A stretch of 64,000 nt of DNA from a virus. The notes below the pieces were generated by a model, which saw nothing but the letters and a program-made list of their open reading frames with translations, did not search any database and was not told where the DNA came from. Location: the IMG/VR virus record IMGVR_UViG_3300045988_126619, positions 95,469 to 159,468 of that record. One strand, written 5' to 3'. Positions 1 to 64,000 of the stretch are shown one piece after another; position 1 is the first letter of the stretch; each line of letters opens with the position of its first letter. The position numbers were made by a program, and so were the translations under genes.

Positions 1-16
1 AAATTTAAAAGATTTA

Positions 17-382
17 ATGATTAGCATTTCAGAGTTTAAAGTTCAAATGTCTGAAATTATCAAGAACAAAGTAACAAAAGTTATAGTTAAAAATAACGAG
101 CCAGTTGCTGTTATTATGCCGTATGCTGAATACATAGAAAGGGCAAAAGATTCGGAGAGAATAGAACAAATAGGGCAAGATATAACTTTACAAAATGGGG
201 TTCAAATGATGGTGACTGTTTCAAAAGAAAAAGATGACTCACTATGTATCAAAACATATGTAAAGATGAAGACAACAGGGGATTACAAACTTCATTTTAC
301 ACACCATATAGGGATGCCAACAATTGAATCGACTATGACTACAAAAGAAATAATAGAGTTTTATGAAAGGAATGATAATTAG
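17..382 (+). CDS. Phd/YefM-like antitoxin-domain protein
   Basis: 121 aa. The N-terminus ISISEFKVQMSEIIKNKVTKVIVKNNEPVAVIMPYAEYIER fits the Phd/YefM antitoxin pattern. The C-terminal half is unrecognised. Stop TAG 380-382 overlaps or abuts the next ORF. Confidence 0.5.
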   Translation: MISISEFKVQMSEIIKNKVTKVIVKNNEPVAVIMPYAEYIERAKDSERIEQIGQDITLQNGVQMMVTVSKEKDDSLCIKTYVKMKTTGDYKLHFTHHIGMPTIESTMTTKEIIEFYERNDN

Positions 383-1055
383 TATGTTGACAAATGAACA
401 AATATTTTTACTAAAAAAACATAATATAAATCCTTCTAATGTTTTAAAAAACGATAATTTTTTATATAAATACACATATGTTGATATGGGTGGGTTATTG
501 ATATTAGATTTAATTGATATTGACGAACAATATTTTGAAATGATGAAGATAGAAAAAAATATAAAACAAAGAAAATTATATATAGAAAAAGCTTTAAAAA
601 TGGAAGATTTTTCTAAAATATTATTTTTAATGGATAAACCATATCGATTAGAAGTTTATAAACAGATATTTGAAGAGATTCCGAACGAGGATAAATATAA
701 AATCTTTATTGATTTATATGTAAATGCAGAATATGGCTTTAGCAATATTTCTGAGAGTTTTTTAAATGAAATTTTAAAATATAAACCAAAAATAGATTTA
801 AGTGATTTAGATGATGAAATAATAATTTATAGAGGAGAAGGACTTAAATCTAATAAAAAAGAAAAGGCTTTGTCTTGGACTACAGATATAAAAGTTGCTA
901 GATTTTTTGCTAATAGATTTAATAACAATGGCAGAGTTTATAAGGGAAAAGTTAAAAAAGAAAATATAATCGATTTTTTAAGAGATAGGAGTGAAAGTGA
1001 GATTTTAGTACAATATAAATATATATATGATGTGAGAAGAATAGATAATAAATAA
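363..1055 (+). CDS. ADP-ribosyltransferase-domain protein (R-S-ExE type)
   Basis: 230 aa. The C-terminal ~90 aa carry the ordered ART triad IIIYRGEG (Arg), ALSWTTD (S-x-T) and RSESEILV (E-x-E) with usual spacing. The start is ambiguous (ATG 363, 372 or 384). Confidence 0.5.
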   Translation: MKGMIISMLTNEQIFLLKKHNINPSNVLKNDNFLYKYTYVDMGGLLILDLIDIDEQYFEMMKIEKNIKQRKLYIEKALKMEDFSKILFLMDKPYRLEVYKQIFEEIPNEDKYKIFIDLYVNAEYGFSNISESFLNEILKYKPKIDLSDLDDEIIIYRGEGLKSNKKEKALSWTTDIKVARFFANRFNNNGRVYKGKVKKENIIDFLRDRSESEILVQYKYIYDVRRIDNK

Positions 1056-1167
1056 GTTAGACATCAGAGAGAATGATTATGTTTACAAAAATTGAAAAAT
1101 AATTTAAAGGAAAACTCAAATCAAATATAGAATGATTAATTATGAATAAAAGAAAGAGGGTATTGAG

Positions 1168-1665
1168 GTGTTTAATCAAACAATAATTAATGTGTTAGAA
1201 TCTTTAATAAAAGAAGGGTATTATTTAAATTTAGATGCAACCGATAGATGTATTACAGTAAATGCTACCAACAACTGGAACAAAAAGACATATAAATTAG
1301 TTTTTAATATGAGTGTTACAGTAGAGGGGGGCAATATTTTAAATGAAAACATAGCAGTTGTTAGTAAATTTGTACCTATTACAGACAAAGAAAAGATAGC
1401 AGAAAATTGGTGGATAACACATTGTGCTTCATTGAAAGAAAATAGAGATTTATATAATTTTGAATATGATTATGAATGGGATTTAGATAATTGTAGTTTA
1501 ATTCTAAAATATTTAGTTCATGAATGGAGAGATATGGATGATGAAAAATTTTTTGATGACGAAGATGATATAATTTATAGAGATAGTGAAACAATCAATG
1601 TTAAAGAAATATTGTATATATTAAAAAATAATTTTGGTATAAAACAATTACAATTTATTAAATAA
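1168..1665 (+). CDS. hypothetical protein
   Basis: 165 aa, with a GTG start 8 nt after AGAGGG. No motif recognised. Confidence 0.45.
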   Translation: MFNQTIINVLESLIKEGYYLNLDATDRCITVNATNNWNKKTYKLVFNMSVTVEGGNILNENIAVVSKFVPITDKEKIAENWWITHCASLKENRDLYNFEYDYEWDLDNCSLILKYLVHEWRDMDDEKFFDDEDDIIYRDSETINVKEILYILKNNFGIKQLQFIK

Positions 1666-1700
1666 ACAAAGATTCAATAAATGATATATGGAGGTTTATT

Positions 1701-2513
1701 ATGAAACAATATTTTAAAACATTAGAAGAATTAAAAAGCTTTACAAGTATAGATTTGTCTTCTAAATCATCACAAGACATTGTGGAGTATGTAAGCAACT
1801 ATAAAGAAAATAATGAAGATTTAGGGATAGAATTTCCAATAAAGGAAGGATTCTTGATTAGAAAAGTATCTAATGATGATGATGATATAAAAGATGACAT
1901 TTTTCAAAATCTTTTGGAATATTATTATTTTAAAATAGAAAAGAATGATGACAGTATTGTTTTTCATATTGAAACTTATTATGATGTTACAATGATGGGG
2001 AAAAAAGTTTTTGTTGGAGAAAGTGCTACTAAATTTATAATAGGAGAAAATACAGATATATCAAATAATTCCATTATACCTTTAGATTATATTGATAGAA
2101 GTGAAGGAAAATTTAATGCAGTATTACAGGCTTTTAGAAACAATAAAATAGACAAAAAAACGAGAATAAATAACATAGGATATGTCATAACTGGTTTATT
2201 GTATATAAATTGTATAAGAAAAAATAGAGATACTATATATAAAAAAACAAAAGGTATGCGTTTTAAATCGTCTAATAATAAATCAAAGACTTCACAAACA
2301 GAAAAAGTAGAAATATTAAATAATGACAAAGTTATGTATGTAATCAATGGAGAGAAGAAGAAAATCGACAGTTTTAGAACTTATGAGAGAAAAACTGATA
2401 GTTGGAATGTTATGGGTCATTTTAGACATTATAAAAGTGGTTTAATAAAATGGATTGAAGGCTATAAAAAAGGGATAGGAAAAAGTAAAGCCAAACATTA
2501 TAAAGTTAAATAA
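1701..2513 (+). CDS. hypothetical protein, lysine-rich C-terminus
   Basis: 270 aa with a GGAGG SD upstream. No motif recognised. Confidence 0.5.
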   Translation: MKQYFKTLEELKSFTSIDLSSKSSQDIVEYVSNYKENNEDLGIEFPIKEGFLIRKVSNDDDDIKDDIFQNLLEYYYFKIEKNDDSIVFHIETYYDVTMMGKKVFVGESATKFIIGENTDISNNSIIPLDYIDRSEGKFNAVLQAFRNNKIDKKTRINNIGYVITGLLYINCIRKNRDTIYKKTKGMRFKSSNNKSKTSQTEKVEILNNDKVMYVINGEKKKIDSFRTYERKTDSWNVMGHFRHYKSGLIKWIEGYKKGIGKSKAKHYKVK

Positions 2514-2650
2514 CAGAATAAATAAAAATGTAAGTTTAAAAGGAAAAATGCAGAAATTATAAATATATAAAAAATTACTTCGGTTGAATTTAGTCAAGAT
2601 TAATATTAGTATAAATTTAACCTTTTAAATGAATAGGAGTGTGTAAAAAT

Positions 2651-2833
2651 ATGGCAAAAAAGAAAAGATATACATTAAAAGAGGTTTATAAACTAATGGA
2701 AGAAAAATTAGGAGAAACAATTTATATATGTGAAACAAACAATTATTCTGAACCAATGATGAGATATAGAGTTGATGGAATGTATCATCAAACTTTAGTT
2801 GAAATTGTTGATAGATTTCATTTAGACGATTAA
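2651..2833 (+). CDS. hypothetical small protein
   Basis: 60 aa from ATG 2651, with AGGAG at 2635-2639. The track's GTG 2639 overlaps the SD, so I rejected it. Confidence 0.4.
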   Translation: MAKKKRYTLKEVYKLMEEKLGETIYICETNNYSEPMMRYRVDGMYHQTLVEIVDRFHLDD

Positions 2834-3275
2834 AATAATATATATATATATATTAATAACCTCCAAAATTTTAATAGGTATGTGCATCTTATAACCAAAT
2901 AAAAACAATATTTAATAAGTAAATAAGTTGCAGAAAGGGTAAAGTTAAATGGATAGAATAGAAATTCAAAATAAAATTAGTGAATTAATTGATGAAGCAG
3001 TAAATTCGCTAAATAATGACGAAATGAAATTATTCGTAAACAGAATGGAAGAAATGATTAAGGATATTGATTATTACGATTAGTTCGTAACACTTTAAGA
3101 TTGTGGAACAAGACTTAGAAAATTGGGATAACAAACCTATTCAATGGAATTATAGATATAAAATAACGATTTTAAAGGAGAAATAAAAGTATGAAAGATT
3201 GTAAATTTAATAGTTTATTTGAAAATGGAATAGAAAAAGAATTTATAACAGTATAAACACGGGGGATTTTAGATT

Positions 3276-3653
3276 ATGAAATATGGAATAATATTTAATA
3301 TAGAAAAAAATAACTATTCACTAATAAATATTCATACTAATGAAGTAATAGCAACTGTAGGAGATATCTACAAAGACTTATTCAACACAGAAAGAAAAAG
3401 AGAAATGGGAGATATACAGAGAATATTAAAAAAATTAGAGTGTGAAGATTTTGTTAAAAAATGTATAGAAAGAAAAACTGTTTTTAAATTTAAATATAAT
3501 AACTACAGATTTGTAATAGGGGGTATTGCTTGTAGTGGGCAATGGTACACTACGTGTTTAGATTACGTTAATCATTCCGTAGCAGTTTGTACACAATATC
3601 ATGAAATAACAAAAAATCCTTTAGAAATTGGGGATATATTAATAGATAATTAG
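3276..3653 (+). CDS. hypothetical protein
   Basis: 125 aa with a GGGGGA SD. No motif recognised. Confidence 0.45.
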   Translation: MKYGIIFNIEKNNYSLINIHTNEVIATVGDIYKDLFNTERKREMGDIQRILKKLECEDFVKKCIERKTVFKFKYNNYRFVIGGIACSGQWYTTCLDYVNHSVAVCTQYHEITKNPLEIGDILIDN

Positions 3654-3736
3654 ATATTAATTAATAGGGGAACTGGCTATTTTGGCATTAAAAATGCTAG
3701 AGTAAATTAATTTTATTTAAGGAGTTATAGTTATAT

Positions 3737-4237
3737 ATGAATAAAACACAGATAATAAAAATTGCTCCAAAAGGCAATATAACTTTAGATTTAATACAGG
3801 TTGATAACATCCAATATGATTTGAATTGCGAAGACGAAGATGGTGATATATTTACATTAGGTGTAATTAAAGTATATAAAGATAAATTAAGCAAAGATAG
3901 TTTTTCATCTCAATCAGATTTGGATATATTTGAAACATTCAGAAAAACTAAAGGTAAAAAGAGAATTTTTTTAGATATAATAAAGGTGTCAAGCGTTTTT
4001 AAAAATCAAGGTTTGGGAACTTATATGATTGAAGAGATGTGTAGTAGAATGAAGAATAATGGCTATGAATCCATATGTCTGAAAGCCCATCCTTTAGTAA
4101 TATGGAAATATGGTATTTCGTCAAATAAAAATAAAAGTGAAATAAGAAAAGAAAAAGAATTAATACAAAGATTTTATTTAAAAAATGGTTTTAATTTTTG
4201 TAAAAAAGGTGTAGATTATATGTATAAAGACTTATAA
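3737..4237 (+). CDS. GNAT-family N-acetyltransferase
   Basis: 166 aa. It has the acetyl-CoA motif A FKNQGLGTYMIEEM (Q-x-x-G-x-G) and a C-terminal YLKNGF. AAGGAG SD. Confidence 0.55.
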   Translation: MNKTQIIKIAPKGNITLDLIQVDNIQYDLNCEDEDGDIFTLGVIKVYKDKLSKDSFSSQSDLDIFETFRKTKGKKRIFLDIIKVSSVFKNQGLGTYMIEEMCSRMKNNGYESICLKAHPLVIWKYGISSNKNKSEIRKEKELIQRFYLKNGFNFCKKGVDYMYKDL

Positions 4238-4364
4238 AAAGGATGGAATTAAATATGGAAATTAAAGATATTGGTACGATATTTCTTGATGTAACAAAAA
4301 ATCAACAGGGTTTTATAAATTTAATAACAAGTTTTCATAACAGATTAACATAAAAGGGGGAACT

Positions 4365-4589
4365 ATGAATATTAATGAATTTATAGAGAAAATAGTACAA
4401 TACGAAAAGGAATATGAAATAATTATAACAACGAATGAAAGTACCTATTTTATTACCTATAATGACGAGAATTATAAATGTAATGATTTAGGGAATATAA
4501 CATATATGGATTTAGATATGTTAGCATTTGATTTATTTAAAAAAATAGCTAATCGTAATGAAATTATAATTGAAATATTAAATGAGTGA
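4365..4589 (+). CDS. hypothetical protein
   Basis: 74 aa with an AAGGGGG SD. No motif recognised. Confidence 0.4.
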   Translation: MNINEFIEKIVQYEKEYEIIITTNESTYFITYNDENYKCNDLGNITYMDLDMLAFDLFKKIANRNEIIIEILNE

Positions 4590-4604
4590 TACGAGGATAT
4601 ATAT

Positions 4605-4922
4605 ATGACACAATTTAAATCTCAAGAAGATTATATTAAAGAAATAGCCGAAAAGATTAATAACGGAAAAAGATACGAAATTGAAAATCCAACACTAGAA
4701 GATATATTAAAATTAAATGATTATGATTATATAATCACAGAAGGGTTTTATTTTCCTTTAATGATAAGAAAAAGATACAAGATAGATACAGTATTGAACA
4801 TTCCAACTGTATTTTGGTATGATGGATATGAAATAGGTGATACTATTATGGGAATGATACCTCATACCTTTACAGCAGAAGAAATATTGGGAGAAATTAA
4901 AGGATTTAAGGGAACAGAGTGA
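4605..4922 (+). CDS. hypothetical protein
   Basis: 105 aa with a GAGGA SD. No motif recognised. Confidence 0.4.
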   Translation: MTQFKSQEDYIKEIAEKINNGKRYEIENPTLEDILKLNDYDYIITEGFYFPLMIRKRYKIDTVLNIPTVFWYDGYEIGDTIMGMIPHTFTAEEILGEIKGFKGTE

Positions 4923-5019
4923 AATAAGTTATGTTTATGTTAGTTGAGCATTGCATAAGACAAACAATTGTGATAATGTATAATCAATACTATAAAATAT
5001 TTAAATAAGGAAGAAATGG

Positions 5020-5280
5020 GTGATTTTATTGAAATGGAACGAGGTTAGAAAAACTTATCCTAATAAATTTATAGTCTTTCAAAGCTTGAATCAACATGAA
5101 AAACATAACATTTTAACGGTAACTGATGTAGCAGTAATAGAAGTCTTTGATAACCTTGAAGAATCATTTAAGTATTATTCTAAACTTCACCAAGCAGACA
5201 AGAAGAAACCGTTAAATATAGGTGATACCAAAAAGGAAAAATTGACATACAATGTTAAAAGGCTTGGTGTACTTAGATGA
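5020..5280 (+). CDS. hypothetical protein, translationally coupled to the downstream protease
   Basis: 86 aa, with a GTG start 5 nt after AAGGAAG. Its stop overlaps the next start (ATGA at 5277-5280). Confidence 0.45.
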   Translation: MILLKWNEVRKTYPNKFIVFQSLNQHEKHNILTVTDVAVIEVFDNLEESFKYYSKLHQADKKKPLNIGDTKKEKLTYNVKRLGVLR

Positions 5281-5654
5281 TAAAATTAAGACAAAAAAAT
5301 AAATTATTACTTTGTGAATTAGAATTGACAATTAATGAACAAATCTTAACTCTTAAAAATGTATTAGTCGATACTGGTTCAGCAACTACTTTAATTAATA
5401 GTGATTATGTAAAAGTTGATGGTACAGAAATGATTGATACAATATATGGAGTAGGTGGTTACGAAACTATATTAACTAAACGTGTAGACATATTGAAAAT
5501 AAATGAATATATAATTGAAAATTTTCAAATAGATTTAGGTAAAATGGATTTTGGTATAGAACTAGATGGGATATTAGGACTAGACGTTTTAACTATTTTA
5601 GGAGCAAATATTAATATTAAAGATTCTATTTTGAGTTTTGATTGTCAAAAGTAG
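5277..5654 (+). CDS. retropepsin-like (clan AA) aspartic protease
   Basis: 125 aa. It has the VLVDTGSATTLI D-T-G-S/A signature and a later LDGILGLDVL element, both typical of single-domain retropepsin-like proteases. Confidence 0.55.
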   Translation: MIKLRQKNKLLLCELELTINEQILTLKNVLVDTGSATTLINSDYVKVDGTEMIDTIYGVGGYETILTKRVDILKINEYIIENFQIDLGKMDFGIELDGILGLDVLTILGANINIKDSILSFDCQK

Positions 5655-5718
5655 AAGTAATATAATGACAATTAAACAGTAGTAAAATAATTTATTGCTG
5701 TTTAATTTTTAAAAACTA

Positions 5719-5747
5719 TTGACATAAAATAAACAATAGTATATAAT
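5719..5747 (+). promoter_or_regulatory. sigma-A-type promoter with the conserved element as spacer
   Basis: TTGACA at 5719-5724, 17-nt spacer TAAAATAAACAATAGTA, TATAAT at 5742-5747. Confidence 0.7.
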
Positions 5748-5779
5748 TAATATATAGTTAAAGTTAAGGGGGAATATAA

Positions 5780-6022
5780 ATGAAAAAATATGAATGTGTT
5801 AAAGCATTTTTAGTTCCATTATGTGATGATGATGGTTTCATTATAGAGAATGAAGACAAATATATAGAAGAAGGTTCTATATGGAGTACACCAAAAGATG
5901 AAAATTATAGATTGATAGGAGCAGAAGTTAGACTTGAAAAAAGTGATTGTGAACGGTTAGAATGGTTAGAAATAACTCAAGAAGATTTAGAAGACAAATT
6001 TAGATTGATAGAAGGTGTGTAA
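5780..6022 (+). CDS. hypothetical protein
   Basis: 80 aa with an AAGGGGGA SD. It lies downstream of the promoter at 5719-5747. Confidence 0.45.
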   Translation: MKKYECVKAFLVPLCDDDGFIIENEDKYIEEGSIWSTPKDENYRLIGAEVRLEKSDCERLEWLEITQEDLEDKFRLIEGV

Positions 6023-6023
6023 A

Positions 6024-7457
6024 ATGATAGATAAAGAATTAAATAAAAATATGGAAGTATTAAATATGTTGAGAAAAAGGATTATTATTTTGCCAGAAGT
6101 AAGGCTTATATTAGATAAACTTCACATAAATAATCATAAGGCTTATATTGTGGGAGGTTATGTTAGAGATTCATTGTTAAAGAATCGTATGCCACATGAT
6201 TGTGATATATGCACGTCTGCTACACCACAAGAAATTATGGATATATTTAAAAATTATAAAATAATTCCTACAGGTTTACAACATGGGACAGTAACTATTT
6301 GTATGAAATGGGGCGATTATGAAGTAACTACATTTAGAAAAGATGGGGAATATTTAGATGGTAGACACCCACAAACAATTGATTTTGTTAATGATTTAAA
6401 AGAAGATTTGAGCAGAAGGGATTTTACGATTAATGCGTTAGCTTATAATGAAGAAGAAGGATTAATTGATTATTTTGGAGGAAAGGAAGACCTTGAGAAT
6501 AAAATCATAAGATGTGTAGGAGATGCTGAAAAAAGATTTAAAGAAGATGGATTGAGAATATTAAGAGCATACAGATTCTCTGCACAATTAGGATTTACTA
6601 TAGAATATAATACAAGTAGTATATTAGCATATAAAGGTGTAAAAACAAATATAGATAACGTATCAAGAGAAAGAATAAGAGAAGAATTAAACAAAATTAT
6701 ATTATCTGATAATTCAAGAGAAGTATTGCTTAATATGGTTGATGATGGAATATGTAAAAGTATATTTGGGGATTTTACATTTGAAGATATGATGTTTTTT
6801 AATCAGAATAATCCTTATCACAATAGAACATTACTCAATCATACACTAACTGCCATGACTATTGCTCCACCAATTTTAGAAGTTAGATTGGCATTATTAT
6901 TTCATGATATAGGTAAATTACAAACACAAGCAACTGATGATAAAGGCATTTCTCACTATTATAATCATTCAAAAGTATCAGCAGAATTAGCTTTAAAGTA
7001 TTTAAAAGGATTAAAATATGATAATAAAACAATAGATATGGTTGTTACATTGATTGCAAACCATGATTTTACATTTGATAATTATGATTATATAATTAAG
7101 AAACAATTGAAGAAGCTTCTTAATAAACATGGGGAAGAAATTGTTAAGAATTTAATAATAATTAGAAAATGTGATATATTAGCACAATCAGAAAAGTATT
7201 ATTATGACCGATTAGAAAAAATTTATAAAGTTGAACGTTTACTAAATGATGTTTTAGAAGACCAAGAATGTTTTCAAATTAAAGATTTGGCTATAAACGG
7301 AAATGATTTAATTACAATAGGTTATGAGCAAGGTGTAGAACTTGGGAAAACTTTAAAATATATTGTAGACCTTGTTATAGAAGAACATTTGAATAATGAC
7401 AAAGAAGAATTATTAGAATATGCAAAATTTTTATTAAAAACACTTGACACAAAATAA
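6024..7457 (+). CDS. cca: CCA-adding enzyme (tRNA nucleotidyltransferase) with HD domain
   Basis: Contains the class II nucleotidyltransferase head motifs GGYVRDSLL, DCDI and RRDFTINAL, plus the HD motif LLFHDIGK. I prefer start ATG 6024 (GAAGGTG SD) over the track's GTG 6015. Confidence 0.8.
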   Translation: MIDKELNKNMEVLNMLRKRIIILPEVRLILDKLHINNHKAYIVGGYVRDSLLKNRMPHDCDICTSATPQEIMDIFKNYKIIPTGLQHGTVTICMKWGDYEVTTFRKDGEYLDGRHPQTIDFVNDLKEDLSRRDFTINALAYNEEEGLIDYFGGKEDLENKIIRCVGDAEKRFKEDGLRILRAYRFSAQLGFTIEYNTSSILAYKGVKTNIDNVSRERIREELNKIILSDNSREVLLNMVDDGICKSIFGDFTFEDMMFFNQNNPYHNRTLLNHTLTAMTIAPPILEVRLALLFHDIGKLQTQATDDKGISHYYNHSKVSAELALKYLKGLKYDNKTIDMVVTLIANHDFTFDNYDYIIKKQLKKLLNKHGEEIVKNLIIIRKCDILAQSEKYYYDRLEKIYKVERLLNDVLEDQECFQIKDLAINGNDLITIGYEQGVELGKTLKYIVDLVIEEHLNNDKEELLEYAKFLLKTLDTK

Positions 7458-7472
7458 ATGATAGTATATACT
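7444..7472 (+). promoter_or_regulatory. sigma-A-type promoter with the conserved element as spacer
   Basis: TTGACA at 7444-7449, 17-nt spacer CAAAATAAATGATAGTA, TATACT at 7467-7472. The cca stop codon (7455-7457) lies inside it. Confidence 0.65.
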
Positions 7473-7506
7473 ATTAGTATAGTAAACAAAAGAAAGGATT
7501 GATTGA

Positions 7507-8043
7507 ATGAAAGAAAGACAAATATTATATTTTATTGTAAGTAAGAGTGGGACAGGAAAAGATTATATTACTGATAAATTATGTAAGGAATTTGGAAAGA
7601 GTAAAGTAATATCTGCAACAACTAGAAGTCCAAGAAAAGGAGAAAAAGATACTCATAGATTTGTTTCTAATGAAGTAGCCGACAGAGAATTTGATAAAGC
7701 ATTAGGAAAAACAGTATTTAATGGAAACAGATATTATACAACATTAGATGACGTAAAAGATAAAGATTTTTATATCATTGACCAAAAAGGTGTAGAAACT
7801 TTTGACTATAGTAAATTAAGGGAAGAATTAAATACAGAGGTTCATGTGATTTATGTGAAATCTAAATGGTATGTAAGGGCGTATCATATGTTAAAACGTG
7901 GAGATAGTATTAAATCAATTATAAACAGATTGAGAAATGATAAACAATGTTTTGACGATAAATATTTAGAAAATATTGCTACAGTAACATTAAATGGTAG
8001 TGATGAATTATATCAATATTTTAAAGATAAGTACACAAAATAA
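7507..8043 (+). CDS. guanylate-kinase-like nucleoside monophosphate kinase
   Basis: 178 aa. It has the P-loop SKSGTGKDY and the signature TTRSPRKGEKDTHRFVS, similar to the Gmk TTRxPRxGE motif. Confidence 0.6.
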   Translation: MKERQILYFIVSKSGTGKDYITDKLCKEFGKSKVISATTRSPRKGEKDTHRFVSNEVADREFDKALGKTVFNGNRYYTTLDDVKDKDFYIIDQKGVETFDYSKLREELNTEVHVIYVKSKWYVRAYHMLKRGDSIKSIINRLRNDKQCFDDKYLENIATVTLNGSDELYQYFKDKYTK

Positions 8044-8068
8044 TAAATATATCATGGAGGAGTTTATT

Positions 8069-8341
8069 ATGAATTTAAAGGGGATTAAAGAACAGTCTAT
8101 AGAAATAATAAATACAGAAGTTACTGCGTATATAAAAACAGATAATAAAGAAGGGTTTTTATCTATAATGTTTGCACTAGGAGAAACAATTATATTATTA
8201 CACGACAATATTAGTCAAGCTGGTATGTGTGGTTCAAAGGAACAAATATTAGAACTGCTTAATGAAGAAAATTTTAAATATAATGAAATAACTTTTATTG
8301 CAAAAACAACAAAGTCTATTTCAGAATATACGGTAATATAA
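8069..8341 (+). CDS. hypothetical protein
   Basis: 90 aa from ATG 8069, with GGAGG at 8056-8060. The track's upstream extension overlaps the previous gene. Confidence 0.4.
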   Translation: MNLKGIKEQSIEIINTEVTAYIKTDNKEGFLSIMFALGETIILLHDNISQAGMCGSKEQILELLNEENFKYNEITFIAKTTKSISEYTVI

Positions 8342-8355
8342 AGGGGGAGTAAATT

Positions 8356-8787
8356 ATGAAAGACATAAAGGTAAAAGAATTTTATACTCAAGATGATTTT
8401 GATGGATTTGTAAGGATTGCACAAGCAGGAAATCTTAATTGTATGAATGAAGAACAATTTGAAAAATTAAGAGAAAACTATAATCCAAGCTATGATTTTG
8501 ATAAAGATATGGATGGATTTAAGAAATCATCATTTGTATTTGTAGAAAAACGAACATCTTTACATTTAATGATTTTTAATATAGTTTTAGTTTTTATTAC
8601 ATCTTTATTAAGTGGATATATGGCGGGAGAAATATATAGAGCAGGTATTTATTTATTATTACCATTTGTTATATGTGGAGTGTTATTTGTAATTCACCTA
8701 TTAAAAGAGTTTGAAACATTTTATTATATGTATTTTTGTGCTAAAGAAATTGAAAAAGTAATAAAAGAAATTAAGGGGAAAGAATAA
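8356..8787 (+). CDS. membrane protein (two predicted TM helices)
   Basis: 143 aa with an AAGGGGGAG SD. It has hydrophobic stretches LHLMIFNIVLVFITSLLSGY and IYLLLPFVICGVLFVIHLL. Confidence 0.45.
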   Translation: MKDIKVKEFYTQDDFDGFVRIAQAGNLNCMNEEQFEKLRENYNPSYDFDKDMDGFKKSSFVFVEKRTSLHLMIFNIVLVFITSLLSGYMAGEIYRAGIYLLLPFVICGVLFVIHLLKEFETFYYMYFCAKEIEKVIKEIKGKE

Positions 8788-8789
8788 TT

Positions 8790-9449
8790 ATGGCAAAATA
8801 TGTAATGAGTGATATACATGGAATGTACGACAAATATATTGAAATGCTTAAAAAGATTGGTTTTTCTAGTGATGATACTTTATATATATTAGGGGATATT
8901 ATCGACAGAGGTGCTGATTCTATGGAGATATATAAGCACATAATATCTAACGATAATATAACATTATTAAAGGGAAATCATGAATGGTTGTTTGAAGATT
9001 TTTGTAACGATAGTGTTGATTTTGCTTATTCTAACTGGAGATTCAATGGTGGGAGTGCCACTAAGAAAAGTATGTATAAAAATAAAGTTATGTATAAAGA
9101 GTTTTTACAATTTGTAAAAAAACTACCTACAATAATGGTGGTAGATGGGTTTATATTAGCACACGCAAGTATATATACAAACCCACCTTATACAGACCAT
9201 ATGGACTTAGATATGTTATTAGAAATACAAAACGAAGAACAATTATTATGGGATAGAAATGATATTGGTGAAGCAGAATATAAGGATTATCAATTTATAT
9301 TTGGGCATACACCGACCGAAACCATAGAAAAAGATAGAAATACTATTCTACACATTAATAATTCTTATTATATTGATTGTGGAGCGTGTTTTCAAGGTGG
9401 ACAATTAGCTTGTCTTAGACTGGATGATTTAAAAGAATTTTATGTATAA
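8790..9449 (+). CDS. metallophosphoesterase (lambda-phosphatase/ApaH/PrpE type)
   Basis: 219 aa with the ordered motifs SDIHG, GDIIDRG, GNHE and FGHTP. Confidence 0.7.
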   Translation: MAKYVMSDIHGMYDKYIEMLKKIGFSSDDTLYILGDIIDRGADSMEIYKHIISNDNITLLKGNHEWLFEDFCNDSVDFAYSNWRFNGGSATKKSMYKNKVMYKEFLQFVKKLPTIMVVDGFILAHASIYTNPPYTDHMDLDMLLEIQNEEQLLWDRNDIGEAEYKDYQFIFGHTPTETIEKDRNTILHINNSYYIDCGACFQGGQLACLRLDDLKEFYV

Positions 9450-9465
9450 AAATTATTAAAACATA

Positions 9466-9525
9466 TTGACATAAAATAAATGATAAGCAAAAAGACTTGA
9501 CTTTTATGGTTAAGTCTTTTATAAT
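9466..9525 (+). promoter_or_regulatory. composite: TTGACA plus conserved element, then a hairpin-embedded second promoter
   Basis: TTGACATAAAATAAATGAT at 9466-9484 has no -10 at 17 nt. A second promoter has TTGACT at 9497-9502, a 17-nt spacer and TATAAT at 9520-9525. It overlaps the hairpin AAGACTT/AAGTCTT at 9492-9518. Confidence 0.55.
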
Positions 9526-9560
9526 ATAATTGTAAAATAAATGAAAGAGAGTGATAAAAT

Positions 9561-9869
9561 ATGTTAAAAGTAGTTATTAAAGAACCAAGCAAGAAACCTT
9601 ATGTAAAGGAGATAGAAGATGAATTGAGTGTCTACCAAGAGATTGTAGGAGGATATATAGAAGTATTTCCATTTAGTGATTGTTTGGCGATTTGCAATGA
9701 AGAAGGAAAGTTTAAGGATTTAGCACCTAATTTCCCTTTATATTCTGCTAGAACAGGGGAAATGGTTGACATGGTAGTTGGTACTGTAATCTTTATTAAT
9801 GAAGGTAAAGATGGTGATTTTGCTAGTCTGAATGATGAACAGGTAGAAAGAATATTAAAGAGTTTATAG
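9561..9869 (+). CDS. small protein resembling DUF3846
   Basis: 102 aa. The pattern VYQEIVGGYIEVFPF...ICNEEGK resembles DUF3846 proteins of plasmid and phage leading regions. This is a weak call from memory. Confidence 0.3.
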   Translation: MLKVVIKEPSKKPYVKEIEDELSVYQEIVGGYIEVFPFSDCLAICNEEGKFKDLAPNFPLYSARTGEMVDMVVGTVIFINEGKDGDFASLNDEQVERILKSL

Positions 9870-9880
9870 TAAAAATTTAT

Positions 9881-9915
9881 GTGTGGCTAGGTGTAAAAAC
9901 TTGGCTACACTATTT
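9881..9915 (+). terminator. imperfect hairpin plus short T tract
   Basis: GTGTGGCTAG pairs with TTGGCTACAC (with G-U pairs), followed by TATTT. It lies just after the stop of 9561-9869. Confidence 0.4.
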
Positions 9916-9933
9916 AAACAAAATAAATAATAG
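9910..9933 (+). repeat. 24-nt direct repeat, copy 1
   Basis: CTATTTAAACAAAATAAATAATAG, identical to 10225-10248. It contains a variant of the conserved element. Confidence 0.8.
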
Positions 9934-9968
9934 CCTTGAAAAATATAATTGTAGAGAGGTATATAAAA

Positions 9969-10232
9969 ATGAATAAACAAGAATTAATTAAAACATTAAC
10001 AAAAAGATACAAAGAATCCGAGGAATGTATAAATAAAATTTTAGATTATGAAATTAAATATTTAACTGATATAGGATATGGAGAAAATAAAAGAGAAGAA
10101 AGTTTTATATTAAATTATAAAGATATTAAGACAGAAATAACAAGAATACAATATTATGTTGTTGGACATATAAAAGAATGTTGGTATATTAAAACTATAA
10201 GGAAAAATAGTAAATTATATAAATCTATTTAA
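9969..10232 (+). CDS. hypothetical protein
   Basis: 87 aa from ATG 9969, with an AGAGAGG SD. It is preceded by the 24-nt repeat at 9910-9933. Confidence 0.4.
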   Translation: MNKQELIKTLTKRYKESEECINKILDYEIKYLTDIGYGENKREESFILNYKDIKTEITRIQYYVVGHIKECWYIKTIRKNSKLYKSI

Positions 10233-10248
10233 ACAAAATAAATAATAG
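10225..10248 (+). repeat. 24-nt direct repeat, copy 2
   Basis: Identical to 9910-9933. Each copy sits just 5' of an SD. Confidence 0.8.
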
Positions 10249-10259
10249 AGGTGAAAAAT

Positions 10260-10514
10260 ATGAGTTTTGAATGGAAATGTAAATGTGAAAAAACAATAAT
10301 TATACCTTTTGCGGATATTCCAACACTAATGAGTGGTTTTGCTTATTGCGTATGTGAAGACTGTTATAAGGAGTTATTGAAAGAAGAAAGAAGTTATTAT
10401 GCAACAGAAGAAGAATTTAAAGAGTGGACAAGGGAATTTAAGCAAAATAATGGATTACCTTACTTTATAACTCCAGATGGAGCGACATATGCTTGTGAAG
10501 TAAAGAAAGATTAA
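10260..10514 (+). CDS. hypothetical cysteine-rich small protein
   Basis: 84 aa from ATG 10260, with an AGAGGTG SD. It has the Cys pairs CKCEK and CVCEDC. It is preceded by the 24-nt repeat at 10225-10248. Confidence 0.4.
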   Translation: MSFEWKCKCEKTIIIPFADIPTLMSGFAYCVCEDCYKELLKEERSYYATEEEFKEWTREFKQNNGLPYFITPDGATYACEVKKD

Positions 10515-10550
10515 TTTAGCATGAAAAAGAAAATATTAGATGTTTATTAG

Positions 10551-10587
10551 AATAAGTCAAGCAAATAGCTTGGCTTATTTTTTATTT
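10551..10587 (+). terminator. intrinsic terminator
   Basis: A 12-bp stem AATAAGTCAAGC/GCTTGGCTTATT (one G-U pair), loop AAATA, then TTTTATTT. Confidence 0.7.
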
Positions 10588-10693
10588 CTAGGCATCAGAG
10601 CCTTTGTGTAAGAGGTTTTAATTGTGCTAAGGATAAATTAGTCTATGATTAATAATAACGTCTTATAATTGACGTATGGAGCAAATAAAACTA

Positions 10694-10722
10694 TTGACAC
10701 AAAATAAATGATATGATAAAAT
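10694..10722 (+). promoter_or_regulatory. sigma-A-type promoter with the conserved element as spacer; fires into non-coding DNA
   Basis: TTGACA at 10694-10699, spacer CAAAATAAATGATATGA, TAAAAT at 10717-10722. The next ORF start is more than 500 nt downstream. Confidence 0.6.
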
Positions 10723-10728
10723 AAATCT

Positions 10729-11140
10729 TGTAAAAGTTAATTAAGAAGATATGAGAACAAACTATCTTTAAAGACAATCCGTGGAAGCTGACACCACGTA
10801 TAAACAAGGCTGAACTGTAGGCAACGCAAGAAAAATACAGTAGGACAGATACATTACTCTATTTATGTTAATCTGCCCTTTAAGTGGGTACATATGTCCA
10901 CTATATAAATTATATGGGTGTTTCTAGGGAACTGGCAGAAATGCGGGATATAAGTCACATACAAACCTTTGTCGGGTAACAGTTGGCAATTGTAGACTTA
11001 TATACAAATAGAGATAGCATGAGCGATACAATTCAGTATACTCAACTATGTTTTTCTTTTTACTCTCAATTTTGAGGGTAAAACATAAACACTTCGCAAC
11101 GTTTCCACAGTTCCTCAACTATACTTTTCTTAATTCAAAA
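10729..11140 (+). ncRNA. candidate structured non-coding RNA, class unknown
   Basis: About 0.4 kb lies downstream of the promoter at 10694-10722 with no plus-strand ORF. G+C is visibly higher than in flanking DNA. There are several local stems (CGTGG/CCACG at 10790-10808, ACTGTA/TACAGT at 10813-10841, GGACAGAT/ATCTGCC at 10843-10876). Class and 3' end are undetermined. Confidence 0.35.
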
Positions 11141-11154
11141 GTCAAGTGTTTTTA

Positions 11155-11169
11155 CATAAAATAAATAAT
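11155..11169 (+). promoter_or_regulatory. conserved element, stand-alone copy
   Basis: CATAAAATAAATAAT, 7 nt upstream of the -35 of promoter 11176-11204. Confidence 0.5.
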
Positions 11170-11175
11170 AAAGTG

Positions 11176-11204
11176 TTGACAATATTTAAAATGTATTATA
11201 TAAT
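11176..11204 (+). promoter_or_regulatory. sigma-A-type promoter (conserved element lies upstream at 11155-11169)
   Basis: TTGACA at 11176-11181, 17-nt spacer, TATAAT at 11199-11204. Confidence 0.65.
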
Positions 11205-11246
11205 AATAGTATAGTAAATAAGATAAATGATAAGGAGAGAGGTAAC

Positions 11247-11870
11247 ATGACAAAATTAGAAAAAGATATTATAAAAGAAAAACTTAAAGGATTAGAAGAA
11301 GGAACAAAGATATATGTAAAAGATGGTGATGGAATAGTACAAGAAGCAAAGTTTGAGAAAATGAATAGAACAAGATTTGTAGCCAAGTATAAGAATGGAA
11401 CTTATTCATTCCCACTAAGCTTTTTTATAGGAACTTGTGATGATAGTATAAAGGCTAAAGAAATCATAAATGAACAAAAGAATAAATATAAGAAATTTAA
11501 CTTTATTAAAAAGAATCTTAATATTAAGGGACTTAATACAACAGATTGTGCTGTTAGAGGTGTGGCAGAATTATTAAATATATCATGGGAAGATGCTATG
11601 ATTAGATTAGCACAAACGTCTTGTATTACTGGTGAAATGCCTAACGATATAAGAACAACTGATATGTTATTAGAAAAAGAAGGGTTCAAACATATTAAAA
11701 TTAAAAAGATGAAAGTTATTGATTTTGTAGAGAATATAGCAGAGAAGGATAAAAAATATGCAATTCATGCTAGTGGACACTTTACAGTAGTTAAAGGATA
11801 TGACTTAATAGATTCATGGGATTGTAGAAATAATATGATAAAGTCAGTATTAGAAATGGAGGATAAATAA
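11247..11870 (+). CDS. protein with C-terminal papain-like (C39-like) peptidase domain
   Basis: 207 aa. NTTDCAVRG (Cys) followed by HASGHFTVVKGYDLIDSWD (His, Asp) resembles Peptidase_C39-like domains. AAGGAGAGAGG SD. Confidence 0.35.
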   Translation: MTKLEKDIIKEKLKGLEEGTKIYVKDGDGIVQEAKFEKMNRTRFVAKYKNGTYSFPLSFFIGTCDDSIKAKEIINEQKNKYKKFNFIKKNLNIKGLNTTDCAVRGVAELLNISWEDAMIRLAQTSCITGEMPNDIRTTDMLLEKEGFKHIKIKKMKVIDFVENIAEKDKKYAIHASGHFTVVKGYDLIDSWDCRNNMIKSVLEMEDK

Positions 11871-11871
11871 G

Positions 11872-12300
11872 ATGAAGAAAGAAACTAGGATAGAAATAAG
11901 AGAAATACCATATAATGTTTATGTTGCAGAAGATGGTACAGAATTTGATTATGAACAAGCATGTAAAGAGTATGAATTAAAGTTAAAAGGAGTTAAATTT
12001 AAAAATTTATCAGATTTCCAAAGTATTAATAATTTAAATTTTTTAGATTGTTATAAATGGTATTATGTGGAAGATAAAGATGATTTAGAATTATTCACGC
12101 AAGCATTAAAAAAACAATATTATAATTGTAGTATATATATGGAGTACGATGATGAATACTATTGTAACACATGGGTATCATTTAGAAAAACAGAAGATGA
12201 TTATGGAACAGATGTAGAAATAATACCATATAAGATTATTGAAGAACAATTTAATAATGTTAAAAATGTTTTAAGTCAAAATAATATTGACAAAAAATAA
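11872..12300 (+). CDS. hypothetical protein
   Basis: 142 aa with a GGAGGA SD. No motif recognised. Confidence 0.45.
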   Translation: MKKETRIEIREIPYNVYVAEDGTEFDYEQACKEYELKLKGVKFKNLSDFQSINNLNFLDCYKWYYVEDKDDLELFTQALKKQYYNCSIYMEYDDEYYCNTWVSFRKTEDDYGTDVEIIPYKIIEEQFNNVKNVLSQNNIDKK

Positions 12301-12315
12301 AATATATTATATAAT
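12287..12315 (+). promoter_or_regulatory. sigma-A-type promoter (conserved element lies downstream at 12331-12345)
   Basis: TTGACA at 12287-12292, 17-nt spacer, TATAAT at 12310-12315. Confidence 0.65.
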
Positions 12316-12330
12316 ATTAAATATAGAAAA

Positions 12331-12345
12331 CATAAAATAAACAAT
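12331..12345 (+). promoter_or_regulatory. conserved element, stand-alone copy
   Basis: CATAAAATAAACAAT, 16 nt after the -10 of promoter 12287-12315. It is immediately followed by the SD AAAGGAGAAG of the RNase H gene. Confidence 0.5.
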
Positions 12346-12359
12346 AAAGGAGAAGTGTT

Positions 12360-12965
12360 ATGGCAAAATATTATGCGATTAAATCAATTGATGGAGAATT
12401 AGTAAATAAGATTTATACAAGTTGGGATGAATGTAAAGAAAAGGTTAGTGGACATAACTCAATTTATAAATCATTTAAAACACAAGAACAGGCAGAAGAA
12501 TATTTAGGAAACGCACAAGAAGAAATTAAAGAGCATGAAATAAATGATAATAATGTAATATATTATGTTGATGGTTCTTATATGAATGATGTAATAGGTT
12601 GGGGTTGGGTAAAAGTAAAGAATGGTAAACAGATAGGTTCTGATTGTGGAGGTATTAAACCAACACAAGAAAATAGTCGTAATATAACAGGAGAATTACA
12701 AGCAACTATGTTTGCAGTAAAGAACGCAATATTAACTGGTGTGAAAGATATTTACATTGGACATGATTATCAAGGAATAAGTTGTTATGTAAGAAAAGAA
12801 TGGAAACCAAAAAGTAAAGAATCAGTAGCTTATACTAAATGGATGTTAGATGCTATAAAAAAATATAATTTAAATATTCAATTTTTTAAGATAAAAGGGC
12901 ATACTGGTAATGAATGGAATGAAGTAGTAGATAAAGTTGCTAAATTAGGGACAGAGGTGATTTAA
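12360..12965 (+). CDS. RNase H1 with N-terminal hybrid-binding domain
   Basis: 201 aa. The N-terminal YYAIKSIDG...IYTSWDECKEKVSGHNSIYKSFKT matches the RNase H1/caulimovirus hybrid-binding domain. The C-terminal catalytic motifs are YYVDGSY, TGELQA, HDYQG and HTGNEWNEVVDKVAK. Confidence 0.7.
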   Translation: MAKYYAIKSIDGELVNKIYTSWDECKEKVSGHNSIYKSFKTQEQAEEYLGNAQEEIKEHEINDNNVIYYVDGSYMNDVIGWGWVKVKNGKQIGSDCGGIKPTQENSRNITGELQATMFAVKNAILTGVKDIYIGHDYQGISCYVRKEWKPKSKESVAYTKWMLDAIKKYNLNIQFFKIKGHTGNEWNEVVDKVAKLGTEVI

Positions 12966-13255
12966 TGTATAATTTAATTTCTATATCAATATCTATTGCA
13001 TTAGTAATATATATCATATGTTGTGTAGTATTGTGTTTTTATTTTTCAGAATTACTGGATAAACATAAGTTAAATATAAAAGATGCAATAAAAGATTTAA
13101 CAATATTTGATATAATATTAGCGATTGTGTTTTGGGTTACTACAGTAGCTACTATTATAGTATTTATTATAGCAAAAATAATAGATAAAATTACAAAAGT
13201 TAAACTTTGGAATATGTTAAAGAAGAAGCCATTTAAAAATATTGGTGATAAATAA
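12965..13255 (+). CDS. membrane protein
   Basis: 96 aa with two hydrophobic helices. Its start overlaps the upstream stop (TAATG). Confidence 0.45.
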   Translation: MYNLISISISIALVIYIICCVVLCFYFSELLDKHKLNIKDAIKDLTIFDIILAIVFWVTTVATIIVFIIAKIIDKITKVKLWNMLKKKPFKNIGDK

Positions 13256-13277
13256 ATTATATTACAGAGGTGATTTA

Positions 13278-13622
13278 ATGAAAAAGGTAAGAATTAAGGA
13301 AAGAAAAATTTGTACAGAAGGTCATGAAAATATTTTAAAATTTATTAATGAAATGTATTATATACGAGAAATTAATAAAGAGAATCCAGATATGTTTGAA
13401 TTTATACTTGATAATTGTAGAGCATTTTATAAAGACATTACAAATAGTTTTAGAGAACATTTAGGAATTAACAATATTATATCATTAGGTATAGCAACAC
13501 ATAAAAAGACTGGAAAAGAAGTATTGTGTATTAATATTTGGGATTGTGATATTGATAAAGAAGATACAACACGTTGGTATACAATAGAAGAAGATGAAGA
13601 AGGTGTGTATATTAATGTGTAA
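13278..13622 (+). CDS. hypothetical protein
   Basis: 114 aa from ATG 13278, with an AGAGGTG SD. I did not adopt the track's upstream extension. Confidence 0.4.
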   Translation: MKKVRIKERKICTEGHENILKFINEMYYIREINKENPDMFEFILDNCRAFYKDITNSFREHLGINNIISLGIATHKKTGKEVLCINIWDCDIDKEDTTRWYTIEEDEEGVYINV

Positions 13623-13679
13623 AAAATAATATCTTAGAAATATAAAAAAATATAAATTGAATATTAGGAGGAATTTATA

Positions 13680-13853
13680 ATGAAAGAACAAGAATATTTT
13701 GAAAAGTACAAACAATTAAACACTCTTAGAATGAAAGCAGAAAAAGAAGAACCAAACAAATATATAGCGTATGGGTTTGAACAAGCTTTAATTAAATTAC
13801 AGAAAGATTATCAAGAATCATTAGTAGAAGTTGGTGAGGATAATGTTGAATAG
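13680..13853 (+). CDS. hypothetical small protein (below track cutoff)
   Basis: 57-aa ORF MKEQEYFEKY...VGEDNVE, with AGGAGG 7 nt upstream. It fills an otherwise empty gap. Confidence 0.35.
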   Translation: MKEQEYFEKYKQLNTLRMKAEKEEPNKYIAYGFEQALIKLQKDYQESLVEVGEDNVE

Positions 13854-14115
13854 TTTATTAAATGTTGGGGTATCTATAGTGTTTGTGTTCTTATATATAC
13901 TTTTAATAAGAGTGTTTATCAGAATATATACAATATATGATGATACAGCACCAAAACTGGATAAGAATAAATTTTTCTATGGACTTGGTTTTGATGATTT
14001 AATAACTTATATTGGTGCATTTACAATGGGTATATTAATTATTGCATTGTTATTTACTGTATCTGATATGTTTGGAGGATTTTTATTAAATATGATTAAA
14101 GGGGTGATTAAATAA
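13843..14115 (+). CDS. membrane protein, paralog of 14115-14375
   Basis: Starts at ATG 13843 after GGTGAGGA. It shares the ...YD.T..KLD.NKFF.GL... core between two TM helices with the next gene. Confidence 0.45.
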   Translation: MLNSLLNVGVSIVFVFLYILLIRVFIRIYTIYDDTAPKLDKNKFFYGLGFDDLITYIGAFTMGILIIALLFTVSDMFGGFLLNMIKGVIK

Positions 14116-14375
14116 TGTATAATTATGTGTTTACTCCAATGGTAGGGTTAATAACACTTGGAATATTATTTTTAATATTTAGACAAATATGTTTTATAAT
14201 TGCAAAATATGATAAAACTGTTCATAAATTAGATGATAATAAATTTTTTAAAGGGTTAGATGCAGAATATATATTTGGATGCCTTATTGTAACTGTTGTT
14301 GGAATAGCTGTGTTATTATTAATTTATGTAATATTAGTTGTTATAGGAAATGTTGTTATTAACACATTATTTTAA
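14115..14375 (+). CDS. membrane protein, paralog of 13843-14115
   Basis: 86 aa with a TAATG stop/start overlap. It has the KYDKTVHKLDDNKFFKGLD core between two TM helices. Confidence 0.45.
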   Translation: MYNYVFTPMVGLITLGILFLIFRQICFIIAKYDKTVHKLDDNKFFKGLDAEYIFGCLIVTVVGIAVLLLIYVILVVIGNVVINTLF

Positions 14376-14384
14376 AAAAATATA

Positions 14385-14413
14385 TTGACAAGACATAAAA
14401 TAAATGATATACT
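14385..14413 (+). promoter_or_regulatory. sigma-A-type promoter, element shifted +3
   Basis: TTGACA at 14385-14390, spacer AGACATAAAATAAATGA, TATACT at 14408-14413. Confidence 0.6.
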
Positions 14414-14445
14414 TAGTATATAGTAAATACTAAGTATATTTTTTT
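14409..14445 (+). terminator. intrinsic terminator overlapping the promoter 14385-14413
   Basis: A perfect 11-bp stem ATACTTAGTAT/ATACTAAGTAT, a 7-nt loop, then A plus T7. The 5' arm begins at the -10 hexamer. Confidence 0.6.
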
Positions 14446-14458
14446 AGGAGGAATGTTT

Positions 14459-14800
14459 ATGAATAAAAATGTATTAACAGAGAGAGATTTGATGCTTATT
14501 AAAGAATGGTATTTTAATTATGTTCATGATGGAAAAGATACAGAAGAATCGGAAGCACTATACTACAAGATAGATTCAATGTTAGATAATAAGTTTAAGG
14601 ATGGAACTAACTTACAAGTATTTTGGTATGATGGTGATATTACAAACTATGTTTATAATAAAAATACACAAATGTTTGTAAATGCTGAAACAGGAAGTGT
14701 TTTTACTAGTGTAATAATTGATTGTAAATATGATTTAGAAAAATTTGTACAACAGGCTGACTTGATTAAAGATATAAAAATTATTGATGGAGGAATGTAA
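14459..14800 (+). CDS. hypothetical protein, paralog of 14803-15051
   Basis: Starts at ATG 14459, 7 nt after AGGAGG. The C-terminal half (LQVFWYDGDITNYVYNKNTQMF) aligns with the next ORF (LKVVWFDDTTSEYNYDSNKQLF). Confidence 0.45.
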   Translation: MNKNVLTERDLMLIKEWYFNYVHDGKDTEESEALYYKIDSMLDNKFKDGTNLQVFWYDGDITNYVYNKNTQMFVNAETGSVFTSVIIDCKYDLEKFVQQADLIKDIKIIDGGM

Positions 14801-14802
14801 AA

Positions 14803-15051
14803 ATGGATATTAAACATGGAGCAGTTTTAAAAGTTGTTTGGTTCGATGATACTACATCAGAATATAATTATGATTCAAATAAACAATTATTTATTAAGAC
14901 AGGTGTAGATAGGGCAATTTATTTTACTAAAACTAAAATATTCACAATAGAAGAACTAGAGGATTTTATAGAGCGTATTGATGATGATGAAATTAAAAAT
15001 ATTAGAGGTTATGTTCCAACAGTAATCAGTCATATAATTTTAAATGATTAG
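14803..15051 (+). CDS. hypothetical protein, paralog of 14459-14800
   Basis: 82 aa with a GGAGGA SD. See the paralog alignment in the previous entry. Confidence 0.45.
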   Translation: MDIKHGAVLKVVWFDDTTSEYNYDSNKQLFIKTGVDRAIYFTKTKIFTIEELEDFIERIDDDEIKNIRGYVPTVISHIILND

Positions 15052-15062
15052 GAGTGTGAAAT

Positions 15063-15473
15063 ATGAATATATATAGAACAATTAATACACAAGCAGAAAG
15101 ATTATACAGTCAATATAAGGAACATGGTAATATAATTATAGCATATGATTTTGATGATACAGTTTATGGACACAATGGAAATAATTGTGATGATGTAATA
15201 AGAGTTCTTAGATGTTGTAAGCAAGCAAATATAGGTAGATTTATTTGTTATACTGCAAGTAAAGAAGAACGATATCCGTTTATAGAGCAGTATTGTAAAG
15301 ATATGAATTTACCATTGGATAAAATAAATGATGGTTTTGATGATGTTAACCACGTTAACGGTGGAAAGATTTATTATAATATATTTTTAGATGATAAAGC
15401 AGGTTTAGGACAAGCACTTGAAACATTACAGATTGTATTAAATAGGATTATAGATAATACAGATGCTTTTTAA
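15063..15473 (+). CDS. HAD-superfamily phosphatase (possible 5'-nucleotidase)
   Basis: 136 aa. It has the motif I IIIAYDFDDTVYG (DxDxT/V) and a late FLDDK aspartate motif. Confidence 0.45.
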   Translation: MNIYRTINTQAERLYSQYKEHGNIIIAYDFDDTVYGHNGNNCDDVIRVLRCCKQANIGRFICYTASKEERYPFIEQYCKDMNLPLDKINDGFDDVNHVNGGKIYYNIFLDDKAGLGQALETLQIVLNRIIDNTDAF

Positions 15474-15486
15474 GGAGATGATAAAC

Positions 15487-15861
15487 ATGATAGAGATGGA
15501 AGAAATTAATAATATATCATATGAAACTTGTTTGTGTATATTGCGTAATCCAAACATAAGTAAAGACGTTAAGTTATATCAAGTATTAGATATGGTTGAA
15601 CAGGGGATGGTGTCAGTAAGAACAGCTTTGTTGTTGTTATATAAGTATAAAGTAATAACACAAACTTATGCAGAAATAGAATCAGAGCATAACAAGAATT
15701 ATTTGAAATATTATCAAATGTTAAATAAGACTTCAAGAACGTGTCAGAAATGTGGAGAAACAAAGTCATATACATTAGATATTGAAAGAAGGGATGTACC
15801 ATACAATATATTATGTGAAGAATGTTGGGTTGAGTATATGAACGATAATGATTTAGCATAA
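15487..15861 (+). CDS. hypothetical protein with C-terminal Cys4 motif
   Basis: Starts at ATG 15487, 9 nt after AAGGAG. It contains CQKCGE...CEECW. The stop lies inside the conserved element at 15857-15871. Confidence 0.4.
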   Translation: MIEMEEINNISYETCLCILRNPNISKDVKLYQVLDMVEQGMVSVRTALLLLYKYKVITQTYAEIESEHNKNYLKYYQMLNKTSRTCQKCGETKSYTLDIERRDVPYNILCEECWVEYMNDNDLA

Positions 15862-15871
15862 AATAAATGAT
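15857..15871 (+). promoter_or_regulatory. conserved element, stand-alone copy (no -35)
   Basis: CATAAAATAAATGAT directly followed by AGGAGAGG and the Pnkp start. It contains the upstream stop codon. Confidence 0.5.
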
Positions 15872-15886
15872 AGGAGAGGTAAAGAT

Positions 15887-18070
15887 ATGAGAACATTAGT
15901 TTTACTTAGAGGAAGTGCAGGATGTGGCAAATCAACATTTATTAAGGAGCATAAGTTAGAGGACTATACGTTGTCCTCTGACAGTTTTAGATTATTATAT
16001 AGTTCACCTATATTAATGAATGATGGAACACAATCAATTAGTGGAAAACATGAGAAAAAGACATGGGAAACATTATTTAATATCCTAGAATATAGAATGG
16101 AACAAGGGTTATTTACAGTAATAGATGCTACTAATAGTAAGGTTTCTGAAATTAACAAATATAAAAAACTTGCTGAATTTTATAGATATAATATTATTGT
16201 AGTAGATTTTACAGATTTGCCAAGAGAAGAATGTAAGATTAGAAATGCAAATAGAGAACCTAGTTATAAAATAGTTCCAAATGTTGTAATAGATAAATTC
16301 TATGATAGATTTGATAAAAAGGAAAAGTTAAGTGGAGTAACAGTTATTAAACCACATGAATTTGAACAAGCTATAAGGATTACACCTATTAATGTATCTA
16401 ACTATAATGATATTCAAATCATAGGAGATATTCATGGTTGTTATGATGCACTAATGACAATGTTAGAAGGTGGACAATTAAAAGAAGATAGATTATATAT
16501 ATTCACAGGAGATTTTTGTGATAGAGGTATCCAAAATGCAGAAGTGTTAGAATATTTATTCACTATTATGAACAATGATAATGTAATTTTATTAGAAGGA
16601 AACCATGAAAGAGCCTTATGGAGATATGCAAATGATTTATATAGTCAACGAAGACAATTTGAAAAATATACAAAAGAAGAATTAATTAATAAAAATGTTT
16701 CTAAATCAAAAATTAGACATTTATATAGAAGATTAAGGCAAATGGCTTTATTAAAGTTTGATGAAAAGACATTATTTATTTGTCATGGTGGTATTACTAA
16801 TTTATCACAAGATTTACATTTGATTTCAGCAGAACAATTAATTTATGGTGTAGGTAATTATGAAGAAGTTGAAATTATTGATAATATATTTGAATTAAAC
16901 ACAAGTTCTACAACTTATCAGATACATGGACATAGAAATGTTAATAGTAAACCTATTAATATAACACCAAGATGTTTCTGTTTAGAAGATAGAGTAGAAT
17001 TTGGTGGGAATTTAAGAAGTGTAATATTTACACACTCTATAATTAAAACTGTATCAGTAAAGAATGATACATATAAAGATTCAGAATACACAGAGGATAA
17101 AGATATTGTTATAGAGCCAAACATATTAGATAGATTAAGAAGTAGTGAATTAATTAGAGAAGTTAAGTTTGGTAATATTTCATCATTCAATTTTACAAGA
17201 AAAGCTTTTAATAATAAAGAATGGAATAATGAAACAATCAAAGCGAGAGGTTTATATGTAAATACTAATACAAAAGATATAGTTATAAGAAGTTATGATA
17301 AATTCTTTAATGTTAATGAAAGAGAAGAAACACAATTACAGAACCTTTGTAAATCACTTTCTTATCCTGCTACAGCGTATGTTAAGTACAATGGATATCT
17401 TGGTCTAGTTGGTTATGATAACGAATCTGACAAGCTGTTAGTGGCTTCTAAATCACGATTGGATGGAGATTATGCAGACTGGATAAGAGAGATAATAAAT
17501 ACATGGGAAGATGATAAAATTCAATTCATGCAAGATTATGTTAAAAAGAACAAATGTACGCTAGTATTTGAAGTTATTGTTCCAGAACATGATACTCATA
17601 TGATTAAGTATGATAAGTCTGAATTAGTGCTTTTATCCATTGTCAGAAATAATATTGAATTTGAACAGCTACCATATGAAGAAGTAATCGAACTTGGACA
17701 CCGTTTAAATTTAAATTTTAAAGAGAAAGCAATTGTTTTAAATAATAAGGAAGAGTTTTTGTCATGGTATAGAGAAGTTACACAAGAAGACTATATGTAT
17801 AATGGTGAAGATATTGAAGGCTTTGTAATAGAGGATTCTAAAGGATTTATGACAAAAATTAAGTGTAGTTATTATACATTTTGGAAACATATGCGAGCAT
17901 TAGTGGGAAGATATAAAAAACAAGGATATTATATGGATACTTCCAATTTAAATGATAGAGCATTATTATTCTTAGAATTTTTAAAGACATTACCAAAAGA
18001 ACAATTGGAATATGATATCATTACATTAAGAGATATGTTTTACAATTATGTTATTAATAAATTTTTTTAA
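15887..18070 (+). CDS. trifunctional RNA-repair enzyme (polynucleotide kinase / metallophosphatase / RNA-ligase-type adenylyltransferase), bacterial Pnkp-like
   Basis: 727 aa. The kinase has the P-loop GSAGCGKST. The phosphoesterase has GDIHGC, GDFCDRG and GNHE. The nucleotidyltransferase has motifs I KYNGYLG, III LVFEVI, IV IEGFVIED and V MTKIK. Confidence 0.75.
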   Translation: MRTLVLLRGSAGCGKSTFIKEHKLEDYTLSSDSFRLLYSSPILMNDGTQSISGKHEKKTWETLFNILEYRMEQGLFTVIDATNSKVSEINKYKKLAEFYRYNIIVVDFTDLPREECKIRNANREPSYKIVPNVVIDKFYDRFDKKEKLSGVTVIKPHEFEQAIRITPINVSNYNDIQIIGDIHGCYDALMTMLEGGQLKEDRLYIFTGDFCDRGIQNAEVLEYLFTIMNNDNVILLEGNHERALWRYANDLYSQRRQFEKYTKEELINKNVSKSKIRHLYRRLRQMALLKFDEKTLFICHGGITNLSQDLHLISAEQLIYGVGNYEEVEIIDNIFELNTSSTTYQIHGHRNVNSKPINITPRCFCLEDRVEFGGNLRSVIFTHSIIKTVSVKNDTYKDSEYTEDKDIVIEPNILDRLRSSELIREVKFGNISSFNFTRKAFNNKEWNNETIKARGLYVNTNTKDIVIRSYDKFFNVNEREETQLQNLCKSLSYPATAYVKYNGYLGLVGYDNESDKLLVASKSRLDGDYADWIREIINTWEDDKIQFMQDYVKKNKCTLVFEVIVPEHDTHMIKYDKSELVLLSIVRNNIEFEQLPYEEVIELGHRLNLNFKEKAIVLNNKEEFLSWYREVTQEDYMYNGEDIEGFVIEDSKGFMTKIKCSYYTFWKHMRALVGRYKKQGYYMDTSNLNDRALLFLEFLKTLPKEQLEYDIITLRDMFYNYVINKFF

Positions 18071-18078
18071 AAAAGGTA

Positions 18079-18107
18079 TTGACATAAAATAAATGATAGT
18101 ATATAAT
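18079..18107 (+). promoter_or_regulatory. sigma-A-type promoter with the conserved element as spacer
   Basis: TTGACA at 18079-18084, spacer TAAAATAAATGATAGTA, TATAAT at 18102-18107. Confidence 0.7.
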
Positions 18108-18131
18108 AGAATCATAAGGAAGGTGTTAAAT

Positions 18132-18311
18132 ATGATGAAAAAATTTAAAAAAGATAAGATTGTTTTAGAAGGTGGTTACGTTCCCACAAGATTTACAAAT
18201 GTAGAAGGAAGTCTTCAAGAAATTAATAGGGGTTGTGGTATTCACAAATCTAAAAAAGCTTATAAAAGAAATCTAAAACACAGAAAGAAGGAATTAGAAT
18301 ATGATTTTTAA
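18132..18311 (+). CDS. small basic protein
   Basis: 59 aa from ATG 18132, after AAGGAAGGTG. It is the first gene after the promoter at 18079-18107. Confidence 0.4.
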   Translation: MMKKFKKDKIVLEGGYVPTRFTNVEGSLQEINRGCGIHKSKKAYKRNLKHRKKELEYDF

Positions 18312-18963
18312 GAAAATTTGGCAAACAATTAAAAAGGTCTTATCATTCTTATCTCATAGAGTAGATAAATCAATTCCAGTAGAAGACCAATTAGAAATTA
18401 TGAAAAAAGACCTACTACAAAAGAAACATGATATTGAAAATAATTCTAATCTTATGCAAATAAGAGGGATGAAACAACAATATGAGCAGGAACTCAAAGA
18501 CCTAAGAAGAGAATTTGCAAATGCAAACTTTGATAAAACTATTAAATTTTTAAAAGATAATAATGATACAGAACACGCATTAGAAACACTAAAGAAAAAG
18601 AAAAGACTAGAATCAAAAATAGAAGCAACTAAGGATAGACTTAAACAAGCAAAAGAAGCTGATAGAAATATCGTTAAGAAATTAAATCTATTAGATGCTA
18701 AGATTCAAGCTACAACAGATAAGATTGAAGAATTAAAAGAAAGAAATCAATATGCAGAACAAACAAATGCTATTGCTGATTTAATGAACCAATTAAACGA
18801 TATTGATACTGGTGTAGATGTTGATGGAATTTCAGATAGAATTAAATCTATTGAAAGAGAATCTAATGGAAGACTTGATGAATTTAATAGAAGAAGTTCT
18901 GGAGAAATTGCTAGACAAGAATCTTTAGATAATGCTTTACTAGAAGAATTAAATAATTATTAA
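18301..18963 (+). CDS. PspA/IM30 (phage-shock protein A)-like coiled-coil protein
   Basis: 220 aa. An N-terminal amphipathic helix (IFKKIWQTIKKVLSFL) is followed by PVEDQLEIMKKDLLQKKHDIE and long heptad-rich helices. Size and pattern match the PspA/Vipp1 family. Confidence 0.5.
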   Translation: MIFKKIWQTIKKVLSFLSHRVDKSIPVEDQLEIMKKDLLQKKHDIENNSNLMQIRGMKQQYEQELKDLRREFANANFDKTIKFLKDNNDTEHALETLKKKKRLESKIEATKDRLKQAKEADRNIVKKLNLLDAKIQATTDKIEELKERNQYAEQTNAIADLMNQLNDIDTGVDVDGISDRIKSIERESNGRLDEFNRRSSGEIARQESLDNALLEELNNY

Positions 18964-18988
18964 TTAAATAATATACGAAAAAATAATT

Positions 18989-19012
18989 GAGGTGTAAATC
19001 ATTATACACCTC
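18989..19012 (+). terminator. stem-loop without U-tract, immediately 5' of the conserved element
   Basis: An 8-bp stem GAGGTGTA/TACACCTC after the PspA-like gene. Confidence 0.35.
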
Positions 19013-19015
19013 ACA

Positions 19016-19030
19016 CATAAAATAAATGAT
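19016..19030 (+). promoter_or_regulatory. conserved element, stand-alone copy (no -35)
   Basis: ACACATAAAATAAATGAT after the hairpin at 18989-19012, followed by AAAAGGAGA. Confidence 0.5.
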
Positions 19031-19049
19031 AAAAAGGAGAATGAAAAGT

Positions 19050-19466
19050 ATGAGATATGAAGTAGATATGAAATTAAGTGGAAAAATAGATGGAAGTGAA
19101 ATAGAACAATTATTAACAACAACTGTTGTTAGAACATTAGTTGGAGGTATGCTATTATTAAAAGATGAAGAATATATTGAAGAAAGAGGTCTAACAAAAA
19201 AAGATTTAGCTGAAATAAAAGACAAAATGGAAACTGCTAAAAAAGATTACTTAGAATTATTAGGAAATTTAGATGGAGTTACACCAGTAGGTGATAAACA
19301 AGCTAGATTTATTAGTGTAAATATGACTAATCCAACAGATATTAATTCGGTGGCACTTGTAGTTTTAAAAGGAATTACTGTATCAAATGAAGAAGAATTA
19401 TTAAAGTTTGCAGGAGCAAAGTTAATAGAAGAAGATGATATAATTTATGCTGAAACAGTATTATAG
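19050..19466 (+). CDS. acidic protein of unknown family, paralog of 21570-21992
   Basis: 138 aa from ATG 19050, after AAAAGGAGA. MRYEVDMKLSGKIDG...LLKDEEYIEE...EEELLKFAGAKLIEEDD aligns along its whole length with 21570-21992. Confidence 0.5.
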   Translation: MRYEVDMKLSGKIDGSEIEQLLTTTVVRTLVGGMLLLKDEEYIEERGLTKKDLAEIKDKMETAKKDYLELLGNLDGVTPVGDKQARFISVNMTNPTDINSVALVVLKGITVSNEEELLKFAGAKLIEEDDIIYAETVL

Positions 19467-19478
19467 GGGGTAGTTTAT

Positions 19479-20033
19479 ATGGCAGTAACATTACAAAAAA
19501 GACAGGGAATATCATTATCAAAAGGTTTCTCTAAATTAAGATTTACAGTAAATTGGGAGTATAAAGATGCAGATGTAGACATTGAAGCAATTGTTGTAGA
19601 TGATGGTATTGCTTTAATTGATGAAGACCTAGTTTTTTATGGCAATTTAAGACATCCAAGTAAATCAGTTAGACATTTAGGAGATATAAGAAATGGTGGT
19701 GGTTCTGATGGTGGAACTGAAACTATATCAATAGATTTAACTAAACTACCTAATGATAGAAATGAAATTATTCTAACAGCTTCAATAGATGGAGCAGAAT
19801 CAAACGGAAATAATTTTGGTAATATAGGTAAAGTTAGATGTGAATTAATTGATGATACAAATAGTAAATTATTAGCAACATATGATGTTGATGTTGATTT
19901 AGATATGGAAATTGCAGGAGTGTTATGTAGAATATATAGAAAAGAAGATAATCAATTTGGATATGAAACAGTTGGGCAAGCTTATCCAAGCTTAGAAAGT
20001 ATGGTAACACATTACGGAATAGTGGTGGCATAA
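19479..20033 (+). CDS. terD: TerD-family protein
   Basis: 184 aa. It has the N-terminal MAVTLQKRQGISLSKG and the Ca-binding-type loop GDIRNGGGSDGGTETISIDL typical of TerD/TerE/TerZ. Confidence 0.75.
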   Translation: MAVTLQKRQGISLSKGFSKLRFTVNWEYKDADVDIEAIVVDDGIALIDEDLVFYGNLRHPSKSVRHLGDIRNGGGSDGGTETISIDLTKLPNDRNEIILTASIDGAESNGNNFGNIGKVRCELIDDTNSKLLATYDVDVDLDMEIAGVLCRIYRKEDNQFGYETVGQAYPSLESMVTHYGIVVA

Positions 20034-20043
20034 AATAAACGAC
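20029..20043 (+). promoter_or_regulatory. conserved element, stand-alone copy (variant)
   Basis: CATAAAATAAACGAC. It contains the TerD stop (20031-20033), and its 3' end enters the hairpin at 20042-20072. Confidence 0.45.
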
Positions 20044-20072
20044 AGCAGGACTTATTATATAGGTTCTGCTGT
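20042..20072 (+). terminator. stem-loop after terD
   Basis: ACAGCAGGA pairs with TTCTGCTGT (one G-U pair), followed by ATTTAAAAA. Confidence 0.4.
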
Positions 20073-20096
20073 ATTTAAAAACGAGGAGAGAGAACT

Positions 20097-20432
20097 ATGA
20101 AGAATAAAGAAATTATTAAATTAGATGAAAATAGATGGGTATTATGGTCATATACAGAAGGAGTTATTTTGACTTGTGATTCAGAAGGAGATTTATTAGA
20201 GTATTTAGAAGATTGTAAATGTGTAGATTTAGATGTAAAGGAATTTTTAGTTAATAGTAAAATATATGGAGCAAAATTAGAATGTATTGAAGAACTTATG
20301 ACATATTCTGATAATGAAGATGATTGGGATATATTCTATAATTGGAAGAAAGAAGTGTTATGTTCTGTAGAAGATTTTGATGATTATTGCAGAGCAATAG
20401 ACAATAAATTAAATGAATTATTAGAGAGGTAA
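20097..20432 (+). CDS. hypothetical acidic protein
   Basis: 111 aa with a GAGGAGAG SD. No motif recognised. Confidence 0.45.
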   Translation: MKNKEIIKLDENRWVLWSYTEGVILTCDSEGDLLEYLEDCKCVDLDVKEFLVNSKIYGAKLECIEELMTYSDNEDDWDIFYNWKKEVLCSVEDFDDYCRAIDNKLNELLER

Positions 20433-20436
20433 TTAA

Positions 20437-20856
20437 ATGAGTTATGAAGTAACTGTAAGAGAAAGCACAATAAAAATTAAAAAAGAACTTGTTAAACAAG
20501 CTTTGGAAGATATTTGCAATCACCAAAAACAACATGGAACATTTCAATATTGCTATTTTTTTAATATTGAAGATATAAATTTTAATAATTATGGAATAGA
20601 TGATAATACATGGAGTGCAATAGATATATTTCATGATTGTCTAGGGTTGGTCTGTAAATATGAAGATGATTGTTTATTTATAAAAAGATTAAGATATGAC
20701 GGTTTAGCAGAAGAATTAGATATATTTAATGTCATAGCACCATATTGTTATGATGGGGGATATATGGAGTTTTGTGGAGAAGACGGAGAACTATTTAGAT
20801 ACACAATAAAAGATGAATCATGTATAGAACAAAGTCCTAAAATAGTTTGGGAATAA
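20437..20856 (+). CDS. hypothetical protein
   Basis: 139 aa with an AGAGAGG SD. No motif recognised. Confidence 0.45.
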   Translation: MSYEVTVRESTIKIKKELVKQALEDICNHQKQHGTFQYCYFFNIEDINFNNYGIDDNTWSAIDIFHDCLGLVCKYEDDCLFIKRLRYDGLAEELDIFNVIAPYCYDGGYMEFCGEDGELFRYTIKDESCIEQSPKIVWE

Positions 20857-20880
20857 ATAAAAAAATATTTTAAAAAAGTA

Positions 20881-20909
20881 TTGACATAAAATAAATGATA
20901 TGATATACT
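20881..20909 (+). promoter_or_regulatory. sigma-A-type promoter with the conserved element as spacer
   Basis: TTGACA at 20881-20886, spacer TAAAATAAATGATATGA, TATACT at 20904-20909. Confidence 0.65.
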
Positions 20910-20962
20910 AATATTGTAGTCAAGGGAACTACAAAATAATAAATAGAAAGAGGGATAAATAA

Positions 20963-21517
20963 ATGGCAATTCAATTATCAAAGAACAAAGGAATTAATTT
21001 AAAGAAAGGCTTGGACAAAGTAAGATTTGTTGTAAGATGGGATTCTAAAGAAGATGTAGATATCCAAGCATTAGTTTTAAAAGACGGACAATCAAGTGCT
21101 GATGAAGATTTAGTATTCTACAATCAACCAACACATCCTACAGGAGCAGTAAAACATTCTGGAGATGTAAGAGATGGTTCAAAAGTAGATGGTGATGATG
21201 AATATATTGATATTACATTATCTGCTTTACATCCACAAAAGAATCAAGTATTATTAACTGCTTCAATAGATAATGCAGTAGAAAAAGGTGTTGATTTTGG
21301 AAGTATTGGAAAAGTTACTTGTGAACTTATAAATGCTAGTAACAATGAAGTTTTAGCAACATATCAAGTTGATAAAGACTTAGACATGGAAGCTTGTGGA
21401 GTTCTTTGTGAATTAAAGAAGAGTGATAATGGAAGTTGGGATTATAAAGCTGTAGGTCAAGCTTATATGGACTTAGGAGATATGTTAACATCATATGGAT
21501 TCAATATAGCAGATTAA
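20963..21517 (+). CDS. terD: TerD-family protein
   Basis: 184 aa. It has MAIQLSKNKGINLKKG and the loop GDVRDGSKVDGDDEYIDITL, and is collinear with 19479-20033. Confidence 0.75.
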   Translation: MAIQLSKNKGINLKKGLDKVRFVVRWDSKEDVDIQALVLKDGQSSADEDLVFYNQPTHPTGAVKHSGDVRDGSKVDGDDEYIDITLSALHPQKNQVLLTASIDNAVEKGVDFGSIGKVTCELINASNNEVLATYQVDKDLDMEACGVLCELKKSDNGSWDYKAVGQAYMDLGDMLTSYGFNIAD

Positions 21518-21528
21518 TATTAATAAAA

Positions 21529-21543
21529 CATAAAATAAATGAT
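21529..21543 (+). promoter_or_regulatory. conserved element, stand-alone copy (no -35)
   Basis: CATAAAATAAATGAT, 12 nt upstream of AAAAGGAGAG. Confidence 0.5.
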
Positions 21544-21569
21544 AATAAATAAAAAGGAGAGATTTGAAT

Positions 21570-21992
21570 ATGAAATATAAAGTAGATGAAAGATTAAGTG
21601 GAACAGTAAGATTAGAAATTGGAGAAAGAATGTTTGTAGAAGATGTTTGTAAAACAATTATTGGTGGAAAAGCATTATTGGAAGATGAAGATTATATTAA
21701 AGAGCATAATGTATCAGAAGAAGATTTAAATGATGTAGCACAACAAATAGCAGAAGCTGAAAAAGCTTATTTAGCATTATTAAATGATGTAGCAGGAACA
21801 ACTGATGAAAATGAAGAAGATGCTAAAGAAGTACAAAGTATGATTAGAATGTTAGCTTTTGATTCAGAAGGAGAATTAGGACTTTTAGTATTAGAAGGAA
21901 CTAGAGCAACTAATGATGAAGAATTATTAAAATTTGTAAGTGCAAAAATAATGATAGATAATGAAGATATGTATGTTGAAATTGATGAATAA
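21570..21992 (+). CDS. acidic protein of unknown family, paralog of 19050-19466
   Basis: 140 aa from ATG 21570. It reads MKYKVDERLSGTVRL...LLEDEDYIKE...DEELLKFVSAKIMIDNED. Confidence 0.5.
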   Translation: MKYKVDERLSGTVRLEIGERMFVEDVCKTIIGGKALLEDEDYIKEHNVSEEDLNDVAQQIAEAEKAYLALLNDVAGTTDENEEDAKEVQSMIRMLAFDSEGELGLLVLEGTRATNDEELLKFVSAKIMIDNEDMYVEIDE

Positions 21993-22008
21993 AAGGAGAG
22001 ATTGAATA

Positions 22009-22665
22009 ATGGCAGTATCATTACAAAAAAGACAAGGAATATCATTAAAGAAAGATAACGGAACAAAATTAACAAAAATCACATTAGGTTTATCTTGGTG
22101 TGAAAAGAAGAAAGGAAGGACTGTAACAGAAACAGTTCCAAAGAAGGGATTCTTTAATAGATTAATTGGAGCAGTTGAAGAAGTTACAAGAACAATTCCA
22201 GTAAATACTAAAGATGTTGATTTAGATACAGCAGTTCTTGCATATAAAAGAAATGATTATAAAGGTATATGTTACTTTGGTGATAAAGATATGTATATAA
22301 GAAATAATCATATTATACACCACTATGGGGATGCACTTAGTAGCAATACAAAGTTTACAGAAAAAGATAACGAACAAATAGATATATACTTAGATAAGAT
22401 TGACACAAACATAATGGATACATTCTATCTTGTAATGAATATATTCACAAGTGGTATTGACTTTGGAGATATTGAAAATGCTAGAGTTACAGTTTATGAT
22501 GAAAAAGGTAATAGCATAGCAACATATAATCCAGTAGATGATTACAGAGGTAATAATGGAATTATAGTTGGTAAAGTTTATCACAATGGTTCTGAATGGA
22601 AATTTGAAGCGATTGGTGATGGAAAGAATGTATCAAGATTAATCGATTTTAAAAGATATTTATAA
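22009..22665 (+). CDS. divergent TerD-like protein with insertions
   Basis: 218 aa. The N-terminus MAVSLQKRQGISLKKDNG is near-identical to TerD at 19479. The Ca-loop region is degenerate (YGDALSSNTKFTEKDNEQIDIYL). Confidence 0.6.
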   Translation: MAVSLQKRQGISLKKDNGTKLTKITLGLSWCEKKKGRTVTETVPKKGFFNRLIGAVEEVTRTIPVNTKDVDLDTAVLAYKRNDYKGICYFGDKDMYIRNNHIIHHYGDALSSNTKFTEKDNEQIDIYLDKIDTNIMDTFYLVMNIFTSGIDFGDIENARVTVYDEKGNSIATYNPVDDYRGNNGIIVGKVYHNGSEWKFEAIGDGKNVSRLIDFKRYL

Positions 22666-22671
22666 TAATAA

Positions 22672-22686
22672 CATAAAATAAATGAT
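22672..22686 (+). promoter_or_regulatory. conserved element, stand-alone copy (no -35)
   Basis: CATAAAATAAATGAT. Its 3' ATGATAAGGGAT pairs with AATCCTTTATCAT (hairpin 22681-22711) ahead of the ATPase gene. Confidence 0.5.
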
Positions 22687-22746
22687 AAGGGATAATAACA
22701 ATCCTTTATCATTTAAATAAATTAATTATAAGGAGAGATAAATAAT

Positions 22747-25365
22747 ATGAAAATTAATAAAGAAGGTTTAAGTAACCAAGAAGTAGAACAAAGTAGAGAA
22801 AAATATGGAGCGAATAGACTTCCCGAAAAAGTATATCCTACAATATGGGAAAGAATAACAAATGTTTTTAAAGAAGATGGAATAATGACAATGTTATTTG
22901 TTTTAGCAATATTGGAAGGAATTGAAGCACTAGTATGTAGAGAGATACCTTGGGAATGTATAGGAATCATGACTACAGTTAGTGTAGTAACATTTTTTAC
23001 TATTAATTCAGATTTGAAACAAGAAAAATCATTTAAAGATTTGAAAGCATCTATACAAGAGCCTACAGTTACTGTAATAAGAGAAGGAAGAAAACAGATA
23101 ATTAAACAATCAGACTTAGTAGTTGGTGATATTTGTTTACTTAATAATGGAGAAAAAGCTTATGCTGATGGATTGATAATTGAACAAACCGATTTTAAAA
23201 TTTCAAATGCAGAACTTAATGGTGAATCAGATGAAGTAGAAGTTGATACATTTAATTATGTGGAAAATTCAGAAGTTGAATTTACAGATGATGTTTCAAA
23301 ACAAGAAGGATTTATTAATAGTGGAGCATTAATTGTTAATGGTAAAGCTACTATGGGAGTTGTAAGAGTTGGAGAAAACACAGAAAGTGGTAAAGCTTTA
23401 GTAAATGTTACTGAAATGAAAACGCCTTTGCTTGAAAAACTTGATACTTTAACAGAACAAATCACAAGATATGGTGCAGTTGGTGCAACATTAATGTTCG
23501 CTATCAATTTTGGAGTGATTGTTTTATTAAAAGGTGGATTATCATACTTCACAAGTACAGCAGTTCTTAGTATAGGATTAGATATAGTTGCTTGTTTAAT
23601 GGTTGCATTATCAATATTTAGTGCATCTGCCCCAGAAGGTCTTCCATTTGTTATTAACTTAGTTCTTTCAGCAAATGTTAACAAGATGAAAAAACACAAC
23701 GTTTTATTAAAAAATGTTAAAAAAGGTGAAACAAGTGGTTCTTTATCAATCTTATTTAGTGACAAAACAGGAACAATGACAAAGAATATAATGTCAATAG
23801 TTGAATTTACAGATGGAACAGGAAAAACACTTAATCGTGGCGAAATTGAAAATTCAAAATACAAAGAATTAATAGATAGAAGTATTGTAATGAGTTCAGA
23901 TTCATATTATGACGAGAATGGAGATTTAATTGGTGGTAATGGTACTGATAGAGCATTTAGTAAGTTTGTTGGAGCAGATTTATTTAAACAATATTCAAAT
24001 AGTACAGTAATTAAATCACAACCATTCAATTCTAAGAATAAGTATAACGCAGTTCAATTAGATGGATACACTATATATAAAGGTGCAGGAGAAATATTAG
24101 TAAACAATTCTAAAAACTTAATAAATACTGATTGTTGGGTAAGAGGAATTGAAGAAGAAGATAGAGAAAATCTACAATCTACAATGGATAGAATGATGAA
24201 TAAGGCTGAAAGAGTTTTAGCTATCGCAATTTCTAAACAACCATTAGTTGACAATGAACTTCCAAGCGACTTAACATTATTAGCGGTATTTGGTATTAGA
24301 GATGAAATAAGAGAAAGTACACCAACAGCTATTGAAAATTTAAATAATGCAGGTGTTCAAGTTGTAATGGTAACAGGAGATAATATTAAAACTGCTGATG
24401 CTATTGCAAAAGAAATCGGATTATTAAAAGATGGAGATTTAAGTTTTACAAATGATATATTAATGGATATGACCGATGAAGAAATCGCTTCAATATTACC
24501 TAAATTAAAAGTAGTTGGTAGAGCGAAACCAGATACTAAACGTAGATTAAATCATATCGCTCAAAATAACGGTTATGTTACAGGAATGTGCGGAGATGGA
24601 GTTAATGATGCTCCTGCCTTAATGCAAGCTGATATTGGATTTGCTATGGGTTCTGGAACAGATGTTGCAAAAGATGCAGGTGACGTAGTTATCTTAGATA
24701 ATAACTTAGCATCAATTGAATATGGTGTTAAGAGTGGTAGACAAATATTTAAGAATATTCAAAAGTTCTTAAAGTATCAATTAGCAATTAATGTTGGTAT
24801 TGTTATAACTCCTATTTTAGCTTCATTATGTGGTGTAACTAAATCATTAGCAGTAACAAGTATTCTATGGATTAATGCAATAATGGATACATTAGCATCA
24901 CTTGCATTTAGTGGTGAACCTTGTGAAGATAGTGTGATGAAAGAAAAACCTATCTCAAGAACAGCTAACATAATTAATAAAGACATGATGATTCAAATAG
25001 CAACAACTGGTTTATACTTTATAGGAACTGGATTATTTATGCTAACAAGTGATGTAATGGGTAATTTATTTGGTGAAAAACAAACAACAGCTTATTTCTC
25101 ATTATTTGTAATGATAGCGATATTCAATGGTTTTAATGTAAGAACAGCATCAATTAATTGTTTAAAAGACATTAAAAAGAATCCAAGATTTATTAAGATT
25201 ATGGCTTTAATTACAGTATTACAAGTGTTATTAGTAAGTTTTGGTGGTAAAATATTTGATGTTATGCCAATGAACCTTATGGAATGGTTAATTGTAACAG
25301 GTATTGCAGTATTAATTATCCCAATAGATTTAATTAGAAAAATGATTATGAATAAAACAAAATAA
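22747..25365 (+). CDS. P-type ATPase, type II (Ca2+-ATPase-like) cation pump
   Basis: 872 aa. It has the N-terminal LSNQEVEQSREKYGANRLPEK, the actuator motif NGES, the TM4 motif PEGLP, the phosphorylation site SDKTGTMT, the nucleotide/hinge motifs VMVTGDN and GDGVNDAPAL, and about 10 hydrophobic segments. Confidence 0.85.
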   Translation: MKINKEGLSNQEVEQSREKYGANRLPEKVYPTIWERITNVFKEDGIMTMLFVLAILEGIEALVCREIPWECIGIMTTVSVVTFFTINSDLKQEKSFKDLKASIQEPTVTVIREGRKQIIKQSDLVVGDICLLNNGEKAYADGLIIEQTDFKISNAELNGESDEVEVDTFNYVENSEVEFTDDVSKQEGFINSGALIVNGKATMGVVRVGENTESGKALVNVTEMKTPLLEKLDTLTEQITRYGAVGATLMFAINFGVIVLLKGGLSYFTSTAVLSIGLDIVACLMVALSIFSASAPEGLPFVINLVLSANVNKMKKHNVLLKNVKKGETSGSLSILFSDKTGTMTKNIMSIVEFTDGTGKTLNRGEIENSKYKELIDRSIVMSSDSYYDENGDLIGGNGTDRAFSKFVGADLFKQYSNSTVIKSQPFNSKNKYNAVQLDGYTIYKGAGEILVNNSKNLINTDCWVRGIEEEDRENLQSTMDRMMNKAERVLAIAISKQPLVDNELPSDLTLLAVFGIRDEIRESTPTAIENLNNAGVQVVMVTGDNIKTADAIAKEIGLLKDGDLSFTNDILMDMTDEEIASILPKLKVVGRAKPDTKRRLNHIAQNNGYVTGMCGDGVNDAPALMQADIGFAMGSGTDVAKDAGDVVILDNNLASIEYGVKSGRQIFKNIQKFLKYQLAINVGIVITPILASLCGVTKSLAVTSILWINAIMDTLASLAFSGEPCEDSVMKEKPISRTANIINKDMMIQIATTGLYFIGTGLFMLTSDVMGNLFGEKQTTAYFSLFVMIAIFNGFNVRTASINCLKDIKKNPRFIKIMALITVLQVLLVSFGGKIFDVMPMNLMEWLIVTGIAVLIIPIDLIRKMIMNKTK

Positions 25366-25372
25366 TAAATTG

Positions 25373-25406
25373 TAAGAGTGGTAGAAATATCACTCTTATT
25401 TTTTTT
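25373..25406 (+). terminator. intrinsic terminator after the P-type ATPase gene
   Basis: An 8-bp stem TAAGAGTG/CACTCTTA, a 10-nt loop, then T8. Confidence 0.75.
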
Positions 25407-25414
25407 AAAAACTA

Positions 25415-25443
25415 TTGACATAAAATAAATTATAATATATAAT
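25415..25443 (+). promoter_or_regulatory. sigma-A-type promoter with the conserved element as spacer
   Basis: TTGACA at 25415-25420, spacer TAAAATAAATTATAATA, TATAAT at 25438-25443. Confidence 0.65.
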
Positions 25444-25476
25444 AAATATATCAAATAAAAGAAAAGAGGTATAAAA

Positions 25477-25878
25477 ATGGAAACAATTAGATTAGAGGAT
25501 TTAACCAAATCAGAAGTATGTTTTGTATATTCTACAATTGGATATATAAAGGGACAATTATGTAGCAAATATGTAGGTGAGATAAATAATTATCAAACTA
25601 AAATGAGCATATGCAATGATGTAAACGACTTGTTGTGTCAACTTACATCACAAGATTATTTAGTATCAGACAATAATATGTTATCATATGCAGAATTAAG
25701 TTTAGATAAAACAATTGAATATTTAGATAGAAAAAACGTAAAGATGGATGATTTAACAGACAAAATGATTCTTAGTATGGGTACAGAATATCATGTATTT
25801 GTAACATTTTATTTATATATGGTAGGCAAAGATGAATATGTAAAAGTAGAAACAGATTTTTTTGAAATAATTAATTAA
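25477..25878 (+). CDS. hypothetical protein
   Basis: 133 aa with its own promoter (25415-25443) and an AAGAGG SD. Confidence 0.45.
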   Translation: METIRLEDLTKSEVCFVYSTIGYIKGQLCSKYVGEINNYQTKMSICNDVNDLLCQLTSQDYLVSDNNMLSYAELSLDKTIEYLDRKNVKMDDLTDKMILSMGTEYHVFVTFYLYMVGKDEYVKVETDFFEIIN

Positions 25879-25884
25879 AAGCTA

Positions 25885-25913
25885 TTGACATAAAATAAAT
25901 GATAATGTATAAT
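25885..25913 (+). promoter_or_regulatory. sigma-A-type promoter with the conserved element as spacer
   Basis: TTGACA at 25885-25890, spacer TAAAATAAATGATAATG, TATAAT at 25908-25913. Confidence 0.7.
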
Positions 25914-25946
25914 AAATATATAATCAATTGAAGGAGAGATGTAAAT

Positions 25947-26375
25947 ATGAGAGCAAAATTTAGTTTAAATGGAAATACTATTGAAAATGAACAAATAGAA
26001 AATGTTTCATTATTAATAATATTGGGTTCAAAATTTAAAGATGAATATTGTTACGATAATGAAGAATATGTTATAGATTTATTAAAACAAAAATGCAAAA
26101 TATTTAATGTAGATAGTTTTGAAGTAGAATGTCCTTGTGAAGATTTGATTTATTTATCTAATGAATCATTTACTGGAGAGGGTGAAGAAGGTGTTTATCC
26201 AAATAACAAAAAAGAATTACAAATATTAATAGATTCATATAATGAAGCAAAAAAAGTATTTGGTTCAGATAAAGTTAGAATATCAGTATATAGTAATTAT
26301 TTATATGAAAATGTAAATGAGGACGATTTCTCATTAGAAGAATTTTTAAGTAATTTTGAATTAATAGAAGATTAA
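25947..26375 (+). CDS. hypothetical acidic protein
   Basis: 142 aa with its own promoter (25885-25913) and a GAAGGAGAG SD. Confidence 0.45.
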   Translation: MRAKFSLNGNTIENEQIENVSLLIILGSKFKDEYCYDNEEYVIDLLKQKCKIFNVDSFEVECPCEDLIYLSNESFTGEGEEGVYPNNKKELQILIDSYNEAKKVFGSDKVRISVYSNYLYENVNEDDFSLEEFLSNFELIED

Positions 26376-26398
26376 TAAATAGAAGGGGCGATAAAAAT

Positions 26399-26944
26399 AT
26401 GAAAAAAATATTAGTAGTAATTGATATGCAAAATGATTTTATAACAGGAAGTTTAGGAACAAAGGAAGCACAAGAAATTGTTCCAAAAGTAATTGATAAG
26501 ATTAAAGAATATGATAAATATGAAAACAGTCTTATATATGCAACACAAGATACTCATTATATAGGTTATTTAAAAACTCTTGAAGGATTAAAATTACCAA
26601 TAGAACATTGTATAAAAGATACAGAAGGATGGGAAATACAAAAAGATATATTAAAAGAATTAAAAGAAAGAAAAGCTTGTATATCAGAGAAAATAACATT
26701 TGGAGATATAAATTTAGCAGAGAATTTTTCTGGATTAAATTGTGTTAATCATGATGTTGAAATAGAATTAATTGGGTTATGCACAGATATATGTGTTATA
26801 TCTAACGCATTAACAATTAAAGCTTACGTTCCAGAAGTAAAAATTATAGTAGATGCAAGTTGTTGTGCAGGTGTAACACCACAAAGTCATAAAAATGCAC
26901 TAGAAGCTATGAAGATGTGTCAAGTAGAAATTATTAATGAATAG
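26399..26944 (+). CDS. pncA: nicotinamidase (isochorismatase-family cysteine hydrolase)
   Basis: 181 aa. It has VVIDMQNDF (Asp), TQDTHY and PIEHCIKDTEGWEI (metal/HC motif), and LIGLCTDICV (nucleophile Cys). Confidence 0.7.
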   Translation: MKKILVVIDMQNDFITGSLGTKEAQEIVPKVIDKIKEYDKYENSLIYATQDTHYIGYLKTLEGLKLPIEHCIKDTEGWEIQKDILKELKERKACISEKITFGDINLAENFSGLNCVNHDVEIELIGLCTDICVISNALTIKAYVPEVKIIVDASCCAGVTPQSHKNALEAMKMCQVEIINE

Positions 26945-26958
26945 GAGATGTATAGATT

Positions 26959-27783
26959 ATGGTAAAAGTAAATGGAGAAGAACACAATTATTATTTATTC
27001 CCTAATAATGAATTAAAGGTATCACCTATTAGATATGGTAATTATGTTGAAATTAAAGATGGCGATGATATAGAAGTAGAATTAATATATGAAAATTCAA
27101 TAGACCTTGTTCACCTTATATTTGTAAAGAAATTTTTAGATGAAGCCTATCCACATAGTTGTGTAGATTTAGTTATGAAATATATTCCATACTCAAGAAT
27201 GGACAGGGAAACACCTTTTCAAATGTTTACTTGTAAATATTTATGTCAATTAATAAATGATTTATGTTTTAGTTCTGTAACAGTATTAGACCCTCATTCA
27301 AATGTATGTGTGGGAGCATTAGAACGTGTTAAGCAAATAGATTTATCATATTATGTTAAACAAGTATTAGACTACGAAAGAGTGAAAGAAGGAACTTATA
27401 TAGATGCTATATTCCTTCCAGACGTAGGTGCATATAAAAAGTATACAGAAGTATTGGATAATGTAAAGTTACCTAAATTTTGGGGGAATAAACATCGTGA
27501 CTTAAACAATGGAGCAATAACTGATTATGATATAATTGGAGATATTGATGTTAATGGTAAAAATATACTTATAGTTGATGATATATGCGTTAAGGGATTT
27601 ACCACATTATTTGCCTCAAAGAAATTAAAAGAACTAGGAGCAAATAAAGTCATTTTCTATTGTTCTCATTGTGAAGATGCTATTCATAGTGGACAATTAT
27701 TAAAAACAGATTATGTAGATAGAATATATACAACTGATAGCATGAAATTTGATGAACATAATAAAATAATTAAATTATATTAG
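26959..27783 (+). CDS. ribose-phosphate pyrophosphokinase homologue (Prs-like; candidate ADPR-PP synthetase)
   Basis: 274 aa. KYIPYSRMDRE, VLDPHSN and the PRPP-loop ILIVDDICVKGFT match the Prs family. The N-terminal region is shorter and more divergent than housekeeping Prs. Confidence 0.65.
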   Translation: MVKVNGEEHNYYLFPNNELKVSPIRYGNYVEIKDGDDIEVELIYENSIDLVHLIFVKKFLDEAYPHSCVDLVMKYIPYSRMDRETPFQMFTCKYLCQLINDLCFSSVTVLDPHSNVCVGALERVKQIDLSYYVKQVLDYERVKEGTYIDAIFLPDVGAYKKYTEVLDNVKLPKFWGNKHRDLNNGAITDYDIIGDIDVNGKNILIVDDICVKGFTTLFASKKLKELGANKVIFYCSHCEDAIHSGQLLKTDYVDRIYTTDSMKFDEHNKIIKLY

Positions 27784-27807
27784 GAGAAAGTATTATATCA
27801 AAATATG

Positions 27808-27836
27808 TTGACATAAAATAAATGATAGTATATAAT
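27808..27836 (+). promoter_or_regulatory. sigma-A-type promoter with the conserved element as spacer
   Basis: TTGACA at 27808-27813, spacer TAAAATAAATGATAGTA, TATAAT at 27831-27836. Confidence 0.7.
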
Positions 27837-27902
27837 AAATAATGTAGAGAGCAGTTAGTAAATCTGCTCCTACAATATAAATAAATGAAAGAGAGTGATT
27901 AT

Positions 27903-29375
27903 ATGAAAACAAACCCAATGTTATTGATTGATTTTTATAAGGCTTGTCATAGTGATATGTTACCAAAAGGAATAACTAAATCAGTCAGTTATTTTACACC
28001 TAGAATGAAAAGAGTTGAAAGATGGGACAATGTAGTTATGTTCGGTCTACAAGGATTTATTAAAACTTATTTAATTGATTATTTTAACGAAAATTTCTTT
28101 AATCAAACAACAGAAAAGGCAGTATTTGAATATGAAAGAGTTCTTAAATATTCTTTAGGGGAAGATTCTTTTAGTAGTGAAAAAGTAAGAAAACTTCATA
28201 AATTAGGTTATTTACCAATTGAAATTTTAGCAATTAAAGAAGGAACAAAAGTACCTATAAAGATACCTATGTTTGCAATAACAAATACTCATGATGATTT
28301 TGCATGGCTACCACAAGCCTTAGAATCACTTATATCTGCTGAAATGTGGCATCCTATGATATCAGCTACAGTTGGAGCAACTTATAGAGATATAGTAAAT
28401 AAATATTATGATATTTCATGTGATGATGATATTCCAAGAGCAAAAGCATTAGGAGATTTTAGCTTTAGAGGACAAGAATGTTTACAATCAGCAATTAAGA
28501 GTTCAGCAGGTTGGTCACTATCATTCTTAAATTCAGCTACAGTTCCTGCTATACCATATTTAGAAGATAATTATAATTGTAATTGCATAACAGAACCAGT
28601 TTTATTTGGGGCAGTTTCTACAGAACATTCTGTGATGTGTTCTAATTATTCTGTAGATGGGGATGAAGAAACATTAATCAGAAGATTATTAACTGAATTA
28701 TATCCAAATGCTTCATTTAGTGCTGTTTTAGATTCTTATGATTATTGGAGAATTGTTAAAGAAGTTCTTCCTAAATTAAAAGAAGAAATACTTAACCACA
28801 ATGGATGTTTCTTAATAAGGGGAGATAGTGGGGATTGTGTAGAAGTTGTTACACAAACTGTATTTGAGTTATGGAAGACATTTGGAGGAACTGTTAATAG
28901 TAAAGGCTATAAAGTATTAGACCCACACGTAAAAGCTATTTATGGTGATTCTATAACAGTTCAAAGATGTGAAGAAATATATAAGATACTTATAGAAAAT
29001 GGATTTGCTTGTTCAAATGTAGCACTTGGTGTTGGCTCATTCTCAATGCAAGCAATTGAAGAAGATGGAATACTTAAACCATTTACTAGAGATACTTATG
29101 GAATGGCTATTAAAGCTACTTACATGGAAATAAATGGTGAATCATATCCAATATTTAAGAATCCAAAGGATGGAGGATTTAAGAAATCGCAAAAAGGCTG
29201 TTGTAGTGTATTCTTTGATGAAGATGGGGAAATGGTTTATGCAGATGGATTAACTTGGGAAGAAGCTTGTGGTGATGAAGAAAACTTATTACAACCAGTA
29301 TTTAAAGATGGTCAGTTAGTTAGGGAACAATCATTACAAGAAATAAGAAATATATTACATGAAGGAGGATTTTAA
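27903..29375 (+). CDS. nicotinamide phosphoribosyltransferase-family protein (NadV/Namat-like)
   Basis: 490 aa from ATG 27903. NPMLLIDFYKACH, VMFGLQ, LPIEILAIKEGTKVP, AWLPQALESL..MWHP and GDFSFRG follow the Nampt/NadV pattern. It has its own promoter at 27808-27836. Confidence 0.7.
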   Translation: MKTNPMLLIDFYKACHSDMLPKGITKSVSYFTPRMKRVERWDNVVMFGLQGFIKTYLIDYFNENFFNQTTEKAVFEYERVLKYSLGEDSFSSEKVRKLHKLGYLPIEILAIKEGTKVPIKIPMFAITNTHDDFAWLPQALESLISAEMWHPMISATVGATYRDIVNKYYDISCDDDIPRAKALGDFSFRGQECLQSAIKSSAGWSLSFLNSATVPAIPYLEDNYNCNCITEPVLFGAVSTEHSVMCSNYSVDGDEETLIRRLLTELYPNASFSAVLDSYDYWRIVKEVLPKLKEEILNHNGCFLIRGDSGDCVEVVTQTVFELWKTFGGTVNSKGYKVLDPHVKAIYGDSITVQRCEEIYKILIENGFACSNVALGVGSFSMQAIEEDGILKPFTRDTYGMAIKATYMEINGESYPIFKNPKDGGFKKSQKGCCSVFFDEDGEMVYADGLTWEEACGDEENLLQPVFKDGQLVREQSLQEIRNILHEGGF

Positions 29376-29378
29376 AAT

Positions 29379-29681
29379 ATGAAATTAGGTCTTATTTATG
29401 ATTATTTTGGAACTGTTAAGTTTGGTTCTATTGAAGTAGAAGAAAAACCAAAGACATATAAAACAATAGGTGGGGAATCAGTACCTAGAGTATATAGAAG
29501 TGTTATAAATAAAGATATGATTAATAAAGTGTATGATGATGTTGTTCTTATATATGATTGTTCTAAAGAAGAAGCTATTAAAATATGGAATGAACATTTT
29601 GATAGAAAAATTAATACTAAAAAAGAATATTTTGAGAAAGAAGTAGAACGTTTAGAAGGTTTAATTATAAAGGAGGAATAA
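29379..29681 (+). CDS. hypothetical protein inside the NAD module
   Basis: 100 aa with a GAAGGAGGA SD. It is tightly packed between the Nampt-like and NadE genes. Confidence 0.45.
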   Translation: MKLGLIYDYFGTVKFGSIEVEEKPKTYKTIGGESVPRVYRSVINKDMINKVYDDVVLIYDCSKEEAIKIWNEHFDRKINTKKEYFEKEVERLEGLIIKEE

Positions 29682-29682
29682 T

Positions 29683-30420
29683 ATGTATAAATTTGATGCA
29701 AAGGAAACAGCAAGACAATTAATAGAATGGATAAAAGAATATTTTGAAAATAATGGGGATAAAAATACTAAAGCTATCATTGGTATTTCTGGTGGAAAAG
29801 ATAGTTCTATAGTAGCAGGATTATGTGTTGAAGCACTAGGTAAGGATAGAGTAATTGGTGTAAAGATGCCACAAGGAGAACAAGAAGATATAGAATATGC
29901 AGAGGATATTATTGATTTCTTAGGCATAAAATCATATGAAATAAATATTGAGGATTCAGTTTTTGGAGTATATAGAGAATTAGATTTTGAGAAAATACCT
30001 AGAAACTCAATAGTAAATTCCAATACACCTGCAAGAATAAGAATGACTGTATTATATGCAGTTAGTGGAGCATTGGGTGGTAGAGTAGCAAATACATGTA
30101 ATCTATCAGAAGATTATGTCGGTTATGCTACAAAGTTTGGTGATGGAGCAGGAGATTTTTCACCATTATCTAATTTAACTGTAACAGAGGTTAAAGCTAT
30201 TGGAAGAGAAATAGGTATTCCAGATTATTTAATAGATAAGACACCTATAGATGGACTTTGTGGACTATCAGATGAAGATAATTTAGGTTTTTCTTATGAT
30301 ACTTTAGATAAGTATATTAGAACTGGTATATGTGAAGATGAAGAAACTAAGAGAAGAATAGATGCTATGCACAAAAATAATTTGCATAAGTTATTACCTA
30401 TGCCATCATTTAAATTATAA
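29683..30420 (+). CDS. nadE: NH3-dependent NAD+ synthetase
   Basis: 245 aa. It has the PP-loop IIGISGGKDSS and later ANTCNLSEDYVGYATKFGDGAGDFSPL, both typical of NadE. Confidence 0.8.
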   Translation: MYKFDAKETARQLIEWIKEYFENNGDKNTKAIIGISGGKDSSIVAGLCVEALGKDRVIGVKMPQGEQEDIEYAEDIIDFLGIKSYEINIEDSVFGVYRELDFEKIPRNSIVNSNTPARIRMTVLYAVSGALGGRVANTCNLSEDYVGYATKFGDGAGDFSPLSNLTVTEVKAIGREIGIPDYLIDKTPIDGLCGLSDEDNLGFSYDTLDKYIRTGICEDEETKRRIDAMHKNNLHKLLPMPSFKL

Positions 30421-30435
30421 GGAGGATTCTGTCTA

Positions 30436-30708
30436 ATGATAAATAAATATAGAAAGAAACCAATAACAATAGAAGCAATACAATTTACTAGAGATAATAT
30501 AGATGAAATATATGATTTTAGCAGAGGAAAAGTATTTAATTTCGTAATTCCAAAAACTTTTGATAGAACAGCTACCTGTTGTATTGAAACATTAGAAGGA
30601 ATAATGAAAGCACAAGAAGGAGATTATATAATAAAAGGGGTAGAAGATGAAATATATTCTTGTGAAAAAAATATTTTTGAAAAAACATATGAAAAGGTAT
30701 TGACATAA
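30436..30708 (+). CDS. small conserved phage protein of unknown function
   Basis: 90 aa. The pattern KKPITIEAIQF...EGDYIIKGVEDEIYSCEKNIFEKTYE resembles a widespread small phage domain. The stop lies inside the promoter at 30700-30728. Confidence 0.45.
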   Translation: MINKYRKKPITIEAIQFTRDNIDEIYDFSRGKVFNFVIPKTFDRTATCCIETLEGIMKAQEGDYIIKGVEDEIYSCEKNIFEKTYEKVLT

Positions 30709-30728
30709 AATAAACGATATGATATACT
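30700..30728 (+). promoter_or_regulatory. sigma-A-type promoter with the conserved element as spacer
   Basis: TTGACA at 30700-30705, spacer TAAAATAAACGATATGA, TATACT at 30723-30728. The upstream stop TAA (30706-30708) lies inside it. Confidence 0.65.
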
Positions 30729-30760
30729 ATATGTATAGTAAGGAAAGGAGTTAATAAAAA

Positions 30761-31003
30761 GTGGGTATAATAAAAATGCTTCAAGAACAAGTAGACAAAA
30801 AAATGAAAGAAAAAAGAGAAAAACAATTATCAGAAATTCTTAAATTAGTTGATGAAGCTAAAGAACAAAAATTTACTTATTGTTATTATGCTACAGAATC
30901 ATTTATAACATTAAAAGAATTAAATAATTTAGGATTTAAGGTAGCATTAGCAAATAATTCAACTGATGAAATTAGAATATTAAAAATATCATGGGAGGAA
31001 TAA
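30761..31003 (+). CDS. hypothetical protein
   Basis: 80 aa, with a GTG start 10 nt after AGGAG. ATG 30776 is an alternative start. Confidence 0.4.
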   Translation: MGIIKMLQEQVDKKMKEKREKQLSEILKLVDEAKEQKFTYCYYATESFITLKELNNLGFKVALANNSTDEIRILKISWEE

Positions 31004-31004
31004 T

Positions 31005-31196
31005 ATGAGTGTATTATTAAATGTTGTAGGATTTTTAGTAGTAGCTTTGATATTACAATTATTTGGTGGTTTATCTAAGCTAAATAACTTCTTAGAAAAA
31101 CATTTTCAAAAAGTATTATCAGCTAAAAATTATTACTTGGCAACAGTTATAATTGCTATAGTAATTCAAGTATTATGTATGTTGAGAAGAATCTAA
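31005..31196 (+). CDS. small membrane protein
   Basis: 63 aa with two hydrophobic helices and a GGGAGGA SD. Confidence 0.45.
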   Translation: MSVLLNVVGFLVVALILQLFGGLSKLNNFLEKHFQKVLSAKNYYLATVIIAIVIQVLCMLRRI

Positions 31197-31226
31197 AAAT
31201 ATTTTAAAAAATATTAAAAAAAATAC

Positions 31227-31255
31227 TTGACATAAAATAAATAATATGATATAAT
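31227..31255 (+). promoter_or_regulatory. sigma-A-type promoter with the conserved element as spacer
   Basis: TTGACA at 31227-31232, spacer TAAAATAAATAATATGA, TATAAT at 31250-31255. Confidence 0.7.
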
Positions 31256-31297
31256 AAATATGTAATCAAGATTAACCGAAAGAAAGGAAGATGCAAT

Positions 31298-31480
31298 ATG
31301 GCAGTAAAAACAGTATCAAAGAAAAGAAATAAGAAGGAAATGGTTATTGACAACACATTCAAGTTTGAGGAAATTATTTCTCAAGAAGAAAGAGCAGTAA
31401 TGTATGGAGTAGCAAATGGACAAGAGTTCAATGTGAAAGACATTAATGAACAATTAAGAGTTGCAAGAGATTTAAAATAA
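31298..31480 (+). CDS. hypothetical small protein
   Basis: 60 aa, downstream of the promoter at 31227-31255. AAAGGAAG SD. Confidence 0.4.
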   Translation: MAVKTVSKKRNKKEMVIDNTFKFEEIISQEERAVMYGVANGQEFNVKDINEQLRVARDLK

Positions 31481-31487
31481 TCTCTTG
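31464..31487 (+). terminator. stem-loop without U-tract, 5' of the conserved element
   Basis: A 7-bp stem CAAGAGA/TCTCTTG that spans the stop codon of 31298-31480. Confidence 0.3.
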
Positions 31488-31491
31488 TACA

Positions 31492-31506
31492 CACAAAATA
31501 AATGAT
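31492..31506 (+). promoter_or_regulatory. conserved element, stand-alone copy (no -35)
   Basis: CACAAAATAAATGAT after the hairpin at 31464-31487, upstream of the SSB-candidate gene. Confidence 0.5.
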
Positions 31507-31566
31507 AGCAAATAATTAATAACAAAAAGATAAAAATATTTAAAGAGAAAAAGGAGAATTAACATT

Positions 31567-32838
31567 ATGGCAAATAACATTTTTAAGGAAGCAACATTTA
31601 ACTTTATAGGACACATCAACTTTGGGAAAGAACCAGTATCAATCAAAAATGCAAGAAAAGATGGTACAGGTAATCTTTATAGAAAGAAACTTGGAGTAGG
31701 AATAAAACATAGCACTTCTTGTCCATTCTTATCAATGGAAGTATTACAAGATGGTATGAATCCAGAAAAATTTAAAGTTCTTGGATTAGATAATAAACTT
31801 GTTGAAGTTCCATATGGAATAACAACTAATCCAGATGTAATGGCTAAAATAGCTGACTACACTAAGATAACTATTGACTTAGAAACTGATTTTGAAAAGA
31901 AGAAAGAATATGTTTCATTAATTTACAAAGTTAGAAGTCATGAGTTTAAATTAGGTGAATTAGAAAAGAAGAAAGAAAGCGAAGGTCTTACTACAGAAGA
32001 AGAAACAGCAATTGAAGAACATAAAGCTAAGATTGAAGAATATAACGCTGAAATAGCTGAAAAAGCTACTAATAGACACACATTTATTATGAAAGATGCT
32101 ATTGATTTTATTAATGCTAATCTTCCAGAAATGAAGAAACATAAAGTTAGAGTTACTGGTAATGCAGTTAGTAACTATTACAATGATGTTAATAAACTAC
32201 AATATGTTCCAAAGACTATTGAGTATGTTCCAGACGATACACCAACTTGCTTAAAAGTTGAAGCAACAGTATTCTTTGAAAAGAAAGCCATGATTGATGA
32301 TGAAAAGAATAAAAAAGTTATGGTTAACGGTTATCTTCCAGAAACAAGAAAGAAAGTAACTAAACTTTATCCAACAATGTTTGTTATAGATTACAATAAG
32401 TTAGACTTATCACAAGAATCTCACCAAACTGCTTTAGACTTCATGAAATCAACATTTGAAGGTAAAGATAAGAAATCAGTTTACAGAGTATTAGTTGATA
32501 TTGATGTTATAGATGGAGCAGAAGTTAAAGAGTTTACAGAAGCTGATTTAACAAAAGAACAAAAACAAGCTATTGCATTAGGATTATACACATTCGAAGA
32601 TTTCAAACCTAAGAATCCTAGTTATGGAGCAAATATAGCAGAATATAGAGTTGTAAAACCTGTATTAAAAGAAGAATATAGTTCTGGAGCAGTAGTAGCA
32701 TTTGCTAGCAAAGACTTAGTAACTTATCTTCCAAATAGTGAACCAGTTGCTGAACCACCAAAGGAAGAAAAGAATGAAGAACCTGCACCTGCTGAAAACT
32801 CACAATCAGTTGACTTAGATGCTTTATTCGGTGCTTAA
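31567..32838 (+). CDS. candidate single-stranded-DNA-binding protein
   Basis: 423 aa. It has an acidic, proline-rich tail ending in DLDALFGA, like SSB C-terminal tips. It sits directly upstream of a Sak4-like ATPase. No OB-fold motif could be confirmed by eye. Confidence 0.3.
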   Translation: MANNIFKEATFNFIGHINFGKEPVSIKNARKDGTGNLYRKKLGVGIKHSTSCPFLSMEVLQDGMNPEKFKVLGLDNKLVEVPYGITTNPDVMAKIADYTKITIDLETDFEKKKEYVSLIYKVRSHEFKLGELEKKKESEGLTTEEETAIEEHKAKIEEYNAEIAEKATNRHTFIMKDAIDFINANLPEMKKHKVRVTGNAVSNYYNDVNKLQYVPKTIEYVPDDTPTCLKVEATVFFEKKAMIDDEKNKKVMVNGYLPETRKKVTKLYPTMFVIDYNKLDLSQESHQTALDFMKSTFEGKDKKSVYRVLVDIDVIDGAEVKEFTEADLTKEQKQAIALGLYTFEDFKPKNPSYGANIAEYRVVKPVLKEEYSSGAVVAFASKDLVTYLPNSEPVAEPPKEEKNEEPAPAENSQSVDLDALFGA

Positions 32839-32850
32839 AATATGATAAAT

Positions 32851-32872
32851 AAGGGAGATTAATTTCTCCCTT
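32851..32872 (+). terminator. stem-loop without U-tract, 5' of the conserved element
   Basis: An 8-bp stem AAGGGAGA/TCTCCCTT. Confidence 0.35.
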
Positions 32873-32875
32873 ACA

Positions 32876-32890
32876 CATAAAATAAATGAT
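32876..32890 (+). promoter_or_regulatory. conserved element, stand-alone copy (no -35)
   Basis: ACACATAAAATAAATGAT after the hairpin at 32851-32872, upstream of the Sak4-like gene. Confidence 0.5.
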
Positions 32891-32933
32891 AGTAAAAAAT
32901 AAAAATAATTTATATAAAAAGGAGAAATGCACA

Positions 32934-33333
32934 ATGGGATTCAAAAAACCAACAGTAAAGAGAGTAAAAACAGATATTCAATCATTATCAATATATTTAA
33001 GGAGCGTCAAGAAATTTGGAAAATCCACACTATTTAGAGATTTAGTAATCGAAAAATTTGGAGATGCTGAAAAAGGATTGCTAGTAGGTTGTGGAGCAGA
33101 AGTTGGATATAACATATTAGATAACTTAAATGCAACACAAGTAGAGGAATGGGAAGATTTAGAAGATTTAAAAGAATGGTTGATTGAAGAAAAAGGTAAA
33201 GAACATAATATTGAAATGGTAGCATTTGACGTTGTTAGTGAAATTATTCCTATGGCAGAAGACCAAGTAATAGCAAACTCAATAAGAGATACTGGTAAGC
33301 CATGTAAGAGTTTTAATAGTGCTTATGGTGGAT
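32934..33333 (+). CDS. Sak4-like (AAA_24) RecA-fold ATPase, exon 1
   Basis: Starts at ATG 32934 after AAAGGAGAA. It has the Walker A-like VKKFGKSTL and Walker B-like IEMVAFDVVSE. The frame hits TAG at 33342 where the intron begins. The exact 5' splice site is estimated. Confidence 0.55.
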
Positions 33334-33794
33334 TGACATACTAGTCCCTTTATATAGTAATATATATCGAATAACCTTGTGAACCTAGAAATTAGGGTGT
33401 GCCTTAAAGGTGCTAACGGTCGAAGTTAAATATTTAAAAATGTAACCTAGCCAATTAGGAGAATATGCTTCATAAGAAAGTCTAAGGTCTGTAATTAAAA
33501 CAGATAGCTGATAATACCGTGCAAAGCTAATTTAATTAGAATGTGTAGAGAGTATCGAAAGCTAGACAACTACATTCATAGAAATATGTAAATAGATTTA
33601 TAATCTAGGTGGTTTGAAAATAAGATAAACAATAATGTTTATACGAAGCAAGTAGAGTAGGGATAAAGTTGAAATACTTTATATAGTGAAATTAATATGT
33701 TTCATTACCCAAGTGCAAGGGTTCTTAAAATGTGGTAATAGTATTTTAAGAATATGATATAGTCCGTACTAATGGAAACATTAGAGGTTATACG
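33334..33794 (+). ncRNA. group I intron (no internal ORF) interrupting the Sak4-like gene
   Basis: This is a ~0.46-kb non-coding, GC-richer insert between two halves of one protein. GATATAGTCC at 33756-33765 matches the conserved group I S element (AAGATATAGTCC). AGACAACTACA at 33564-33574 resembles the R element. Splicing after U33333 and after G33794 restores the frame (..NSAYGGYGEPRKQLIK..). Confidence 0.6.
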
Positions 33795-34477
33795 ATGGAG
33801 AACCAAGAAAACAACTAATAAAACTACTTAAAACTTATTTCTCTGAATTAATAAAAGCAGGTTTTGGAGTGTTTGCAATTGCTCATACAAAATCTAAGAA
33901 GATTAAAGAAAAAGGTGACGATACAGAAGGATATGATACTTTAACATCTGACTTATCAAATGACTGTGAAAGCATTTTCGGAGATATATTCGATTGTGTA
34001 TTAACAGGTGTTATAGATAGAACTGTAGTTGATGGTAAGATAACAGCAGAAACAAGAAAATTATGGTTGAGAGGAAATGGCTATGTGGATGCTGGGTGTC
34101 GTTTTGGTAAAGATTGCGTTCCAGAGTACATCGACTTTACAGAAAAGAATATGGCAAAAACATTCATAGATACTCTTGAAGAAGGTTTAAGATTATCAAG
34201 AACTGATTCAGTTTCTAAAGATGAATTTAAAGCACTTCAAAAAGAAGAAAGAAAAGAATTAGCCGAAAAGGCAGTAACTGCTCAAACAGCTAGTGCAACT
34301 GAAAAAGCTAAAGTGTCGGATGCCGACAAACAATCTTTAGTAGACACGCTTCAAAAAAATATTAATCAATTAGATGCTGTAAAAGTAAAAGAATTGGTTG
34401 GTAAATATGGAATCAACTTCAAAGATGTATCAACAATATCTGATGAAGCATACAATGAACTTAAAGGTTTATTATAA
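33795..34477 (+). CDS. Sak4-like (AAA_24) RecA-fold ATPase, exon 2
   Basis: The reading frame is open from 33785. It continues the protein with KAGFGVFAIAHTKSKK (the ..iaH motif of AAA_24) and an acidic C-terminus. The track's GTG 33869 start has no SD. Confidence 0.55.
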
Positions 34478-34482
34478 TATTT

Positions 34483-34511
34483 AAAGATACTCTTAATTGA
34501 GTATCTTTTTT
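34483..34511 (+). terminator. intrinsic terminator after the Sak4-like gene
   Basis: A 10-bp stem AAAGATACTC/GAGTATCTTT, a 6-nt loop and a T-rich tail. Confidence 0.7.
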
Positions 34512-34521
34512 AAATTTATTG

Positions 34522-34550
34522 TTGACATAAAATAAATGATATGATATAAT
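34522..34550 (+). promoter_or_regulatory. sigma-A-type promoter with the conserved element as spacer
   Basis: TTGACA at 34522-34527, spacer TAAAATAAATGATATGA, TATAAT at 34545-34550. Confidence 0.7.
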
Positions 34551-34575
34551 ATATGATATAAAGGAGGTAATCAAT

Positions 34576-35112
34576 ATGGCACGTAAAGTTAAATGTCAAA
34601 TTTGTGGAAAGGAATTAACAAATGATGTAGCCTTTAAAGTAACAAAAGGTAAAAGAAATTTATATTACTGTTCACAAGAAGAATATGAAGATATGTTAGG
34701 AGAAAAGGGGAGAAAAGATAAGTTTTATCAATTCTTAGCAGAAGAACTTCATCAAAAATATATACCACCTATGATGGTGAAAGAGATTAATCAATTATCA
34801 GACACATTTAGTTATGAAACAATAAAACAAACATTTATTGAATGTAGAAATACAATTCAACAATTCTTACAAAAGAATAACTATAATATTCAATATAATA
34901 CTTGCAGATATATATTTGCTATTATAGGTAATAGTATAGTTCAAGTAGATAAACAAAGGCAAAAAGATATTCAACAGTTACAACAAATGTTTGAACCTAT
35001 AGTTGTAGAAGAAGAAAATGAAATTATAGATTTACCTGTTGTAACCCCAACACATAAAATAAACAATAAACCAAAGCATGATATAAGTTCTTTATTAGAA
35101 GATTTATGTTAA
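34576..35112 (+). CDS. hypothetical protein with N-terminal zinc-finger-like motif
   Basis: 178 aa with CQICGK...YYCSQEEY. It is the first gene after the promoter at 34522-34550 and lies directly upstream of the helicase. Its role (loader or initiator?) is not supported by sequence alone. Confidence 0.4.
   Translation: MARKVKCQICGKELTNDVAFKVTKGKRNLYYCSQEEYEDMLGEKGRKDKFYQFLAEELHQKYIPPMMVKEINQLSDTFSYETIKQTFIECRNTIQQFLQKNNYNIQYNTCRYIFAIIGNSIVQVDKQRQKDIQQLQQMFEPIVVEEENEIIDLPVVTPTHKINNKPKHDISSLLEDLC
35053..35067 (+). promoter_or_regulatory. conserved element embedded in coding sequence
   Basis: ACACATAAAATAAACAAT lies inside the 3' end of ORF 34576-35112 (encoding THKINNK), 65 nt before the helicase start. 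Confidence 0.45.
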
Positions 35113-35131
35113 TTATAAGGAGAGAGTAATA

Positions 35132-36634
35132 ATGACAAATACAGAAAGAGATTATGAAAAACTTTTACAAAACACTAGAAGAACAGCAGAAGGAAGATTT
35201 TGTGGATTATTTTTAAAATATCCCGACTTAATTATGGATTATGATATAAATAGAAACTTATTTTCAGATGAAACAAAATTCTTTATGGGATTAGTATATA
35301 ATTGCGTAGAAAAAGGTGTTTATATATTAGATGAAGTAACTATTACGGAATATGTTGAATCAGTAGAATTTTTAAATGAAAAGTTTAAAAGTTTTGGTGG
35401 TTATGGAACTATTAAAGAATTAATGTTTATGGCTCAAAAAGAAAATGCTGATGCAATAGTTGATGAATTTGTTAAATGGAAAATGGTAGAAGATTTATAT
35501 AATAAGGGTTATATCAGATTGGAAAAGATGTGGGCAACATTAGTTAAGGCAAAATCTTCTCAATTACAAGATATTTTTGAACATGGATTTTCAGATATGG
35601 GAATAAAAAGTTTTGGAGATATTGAAAGAGAAACATTATCTTTAACAGATAAAGAAGTTCAAGAATTAAAAGATGGAATGATGATGGGTATTCAATTTGG
35701 TAAGTATAGCCACATATTGAATTATTTAACTATGGGATTACCAAAAGGTGAATTAACTCTATTTGCTTCATATACTAATGGTGGTAAATCATCATTTATG
35801 ACAGCTAATGTTGTTATTCCTATTGCTGAACAAGGAACAAAGGTTACTATAATTGCCAACGAACAAAAATCTTTAGTATATAAACTTATGCTTATGACTT
35901 ATGTCCTTAATGAAAGATTGAAATATTTTAAAATACCTAGAAAGAAGTTAAAGAGTGGACAATGGTCAGAAGAAGATGAAAGATATATTGAAGAAGCTAG
36001 AAAAATTATTAGAGAAGAATATGAGCCATATATTTCGTTTTGGAAGGTTTATGACTATGATATGAAGAAAGTATCTACTATAGCTAAGAAAGAAGCTAAA
36101 TTAGGTTGTGAGGTACTTGTATATGATACATTTAAGTATTCTGGTGAAAATGAATCTGCTTGGATGTCATTATTAAATGATTCCAAAGAATTATTACAAA
36201 TATGTTCAAAAAATAATTTAGCAGGGGTTGTTACTTGTCAGTTAGCATTAGCCACAAAGAATAAAAAAAGAATAATAGATGAAACAATTCTATCAAATGG
36301 TAAACAAATTTCAGAAGTATTTGCTGAAATGATAGGATGGAGAGATGTGTTCTCGGATGAATTTGCAGATGGGGAAAGTGATATTAAACCATATACGATA
36401 GATAGAGATGCAGATGGTAAATATATTAAGATTAAAGATGAAAATGGAAGTACAGTTTATAAAACAACACCAGTTATAATAAGACCTAACAAAGATAAAA
36501 TGTATAAAATATTTTTCCACTTTAAAACAAGGTCAGATGCTGTAGGAACACAAATACTTTATGAATTTGTTGGGTATAGAAACCAATGGAAAGAATTAGG
36601 ATATTGTAATGTAACAGGAAAAGACAGATTTTAA
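35132..36634 (+). CDS. dnaB: DnaB-like replicative DNA helicase
   Basis: 500 aa. The C-terminal RecA-like domain has Walker A SYTNGGKSSFMT and Walker B EVLVYDTF. An N-terminal helical domain precedes it. Confidence 0.65.
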   Translation: MTNTERDYEKLLQNTRRTAEGRFCGLFLKYPDLIMDYDINRNLFSDETKFFMGLVYNCVEKGVYILDEVTITEYVESVEFLNEKFKSFGGYGTIKELMFMAQKENADAIVDEFVKWKMVEDLYNKGYIRLEKMWATLVKAKSSQLQDIFEHGFSDMGIKSFGDIERETLSLTDKEVQELKDGMMMGIQFGKYSHILNYLTMGLPKGELTLFASYTNGGKSSFMTANVVIPIAEQGTKVTIIANEQKSLVYKLMLMTYVLNERLKYFKIPRKKLKSGQWSEEDERYIEEARKIIREEYEPYISFWKVYDYDMKKVSTIAKKEAKLGCEVLVYDTFKYSGENESAWMSLLNDSKELLQICSKNNLAGVVTCQLALATKNKKRIIDETILSNGKQISEVFAEMIGWRDVFSDEFADGESDIKPYTIDRDADGKYIKIKDENGSTVYKTTPVIIRPNKDKMYKIFFHFKTRSDAVGTQILYEFVGYRNQWKELGYCNVTGKDRF

Positions 36635-36652
36635 GATTAGGAGTGGCTTATA

Positions 36653-37738
36653 ATGATTATAGCAGTAAAAGAAAAATTAAAAAACAATGTCCAAGATATA
36701 AGAACTATTTTGAATGATATTGGTTGCTATAATATTAATGTTCAAGGTAATAAAATAAGATTTGGTACAGATAATACTGGAAGTGGGACAGGGAATGTCT
36801 TGTCAATAGACACTCTAAAATATCATACTTTTTCACATGATAAAGATAGGAATGGAGATATTTTTCTATTGGTTGGTAATCAGTTAGGATTAGAATTTAG
36901 GGAAGCCTTAAATTGGTTAGCTAATAAATTAAATGTAACTGGTCACTATAGAGAACAAAGGACAATAACTTTACCATATGGAGGATTTTTTAAGAAATAC
37001 ACTCAAGATATATATGAATTTCAAACAATAGAACCACCCAAGAGATATGAAGAAAATGTTCTTAATAATTTCATTCCTATGAATAGTGAATTATGGCTTA
37101 AAGATGGTATTCCGTACATTATCCAAGAAAGATTTGGAGTAGGATATGACACATATTCTAAGCGTATAACACTTCCTATAAGAGATGAAATAGGATATTT
37201 ATGTGGAGTTATAGGGAGAGTAAATAGAGAAGATGTTTCTCCATTTGAAGCAAAATATCTTAGTTTAATAACTTGTGATAGAGGAAAGATATTATTTGGT
37301 TTATATGAAAATTATGCAACTATATTAGAACAGAATAGAATATATATAGCAGAAGCTGAAAAGGCTGTCTTACAAGCTTTAGCAAAAGGTATTACTAATG
37401 TTGTAGCAGTAGGAAAACATGATATAAGTAATAGACAAGCTGTACTAGTGAAAACTATGGCAGTAGATGAAGTCATAATAGCATTTGATGAAGGTGTACC
37501 TTTTGAAGATTGTTGTAAGCAGATAGAAAGATTAAAAATAAAGAATCCATATTTCAATAATAGAATAGGTATATTATATGATTTTGATAATAAATATCTA
37601 CCTAAAGGGAGTAAGATGTCCCCATATGATTTAGATAAAGATAAATTAGAAGAATATCAAGAGAACTGTATCATATGGGAAGATGAAATAAATAAACATA
37701 AAGTATTATCAATAGATGAATTATTTGGAAACATTTAA
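36653..37738 (+). CDS. DNA primase (TOPRIM domain)
   Basis: 361 aa. It has the TOPRIM-like IYIAEAEKAV (Glu) and VIIAFDEG (DxD-like). It lies adjacent to the helicase. Confidence 0.5.
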   Translation: MIIAVKEKLKNNVQDIRTILNDIGCYNINVQGNKIRFGTDNTGSGTGNVLSIDTLKYHTFSHDKDRNGDIFLLVGNQLGLEFREALNWLANKLNVTGHYREQRTITLPYGGFFKKYTQDIYEFQTIEPPKRYEENVLNNFIPMNSELWLKDGIPYIIQERFGVGYDTYSKRITLPIRDEIGYLCGVIGRVNREDVSPFEAKYLSLITCDRGKILFGLYENYATILEQNRIYIAEAEKAVLQALAKGITNVVAVGKHDISNRQAVLVKTMAVDEVIIAFDEGVPFEDCCKQIERLKIKNPYFNNRIGILYDFDNKYLPKGSKMSPYDLDKDKLEEYQENCIIWEDEINKHKVLSIDELFGNI

Positions 37739-37745
37739 TTCTCTA

Positions 37746-37774
37746 TTGACAACACATAAAATAAATGATAATAT
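37746..37774 (+). promoter_or_regulatory. promoter-like element, conserved element shifted +3
   Basis: TTGACA at 37746-37751, spacer ACACATAAAATAAATGA, TAATAT at 37769-37774. Confidence 0.5.
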
Positions 37775-37818
37775 AGATATATAATAAATATTGGTTAATA
37801 GAAAGGTAGGAAATTAAT

Positions 37819-38178
37819 ATGGAAACAATAAGAGTAGGAGTTTTTGAAACAAATTCAAGTTCAACACATAGCTTAACAATGTGTACTAGAGAGGAATATG
37901 ATAAATGGGAAAAAGGCGAGTTATTGTGGAATAAATGGGATGAAGATTTTATGACACTTGAACAATTGTGTAGAGAGAACGAAATACAATTTGATGATGA
38001 ACTTTATGATAATGATGAAGATTATGCAGAATCAATAGATAAAAAAATAAAAAATGCAGGATATCTGACATATGAAGAATTTTGGGAAGATGAATATTTA
38101 GAAGGATTTGAAGATTCATATACAACAAAAGGTGGAGAAGAAATAGTAGCATTTGGGTTATATGGATATGATGGATAA
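37819..38178 (+). CDS. hypothetical acidic protein
   Basis: 119 aa with its own promoter-like element at 37746-37774. Confidence 0.4.
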   Translation: METIRVGVFETNSSSTHSLTMCTREEYDKWEKGELLWNKWDEDFMTLEQLCRENEIQFDDELYDNDEDYAESIDKKIKNAGYLTYEEFWEDEYLEGFEDSYTTKGGEEIVAFGLYGYDG

Positions 38179-38195
38179 TAACTATATATCCAAGA

Positions 38196-38210
38196 CATAA
38201 AATAAACAAT
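38196..38210 (+). promoter_or_regulatory. conserved element, stand-alone copy (no -35)
   Basis: CATAAAATAAACAAT followed by AAGAGAGGAAG and the radical SAM gene start. Confidence 0.5.
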
Positions 38211-38221
38211 AAGAGAGGAAG

Positions 38222-39112
38222 ATGAATAATATGAGATTAATAGGAAAATATGTTAATGGTAATTATAAAGTGGCTATCTTTAATGATGGCACAAAAATAA
38301 GACATACAGATGATAATTATTGGAACGCCCAATTTCCAGAAAACATAGATTTAAAAATAACTAATAATTGTGATATGAGGTGTCCATACTGCCACGAAAA
38401 CTCAACTATAGATGGTAAACATGGGGATATTATGAATATGGAGTTTATAAACACCTTGATGCCTTATACAGAGGTCGCAATTGGCGGAGGAAACGCCTTA
38501 GAACATCCATATTTAGTACCATTTTTGCAAAAGTTAAAAGAAAGAAATATATTTGCAAACATAACAGTTAATCAATATCACTTTATGGAGAACTTAATGC
38601 TTATACAGTTATTAGTAGAAAGAGAACTAATAAAAGGTCTAGGAGTATCTTTGATGAATACCACAGAGGACTTTATTTCAGAGATTTCAAAATTTGAAAA
38701 TGCTGTTATACACATAATTAATGGTGTTGAACTAGTTTCAAATTTAAAAAAATTATATGACAAGGATTTAAAAATATTAATCTTAGGATATAAGGAATTT
38801 AGAAGAGGAAAAGATTATTATTCTGAAAAGGTTGAAGCACGAAAGAATATGTTAAAGGAAGAACTTCCTAATTTAATCAATCATTTTCAAGTAGTTAGTT
38901 TTGATAATCTTGCACTAGAGCAATTAGATGTCAAAACTTTATTAGGAGATAAATGGAATGATTTCTATATGGGTGATGATGGTCAATTTACAATGTATAT
39001 AGATGCTGTAACAGGAACATTTGGTAAGAGTTCTACTATGCCAATAGCTGATAGATTACCAATCACAAATAATATAAATGATATGTTTAAAATTGTTAAG
39101 GAGATGAAATAA
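38222..39112 (+). CDS. radical SAM enzyme of unknown specificity
   Basis: 296 aa. It has the CxxxCxxC cluster NNCDMRCPYCHE near the N-terminus and a glycine-rich VAIGGGNALEH (SAM-binding-like) motif. Confidence 0.6.
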   Translation: MNNMRLIGKYVNGNYKVAIFNDGTKIRHTDDNYWNAQFPENIDLKITNNCDMRCPYCHENSTIDGKHGDIMNMEFINTLMPYTEVAIGGGNALEHPYLVPFLQKLKERNIFANITVNQYHFMENLMLIQLLVERELIKGLGVSLMNTTEDFISEISKFENAVIHIINGVELVSNLKKLYDKDLKILILGYKEFRRGKDYYSEKVEARKNMLKEELPNLINHFQVVSFDNLALEQLDVKTLLGDKWNDFYMGDDGQFTMYIDAVTGTFGKSSTMPIADRLPITNNINDMFKIVKEMK

Positions 39113-39115
39113 TAT

Positions 39116-39766
39116 ATGGATATTAAAGCATACAAGCAATCATTAATAGATGATATTGATGATTTAATAACAAAATTAGAGTGTAAGAAACAAGAAATCA
39201 AAGAAATTCAAGAAAATAGAAAGTTTTTACCTATACACGATGAATATTATTGGTACGTAGATGATTGTGGTAATATATGTAAAACACCTTTCCATCAAAA
39301 TTGTTATAGTGATATACAGCGAGTTGATATAGGAAATTGTTTTAGAACTAAAGAAGAAGCTGAATTATATGCAAAAAAAATAATAGAAGTCTTTTCTAAT
39401 GGATTAAATGAAGATAAGAAACTTGGAATTTATGATAAATTTGGGTTCATAGGTTATTTAGGTGATGAAACACATATAACTTATGAAAATGGTATTACAG
39501 CACGTGTAGGGGATGTTGTTGATGTAATACAGAAGGATAGTATAAGAAAATATCGCACATACATCTTTAAAGATGATGATTACACAAAAGGGGCGATTAT
39601 GGGATATGCTTCACCTACTAGTAATCAACGTGCATTAAATAATTTTTATGGGCAATACGAGATTCATAAAATTATTGATTACTCAAGATTAAAAGAAGGA
39701 TATATTTATTCAAATGATAAAGCTGAAATAAGAGCAATTATAAAAGGGGATTGTGATAATGAGTAA
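39116..39766 (+). CDS. hypothetical protein
   Basis: 216 aa with an AAGGAGATG SD. No motif recognised. Confidence 0.45.
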   Translation: MDIKAYKQSLIDDIDDLITKLECKKQEIKEIQENRKFLPIHDEYYWYVDDCGNICKTPFHQNCYSDIQRVDIGNCFRTKEEAELYAKKIIEVFSNGLNEDKKLGIYDKFGFIGYLGDETHITYENGITARVGDVVDVIQKDSIRKYRTYIFKDDDYTKGAIMGYASPTSNQRALNNFYGQYEIHKIIDYSRLKEGYIYSNDKAEIRAIIKGDCDNE

Positions 39767-40784
39767 AATAGAGTTAATTTTTAGAGATAATATGAATGAA
39801 TATATAGATAAGATAAAGAAAAAAAATCCTAACGCTGTATTCTTATCTCATTCAAAATTAGGTACATTTGCCCAATGTCCTAGAAGCTATTATTATTCTT
39901 ATATTGATAGAAAACCACAAACACAAGGGGTCTATAGTACACTTGGAGAACAAGTGCATGAAACGCTCCAAGAACTATACGAGGATAAAACAGATGTATT
40001 AGATAAAGGAAGATTTGATAAGGCATTTGAAATGTGTTCTATATTAGGAATTGACTTTCCAGTTTCTCAATATGATATAGCAGGCAATTATAAAAGAGAT
40101 ATAGATAATTTCTACAAATACTATAAAAGATTCCCTAAAGAAGAAGGGAAACAATTCATTTGTGAGTTAGGATTTATATTACAAATAGACCAAAATCATT
40201 ATGAAATGGGTTATATAGATTTACTTATTCTTAATCCAGATGGTACAGCCGAGATAGTTGATTTCAAAACGAGCAGTTCTTTCACAGGAAATCATTTAAT
40301 AGAAGCAGGAAGACAATTAGTTTTGTATAAACTAGCTATTGAACAATTATATAATATTCCAGTAACAAGGGTTAGTTGGCAGATGGTTAAGTATATGGAT
40401 GTTCAAATAGGAACTAATAAACCAAAGATAGGGGTTAAAGGCAGAGAGTGGGTAAAAGCTTGTTCAAGCCAAATAAAGACATTATTAAAAAAAGAAGTTG
40501 GAGATGTATCTATTGCTGAATTAATGCTTGCAAAAGCAATTGCAGATAACTCAATAGAATCACTTCCACAAGGGGTGCAAGATAAAATAAAGTATAACAT
40601 TCAGAACAGAGAATATGAAGTTACACAAGCTGTAATAGATGAATTTTGGGACTATACAAGAAATAGCATAGTAACAATTGAATCAAGAGAACCAGTTATA
40701 GATGCTTTTCCTTGTAATTGTGATAAATTTTTTTGTTGCAATCTATGCGGTTTTTCTAGGGATTATTGTAAGGAGTGGGAATGA
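39759..40784 (+). CDS. PD-(D/E)XK nuclease with Fe-S cysteines (Cas4/RecB-like exonuclease)
   Basis: It has an N-terminal Cys in FAQCPRSYYYSY, the nuclease core GYIDLL...AEIVDFKTSS, QLVLYK, and a C-terminal cysteine cluster CNCDKFFCCNLCGFSRDYC. Confidence 0.7.
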   Translation: MSKIELIFRDNMNEYIDKIKKKNPNAVFLSHSKLGTFAQCPRSYYYSYIDRKPQTQGVYSTLGEQVHETLQELYEDKTDVLDKGRFDKAFEMCSILGIDFPVSQYDIAGNYKRDIDNFYKYYKRFPKEEGKQFICELGFILQIDQNHYEMGYIDLLILNPDGTAEIVDFKTSSSFTGNHLIEAGRQLVLYKLAIEQLYNIPVTRVSWQMVKYMDVQIGTNKPKIGVKGREWVKACSSQIKTLLKKEVGDVSIAELMLAKAIADNSIESLPQGVQDKIKYNIQNREYEVTQAVIDEFWDYTRNSIVTIESREPVIDAFPCNCDKFFCCNLCGFSRDYCKEWE

Positions 40785-40802
40785 TAAAAATAAAATAAAT
40801 GA

Positions 40803-40831
40803 TTGACAAATGATAAAAGATGTGGTATTAT
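40803..40831 (+). promoter_or_regulatory. sigma-A-type promoter (variant element AATAAAATAAATGAT abuts the -35 at 40789-40803)
   Basis: TTGACA at 40803-40808, 17-nt spacer, TATTAT at 40826-40831. Confidence 0.45.
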
Positions 40832-40865
40832 TAATATTGAAGAAAGATATCACATCTTTTTATTA

Positions 40866-40880
40866 CACAAAATAAATGAT
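40866..40880 (+). promoter_or_regulatory. conserved element, stand-alone copy (no -35)
   Basis: CACAAAATAAATGAT directly followed by AAGGAGGAGAGG and the polymerase start. Confidence 0.5.
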
Positions 40881-40896
40881 AAGGAGGAGAGGTAAA

Positions 40897-43800
40897 TTGA
40901 AAAACAAAAGAAATTATGTTAATTATCATAGTCATAAGATGGAAGCTAATGTATTTATAGCAGATAGTCCAGTTTCTTATACAGATTATATAGAGAGAGC
41001 AAAAGAACTTGGTCAACGTGTTGTTACGAGTGTTGAACACGGATATCAAGGAAATTACTTTAAATTAAACGAAGAAATTCAAAAAGAAAATATTGAATTA
41101 AGAAAACGTAGAGATAAAGGAGAAGAAAATGTTCCACAAGATTTAAAATTTGTATTTGGGACAGAAGCATATTGGGTAAAAGATAGACACCCAAAAATTG
41201 TTATTGATGAAGAAACAGGAAAAGAGAAAAAGGTTAATGATGGTTCTAATTGTCATATGGTGTTATTAGCTAAAAATGATAATGGAAGAAAAGCTATTAA
41301 TTATGTTTTATCTTTGGCTAATGAAGATGGGATATTTAATAATAGACCTAGATTAGATTTTGATTTATTGTTTCAGCTTCCACCAAATGATGTGTTTGTG
41401 ACATCGGCTTGTATAGGATACTGGAATAAATATGATGATATTGCTGATATAACTTTAAAGTTTAAAGAATATTTTGGTGATAACTTTTATTTAGAAGTAC
41501 AAGCTAATGATACAGAGCCACAAAAACAATTAAATAAATTTATATTAGAATTTAGTAAGAAGCACAATATACCTATTATAGCAGGTACGGATTCTCATTA
41601 TATATATGAATATCAATCAGACCTAAGAGATACTGTTTTAAAATATAAAGGCATTAATTATCCCGATGAAGAAGGGTGGTACATGGATTACCCATCTTAT
41701 GATGAACTATTTGAAAGATTCCAAAAACAAGGAATATTATCAGATGAAGAAATTGAAATAGCCTTAAATAATACTAATATAATAGAAACTTTTGAAGATA
41801 TTGATTTAGATTTAAAAATAATCGAAAAAGTTGATGATAAAACAGGTAAAAAAGATTATGAATTATTTTCTCCAATCAAATTACCTACAATTTATAAAGA
41901 TAAGACACAAAAAGAAAAAGATTGGATTCTAGCAAATACTATTAAAGAGGAATGGGATAAGTTCAAGGTCGAAGAAAGTATTAAACCCGAAGAAGAGGAA
42001 CAATACTTAGAAGGTATCAAATATGAGTTAGGAGAGGTTTTAAAAACAGGAATGTCTGATTACTTCTTATTACACTATGTTGGTCTAAAAAGAGGAAAAG
42101 AAGTATATCATGGACATATAACCAAGAGGGGAAGAGGTTCGGGTGTTGGATATTTTATCAATACATTATTAGGATTCTCTAAAGTTGATAGATTTAAAGC
42201 ACCAGTTAAACTGTATCCCGAAAGATTTCTTACATCTGATAGAATACTTAAATCAAGAGCGTTACCAGATATAGATAATAATGTGTCCGAGCAAGAACCG
42301 TTTGTTTTAGCTTTTCAAGACTTATTAGGAAAATATGGTATATATCCAATGGTCGCTTTTGGTACATTAAAAGAATCTTCTGCAATTAAATTATATATGG
42401 GGGCAAATAATGAACCACCTAATATTCAAGATGAAGTGTCTAAACAACTTAAAAAATATGATGAAGCTTTAAAATATTGTGATGATGAAGAAGATAAAAA
42501 AGATATTCATATTGAAGATTATATTGAACCACAATATCTTCACTATGTAGAGGATTCAAAACCATATCAAGGAATAATTGTGTCAAAAACTCCTCACCCA
42601 TGTGGGCATTTATTACTAAATGGAGATATAAGAAAAGAAATAGGAACAATAGCTTGTATCAGCAAAACAACAGGCAAAAAAGTTATATGTGCTTGTATAG
42701 ATGGACAGACAGCCGACCATTATAAGTTTCTTAAAACAGACTTACTTATTGTTGATATAGTTGGTCTTACAGAAGAGATATGGGAAAGAATTGGAGAGAA
42801 ATCTATATCTAACACAGAACTTGAAAGAAGATTAGCTTGTGAAGAAGGAAATAAGGCTTGGGAAATGTATGAAAAAGGTTATACAATGTGTGTTAACCAA
42901 TGTGAAAAAGATGGAACAAGAAAGAAAGCTATGCGTTTTAAAATAAGAAACACAGCAGAATTAACTATGTTCGTAGCAGGAATAAGACCTGCATTTAAAT
43001 CATTGATAAATAATTTCCTAGATAGAAAACCTTATACAACAGGTGTTCCAGAACTTGATGAAGTATTAAAAGATTCTTACCATTATCTTCTATATCAAGA
43101 ATCAATAATGGCTTTTCTTAACTGGTTAGGAATTGATATGAAAGAAACATATGATATAGTTAAAAAGATAAGTAAGAAAATATTCTTAAAACATCCAGAA
43201 CAAATGGTTGAGTTGAAAAATAAAACTAGACCAAATTGGATAAAGAATACTGGAAGTGAAGAATTGTTTGATGAAACATTCCAAGCGGTAGAAGATGCTG
43301 GCTCGTATGCCTTTAACTCTGCTCATGCCTATTGCGTAGGTAATGATGGTGCTGAAATAGCTTATCTTAAAGCCTATTATCCATATGAAACATATGAAGT
43401 ATGTTTGAATAGGTATACAAAAAAAGATAATAAAGATAAAGTTGCTTTACTAAAAAAAGAAATGAAAGAAGCTTTTAACATAGATGTTGGTAAATTAATG
43501 TGGGGATTAGATAATAGACAATATACATTAGATAAAGAAAATCATTGTATTAACCCATGTTTATCATCTATAAAAGGTATTAGAAAAACTTTAGCAGAAG
43601 AATTATATGATTTATCTCAAAAGAAAAATTATGATAATTTTATTGATGTATTAATTGATATTTTTCAATTTACTAATGCCGATGGAACTATGGTAGAAAA
43701 CTTAATTAAACTAAATTATTTTGAGCCATTTGGGAAATCTAAGACTTTATTAAGAATGTATCAAGTATATCAACAATTCTATAAAAAAGAAAAATGTATT

Positions 43801-44307
43801 GTACAAGCTAGAAAAGTCTTTGACAAAGAAAAAATGTCAGAACCATTAAAAGAAATATTTAGAAGAACTAGTTGTAGAGAAACTGAAAAACAATTCAGAA
43901 ATTTAGATGTTCCAAAGATAGTTAATGAAATAATTGGTACTTACCCAGATGAAGAATTGCCTATAACTGTTGTTGCAGAACGTCAGAATGAGTTACTAGG
44001 CTATATTGATGTTAAAGATGAAACTTATGATTCTAGCATAGCAATAGTAACACAAGTTAAAATAAATAGATATGGTACACCGTTCTTTGACCTATATCAA
44101 ATAAAAACTGGTAATAAGATAGAAGGGTTAAAAGTAGATAAAGATTTCTTCTTAAATTTCCCTATCCAAGATGAAGTATTTACAACAATATATATAGGTA
44201 ATATTGATATTAAACCAAAGAAAAGAAAAAATAAAGAAACAAATAAATGGGAAGATACAGGTGAAATGCAACAAATCCTAAAATCCTATGAACCCATTTT
44301 TCTATAA
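40897..44307 (+). CDS. dnaE: DNA polymerase III alpha-subunit-type replicase (PHP domain + Pol IIIa core)
   Basis: Starts at TTG 40897, 6 nt after AAGGAGGAGAGG. The PHP motif is VNYHSHKME. GRGSGVGYFINTLLGFSKVD matches the Pol III alpha palm/fingers signature. About 1136 aa. Confidence 0.8.
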   Translation: MKNKRNYVNYHSHKMEANVFIADSPVSYTDYIERAKELGQRVVTSVEHGYQGNYFKLNEEIQKENIELRKRRDKGEENVPQDLKFVFGTEAYWVKDRHPKIVIDEETGKEKKVNDGSNCHMVLLAKNDNGRKAINYVLSLANEDGIFNNRPRLDFDLLFQLPPNDVFVTSACIGYWNKYDDIADITLKFKEYFGDNFYLEVQANDTEPQKQLNKFILEFSKKHNIPIIAGTDSHYIYEYQSDLRDTVLKYKGINYPDEEGWYMDYPSYDELFERFQKQGILSDEEIEIALNNTNIIETFEDIDLDLKIIEKVDDKTGKKDYELFSPIKLPTIYKDKTQKEKDWILANTIKEEWDKFKVEESIKPEEEEQYLEGIKYELGEVLKTGMSDYFLLHYVGLKRGKEVYHGHITKRGRGSGVGYFINTLLGFSKVDRFKAPVKLYPERFLTSDRILKSRALPDIDNNVSEQEPFVLAFQDLLGKYGIYPMVAFGTLKESSAIKLYMGANNEPPNIQDEVSKQLKKYDEALKYCDDEEDKKDIHIEDYIEPQYLHYVEDSKPYQGIIVSKTPHPCGHLLLNGDIRKEIGTIACISKTTGKKVICACIDGQTADHYKFLKTDLLIVDIVGLTEEIWERIGEKSISNTELERRLACEEGNKAWEMYEKGYTMCVNQCEKDGTRKKAMRFKIRNTAELTMFVAGIRPAFKSLINNFLDRKPYTTGVPELDEVLKDSYHYLLYQESIMAFLNWLGIDMKETYDIVKKISKKIFLKHPEQMVELKNKTRPNWIKNTGSEELFDETFQAVEDAGSYAFNSAHAYCVGNDGAEIAYLKAYYPYETYEVCLNRYTKKDNKDKVALLKKEMKEAFNIDVGKLMWGLDNRQYTLDKENHCINPCLSSIKGIRKTLAEELYDLSQKKNYDNFIDVLIDIFQFTNADGTMVENLIKLNYFEPFGKSKTLLRMYQVYQQFYKKEKCIVQARKVFDKEKMSEPLKEIFRRTSCRETEKQFRNLDVPKIVNEIIGTYPDEELPITVVAERQNELLGYIDVKDETYDSSIAIVTQVKINRYGTPFFDLYQIKTGNKIEGLKVDKDFFLNFPIQDEVFTTIYIGNIDIKPKKRKNKETNKWEDTGEMQQILKSYEPIFL

Positions 44308-44311
44308 ATTA

Positions 44312-44326
44312 CACAAAATAAACAAT
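44312..44326 (+). promoter_or_regulatory. conserved element, stand-alone copy (no -35)
   Basis: CACAAAATAAACAAT followed by AAGGAGTG. Confidence 0.5.
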
Positions 44327-44341
44327 AAGGAGTGATTTTAT

Positions 44342-44665
44342 ATGAGGTTTTTTGAATTTAAACAAGAATATGAATATTATGCTTTAATAGCAGTTCCAAG
44401 TGTAGATGGGAATTTTGATTCCCTTTCTACAGCTATTGAAACTTATGCAGAAAATATAGAAGGAAGTATGGAAGATTATAATGAATATTATTTAGGTTGT
44501 CTTCCATCAGAATTAACTATAGATGAAGCATTTGAAAAATATAGAGGGGTTGGATTTGGCGATATACCAAAGGATGAAATATCTAAAAGATTCTATACAA
44601 TGTTAGATAAAATTGAAAATAATGGAGTGCCTGCAATTATACTTATAGATTCAGATTTAATTTAG
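44342..44665 (+). CDS. hypothetical protein
   Basis: 107 aa with an AAGGAGTG SD. Confidence 0.4.
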   Translation: MRFFEFKQEYEYYALIAVPSVDGNFDSLSTAIETYAENIEGSMEDYNEYYLGCLPSELTIDEAFEKYRGVGFGDIPKDEISKRFYTMLDKIENNGVPAIILIDSDLI

Positions 44666-44682
44666 AAAGGATGTAATAAACA

Positions 44683-45172
44683 ATGAAAGATACTCAAATT
44701 AAAAAACTATTAGAAAGTATGGTGATAGTAATAGACAGCCGAGAAAAGAATAATAAACACATAACAGACGTTTTTGACCGAGTACGGTGTTAAATATGAA
44801 GTAAAGAAGGTGAATAGTGGCGACTATACTGCTTATATCCCAAATACAGATTATGAAGCTTCTGTTGTAATAGAAAGAAAAAACTCACTAGATGAAATAA
44901 GTCAGAATTTAACTAAAAATAAAGCTAGGTTTGAAAGAGAATTTGCTAGAGAAGATAAACATATCACTATTGCAATAGAAAATAATACTTATTTAGACCT
45001 TATAAGCGGGAATTATAGAGCAGATGTTAAGCCAAATTCATTTATCGCTTTACTTCACAGTATTACAGATAAATATGGTGTTAACTTTATATTTATTCCA
45101 AAAGAAGCTATGGCTGTATTTATTTATAAGACACTTTACTATAACCTACGAAATATATTAAAGGAGGAATGA
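44683..45172 (+). pseudogene. ERCC4/Mus81-type (XPF-like) nuclease gene interrupted by a 1-nt frameshift
   Basis: ATG 44683 gives MKDTQIKKLLESMVIVIDSREKNNKHITDV.., then stops at 44791. The +1 frame continues ..TEYGVKYEVKKVNSGDY...VVIERK (ERCC4 motifs DxRE, GDY, ERK). The frames join if the T5 run at 44771-44775 is read as T4. Confidence 0.65.
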
Positions 45173-45179
45173 TATAAAT

Positions 45180-45569
45180 ATGCAAGTAAATATAATGATT
45201 TGTGGGAGCAGAAACTTTAACAACTTTCCACTTTTAGAAAAACTAGTTTTAGAAGATATGCAAGACTTTTTATCTAAAAATCCTCAAATGGGACATTTTA
45301 ATAAAAAGGAAACTACAATAATTAGTGGAAAAGCAAGAGGAGCAGATGCTTTAGGAGAATTATTTGCTAGAAAATATGGATTAAAAGTAGAAGAATATCC
45401 TGCCAAATGGAATCTATATGGTAAAATAGCAGGGTTTATCAGAAATGAAATAATGGTCAATAAGAGTGATATAGTAATAATATTTCATGACGGTAAAAGT
45501 AAAGGGACTGCACACGATTTACAGCTTTGTAAAGATAAAAATAAAATATATTATTATCACTTAATATAA
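45180..45569 (+). CDS. SLOG-fold protein (DUF2493/YspA-like)
   Basis: 129 aa. ICGSRNF...ISGKARGADALGE...IIFHDGKSKGT matches the DUF2493 SLOG pattern (GGxxGAD-like). Confidence 0.55.
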   Translation: MQVNIMICGSRNFNNFPLLEKLVLEDMQDFLSKNPQMGHFNKKETTIISGKARGADALGELFARKYGLKVEEYPAKWNLYGKIAGFIRNEIMVNKSDIVIIFHDGKSKGTAHDLQLCKDKNKIYYYHLI

Positions 45570-45588
45570 AAAATATTTAAAATAATAG

Positions 45589-45617
45589 TTGACATAAAAT
45601 AAACAATAGTGTATAAT
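45589..45617 (+). promoter_or_regulatory. sigma-A-type promoter with the conserved element as spacer
   Basis: TTGACA at 45589-45594, spacer TAAAATAAACAATAGTG, TATAAT at 45612-45617. Confidence 0.7.
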
Positions 45618-45671
45618 ATATCTTGTAAGGAGGTTGTTATACACTATTTAATTATTGGAGGAATGATAATT

Positions 45672-45917
45672 ATGAAACAACAAAAGATATTAATGGATAA
45701 GAAATCACAAGAAATATTTGAGAAAGGAGATATTACAAAAGAAACAAAATTATTAATGAAATATGGTGAATTAATTTCATCAGATGTTGTCAAAGTTATA
45801 GCACAAGTGGAAGATGTTAATTCAGAACATGCAAGTTATATTGATGTCTACAGATTAAGTGATGATAATAGTGAACTAACTTTTATATGTAGGAGAACAG
45901 AAAATTATTACACATAA
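45672..45917 (+). CDS. hypothetical protein
   Basis: 81 aa from ATG 45672 (GGAGG at 45657-45661). The track start at 45609 lies inside the promoter -10 region. Confidence 0.4.
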   Translation: MKQQKILMDKKSQEIFEKGDITKETKLLMKYGELISSDVVKVIAQVEDVNSEHASYIDVYRLSDDNSELTFICRRTENYYT

Positions 45918-45925
45918 TAAATGAT
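45911..45925 (+). promoter_or_regulatory. conserved element, degenerate copy
   Basis: CACATAATAAATGAT (one A missing), upstream of the sigma-factor SD. Confidence 0.35.
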
Positions 45926-45942
45926 TGAAAAGAGGTATAAAA

Positions 45943-46731
45943 ATGAGAAAGGAATTATATTTTGAAAGAGATACACCCATACAACTAACATTAGAGGAAT
46001 GTTTAATTAAATGCAAGAGTTTAACAACAGGCAGATTAATACAAAATTGGTCTAAAGTTTATGAAAGAGATGATTTAATTCAAATGGCAAATATAGGCGT
46101 TATAAAGGCTTATAATTCTTATGATGTAAAACATAAGTCACCATTTATTCAATATGCAGAATATTGTATAAAAAGAGAAATAAACAATGAATATACAAAA
46201 GATAATAGAGATAAGCGTAAGGCAAATATGGAAGCTTGTAGCCTAAACATTTTTTCAGAAGATGATACAGAAGAATGGATTAATAAGTTGGAAGACAGAG
46301 ATACAAACATTGAACAAGAAGTAATAAATAATATAGAAAATTCGAAGCTTAAAAAGGCTATATCCACACTTAAACCATCTTACCAAAAAACGTTACAAAA
46401 ATACTATTTTCAAGGAAAAACTCTTGAACAGGTGGCTAAAGAAGAAGGAGTTTGCCGACAAACAATTGTAAATAGATTAATATTGATTAAACGTGACTTA
46501 AAAGAAAATATAACTGGTATTAAAAAGCCTGCTAAGAAACCTATAAACATAGCTAGAACACTAAATAAAAATTTTAAATATGTAGGGATTAATAAAGAAG
46601 GAAAGGAATATTTCTTTAACAGTATGAAAGACTTTGCAAAAGAACATTCTTTAAGTGAAGCTTGTATGTGGAAAGTTGTTTCAAAAAAAACAAAAACACA
46701 TAAAGGATGGCAATTCGCTAGAATGATATAA
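45943..46731 (+). CDS. sigma-70-family sigma factor with extra C-terminal NUMOD1-like HTH
   Basis: Starts at ATG 45943. Region 2 is DDLIQMANIGVIKAYNSYD..FIQYAEYCIKREI. Region 4 is GKTLEQVAKEEGVCRQTIVNRL. The C-terminal ~60 aa (GKEYFFNSMKDFAKEHSLSEACMWKVVSKKTKTHKGWQF) resemble homing-endonuclease NUMOD1/IENR1 DNA-binding modules. Confidence 0.7.
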   Translation: MRKELYFERDTPIQLTLEECLIKCKSLTTGRLIQNWSKVYERDDLIQMANIGVIKAYNSYDVKHKSPFIQYAEYCIKREINNEYTKDNRDKRKANMEACSLNIFSEDDTEEWINKLEDRDTNIEQEVINNIENSKLKKAISTLKPSYQKTLQKYYFQGKTLEQVAKEEGVCRQTIVNRLILIKRDLKENITGIKKPAKKPINIARTLNKNFKYVGINKEGKEYFFNSMKDFAKEHSLSEACMWKVVSKKTKTHKGWQFARMI

Positions 46732-46743
46732 GGAGAGAGTTAC

Positions 46744-47056
46744 ATGGATGAAAAAGAGTTAATAGAAGCTATAGAAGGACATTTATCAAATAATTATGCT
46801 TGTTATGATACAGAAGAAGAAGTGTTATGTATTGTTAATGAATTAATTCAGACACTAACCAATGAACAGGCTAGAATAACGTTTATTAATAATCTAAAGG
46901 TTGCCAAAGAGGAATATGCAACTGATAAAAACAAATGTCCTAATTGTCGGTAAAGATTTAGTTCAACTTGAACAAACAGATGGATTTGAACATGAATTTG
47001 GAACAGAAATTTATAATTTATGGGGTTGCAAAAATTGCAATTATGTGATAGAATAA
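46744..47056 (+). pseudogene. small zinc-ribbon protein apparently split by a 1-nt frameshift
   Basis: Frame 1 ends ..DKNKCPNCR* at 46953. The +1 frame reads GKDLVQLEQTDGFEHEFGTEIYNLWGCKNCNYVIE* to 47056. CPNC plus CKNC would form one Cys4 ribbon. Alternatively there are two overlapping small ORFs, the second starting at ATG 46916. Confidence 0.35.
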
Positions 47057-47066
47057 AATAAACAAT
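47052..47066 (+). promoter_or_regulatory. conserved element, variant copy
   Basis: AATAAAATAAACAAT, upstream of AAAAGAGAGG. Confidence 0.4.
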
Positions 47067-47088
47067 AACAAAAAAGAGAGGTATTAAC

Positions 47089-47655
47089 ATGAAAGAATTT
47101 AATTGGGAAGATTTTAAAAACAAAAAGATAGCAGTTATATGTAAAACATCAAAAGAAGCATTTGAATTTATAAAATGTTGTTATGATAGAGATATGACAT
47201 GGGCAAACAAAAAAATTCACACAAATTTTGAACATATTGATGGTGAAGTAGGATATACGTGCGAAAATAAAAAATTAGGATATTCACGTTTAGAGTTTTA
47301 TTTAGATAATGATTATGATATTGTATACTGGTCAGATTACAATAAATCACCAAAAGATATGTTAAAAGACGGAATGGTTGTTGAAATAATGAATGGGACT
47401 AAATATTTATGTTTACAAGGATATTTTACAAGAGATGAAGGATATATGCTTATAAATGATTATGATGAAGATTTAAACTATTATTTGCATGAAAATTATA
47501 CTATTATGAAAATATTCAAACCAACAGGTCATTCTTTACGAAGTAAATTTAGGGATGATTATTTAGAATTAATATGGGAAAGAGAACCTGCTAAAGAAAT
47601 GACTAAAGCAGAAATTGAGAAAGAACTTGGTTATAAAATTAAAATAATAGATTAA
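47089..47655 (+). CDS. hypothetical protein
   Basis: 188 aa with an AGAGAGG SD. Confidence 0.45.
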   Translation: MKEFNWEDFKNKKIAVICKTSKEAFEFIKCCYDRDMTWANKKIHTNFEHIDGEVGYTCENKKLGYSRLEFYLDNDYDIVYWSDYNKSPKDMLKDGMVVEIMNGTKYLCLQGYFTRDEGYMLINDYDEDLNYYLHENYTIMKIFKPTGHSLRSKFRDDYLELIWEREPAKEMTKAEIEKELGYKIKIID

Positions 47656-47670
47656 CATAAAATAAATGAT
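47656..47670 (+). promoter_or_regulatory. conserved element, stand-alone copy (no -35)
   Basis: CATAAAATAAATGAT directly followed by TAGGAG and the 3D-domain gene. Confidence 0.5.
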
Positions 47671-47685
47671 TAGGAGTTGATTACA

Positions 47686-48276
47686 ATGCTAAACAGGATT
47701 GTGAAAGGGATTTTAATAGCAAGTCTATTAATATTCCCCCAAACAAACACCGTTAATGGCTTTGCGATAGAATATGATAAAGATTTAAAAGAAAAAGATA
47801 TTAAAGCTATAAACGACTTAAAGATTCATGAAGATAAACCTTTTGGCTTACATAAAGGATATAATAATTTACAAGCTAAAATAGAAGAACATAAGAAGAT
47901 TCAAGAAGCAGTACAAAGAAGACTGGAAGAAATTAAAAGACGTGAAGAAGAACAGAAACGTTTAGAAGAGGAACAAAAGAATAAATATGATATAGACCTA
48001 GTTCTTACGTACTATTCTCGTCACCCATCAGAGAATGGTGGTTATAATTGTACTGCATCGGGTTCTCCACTAAGAGAAGGTATTGTAGCAAATAATTTTT
48101 ATCCACTTGGTACAAAAATAGAATTAGAAGATGGAAGAATCTTAGAAGTTGCTGATAGAGGTGGTGCAAGTCATTTTAATAACTGGCACAGATTAGATGT
48201 ATTTGTAGATACTTATGACCAAGATTATGTTAGAAGTTTAGGTGTTACAAAAATAAAAGGTAGAATATTAAAATAA
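47686..48276 (+). CDS. secreted 3D-domain (RlpA/MltA-like DPBB) cell-wall protein
   Basis: Starts at ATG 47686. It has a signal-peptide-like N-terminus and a charged coiled segment. The C-terminal GSPLREGIVANNFYPLGTKIELEDGRILEVADRGG....RLDVFVD matches the 3D domain. Confidence 0.6.
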   Translation: MLNRIVKGILIASLLIFPQTNTVNGFAIEYDKDLKEKDIKAINDLKIHEDKPFGLHKGYNNLQAKIEEHKKIQEAVQRRLEEIKRREEEQKRLEEEQKNKYDIDLVLTYYSRHPSENGGYNCTASGSPLREGIVANNFYPLGTKIELEDGRILEVADRGGASHFNNWHRLDVFVDTYDQDYVRSLGVTKIKGRILK

Positions 48277-48408
48277 TAGGAACGATAATATGAAATTAAA
48301 GAATATTAATTCTAGCAGATTTTTAAATTTCAACTCTAAAATATTCTAACAAGTAAGAGTTAAAAATATAGTTAAAATTTATATTTTGATTAGAATGGAG
48401 GTTGTCAT

Positions 48409-48585
48409 ATGTCTATCCTAAAAATAGTTAATATTGTTATAAATATTATTGCTATGATTATATGGGCAAGAAACTATTTTTTAATAGAATATTTAGAAGA
48501 AAAAGAATTTAATCGTGCCTTAAAATTATCAATAATATCAATTGAAATATTATTAGTATTTGTTATGATATCAGTCATAATATAA
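48409..48585 (+). CDS. small membrane protein (below track cutoff)
   Basis: 58-aa ORF with GGAGG 8 nt upstream and two hydrophobic helices. Confidence 0.35.
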   Translation: MSILKIVNIVINIIAMIIWARNYFLIEYLEEKEFNRALKLSIISIEILLVFVMISVII

Positions 48586-48595
48586 AAAAAATATC

Positions 48596-48624
48596 TTGAC
48601 AAAGCATAAAATAAATGATATAAT
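48596..48624 (+). promoter_or_regulatory. sigma-A-type promoter, element shifted +3
   Basis: TTGACA at 48596-48601, spacer AAGCATAAAATAAATGA, TATAAT at 48619-48624. It lies upstream of nrdD. Confidence 0.65.
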
Positions 48625-48658
48625 GAATATATAATAAAGGAGGTAATAAGAAAAAAAT

Positions 48659-50863
48659 ATGAATATCAAACTAACGGATAAAATAAATAATAGGAGTGAT
48701 TTTGCGGTGATAAACAAAACAGTAATTAAAAGAGATGGTAGAGAAAAGGAATTTTGTTTCGATAGAATACATGATGCTATCAGAAACGCTTATAAAGAAG
48801 TAAGTGATGAACTTACGTTTAAAGAAGATTATAATTTTCTTAAACCTATGATTGAAGAAAGAATAAATAAAATAAATGATAAGACAATAACAATAGAGGA
48901 AATTCAAGATATAGTTGTAGAAAGCTTATTCAAAGTAAATGTCGATGTGGCAGAATCTTATAAAGCATATAGACGAATGAGAGATATAGAAAGAGAACAT
49001 CCTATTGATACTCAAATATTAGAATTATTAGAAAATAAAAATGAATTTTTAGCAAAAGAAAATTCTAATAAAAGACCAGAATTAGTTTCAACACAAAGGG
49101 ATTTGATGGCAGGTACTTTAAGCAGACATTTAGCAAGAAAAAAATTCCCTAAACATTTATTAACAGCATGGGATTTAGGATTATTTAAACCACATGATGC
49201 AGATTATATGATAAATCCAATTACAAATTGTGAATTAGTACCATTAGATGATATGTTTGATAAAGGAACTGTTATTAATGGAAAAATGATTGAAACTCCA
49301 AAATCATTACAAACTGCTGTTACTTTAGCAACTCAAATAGTAGTTCAAGTAACATCTCAAACTTATGGAGGTTGTTCTATATCTTTATCACATTTAGCAC
49401 CATATGTTAGAAAAAGTAAAAATAAATATAGAGAATTGATTAAACAAGAAGGAATAGAAACAGGTATTGAATATTCAGAACAACAAATATCTAAAATTGC
49501 TGATATAAGATTAAAGAAAGAAATAAAAGATGCTGTCCAAACATTAAACTATCAAATAAACACAATGAGTGGGCAAAATGGTCAAACAGCTTTTCTATCA
49601 GTATTTATTTATCTAAATGAAAACATAGAATATAGAGAAGAATTAGTATTATTAGCAGAAGAGCTATTTAAACAAAGAATAGTGGGAATGAAAGATGAAA
49701 AAGGACATACAACTACTCAAACTTTCCCTAAACTATTATATGTGTTAGATGAAAATAATGTATATCCACAATCTAAATATTTTTGGTTAACTCAATTAGC
49801 TATGAAATGTACAGCTATAAGACAAGCACCAGATTATCAAAGTGCAAAAGTTATGAAAGAAATATATGGAGATGTATTTCCTTGCATGGGATGTCGTAGT
49901 TTCTTGTTCCCTTATAAACCAGATGGAAAGCATTTTAAATGGTATGGTAGAGCAAATGTAGGAGTAACTACTCTTAACTTACCAGACATAGCTTTATCAT
50001 CAAAAGGTGACATGGATACATTTTGGGATATATTTGACGACAGAATGGAAAATTTAATAAAACCTGCTTGTGAATACAGATACACAAAGCTAGAAGGTGT
50101 TCAAGCAAAAGTTGCTCCTTTATTATGGCAACATGGAGTATTTGCTAGATTAAATCCAAATGATTATATCTTAGATGTTATTAAGAAAGAACAATTCTCT
50201 GTAAGTATAGGTTATGCAGGATTATATGAAACAGTATATTATATGACAGGAGAAAGTAACACAACAGAAATAGGAAAGCAATTCCAGTTACAGGTATTAA
50301 AAGCACTAGAAGATAAAGCTAATAAATGGAAAGAAGAAACTGGATTAGGATTCTCTATTTATGGAACACCAATAGAAGAATCTACAGATTGGTTTACTAA
50401 AAAATTAGTTGCTAGATTTGGTATTGTAGAAGGTGTTACTGACCACGGTTATATAACAAATTCATACCATGTAAATCCTCATGAAGATATTGATGCTTTT
50501 TCTAAGTTAGAAATAGAAGGAGATTTCCAAAAGTATTCTAAAGGAGGAAATGTTAGTTATATTGAAACATTAGGATTAGAACATAATATTGATGCTATGT
50601 ATGAAATTATAAAATGTATTTATGATAATAATACTCACGCAGAAATAAATTCTCAATCTGATTGTTATTGCTACAAATGTGGTTATAAAGGTCAATTAGA
50701 AAATGAAAATACTGGTGATTATAATTGGATATGTCCTAATTGTGGAAATAAAGACCAAGAGGAACTAAATGTTGTTATAAGAACTTGCGGATATCTTAGT
50801 TCTAAGGGAATATATACAACAGGAAGAATGAAAGACATCCTTAGTCGTAAAGTTCATATATAA
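48659..50863 (+). CDS. nrdD: anaerobic ribonucleoside-triphosphate reductase
   Basis: 734 aa. The N-terminal ATP-cone is VIKRDGREKEFCFDRIHDAI. The C-terminal zinc ribbon is CYKCGY...CPNCG. The glycyl-radical motif is RTCGYLS. Confidence 0.85.
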   Translation: MNIKLTDKINNRSDFAVINKTVIKRDGREKEFCFDRIHDAIRNAYKEVSDELTFKEDYNFLKPMIEERINKINDKTITIEEIQDIVVESLFKVNVDVAESYKAYRRMRDIEREHPIDTQILELLENKNEFLAKENSNKRPELVSTQRDLMAGTLSRHLARKKFPKHLLTAWDLGLFKPHDADYMINPITNCELVPLDDMFDKGTVINGKMIETPKSLQTAVTLATQIVVQVTSQTYGGCSISLSHLAPYVRKSKNKYRELIKQEGIETGIEYSEQQISKIADIRLKKEIKDAVQTLNYQINTMSGQNGQTAFLSVFIYLNENIEYREELVLLAEELFKQRIVGMKDEKGHTTTQTFPKLLYVLDENNVYPQSKYFWLTQLAMKCTAIRQAPDYQSAKVMKEIYGDVFPCMGCRSFLFPYKPDGKHFKWYGRANVGVTTLNLPDIALSSKGDMDTFWDIFDDRMENLIKPACEYRYTKLEGVQAKVAPLLWQHGVFARLNPNDYILDVIKKEQFSVSIGYAGLYETVYYMTGESNTTEIGKQFQLQVLKALEDKANKWKEETGLGFSIYGTPIEESTDWFTKKLVARFGIVEGVTDHGYITNSYHVNPHEDIDAFSKLEIEGDFQKYSKGGNVSYIETLGLEHNIDAMYEIIKCIYDNNTHAEINSQSDCYCYKCGYKGQLENENTGDYNWICPNCGNKDQEELNVVIRTCGYLSSKGIYTTGRMKDILSRKVHI

Positions 50864-50866
50864 TAA

Positions 50867-50895
50867 AAGGGGGAGTATTTGCTCCCCTTATTTAA
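50867..50895 (+). terminator. GC-rich hairpin between nrdD and nrdG (attenuator or partial terminator)
   Basis: AAGGGGGAG pairs with CTCCCCTT (one bulge), followed by ATTTAAT. It overlaps the region just 5' of the nrdG SD. Confidence 0.35.
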
Positions 50896-50911
50896 TAAAG
50901 GAGGGATTTAT

Positions 50912-51415
50912 GTGTACTATTCAGATTTAAGAAAATATGATTCTCAAAATGGATTTGGTTTAGGTATTGGTGTAACATTATTTGTAAGTGGTTGCAATTT
51001 TCATTGTAAAGGCTGTTTTAATAAAGAAGCATGGGATTTCAATTATGGTAAACCTTTTACAAAAGATATAGAAGATTTAGTTATATCTTATTCAAAAAAT
51101 AAACGAATACATCATGTAAGCCTACTAGGAGGGGAAATATTTCATCAAGACTTAAATATTATATTAAGTTTGGTAAAAAGAATAAAAACAGAAGTTAATA
51201 AACCTATCTATGTTTGGACAGGATTTACATGGGAAGAATTAATTAAAGATAATCAAAGAAAAGATATATTACAATATGTAGATATAATAACAGATGGGCA
51301 GTTTATACAAGAACAAAAGAACGTAAATTTATTATATGCAGGAAGTAATAACCAAAGACATATATTGGTACAAGAATCACTTAATCAAAATGAAATTATA
51401 ATAAAGAATAATTAA
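50912..51415 (+). CDS. nrdG: anaerobic ribonucleotide reductase activase (radical SAM)
   Basis: Starts at GTG 50912, 6 nt after AAAGGAGGG. It has the CxxxCxxC cluster GCNFHCKGCFN. Its size and position after nrdD fit. Confidence 0.8.
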   Translation: MYYSDLRKYDSQNGFGLGIGVTLFVSGCNFHCKGCFNKEAWDFNYGKPFTKDIEDLVISYSKNKRIHHVSLLGGEIFHQDLNIILSLVKRIKTEVNKPIYVWTGFTWEELIKDNQRKDILQYVDIITDGQFIQEQKNVNLLYAGSNNQRHILVQESLNQNEIIIKNN

Positions 51416-51429
51416 TTGATAAAAAACTA

Positions 51430-51458
51430 TTGACATAACATAAAATAAATGATAATAT
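51430..51458 (+). promoter_or_regulatory. sigma-A-type promoter, element shifted +3
   Basis: TTGACA at 51430-51435, spacer TAACATAAAATAAATGA, TAATAT at 51453-51458. Confidence 0.55.
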
Positions 51459-51495
51459 ATACTTGTAGGAAGCGTTCTTACAAGTATTTTTTATT
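51459..51495 (+). terminator. intrinsic terminator abutting the promoter 51430-51458
   Basis: A 13-bp stem ATACTTGTAGGAA/TTCTTACAAGTAT (one G-U pair), loop GCG, then TTTTTATT. Confidence 0.65.
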
Positions 51496-51510
51496 AGGAG
51501 AGGTGATTAT

Positions 51511-51891
51511 ATGATAGAACATAAAGATAAAATTTTACAATTACAAGATGGAACATTAATTTGTGGATTTTGTATGAAACCTATAACAATAGAAAAGAAA
51601 CATGAATGGGATGAATATGAAAAATATGAATGGACTGAATACTCTTGCAGTTGTGATGAATGGAAAGCTTATGACCAATTAAATCAAGATATAATGAAAT
51701 TAGATTGGGAATATTATAATAAGCTGAAACGCATCGTGGCAGATTATAGACAAGAAAGAGCAGAATTAGTTAAGAAAGCAAATGAATGTAGTCCTAAACA
51801 ATGTGTTATGACAGACTTTAATTCATATATTTTAGATGTTATGCCACCATCAACTAATCCACATACAAAAAATGAATGGGTTGTTAAATAA
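51511..51891 (+). CDS. hypothetical cysteine-containing protein
   Basis: 126 aa with an AGGAGAGG SD. It contains CGFC...CSC. Confidence 0.4.
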   Translation: MIEHKDKILQLQDGTLICGFCMKPITIEKKHEWDEYEKYEWTEYSCSCDEWKAYDQLNQDIMKLDWEYYNKLKRIVADYRQERAELVKKANECSPKQCVMTDFNSYILDVMPPSTNPHTKNEWVVK

Positions 51892-51901
51892 AATAAATGA
51901 T
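51887..51901 (+). promoter_or_regulatory. conserved element, variant copy
   Basis: AATAAAATAAATGAT. It contains the upstream stop (51889-51891) and is followed by AGGAGAAAAAG. Confidence 0.4.
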
Positions 51902-51914
51902 AGGAGAAAAAGAT

Positions 51915-52175
51915 ATGAAAAAAAGAATATTAGCAGTATTATTAAGTATTGGATGTTTATTATCACTAGGAGGTTGTTCAGATAATCCTACAGAAACAAA
52001 TAGATTTATTTCAACCAATGAAACAATAATTATTAGTGGTGGAACATACGAAATTGTTTATGATAATTATACTAAAATAGTTTATTTATCTTCTTGTGGA
52101 GATTATGATATAGAAGCATTATTAGGGGCAGATAAACAACCAATGACTATTGATGAATATTATAAACAAAAATAA
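51915..52175 (+). CDS. lipoprotein, paralog of 54248-54595
   Basis: Starts at ATG 51915. It has a signal peptide with the lipobox LSLGGC. The C-terminus KIVYLSSCGDYDIEALLGADKQPMTIDEY aligns with KIVFLRF....IIGQDKLPMTLDEY of the paralog. Confidence 0.55.
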   Translation: MKKRILAVLLSIGCLLSLGGCSDNPTETNRFISTNETIIISGGTYEIVYDNYTKIVYLSSCGDYDIEALLGADKQPMTIDEYYKQK

Positions 52176-52189
52176 TAGAGGTGATTGTT

Positions 52190-52294
52190 ATGCTTAATAT
52201 GGTAATAGGAGCAAGTATAGCTGTTTTAATGTATATGTTGCTTATAATAGCACTTGTATTATTAGTATTTTGGATTTGTACAGAATTATTATAA
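52190..52294 (+). CDS. 34-aa hydrophobic peptide
   Basis: AGAGGTG SD with ATG at 52190. It has a single TM-like stretch. This is a weak call. Confidence 0.25.
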   Translation: MLNMVIGASIAVLMYMLLIIALVLLVFWICTELL

Positions 52295-52306
52295 GGAGAG
52301 GATTAT

Positions 52307-52759
52307 ATGAAAATTAATATACAAAAGGGAAATCTTTTTGATTTAGATAAACGATATGCTTTGGCTCATTGTGTCAGTTTAGATTGTTCCAATCCTAAAT
52401 CATGGGGTATGGGAATTGCTACAGAATTTAAAAAACGTTTTAAAGGTATGAAACATTATTGTGCAAGAGTAATAGAAAATAATAACTTATCTTATCCTGT
52501 TATAATACCTTATTGTGAAAATGATAGGTGTATTTTTAATCTTATAACAAAGAGAGTGTATTATGGAAAACCAACATATGCCACAATTACTAAATGTATT
52601 CATGATATGGCATCAATGTGTAAACAATTTGATATCAAATATCTAGGAATATATAAACTTGGTTGTAACCTAGATAAATTACAATGGGGTAAAGTAAAAG
52701 AAATCATTGAACAAGAATTTAAAGATATAGACATAGAAATAGAAGTTAGATATTTATAA
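52307..52759 (+). CDS. macrodomain protein, TARG1/Poa1p-like (ADP-ribose hydrolase type)
   Basis: 150 aa. The pattern KGNLFDLDKRYALAHCVSLDCSNPKSWGMGIATEFKKRFKG matches the TARG1/OARD1-like macrodomain N-terminal pattern (G.LF....LAHC.S.D..MG.GIA..FKK.F). Confidence 0.6.
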   Translation: MKINIQKGNLFDLDKRYALAHCVSLDCSNPKSWGMGIATEFKKRFKGMKHYCARVIENNNLSYPVIIPYCENDRCIFNLITKRVYYGKPTYATITKCIHDMASMCKQFDIKYLGIYKLGCNLDKLQWGKVKEIIEQEFKDIDIEIEVRYL

Positions 52760-52776
52760 AAGAAGGAGAGGATTGT

Positions 52777-53367
52777 ATGAACGTAACAAAACACGCATAT
52801 TCACGTTATGCAACGAGATTTAAAGGTATAGATAAAAAAGACTTAGGAGCAATTACACAAGCCGAAAAAGAATTATTTGAAACTGAATTAAATAAAATGA
52901 TAGATAGAGCAACTATGATTTACACAGGAACTTTCAATGAAAAGAACCAAGTCACAAACTTTTGGGTAGTTGATAATATTGTACTTGTTACAGATGTTGC
53001 TAATACAAAAATAATAACTTTATATAGAATTGAGTTTGGTTTTGATAGAACTATTGATAAAACAATCCTAGAGAATCTTAGAGAGCAGTTAGAAGAAGCA
53101 GACGAAGTTTATATTAAGGCTATGCAAGAAGTGCAGGAGAAGAAGGAAAAGCTTGATATAGATGCTATTAGTATTAAAGAACAAATAGCTTCGTTACAAG
53201 AACAATTATCTGCTTTACAAAGTGGTCTTAAAGGTATTGAAGAATATAAAAAGACTATTACTGTAGATGAAGTTAAAGCTAGAACAAATAGAGATATTAT
53301 TGCAAAGAAAATAATCTATAGCAATATTTACAAGAAATCTGTAGATGAATATACAATGGAGGATTAA
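52777..53367 (+). CDS. hypothetical protein: small N-terminal globular domain plus long coiled coil
   Basis: 196 aa. The N-terminus TKHAYSRYATRF...IVLVTDVANTKIITLYR is faintly DUF4258-like. Heptad-rich helices follow. Confidence 0.4.
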   Translation: MNVTKHAYSRYATRFKGIDKKDLGAITQAEKELFETELNKMIDRATMIYTGTFNEKNQVTNFWVVDNIVLVTDVANTKIITLYRIEFGFDRTIDKTILENLREQLEEADEVYIKAMQEVQEKKEKLDIDAISIKEQIASLQEQLSALQSGLKGIEEYKKTITVDEVKARTNRDIIAKKIIYSNIYKKSVDEYTMED

Positions 53368-53488
53368 CAATGTGGAAGACTTATAAACAATGGTTACAAT
53401 ACGTTAATGAGATAGTACCCATCAAATTAACTAGATTACAAAAAATAACATTATTTTTTAATTGGTTATATTTTAAAAATAAAAAGTA

Positions 53489-53517
53489 TTGACATAGCAT
53501 AAAATAAATGATATACT
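53489..53517 (+). promoter_or_regulatory. sigma-A-type promoter, element shifted +3
   Basis: TTGACA at 53489-53494, spacer TAGCATAAAATAAATGA, TATACT at 53512-53517. Confidence 0.6.
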
Positions 53518-53545
53518 ATATGTATAGAAAGGAGAGATAATAAAA

Positions 53546-53995
53546 ATGGATAAGAAATATGAATATATGATACACATATGGGGTGGAATGTTTAACAAAG
53601 ATGCTTCCCCATCCATAACAAAAGATTTAGGAATCACAGAAGGTTATTATTATTTCGATACTAAAGAAGAAAGACAAGCCTTTAAAGATAAAATAACCGA
53701 AGAATATAGAAGTCAAGGATTTGCTAGTGATTCACAAGAAGGTTATCTCACACATAAACAAACTGTTTTTGTAGGGACTTTCGAGTATGAAGGAAAACAA
53801 TATGTATTACATGAAAATTTTGGTTATGAATATCCAGAAGAAGTAGCTATATTTATGTTTGAAGAAGGTAATTATAGCTGTGATTGTAATAGAAGTATAT
53901 TTATAAACAGAGAATATGGAACTAATATAAATCCAAATTGTAAGTGTGGAGAAGATATAAAATTAATAGATTTTCATATTGAATACATTGATTAA
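53546..53995 (+). CDS. hypothetical protein
   Basis: 149 aa with its own promoter at 53489-53517. Confidence 0.45.
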   Translation: MDKKYEYMIHIWGGMFNKDASPSITKDLGITEGYYYFDTKEERQAFKDKITEEYRSQGFASDSQEGYLTHKQTVFVGTFEYEGKQYVLHENFGYEYPEEVAIFMFEEGNYSCDCNRSIFINREYGTNINPNCKCGEDIKLIDFHIEYID

Positions 53996-54007
53996 GGAGG
54001 ATTATTA

Positions 54008-54211
54008 ATGATTAATTTGGAAAAAGGAACGAAATCTAACACTATTGATACCATAATAAAAGAACTAGAGGATATAAATAAATTAACTTCTAAAATATAT
54101 AGTGATAGTTATAGTAGTTATAACATGAGTTTAATCAGACATAACACAGGTAAAATACTTGGGAAGACAGATACTTTGATTAATATTTTAAAAAGTATTG
54201 ACATAAAATAA
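54008..54211 (+). CDS. hypothetical small protein
   Basis: 67 aa with an AAGGAGGA SD. The stop lies inside the promoter at 54198-54226. Confidence 0.4.
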   Translation: MINLEKGTKSNTIDTIIKELEDINKLTSKIYSDSYSSYNMSLIRHNTGKILGKTDTLINILKSIDIK

Positions 54212-54226
54212 ACAATAAGATATAAT
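54198..54226 (+). promoter_or_regulatory. sigma-A-type promoter with the conserved element as spacer
   Basis: TTGACA at 54198-54203, spacer TAAAATAAACAATAAGA, TATAAT at 54221-54226. Confidence 0.7.
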
Positions 54227-54247
54227 AATTATAAAGGAGGAAATAAT

Positions 54248-54595
54248 ATGAAGAAAATTATTTGTATGATGTTGTTAGGAGCAACTACATTAAGTTGTAT
54301 TGGGTGTAAAGCATATACACCAGTTCCTTATAAAGAAACAGAATCTGTTGTTGATTCTAAATATGATAAAAATGATTGTTATATAATGACTTCCTATACA
54401 GAAAAGTTTGTGACTGAATATGAGGATGGAAATAGTCATGTAACAGAATGTGAAGTATGGGTTAATACAAAAACAAAAATAGTTTTTCTAAGATTTAGAC
54501 AAGCTTATGCGTATTATGTATATGAACCAATAATAGGACAAGACAAATTACCTATGACATTAGATGAATATAAAGCTATGAAAGGGTTGATGTAA
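54248..54595 (+). CDS. lipoprotein, paralog of 51915-52175
   Basis: 115 aa. It has a signal peptide with the lipobox-like LSCIGC. See the alignment under 51915-52175. Confidence 0.55.
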   Translation: MKKIICMMLLGATTLSCIGCKAYTPVPYKETESVVDSKYDKNDCYIMTSYTEKFVTEYEDGNSHVTECEVWVNTKTKIVFLRFRQAYAYYVYEPIIGQDKLPMTLDEYKAMKGLM

Positions 54596-54596
54596 T

Positions 54597-54797
54597 ATGA
54601 AATGTTCATGTGGTCAAAAAATCTACCAACAATTATGCGTACCTAATGTTTATTTTTCACAAAGATATAAGGATACAGAATTTACTTATCCAGTCACATC
54701 TTATGAGTTTAAGTGTCCTAAATGTGGGAAAGTAACAATATTATCATTAGCTAAATTTGAAAGTTTAAAGGAGGAAAGTACAGATGAAACTAACTAA
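54597..54797 (+). CDS. small zinc-ribbon protein
   Basis: 66 aa with CSCGQ...CPKCG. Confidence 0.4.
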   Translation: MKCSCGQKIYQQLCVPNVYFSQRYKDTEFTYPVTSYEFKCPKCGKVTILSLAKFESLKEESTDETN

Positions 54798-55050
54798 AAA
54801 GAATTTGAAAAAAGTAAAACGTGGAGATAAGGTTAAATGTATTATTCCGAAATCTATTGCCCCATCATTAGGAGTAGATTATGAAACGTTTGAACATATG
54901 AAAGGCATTGTTCTTCATGGCAGAGTTAGCACATTATATGGTGATGGAGATTTAGAAGTAATATTAGATGTTCCTAAGTCAATAGAAACTTATAGAACAG
55001 CAATATATTACTTAGCAAGCTATTGTTCCGAAGTTAATATATTAAAATAA
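54784..55050 (+). CDS. hypothetical protein, paralog of 55062-55338
   Basis: 88 aa. It reads KRGDKVKCIIPKS....FEHMKGIVLHG. Confidence 0.45.
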   Translation: MKLTKKNLKKVKRGDKVKCIIPKSIAPSLGVDYETFEHMKGIVLHGRVSTLYGDGDLEVILDVPKSIETYRTAIYYLASYCSEVNILK

Positions 55051-55061
55051 GAGGTGGTAAT

Positions 55062-55338
55062 ATGAAAGTGACTAAAGAAATCTTACAAACACTAAAGGTT
55101 GGAGAAAGAATAAGCTGTATAATACCAAAAAACTGTAAAAAAAACAATGGGGTTTCCAACCTGTGCTTTTAAAGAAATGAGAGGTATAGTATTAAATGGA
55201 ACAATAGATAACGTATGGGATGGAGAATGTGTTGGGTTACAATTGATTGTCCCACAAAATATAGTAGATAAATATAATTGTTATGAATATTTATTCTATA
55301 CATCTCATAACTGTATAGATTTTCAAGTAAAAAGATAA
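55062..55338 (+). pseudogene. paralog of 54784-55050 interrupted by a 1-nt frameshift in an A8 run
   Basis: ATG 55062 (GAGGTGG SD) gives MKVTKEILQTLKVGERISCIIPKNCKK.., then stops at 55170-55172. The +1 frame continues MGFPTCAFKEMRGIVLNG.., collinear with the paralog. The frames join if the A8 run at 55137-55144 is read as A7. Confidence 0.55.
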
Positions 55339-55347
55339 AAAGAAAGG

Positions 55348-55941
55348 ATGATTAATATTATGAAATTAAGAATTAAATATTTTGAAGGTGCAACAAAATT
55401 AAAAACTATATCAAAAGGAAATTGGGTTGATGTATATGCAAACAAAGATATTTTTGTACCAGTTGGAGAAAGAGCAATGATACCGTTAGGTTTTGCTTTA
55501 GAATTACCTTGTGGATGGGAAGGTCATTTAGCACCAAGAAGTTCTACTTTTAAGACTTGGGGTATTATTCAAACAAATCATGTCGGAGTAGTTGATGATA
55601 CTTATATAGGAGATAATGACCAATGGCATATGCCTGTATATTGTTTACAAGGTGAAGAGTATGAATTCACAGAAGAGGAAATGTTTGAAAAAATGGGTGG
55701 AGGACTTCATAGTCTTGAGCCTACTCCAACAGGATTAAGATATTCTCACACAGAAACACCAAAAGATTCGATATACAGCACAGTAACATCAATGGTTAAT
55801 AGAAAAGGAACATGGATAAGAAAAGGTGATAAGATAGGTCAGTTTAGAATTATGGAAGTTATGCCACCATTAGAATTTGAAGAAGTTAAATCATTTGGTA
55901 ATGCAGACAGAGGTGGCTTTGGCACTACTGGTACTAAGTAG
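55348..55941 (+). CDS. dut: dUTPase (trimeric type, with internal insertion)
   Basis: It has the motifs LAPRSST and GVVDDTYIGDND and the C-terminal NADRGGFGTTG. The start is either ATG 55348 or 55360. Confidence 0.75.
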   Translation: MINIMKLRIKYFEGATKLKTISKGNWVDVYANKDIFVPVGERAMIPLGFALELPCGWEGHLAPRSSTFKTWGIIQTNHVGVVDDTYIGDNDQWHMPVYCLQGEEYEFTEEEMFEKMGGGLHSLEPTPTGLRYSHTETPKDSIYSTVTSMVNRKGTWIRKGDKIGQFRIMEVMPPLEFEEVKSFGNADRGGFGTTGTK

Positions 55942-56080
55942 GTGATTAATTATGGTTTGTTTATATTTAATATATTGTATGATGACTGATTGGACAATAT
56001 CTGGATGGTTAATATTTTGGTGGATAATAGATTTGTTTCTTAAAGATTAAGTAAGAATAGGGGTTATTCCCTTTCTTGCA

Positions 56081-56095
56081 CATAAAATAAATGAT
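56081..56095 (+). promoter_or_regulatory. conserved element, stand-alone copy (no -35)
   Basis: CATAAAATAAATGAT after an imperfect hairpin (56053-56077), followed by AGAGGTG. Confidence 0.5.
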
Positions 56096-56108
56096 TAGAG
56101 GTGTAAAT

Positions 56109-56318
56109 ATGAAAAAAGAATTATATGCTATTACTTGGAGTTTAACAATGAGAGAAGAAGAAACAACAGATACTTGGTATGTAAAAGCTTCTCAATATCA
56201 AAACGTAGAAAATTACATCAAATATGCAAAACAAAAACTTGAAAATGATGGAGGAATGACAGTTAATAGTGTTTCTTATTACAAAATATCACAAGATATA
56301 ATAGTAGAATTACAATAG
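56109..56318 (+). CDS. hypothetical small protein
   Basis: 69 aa from ATG 56109, with an AGAGGTG SD. The track start at 56091 is the ATG inside the conserved element. Confidence 0.4.
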   Translation: MKKELYAITWSLTMREEETTDTWYVKASQYQNVENYIKYAKQKLENDGGMTVNSVSYYKISQDIIVELQ

Positions 56319-56329
56319 GAGGAAATAAT

Positions 56330-57625
56330 ATGAATTTATATACAATTTTATGTGAAATAGAAATTGCAAAAGGCAAAGAAAAACAAAATGTACTTCAAAA
56401 ATATAAGGACAACCAAGACTTTACAGATATATTAGTTTTGGCTTATAACGATAATAAGTATGGTTTTAGCAAAAATAAATTAAGAAAAGAATTGGATAAA
56501 TACAAAGAATATAATTCAAATTTTCATTCTTATTGGGATAATGGTTTTGATATGTGTGAAGCTTTAGCTACTTCTAATATAAATAATCAACTTAGAGATG
56601 CTGTTTATTCAACTCTATCGGCTATGTCAGAAGACTTACAAGAAGTTTGGATAAGAGTATTGACTAAAGATTTAAAGTGTGGTATCAGCGTTACAAGCAT
56701 AAATAAAGCTATACCTAATTTAATACCTGTTTGGACTATTCAAAAGGCTTCAACTTATAAAGAAGGTAAAATTAAAGATGGTACTTGGATAGGTATTACT
56801 TTAAAAGAAAATGGTATACATGGCACTTATTATGATGGCATAATTAAATCAAGACAAAATAAAGTATTTGAAGGCTTAGACCATATCATCAATGAAATTA
56901 ATATACTTCTACAATACTTCCCTTATTATGTATTTGAAGGAGAATTAATCAGAGATAATATTGATAATCTTTTAGATAATGAAAACTTTAGATTAACAAC
57001 ATCTATATTAAGTGATGAAACTGCTGACAAAACACCTATTAAGTTAGATTTATTTGATTTATTACCTCAAAAAGAATTTGATTTAGCAGGAGTAAGTACA
57101 AGAACATACAAAGAAAGACTTGAACAATTAAAACAAATTCAATCTTTAATTAATGAATTAGGATTAAAATATATTGGTGTATGTGAAATATTATATGAAG
57201 GAACAGATGTTTCTCAAATCCAAAAACAATTAGATATTGTTGATTCTAAAGGATTAGAAGGGTGTGTGGTATCATTAGATAAGTATTATCAAAGAAAGAG
57301 ATTAACTACATTGTTCAAAGTTAAATCTTGGAAAGATGCTGATTGTAAAATAATTGGCTATGAAGAAGGTACAATTGGTTCAAAATATGAAGGAATGTTA
57401 GGAGCATTTATTATAGACTATAAAGGGAATAAAGTATCTGTTGGCGGAGGGTATTCAGACGAGCAACGCCAAGAGATGTGGGATAATAGAGATAAATATA
57501 TGGGCAAAATACTTCAAGTTAAATTTAAAGAAGAAACTAAGAATAAAGAAACAGGATTAGTCAGTTTACAATTTGGTACATTTGTATGTATAAGAGAAGA
57601 AGGAAAGGAAGTTAGTTACGAATAA
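56330..57625 (+). CDS. ATP-dependent DNA ligase
   Basis: 431 aa. It has nucleotidyltransferase motifs I TLKENGIHG, III YVFEGELI, IV LEGCVVSL and V LFKVKSW, followed by an OB-like C-terminus. Confidence 0.7.
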   Translation: MNLYTILCEIEIAKGKEKQNVLQKYKDNQDFTDILVLAYNDNKYGFSKNKLRKELDKYKEYNSNFHSYWDNGFDMCEALATSNINNQLRDAVYSTLSAMSEDLQEVWIRVLTKDLKCGISVTSINKAIPNLIPVWTIQKASTYKEGKIKDGTWIGITLKENGIHGTYYDGIIKSRQNKVFEGLDHIINEINILLQYFPYYVFEGELIRDNIDNLLDNENFRLTTSILSDETADKTPIKLDLFDLLPQKEFDLAGVSTRTYKERLEQLKQIQSLINELGLKYIGVCEILYEGTDVSQIQKQLDIVDSKGLEGCVVSLDKYYQRKRLTTLFKVKSWKDADCKIIGYEEGTIGSKYEGMLGAFIIDYKGNKVSVGGGYSDEQRQEMWDNRDKYMGKILQVKFKEETKNKETGLVSLQFGTFVCIREEGKEVSYE

Positions 57626-57894
57626 TGGCTAAGAAGAAGAAAGAAGAACTTATACAAGCAGGATTTATAGATGGTGTTCCAGTTTGTCCTTGTTGTGGAA
57701 AACATATCTCCAATTCTGTTACGGTAGATGTGGATTCTTATGTATGTAAAGAAAATGAGTTGGAAACATTATTAAGATTCATTAAACGCTGTTTAGAATG
57801 TAGGACAGAATTTATTATATTTTCAACAGGACATACCCTTACAAGTGGTGGTAAATATATACTAATTAATGAAGAAGAATATATTAAAAAATAA
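57625..57894 (+). CDS. small zinc-ribbon protein
   Basis: 89 aa with CPCCGK...CLECR. Its start overlaps the ligase stop (TAATG). Confidence 0.4.
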   Translation: MAKKKKEELIQAGFIDGVPVCPCCGKHISNSVTVDVDSYVCKENELETLLRFIKRCLECRTEFIIFSTGHTLTSGGKYILINEEEYIKK

Positions 57895-57896
57895 TC

Positions 57897-57925
57897 TTGA
57901 CATAAAATAAATGATATGATATAAT
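57897..57925 (+). promoter_or_regulatory. sigma-A-type promoter with the conserved element as spacer
   Basis: TTGACA at 57897-57902, spacer TAAAATAAATGATATGA, TATAAT at 57920-57925. Confidence 0.7.
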
Positions 57926-57961
57926 AAACATATAAAGTAAGACAGCAAAGGGGTGAGAATA

Positions 57962-58117
57962 ATGCTAGAAAGAATAACTAAAGAAATCGAAGAAACAGAA
58001 GATACAATAACAATAGGGGAACTAATTTCTACAATGTATTATTTAAAAAATAAAGTAGATGAATTAGAAACTGAAAATACACAATTAAAAGAAGAAATTA
58101 AAAGATTAACAAAGTAA
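57962..58117 (+). CDS. 51-aa coiled-coil peptide (below track cutoff)
   Basis: Promoter at 57897-57925, AAAGGGGTGAG SD, ATG at 57962. The sequence is MLERITKEIEETED...LKEEIKRLTK. Confidence 0.3.
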   Translation: MLERITKEIEETEDTITIGELISTMYYLKNKVDELETENTQLKEEIKRLTK

Positions 58118-58123
58118 AGGTGG

Positions 58124-58138
58124 CATAAAATAAACAAT
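58124..58138 (+). promoter_or_regulatory. conserved element overlapping a start codon
   Basis: CATAAAATAAACAAT. The last two bases begin the ThyX-like ATG at 58137. Confidence 0.45.
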
Positions 58139-58724
58139 GGAAATAAGAGTAACAGCGTTAACTGAAAACAAACAAGTAATGAACAGATGCAGAGTAACTG
58201 TATGGAAGGATAGTTTAGAAAAAGAACCTAGTATACAATTTATGGAGGATATTTATAAAGCAGAACATAGTCCAATAAGAGATAAATGGTTTTCTATAGA
58301 AATAAGAAATGTAAAGTCATGGGTTGCAACACATTTTGTTAGACATAGTATTGGATATACTCCTTATGTTTCAACACAAAGAAATGATAGAATAGATTAT
58401 GAAGGAAGTAGAGATGATAGAAAACAAGGTGAACTTGTAAATATGGATATAACATTAAATGCACAAGCTTTCATAAATGTATCTAAAAGAAGATTATGTG
58501 GTCAAGCACACGTTGAAGCACAAAAATTATGGAATTTAGTTTTAGCAGAGTTAAGAAAAATAGACGAACCATTATTTAATAATTGCGTTCCAGAATGTAT
58601 ATATAGAGGTTTTTGTCCAGAAAAATATCCTTGTAATGATGGAAAAGGTAGATGTGATACAAAAGCTTATAAGGATTGGAGAAAACGTTATATTGGTAAT
58701 AGACCTAGAATTATAATTGAATAA
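58137..58724 (+). CDS. thyX: flavin-dependent thymidylate synthase (ThyX)-like protein
   Basis: 195 aa. HFVRHSIGYTPYVSTQRNDR resembles the ThyX RHRxxxxxxSxR signature. It is shorter than typical ThyX, so this is tentative. Confidence 0.45.
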   Translation: MEIRVTALTENKQVMNRCRVTVWKDSLEKEPSIQFMEDIYKAEHSPIRDKWFSIEIRNVKSWVATHFVRHSIGYTPYVSTQRNDRIDYEGSRDDRKQGELVNMDITLNAQAFINVSKRRLCGQAHVEAQKLWNLVLAELRKIDEPLFNNCVPECIYRGFCPEKYPCNDGKGRCDTKAYKDWRKRYIGNRPRIIIE

Positions 58725-58734
58725 AGAACAAAAA

Positions 58735-58768
58735 AAGGGATATAGCTTAATTAAAAACTATATCCCTT
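58735..58768. terminator. bidirectional terminator at the convergence of rightward and leftward gene blocks
   Basis: An 11-bp stem AAGGGATATAG/CTATATCCCTT. An A-run lies on the left and a T-rich tract on the right. Confidence 0.7.
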
Positions 58769-58774
58769 AATTAT

Positions 58775-58990
58775 TTAACGATTATTGTCCCTCAAGGCTA
58801 CATCAATCTTATCTTCTATTGTATCAATCTTATTGTCGATTCCATCAACTCTACTATTAATATTGCTAATATGAGAATCAACGTCACGTAATAAATTTTG
58901 AGTTACTTGAACTAATTCTCCATTAGTTCTTGTTAATTCATTATTTGTTTCAGTAAGTCTATCTAGTGTTGTATTAATTCTTTCCCACAT
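58775..58990 (-). CDS. coiled-coil lysis-module protein (BhlA/XhlA-like soluble part)
   Basis: 71 aa, heptad-rich (LDRLTETNNELTRTNGELVQVTQNLL...). It is preceded by 1 nt and a 28-aa TM peptide ORF. Confidence 0.35.
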   Translation of the reverse strand: MWERINTTLDRLTETNNELTRTNGELVQVTQNLLRDVDSHISNINSRVDGIDNKIDTIEDKIDVALRDNNR

Positions 58991-58991
58991 T

Positions 58992-59078
58992 TTATAAATA
59001 AATAGTCCGCATTATAACACACGCAAATACTGGAAAACCTAAAGACTGTATAAAAGTTCCCATTCCTGCTAAATCCAT
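58992..59078 (-). CDS. 28-aa hydrophobic peptide (possible N-terminal TM part of a BhlA-like holin)
   Basis: The sequence is MDLAGMGTFIQSLGFPVFACVIMRTIYL, with a GGAAGGAG SD 6 nt upstream. Its stop TAA lies 1 nt before the next ATG. Confidence 0.3.
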   Translation of the reverse strand: MDLAGMGTFIQSLGFPVFACVIMRTIYL

Positions 59079-59083
59079 AGTAA

Positions 59084-59464
59084 CTACTCCTTCCACTTGT
59101 CCGAACATATTTCATTAATAACTTCTATATCATTATTGTTATTATTCATTTTATTATCATTGTTCATATTAAAATTGTTTACCTTATAACCGATATGAGT
59201 AACTGTATAAATGCAAAACATAGCCACAATTACTGTTAATAACATTATTATTTTCAAATCGTTTATACTGTTCTTACACTCTTTTAATATCACTTTATTT
59301 TTCTTATTTAAATTATCATATTCTACTAATAATTCTTCTAGTCTATCTCTATCTTGCTGTATATTTTTCAAGTAGTTATCTGACACAATAAACGCCCCTT
59401 TATAATTACGAATAAGAAAAGACATCTTCTTAATTAAGATACCCTTTATAAGTGATATTGGCAA
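59084..59464 (-). CDS. membrane protein (single TM), unknown function
   Basis: 126-aa ORF with the TM helix IIMLLTVIVAMFCIYTV. The start codon is uncertain (TTG in the track, no clear SD). Confidence 0.35.
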   Translation of the reverse strand: MPISLIKGILIKKMSFLIRNYKGAFIVSDNYLKNIQQDRDRLEELLVEYDNLNKKNKVILKECKNSINDLKIIMLLTVIVAMFCIYTVTHIGYKVNNFNMNNDNKMNNNNNDIEVINEICSDKWKE

Positions 59465-59601
59465 TTAGAGGATAGATATTTTATTTTATAATATATTTAT
59501 ATTATCTTTTTCTTCCGACCTCCCTTAGCTTTTGATGTTGATTTTGCTTTTGCCATGTGCTTTCACCACCTTTCATATTAATTTAATTTATGTTAATATT
59601 T

Positions 59602-59796
59602 TTATTCTTTCTCTACTAGATTAGAATTATCAATAGTTGTACCTGCAATATTTGAATCGCCTGTTATTGTAGTTTCTACGACAGGTGCATATAAATATGT
59701 ATGCCATGCTACACATAATCCCACTATACTCGACACAAAAGTTACAAATAAACCTATAATTAATGCTATGATAATTTTAAATAACTTATCTTCCAT
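59602..59796 (-). CDS. small membrane protein, holin candidate
   Basis: 64 aa. The long hydrophobic stretch FKIIIALIIGLFVTFVSSIVGLCVAW lies in the lysis neighbourhood. Confidence 0.35.
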   Translation of the reverse strand: MEDKLFKIIIALIIGLFVTFVSSIVGLCVAWHTYLYAPVVETTITGDSNIAGTTIDNSNLVEKE

Positions 59797-59879
59797 ATCT
59801 TATCAAAGCTACCTCCTTTATTAAATCTACATATCCATATATAATTAATGTTGAAATCATAGCACATATTATGTTCATA

Positions 59880-60477
59880 TTATTTTACCTTCCTTCTTCT
59901 TGTTATTGTTGTTCTTGTTTTTCTTGGTTTCTTTACTTTTTTCTTTTCATCTAATGTCTTTTCTCTTTTAGCTGTTTTTGTTTGTTCTTTAACTCTTGTC
60001 TTTTTCATGAGTTCTACATCGTACTCACAATCATAAAATTCAATTCTTGCTCCGCTTAACACCTTTTTTATATTCTATTGATAAAGTAAGTTCTTTAATA
60101 ACATCACAGCTATCATCAACAAGGACACCTGTTTCTTCTGCTGTTAATCCATCTAATATAAATTTTGGAACTATATTATCAATATCTGTTCTTGCTCTTG
60201 TAGGTTTATAAACTGTATACTTACATTTACATTCACTTATTCCTAAATTTTCTAATCCATAATGTTCTACAACAAATTTAGTAAAATCTTTATAGTTTTG
60301 CTTTAATGTATTCATTTTCTTTCTTTGTAAAATTATCCATTTGTTTAAAGATGGATTAGCAGGTGTATCTATTGGATTATTTTTTGCTCTTGGATGTAGT
60401 CTAAAATATCTTTTAGTCCATTCATACATTAATTCTTCTGTAAATTCTATTACCACTACATCTTTCTTGTTTCTCAT
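59880..60477 (-). pseudogene. rusA: RusA-family Holliday-junction resolvase interrupted by a 1-nt frameshift
   Basis: ATG 60477 (AAAGGAG SD) gives ..RARTDIDNIVPKFILDGLTAEETGVLVDDSCDVIKELTLSIEYKK (the RusA D-x-D-N...DD pattern), then stops at 60040. The +1 frame continues VLSGARIEFYD... to 59880. The frames join if the A6 run (plus-strand T6 at 60064-60069) is read as A5. Confidence 0.6.
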
Positions 60478-60658
60478 ATTTAATAATCTCCTTTGTATCA
60501 AAACAATTTCGTTAAATAAGCATTTAGCGAAATTATTTAAATGTTTTATTGTAATTGTATTTTTTTATTTATATAATATCAATTCTGACAAGATTTAAGA
60601 TTTGAACATCAAAATAATCTAACACTTAGTCATTTATAATTATTTCAAATTCTATATT

Positions 60659-61747
60659 CTATCTTGTAATCCAATCCCAACAACCATTATCATTGACATA
60701 ATATTTTTTATCAACAACGGTGTTTGTTGCCATAGAACCTTTTGGCATACCAACTTGTGGATATAAGTAATAATAATTACCTTTCCATAACAGCCATCCA
60801 GTTGTCATGTAACAGTTTTCATCTAAAAAATACCATTTACCATCAGTATCTTTAAACCATTCATTACATAAAGCTATTGAATATTCGTTGAACTTAAACC
60901 AATCTTGTCCTATTTGTAACCATTCATTACAAGCATAAGTACCATTATCTTTTTTGTATTTCCATTTCATTCCCGCAGGTGTTTGATATTTTTCCCACCC
61001 ACTTTTTGGTTTTTCTATTTTTGTGTCCACGATTGCCCATGCTTCTTTAATAAGAGGAGAATTTATGTCTATGTAGTAAAGACCGTGATTTCCAGTATTT
61101 CCCCAACTATTATCATTTGTTAATAAGTCTTGTTTGTATTCAAAACAAACCATTGCATGATTTCCTTTATAACTTCCTTTACCAAATGTCGGAATATACC
61201 CACCATTTGTTTTTGCTTCGTAAAAGTTGTCGTAAACTTTATATATTACCATGATTGGCATATCATATTTAGATATATATTCTTTTATTTCAGAAGCTTC
61301 TAATCTAATGTAAGAAAGGGATTTTTCATTATTTGCTTTATTAATCAAATCATTTATGTTATTTTCTTCTAATGTTTTTAAAATAGAAGGATATTCAATA
61401 TCACAGTCAAAATCCGATTTTAAACAATCACCAATTTCACATAAATTTGCACAAGCTTCACGTGGAATTAATCCAGTTTTTTGATGTTGATTATTTTTTC
61501 TATAACCATATAAAAAGCCGATTGAATACGATTTTTTTGTAAAATAACGTTTCATTTTAGTTAAACAATGTGCAACACATGAATTAACCAATTGTTTTGT
61601 ATTATCTGGTTCATAATCAGAAACCGTATAATTTAGTGGCACTTGATAATCCCCATTTAATGAAGCAATATCTGATATCCTATAATCTCTTGGGTCACTA
61701 GGACTATCTACAGACCCAAGAAATTCATAATTTATTTTATTTTCCAT
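60659..61747 (-). CDS. endolysin: papain-like cysteine peptidase domain plus cell-wall-binding repeats
   Basis: 362 aa. The N-terminal domain has DPRDYR, a nucleophile-like NSCVAHC and GNHAMVCFEY (His). The C-terminal ~120 aa are GW/WY/YF-rich repeats of the choline/cell-wall-binding type (GWEKY..WKYKKDNGTY, WFKDTDGKWYFLDENCYMTTGWLLWKGNYYYL). Confidence 0.55.
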   Translation of the reverse strand: MENKINYEFLGSVDSPSDPRDYRISDIASLNGDYQVPLNYTVSDYEPDNTKQLVNSCVAHCLTKMKRYFTKKSYSIGFLYGYRKNNQHQKTGLIPREACANLCEIGDCLKSDFDCDIEYPSILKTLEENNINDLINKANNEKSLSYIRLEASEIKEYISKYDMPIMVIYKVYDNFYEAKTNGGYIPTFGKGSYKGNHAMVCFEYKQDLLTNDNSWGNTGNHGLYYIDINSPLIKEAWAIVDTKIEKPKSGWEKYQTPAGMKWKYKKDNGTYACNEWLQIGQDWFKFNEYSIALCNEWFKDTDGKWYFLDENCYMTTGWLLWKGNYYYLYPQVGMPKGSMATNTVVDKKYYVNDNGCWDWITR

Positions 61748-61751
61748 AGTA

Positions 61752-61943
61752 TTACACCTCTTTTAATTCATTTACAATACAATCTGTATATCCATCTATT
61801 GTAAGAATAGAATCCACAGCCGACTTCCATTTTGCATATATGTTTACATCAATAAAATATGCTCTATATAAATCTTGTGCTTCCTTTAATGAATAATTAT
61901 CTCTCTTTTCTTCAATTCTTTGTGCTATAAATGTTGCCATCAT
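61752..61943 (-). CDS. hypothetical small protein
   Basis: 63 aa. It is preceded on the minus strand by the conserved element (61956-61970) and an AAAGGATG SD. Confidence 0.4.
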   Translation of the reverse strand: MMATFIAQRIEEKRDNYSLKEAQDLYRAYFIDVNIYAKWKSAVDSILTIDGYTDCIVNELKEV

Positions 61944-61955
61944 CGAATCATCCTT

Positions 61956-61970
61956 TCTGTTTATTTTATG
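61956..61970 (-). promoter_or_regulatory. conserved element on the minus strand
   Basis: The minus strand reads CATAAAATAAACAGA. It comes directly after the stop of 61971-62279 and before the AAAGGATG SD of 61752-61943. It is the only good minus-strand copy seen. Confidence 0.45.
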
Positions 61971-62279
61971 TTATAATATTGAAGGAATAACTTCTGTTAG
62001 TATTGCATTAATAGTATCCTCACTAATTGACATAGATTCTTTTAATTTACTAATAGTTATTTCTAATTCTTGTATTTTAGAATCCTTTTCTTTAAGTACA
62101 GCTTTTTGTTCATCTATTTTCCATTGATTATATTCTTGAATACTAGAGAAGACATACACATCATATGTATAATGTGTATAGTTAACTTTAATGCTATCCT
62201 TTTTAACTATCTTAACTCTATAAGATAATATTTCATCTCTTGGATATGTTTTACTTGTTTGATTAGTTAATATCTTCAT
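61971..62279 (-). CDS. hypothetical coiled-coil protein
   Basis: 102 aa. It lies directly downstream of the RCC1-repeat protein and may be a fibre chaperone or assembly factor. That is position only. Confidence 0.4.
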   Translation of the reverse strand: MKILTNQTSKTYPRDEILSYRVKIVKKDSIKVNYTHYTYDVYVFSSIQEYNQWKIDEQKAVLKEKDSKIQELEITISKLKESMSISEDTINAILTEVIPSIL

Positions 62280-62290
62280 AAAAGCACCCC

Positions 62291-64000
62291 TTATATTAGA
62301 ATGTTAACTTTTACATTTGTTAAATTACTTTGTTTAGCTGTAACAGAACATGAATTTGTATTGATTGCTATATCTACATCCGTTTCACCTAATTTGTGCC
62401 AATCTCCTACTTTATCATATAAAATACTTAGATTTTTTAATACAACATTATCGGCAGAAGAAGGTCTATATAAAACAAATGCAAATCTAATATGTTTATT
62501 AGTTAATATTGTATTATAGTCAATATTTGGAATATCTGTTGCTATTCCATTATTCCATATTTCATCTTTGAATTGATTCCATTTATTTTTTTCCGAGTCC
62601 GATAATTGAGAATATTGTTTAACTTTATTATCATCTGTTAATGGACAAGTATTTGTTAAAACATCCCAACTAGAACCGTTCCAAGTTTTCCATGTAACAC
62701 CATTATCATTACTTATGACATACTTTATATTACCATTAGCTGTTTTTGTAACATCTAAAACAAAATTGTGAATAGTTGAAGCTTTTATTGTCGATAAATT
62801 TTGATTAGAAATTATCAATTCTTTATTATTTTTTATACCATTTATAGTATACGTCCTTTCTTCTGACGATATAATTGAAAAATTACTAAATTTATCTATT
62901 GGTTTAAAAGTTTCACCATTTATAGTTACATCTTTTAATAAATCATTTGAAGAAAATCCATATGTTTCTAAATCTCTATTAATATCAGTTATAATTATTT
63001 CATTATACATTTTTGAAGAATCATCATAATTGTCCTCTAATATTGAATAATATTTATTATTAGATTTTAATAATAAATATATAGTTCTTATAATGTCATA
63101 AATATCATGGAGTCTATTTGCATTATCTAAATTAGGTATCAATGTAGGTGTAGTTTTACTAGCAGTATTACCTAATCCTAATTGACCAAAGGTATTATGT
63201 CCAGATGATTTTACAGCACCATCATTTAATAAGAATAACGTATGATAAGAACCACATGATATTTGTTCCACATTGTCTAAGTTGGATATTAATGTAGGTA
63301 TATTTCTATCTGTAGCATCACCTAATCCTAATTGACCATTACCATTTTGTCCACAAGATTTTGCAGTACAATCATTTAATAAGAATACTGTATGATAGTA
63401 TCCACATGATATTTGTTTTACATTATCTAAATCAGATATTAATGTAGGTATATTTCTACTAGTAATAGCACCTAATCCTAATTGACCATAGCTATTTTCC
63501 CCACATACCTTTACAGCACCATCATTTAATAAGAATAATGTATGAAGACCACCACATGATATTTGTTTTACATTATCTAAATTAGATATCAATATAGGTG
63601 TTAATCTATTAGTAGCATCACCTAATCCTAATTGACCATTACCATTTTGTCCACAAGATTTTGCAGTACAATCATTTAATAAGAATACTGTATGAGAATA
63701 TCCACATGATGCTTGTTTTACGTTATTTAAATCAGATATTAATGTAGGTGTTAATCTATTAGTAGTGTCGCCTAATCCTAATTGACCATAGCTATTTCGT
63801 CCACATGCCTTTACATTGCCATCATTTAATAAGAAAATAGTATGATAAGCACCACATGATATTTGTTTTACGTTATTTAAATTAGGTATTAATATAGGTG
63901 TTAATCTATTAGTAGTGTCGCCTAATCCTAATTGACCATAGCTATTTTCCCCACATACCTTTACAGTGCCATCATTTAATAAGAATACTGTATGATAGTA
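62291..64000 (-). CDS. RCC1-repeat (beta-propeller) protein with distinct C-terminal domain; tail-fibre/receptor-binding candidate (5' end outside window)
   Basis: The frame stays open upstream of the track's TTG 63592 all the way to position 64000. It has at least 5.5 tandem 50-aa RCC1-type repeats (..NVKQISCG.YHT.FLLNDG..K.CG.N..GQLGLG......PTLI..). A ~330-aa non-repetitive C-terminus follows. Confidence 0.6.
   Translation of the reverse strand, partial: YYHTVFLLNDGTVKVCGENSYGQLGLGDTTNRLTPILIPNLNNVKQISCGAYHTIFLLNDGNVKACGRNSYGQLGLGDTTNRLTPTLISDLNNVKQASCGYSHTVFLLNDCTAKSCGQNGNGQLGLGDATNRLTPILISNLDNVKQISCGGLHTLFLLNDGAVKVCGENSYGQLGLGAITSRNIPTLISDLDNVKQISCGYYHTVFLLNDCTAKSCGQNGNGQLGLGDATDRNIPTLISNLDNVEQISCGSYHTLFLLNDGAVKSSGHNTFGQLGLGNTASKTTPTLIPNLDNANRLHDIYDIIRTIYLLLKSNNKYYSILEDNYDDSSKMYNEIIITDINRDLETYGFSSNDLLKDVTINGETFKPIDKFSNFSIISSEERTYTINGIKNNKELIISNQNLSTIKASTIHNFVLDVTKTANGNIKYVISNDNGVTWKTWNGSSWDVLTNTCPLTDDNKVKQYSQLSDSEKNKWNQFKDEIWNNGIATDIPNIDYNTILTNKHIRFAFVLYRPSSADNVVLKNLSILYDKVGDWHKLGETDVDIAINTNSCSVTAKQSNLTNVKVNILI
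63105..64000 (-). repeat. 150-bp in-frame tandem repeats (RCC1 blades), at least 6 copies, continuing past the window edge
   Basis: The landmark CCTAATCCTAATTGACC recurs at 63171, 63321, 63471, 63621, 63771 and 63921 (period 150). Long near-identical stretches link non-adjacent copies. Confidence 0.85.

Follow-up and report, generated by a model that had tools for sequence, protein, structure and literature searches.

A block of ten genes in the window, by which we mean the whole 64,000-nt stretch of viral DNA that was analysed, encodes a PspA/Vipp1-like protein, three TerD proteins and a P-type ATPase of the PMCA type. Its TerD–ATPase part originates from a ter operon of Clostridial cells, and its four-gene core is conserved as a set in other phages. 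Our data lean moderately toward the view that the block derives by reduction from the Clostridial ter envelope-stress operon and now resides in the phage, where it would stabilise the membrane and the Ca2+ of the host. Clostridium butyricum is the probable host; an isolate assembly of this species contains annotated proteins that are identical or nearly so, on contigs of 155–162 kb.

Layout and transcription signals of the block

The ten open reading frames at window positions 18079–25406 all lie on the + strand, in the order first described, and each is preceded by a ribosome-binding site of the GGAG type. At the 5′ end, a sigma-70-type promoter (18079–18107, +) matches the consensus TTGACA-17-TATAAT at all 12 of 12 positions and lies within the phage-wide motif TTGACATAAAATAAAT. 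The 3′ end is formed by an intrinsic terminator (25372–25409, +), in which a hairpin with a 12-bp stem (25372–25399) is followed by a T run, and the next promoter begins after it, at 25415. Both signals agree with the first-pass annotation, which was made from the sequence letters. That annotation had also drawn the block as a single promoter-to-terminator unit, and this part has to be given up. A strong internal promoter (20881–20909, +) carries the phage-wide 16-nt motif and matches the consensus at 11 of 12 positions with an extended −10 TG, and a degenerate copy (22668–22696, +; 9 of 12 positions, two mismatches to the 16-nt motif) is located 5′ of the ATPase gene. With these two promoters, the block cannot be regarded as a single simple operon.

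The 16-nt motif was found in 26 copies in the window, compared with 1.1 expected, and it is also present upstream of the PspA-like gene in the related phage locus L007. The neighbours of the block are replication genes within the replication/early region, and the block shares its orientation and the phage-wide promoter motif with them. The host-type promoters are consistent with early expression of the block.

Proteins encoded by the block

The first gene encodes a 59-aa basic protein (18132–18311, +; pI 9.95) and overlaps the start of the PspA-like gene by 11 nt. The protein matched no family at cut-off among the Pfam, PHROG and NCBIfam profiles, and its gene is absent from L007, where only about 80 nt lie between Pnkp and the PspA-like gene.

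The second gene (18301–18963, +) encodes a 220-aa protein resembling PspA/Vipp1 (IM30, ESCRT-III superfamily). Its match to the Pfam profile PspA_IM30 (PF04012) spans the whole length and reaches 27.8 bits, under the cut-off of 33.9, and the L007 ortholog likewise stays under it with 26.1 bits; the ortholog from L094, which is 40% identical, scored 35.4 bits and is above it. A family profile of these proteins retrieved Vipp1 from the PDB (E 3.6e-4). The AF2 model (pLDDT 79) contains six helices, and all of the top 12 Foldseek matches in the PDB were Vipp1 or PspA (E 2e-3 to 5e-2, TM about 0.5, identity about 20%). Weak E-values of this kind are usual for coiled coils. The hydrophobic moment of the N-terminal helix (muH 0.65) was matched by 0.15% of shuffled sequences. 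The model, the Foldseek search and the muH value thus describe the fold expected for PspA/IM30/Vipp1, in which an amphipathic helix at the N terminus precedes a long helical hairpin and more helices. The original PspA/IM30 call stands despite the low Pfam score of the protein itself, because of the L094 ortholog, the PDB profile match, the Foldseek result and the amphipathic helix. An identity as TelA was rejected for this protein (hhalign probability 0.14%).

The three TerD calls proved sound, as all three proteins matched the Pfam domain PF02342 (cut-off 25.3 bits) over its full length: 123.2 bits for TerD1 (184 aa; 19479–20033, +), 127.2 bits for TerD2 (184 aa; 20963–21517, +) and 95.5 bits for the divergent TerD-long (218 aa; 22009–22665, +), which contains an insertion with GFF. 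PHROG 5698 also gave a TerD match. We take the Ca2+-binding motifs of this family to be GDN(R/L)TGxGxGDDE and DxDxS, as defined from the Klebsiella TerD structure. In the alignment, DxD was retained in all three proteins, and the Ca-motif was kept in TerD2 (GD...DGDDE), partly degraded in TerD1 (GDIRNGGGSDGGTE, DGGTE) and degraded in TerD-long (KDNEQ).

The last gene (22747–25365, +) is uninterrupted and encodes an 872-aa P-type ATPase of type IIB (PMCA-like), whose exact sequence is DAQ97497.1. The Pfam matches to Cation_ATPase_N, E1-E2_ATPase, Hydrolase and Cation_ATPase_C all scored over their cut-offs. The best NCBIfam model was TIGR01517 (PMCA-type Ca ATPase) with 505.5 bits, missing the cut-off of 507.05 by 1.5, and the PMR1-type (360.6 bits) and SERCA-type (339.1 bits) models were far behind. 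NCBI calls the near-identical C. butyricum copy "PMCA-type", and the best PDB matches were ACA8 and LMCA1. The core motifs DKTGT, TGDN and GDGVNDAP(AL) are present, as is PEGLP, in line with the first description as a P-type ATPase with Ca-pump hallmarks. The A-domain motif is NGES and not TGES, in which the Glu is kept and Thr is replaced by Asn, and this change is common to all ter-linked cellular homologs aligned. The Ca-site pattern consists of PEGLP in M4, INAIMDT in M6 and INVGIV in M5, the last without the site-I Glu; conservation extends to the site-II ligands, namely Glu in M4 together with Asn and Asp in M6, and to the NxxMD motif, which is PMCA-like. The residue roles of this single Ca2+ site are assumed from established knowledge of SERCA and PMCA, and by homology the transported ion is predicted to be Ca2+. 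Every catalytic and Ca-site residue is retained in the phage ATPases. In related phages, the ATPase gene is split by a 1.2-kb insert, and if this insert is unspliced, the pump would be dispensable.

The other genes encode small acidic proteins. One family is represented by copy 1 (138 aa, pI 4.5; 19050–19466, +, with the true start corrected to 19050), located 12 nt upstream of TerD1, and copy 2 (140 aa, pI 4.2; 21570–21992, +), 16 nt upstream of TerD-long. The copies are 33% identical (E 2e-25), as expected from their initial description as one duplicated protein. This family is clade-restricted, with only 7 representatives in 1.84 billion proteins, and has no match by sequence; the confident AF2 model of copy 1 (pLDDT 88, pTM 0.83) gave no fold match in PDB or BFVD. 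A 111-aa acidic protein (20097–20432, +) had no family match among the Pfam, PHROG, NCBIfam and PADLOC models, nor had a 139-aa acidic, Cys-rich protein (20437–20856, +) among Pfam and NCBIfam; their L007 orthologs are 36% and 57% identical, respectively. No relation of the 139-aa protein to the acidic family could be demonstrated (hhalign probability 0.4%).

Relation to the Clostridial ter operon and to other phages

The composition of the block had been regarded as non-standard, but a ter operon of Clostridial cells has TerD–TerD–ATPase as its conserved core. This operon is held by Lachnospiraceae, Clostridium and Blautia with the layout YceG_bac–TelA–TerD×3–PMCA-type ATPase(–HAD), and the conserved form YceG–TelA–TerD×3–ATPase is carried by the loci L010/L011 and L012. 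In a survey of 80 species, 74 loci had enough sequence for this count, and in 64 of them the ATPase gene was directly 3′ of the proximal TerD gene; TelA and YceG were upstream in 64 of 65. The phage also has 2–3 TerD genes directly 5′ of an ATPase that belongs to this subfamily, the same paralog order with the GFF-insertion TerD adjoining the pump, and the ATPase signatures NGE(S/A) for TGES and IRD(D/E)(V/I)R for DPPR. TerD-long found its best cellular matches in L001_Tlong (92 bits) and L012_T3 (82 bits), compared with 38–62 bits for other paralogs, and its GFF insertion is common to the ATPase-proximal cellular TerD, of which it is, judged by sequence, the positional ortholog. The short phage TerDs resemble the distal cellular paralogs, and the best cellular matches of TerD2 are the distal T1/T2. 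TerD–TerD(long)–ATPase is a reproduction of the 3′ end of the Clostridial operon.

The phage block differs from the cellular operon in that TelA, YceG, HAD and PRTase/StiP genes are missing, a PspA-like gene stands at its head, small acidic genes are interleaved, and two of the three TerDs have a degraded Ca-motif. Pfam and NCBIfam detected no TelA or YceG domain in any block protein, and because of this absence the block is a derivative of the operon and not a full member. As TelA and YceG are near-universal in the cellular operon, a module without them may function in another way.

At least four diverged phage lineages of low GC (the window clade, L004-6, L093 and L094) share the four-gene core PspA-like–TerD–TerD-long–ATPase, with neighbouring genes that differ. 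The co-conservation on which the first-pass idea of a system had depended is seen in L007, L004-6, L093 and L094. The TerD of L007 is the ortholog of TerD2 (270 bits), and an ortholog of TerD1 is absent from this locus. The PspA-like orthologs are 40–45% identical among phage lineages. The ATPases are 48–49% identical between phage clades, compared with 37–46% between phage and cellular proteins, and the phage ATPases formed one clade in a midpoint-rooted NJ tree without outgroup.

An ancestor of the large low-GC Clostridium phages may have captured TerD–TerD(long)–PMCA-type ATPase in one piece; the PspA/Vipp1-like gene stands at the head of the module, at the place taken by TelA and YceG in cells. 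In the lineage of the window, the core would later have grown by TerD duplication and three small genes of unassigned role, and the clade-specific acidic protein was presumably inserted just 5′ of two TerD genes.

In B. subtilis, YceC, YceD and YceE are presumably three TerD paralogs, YceF a TerC-family cation (Mn) exporter and YceH a TelA homolog. The layout of yceCDEFGH would therefore be three TerD genes and then a cation exporter, which we take to be TerC and not a P-type ATPase as in the phage block. The pspA gene and this TerD operon are both in the sigma-W envelope-stress regulon, so that TerD genes and PspA are co-regulated under stress in a Firmicute (PMC3498285). However, TerD and pspA (pspA-ydjGHI) occupy two separate loci in B. 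subtilis, whereas the phage unites both functions under its own promoters.

Iyer, Anantharaman, Krishnan, Burroughs and Aravind described Ter systems in jumbo phages in 2021 (PMC7824862). Those clusters are likewise phage-borne, contain TerD and were read as membrane and conflict modules, but they hold TerC, TerF, TelA and PRTase/HAD enzymes, and neither a P-type ATPase nor PspA is mentioned in that paper, in which "P-type" and "PspA" occur zero times. The Jug (jumbo gut) phages of Bacteroides/Phocaeicola were reported to have the same three protein kinds as the window phage, namely three terD, a pspA-like gene that adjoins terD and a Ca-translocating P-type ATPase, which is highly transcribed and, as in our case, obtained from the host phylum (Sci Adv 2026, PMC12880540). 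Four smaller gut phages of 159–197 kb also have ATPases, with Bacillota-like sequences (PMC12880540). The Jug phages have their terD regions in operons apart from that of the ATPase, which is transcribed together with a protein of 77–91 aa (PMC12880540), whereas the genes of the window block are contiguous, mirror the Clostridial operon and belong to a roughly 160-kb Clostridium phage. The Jug phages of Bacteroides are unrelated to the window phage. A Chlorella virus also encodes a P-type Ca2+-transporting ATPase that is transcribed in infection (Bonza et al. 2010, cited in PMC12880540); this pump comes from a eukaryotic giant virus and is accompanied by neither TerD nor PspA. The earlier opinion that no system of this composition had been described is not supported, in view of the Clostridial operon and the reports of 2021 and 2026: the parts of the block are already known from gut phages, and the combination is not unprecedented.

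Proposed role and alternatives

We infer that the block is expressed early, transports Ca2+ and benefits the phage, and its most likely role is an early, phage-driven stabilisation of the host membrane and Ca2+ balance. The module would be transcribed from the host-type sigma-70-like promoters in the replication/early region. The ATPase in the host membrane would export Ca2+, or a related divalent cation, from the cytoplasm. Beneath the membrane, the TerD proteins would bind or sense Ca2+, and the PspA-like protein would bind stressed membrane via its amphipathic helix and seal it. The infected cell may thereby be kept energised and ion-tight through a long infection, independent of host stress regulators. 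Against this explanation, the PMCA score is just under the cut-off and the A-domain has NGES rather than TGES, five of the ten block genes are without assignable function, and TerD1 and TerD-long have a degraded Ca-motif. Overall, the membrane and Ca2+ reading of the first-pass annotation was reasonable; its domain calls and co-conservation held, while its undescribed, non-standard composition and single unit did not.

Plasmid ter operons confer resistance to phages and colicins. Superinfection exclusion or inter-phage competition, in which changes made by the module to the membrane of an infected or carrier cell block DNA injection or establishment of later phages, is accordingly worth weighing, although we consider it unlikely. 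To our knowledge, proteobacterial terZABCDEF is the only ter operon with a known phage-resistance phenotype; the phage module has neither TerC, TerB, TerF and TelA nor the PRTase/HAD signalling enzymes that full Ter systems have, and the block had no PADLOC defence-model match. On the other hand, the host-type promoters fit early expression, the module is conserved across several phage lineages, and exactly this function was proposed for jumbo-phage Ter genes by Iyer et al. (PMC7824862).

The same authors suggested that Ter genes aid phages through pseudolysogeny (PMC7824862). The phage might persist in C. butyricum cultures, where its ter, PspA and Ca-pump genes would make the carrier or pseudolysogenic cell more tolerant of stress and would not serve lytic growth. 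The same or near-identical proteins in the C. butyricum isolate assembly would suit such a life, as would the phage polymerase, of which Clostridium phage c-st, a plasmid-prophage, has a distant relative (37% identical). We nevertheless regard this as rather improbable. The block is in the replication/early region and, because it shares position, orientation and promoter motif with its neighbours, is unlike a separately regulated moron; no integrase or partition gene was seen within the 64-kb window. It is highly doubtful that the ATPase moves another divalent cation (e.g. Mn2+) in place of the Bacillus yceCDEFGH TerC-type exporter, the module then managing metal supply or toxicity and not Ca2+ signalling. 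In favour of this reading, the A- and P-domain motifs of the ATPase subfamily are non-canonical and the score is just under the PMCA cut-off; against it, all of the best-matching models and structures (PMCA-type, ACA8, LMCA1) belong to Ca pumps, and the site-II ligands and the NxxMD motif are conserved.

Stabilisation of membrane and Ca2+ could also take a more specific form, to which we give little credence at present: the four-gene core might be a Ca2+-triggered membrane-repair circuit, a counterpart of the eukaryotic ESCRT-III repair of gasdermin/MLKL pores. The TerDs would sense Ca2+ leaking via injection holes or pore-forming abortive-infection effectors, and would recruit or activate the ESCRT-III-like PspA protein, by which the lesion is sealed, while the pump resets cytoplasmic Ca2+. 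The clade-specific acidic proteins, each encoded just 5′ of a TerD, would act as adaptors or regulators of TerD and would have a new fold. If such a circuit exists, the phage would outrun membrane-targeting suicide defences of its host.

Composition of the block and identity of its proteins

The first-pass annotation had placed ten ORFs in the block (window positions 18079-25406, + strand), and all are present in the claimed order with an RBS before each: a 59-aa basic protein, the PspA-like protein, acidic protein 1, TerD1, 111-aa and 139-aa proteins, TerD2, acidic protein 2, TerD-long (a divergent 218-aa TerD) and an 872-aa P-type ATPase. The identities of five of these ten proteins are established. 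The three TerD assignments are solid, at 123, 127 and 95 bits (cut-off 25.3). The PspA-like protein of the window taken alone matched the Pfam family over its full length at 27.8 bits, below the cut-off of 33.9. The call was nevertheless borne out by an ortholog (40% identical) scoring 35.4 bits, above the same cut-off, by a six-sequence family profile whose top PDB matches were Vipp1 only (E 3.6e-4), and by an AF2 model (pLDDT 79) whose 12 best Foldseek matches were all Vipp1/PspA. Residues 2-19 correspond to a strongly amphipathic helix. From sequence and predicted structure, we accept the protein as a putative divergent member of the PspA/Vipp1 family. That it is a shortened TelA was rejected (hhalign probability 0.14%). 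The tblastn search with this protein against phages gave no match, and the IMG/VR scan with its alignment gave zero confirmed relatives.

The ATPase carries all four P-type Pfam domains, and the Ca-pump motifs first noticed in it (PEGLP, DKTGT and GDGVNDAP) are all intact, together with TGD and the M6 Asn and Asp. Its best NCBIfam model was the PMCA-type Ca2+ ATPase at 505.5 bits, just below the cut-off of 507.05 (the next model scored 360), and its nearest solved relatives are Arabidopsis ACA8 and Listeria LMCA1. M5 is without the site-I Glu, like that of one-site PMCA-type pumps. The A-domain shows NGES in place of TGES and IRDEIR in place of DPPR. Because all the ter-linked cellular homologs aligned share both types of change, these mark an ATPase subfamily, not decay.

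The ATPase gene of many close relatives is interrupted exactly within its GDGVNDAP motif, between GDG and VNDAP, by an insert, which in the related phage locus L007 lies at 11855-13046 (1192 nt, with a 240-aa HNH-like ORF). Both exons are intact and 70-73% identical to the window gene, and ATPase fragments of 618-624 aa are found in relatives (P0003-P0011, P0161/P0164). The L007 junctions are group I intron-like, the upstream exon ending in U and the insert in G; the Rfam search of this insert gave no group I intron model. The window copy is uninterrupted.

The acidic protein was described as present in two copies, which agrees with our comparison (33% identity). Among 1.84 billion clustered proteins, this family of 137-141 aa is represented by only 7, each of them from this phage clade. 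Its AF2 model is confident (pLDDT 88, pTM 0.83), with a small beta-sheet packed on a helical hairpin, and in the fold search neither PDB (best E 1.1) nor BFVD (best E 0.14) gave a significant match. It is a small phage protein set with a confident predicted fold and without known relative. In the window, TerD1 and TerD-long each have an acidic gene 12-16 nt upstream, and in L007 TerD-long has one at 14 nt; this spacing suggests that the acidic protein is translationally coupled with its TerD partner. The 111-aa and 139-aa proteins have no family match and, among the related loci compared, have orthologs in L007 only. The 139-aa protein as a divergent acidic-family paralog was unsupported (probability 0.4%). 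The 59-aa protein is absent at L007, and the PADLOC defence models gave only coiled-coil noise in the block.

The first description of the promoter (18079) and of the terminator (25372-25399) holds. The promoter is one copy of a 16-nt extended motif, TTGACATAAAATAAAT, consisting of a -35 hexamer and an AT-rich spacer, which occurs 26 times in the window against 1.1 expected, 25 of the 26 on the + strand. Examples upstream of + strand genes are at 9466, 18079, 20881, 25415, 25885, 27808, 31227, 34522 and 57897. The copy at 20881, a second perfect one, precedes TerD2, and a degenerate + strand copy at 22668 precedes the ATPase. The island had been read as one promoter-to-terminator unit, and its end signals are confirmed; owing to the internal copies at 20881 and 22668, it would instead comprise two or three tandem transcription units sharing a single terminator. 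The block carries strong promoters of host type. The motif, which is also kept in L007, is probably the phage's early/middle promoter class.

Cellular template and conserved core

The nearest cellular ATPases are 38-40% identical to that of the window by BLASTP, and all three cellular neighbourhoods inspected are ter-linked. An AT-rich Clostridium-like contig (L010/L011) carries YceG–TelA–TerD×3–ATPase, and Clostridium sp. CAG:221 (L008/L009) has a YceG–TerD fusion followed by the ATPase. In Blautia hydrogenotrophica (L012), the order is PRTase_2/TRSP, StiP/PELOTA, C-C lyase, YceG, TelA, TerD×3, ATPase and a HAD enzyme. A survey with the ATPase-proximal TerD paralog as query, at one genome per species, found at least 586 relatives. 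Among the best 80 of these loci, a P-type ATPase homolog lay directly 3' of TerD in 64 of the 74 with enough downstream sequence (gaps typically 23-280 nt), TelA and YceG were upstream in 64 of 65, and a homolog of the phage PspA-like protein was found in none of the 80.

In the all-against-all comparison, phage TerD-long reached 92 and 82 bits with the ATPase-proximal cellular paralog, whose GFF-containing insertion it shares, and 38-62 bits with the other paralogs. The short phage TerDs scored best against the distal cellular paralogs. Gene order and paralog identity have thus both been kept, which is evidence that TerD–TerD-long–ATPase was captured as one piece.

Co-occurrence in related phages, which the first-pass annotation had left to be checked, was found for a four-gene core of PspA-like protein, TerD, TerD-long and ATPase in L007, L004-L006, L093 and L094, all of 24-29% GC. 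L007, whose ATPase is 70% identical to that of the window, has the same neighbourhood from Pnkp to NAMPT and the order PspA-like, acidic, two unknowns, TerD, two acidic, TerD-long and ATPase. L004-L006 (ATPase 48%) carry only the core, with a PspA-like homolog 44% identical, between gyrB/methylase genes and RNase H. The same core stands in L093 (ATPase 49%), with IS605/TnpB nearby, and in L094 (48%), with IS605/TnpB, RNA ligase, AAA_24 and DnaE genes nearby. From this recurrence, the conserved unit is the four genes, and the 59-aa, acidic, 111-aa and 139-aa proteins were probably added in the window clade alone.

In the ATPase tree, the phage sequences fall into one clade, and identities are 48-49% between phage clades, 37-46% between phage and cellular proteins and at least 50% among cellular proteins. 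These data point to a single old capture, after which came long residence in phages and spread between them, a reading that is provisional because the neighbour-joining tree was midpoint-rooted without an outgroup.

Megablast of the block against phage and plasmid collections gave no match, and the IMG/VR scan with the ATPase gave zero confirmed relatives. The tblastn matches of the ATPase in the phage collection were mostly bacterial contaminants or unverified contigs. L001 (MT840059.1) was rejected as a phage relative, being a 59% GC bacterial ATPase–TerD–TerD fragment, and many matches under 'Bacteriophage sp.' and 'Listeria phage LM 4-11-1' are unannotated, unverified, bacterial-looking contigs. 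Because so many of its contigs look bacterial, occurrence of a gene in this collection is weak evidence for phage carriage.

The phage, its probable host and the neighbouring genes

The window has 24-30% GC, with nearly all genes on the + strand as far as ~58 kb, and encodes a Pnkp–RNA ligase fusion, a CCA-adding enzyme, DnaE-type polymerase, NrdD, DnaB-like helicase, primase, exonuclease, Sak4, DNA ligase, endolysin and a tail-like protein. It represents the replication/early part of a large tailed phage. GC and AT skew flip sign near 58-59 kb, where the genes turn to the minus strand, including endolysin-like (60659-61747) and RCC1/tail-like (62291-63592) genes; this switch marks where the early/replication module gives way to a late module transcribed divergently. 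The polymerase shares 37% identity with its counterparts in Clostridium phage c-st and Geobacillus virus E3, and the phage collection contains no close isolate.

The nr database contains the exact ATPase, PspA-like and acidic sequences, listed as 'MAG TPA … [Caudoviricetes sp.]' (DAQ97497.1, DAQ97620.1 and DAQ97621.1), on contigs of at most 159.5 kb. A Clostridium butyricum assembly also annotates identical or near-identical copies (MDB2162415.1, PMX22_20180/20185), exact for the acidic protein. P0143, P0160 and P0174 are likewise identical or near-identical C. butyricum chromosomal-style entries (PMX22_ locus tags, WP_ accessions) on 155-162 kb contigs; phage proteins are thus mislabelled as bacterial in RefSeq-type records. 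From these contigs, the phage is part of the isolate assembly; this suggests that it was in a carrier or pseudolysogenic state, or that it was a contaminant. Given this assembly record and the matching GC, the host is most likely C. butyricum.

Directly upstream of the island, a 727-aa polynucleotide kinase (AAA_33)–metallophosphatase–T4-type RNA ligase 1 fusion (15887-18070, +) is an RNA-repair enzyme of a type that serves against anticodon nucleases. Although a CCA-adding enzyme is encoded at 6015-7457, tRNA genes are absent from the window. Just downstream, and syntenic in L007, lies an NAD+ salvage/reconstitution cluster (26399-30420, +) of isochorismatase/nicotinamidase-like (26399-26944), Prs-like phosphoribosyltransferase (26959-27783; Pfam 24.3 bits, below cut-off), NAMPT-like (27885-29375) and NAD synthetase (29683-30420) genes. 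It is similar to the NAD-reconstitution pathways with which phages counter NAD-depleting defences. In the 146-kb relative L004, where the core is minimal, an Acb2/Tad1-hairpin-family gene (anti-CBASS/Thoeris sponge family; 16630-16989) lies ~4 kb downstream, placing the core near a counter-defence gene, with equivalents in L005/L006.

Comparison with known Ter systems and possible role

Iyer et al. described jumbo-phage Ter operons that contain TerD, TerC, TerF, TelA and PRTase/HAD, and proposed a role in superinfection competition and pseudolysogeny (PMC7824862). The terms 'P-type' and 'PspA' are absent from that text, whereas the present block has both. The 2026 Jug paper reported Ca-translocating P-type ATPases, Bacteroidaceae- or Bacillota-like in sequence, in huge phages of the gut and in four smaller ones (159-197 kb), as well as three terD genes, one adjoined by a pspA-like gene (PMC12880540). 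In the Jug phages, however, the terD and ATPase regions are each transcribed on their own, and the ATPase goes with a small protein of 77-91 aa (PMC12880540). They are also known from metagenomes only, with hosts that are not cultivable, whereas C. butyricum, the probable host here, is cultivable. Plausibly, the phage studied here is among those four smaller ones. The first-pass interpretation is supported in part, and its claim of a novel composition was overstated; phage-borne Ter/Ca2+ modules were already known (Iyer et al. 2021; PMC12880540). In the searched literature, we found no description of the contiguous PspA-like–TerD–TerD–ATPase unit, of its derivation from a Clostridial YceG–TelA–TerD×3–ATPase operon with preserved paralog order, of the replacement of TelA/YceG by PspA, or of the acidic family.

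TerD domains bind Ca2+ and PMCA-type pumps export it. PspA/Vipp1 proteins, which are members of the ESCRT-III superfamily (titles of PDB entries 6zvr and 7o3w), use an N-terminal amphipathic helix to bind and stabilise damaged membranes. The sigma-W envelope-stress genes of B. subtilis include both pspA and the TerD operon yceCDEFGH (PMC3498285). By sequence comparison, the block has a cellular template, a core co-conserved in diverged phages, and intact catalytic and ion-site residues. We presume that early in infection the phage would express two host envelope-stress functions in a constitutive version of its own, and that the membrane may be kept sealed and cytoplasmic Ca2+ low across a long replication cycle. 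Candidate benefits are efficient lytic growth, keeping other phages out, withstanding pore-forming abortive infection, and a fitter carrier cell.

TerD and the ter operon have been known for decades and, to our knowledge, still lack a settled function. In several phage lineages, selection has retained a minimal version of four genes, which physically links a putatively Ca-binding TerD pair to a Ca-pump-type ATPase and an ESCRT-III-like PspA protein. It offers a means of asking whether TerD proteins couple Ca2+ to membrane repair, what the ter-linked ATPase subfamily is for, and why large gut phages repeatedly gain Ca pumps. Its chief interest is as a compact, probably cultivable system for the roles of TerD proteins and ter-linked pumps.
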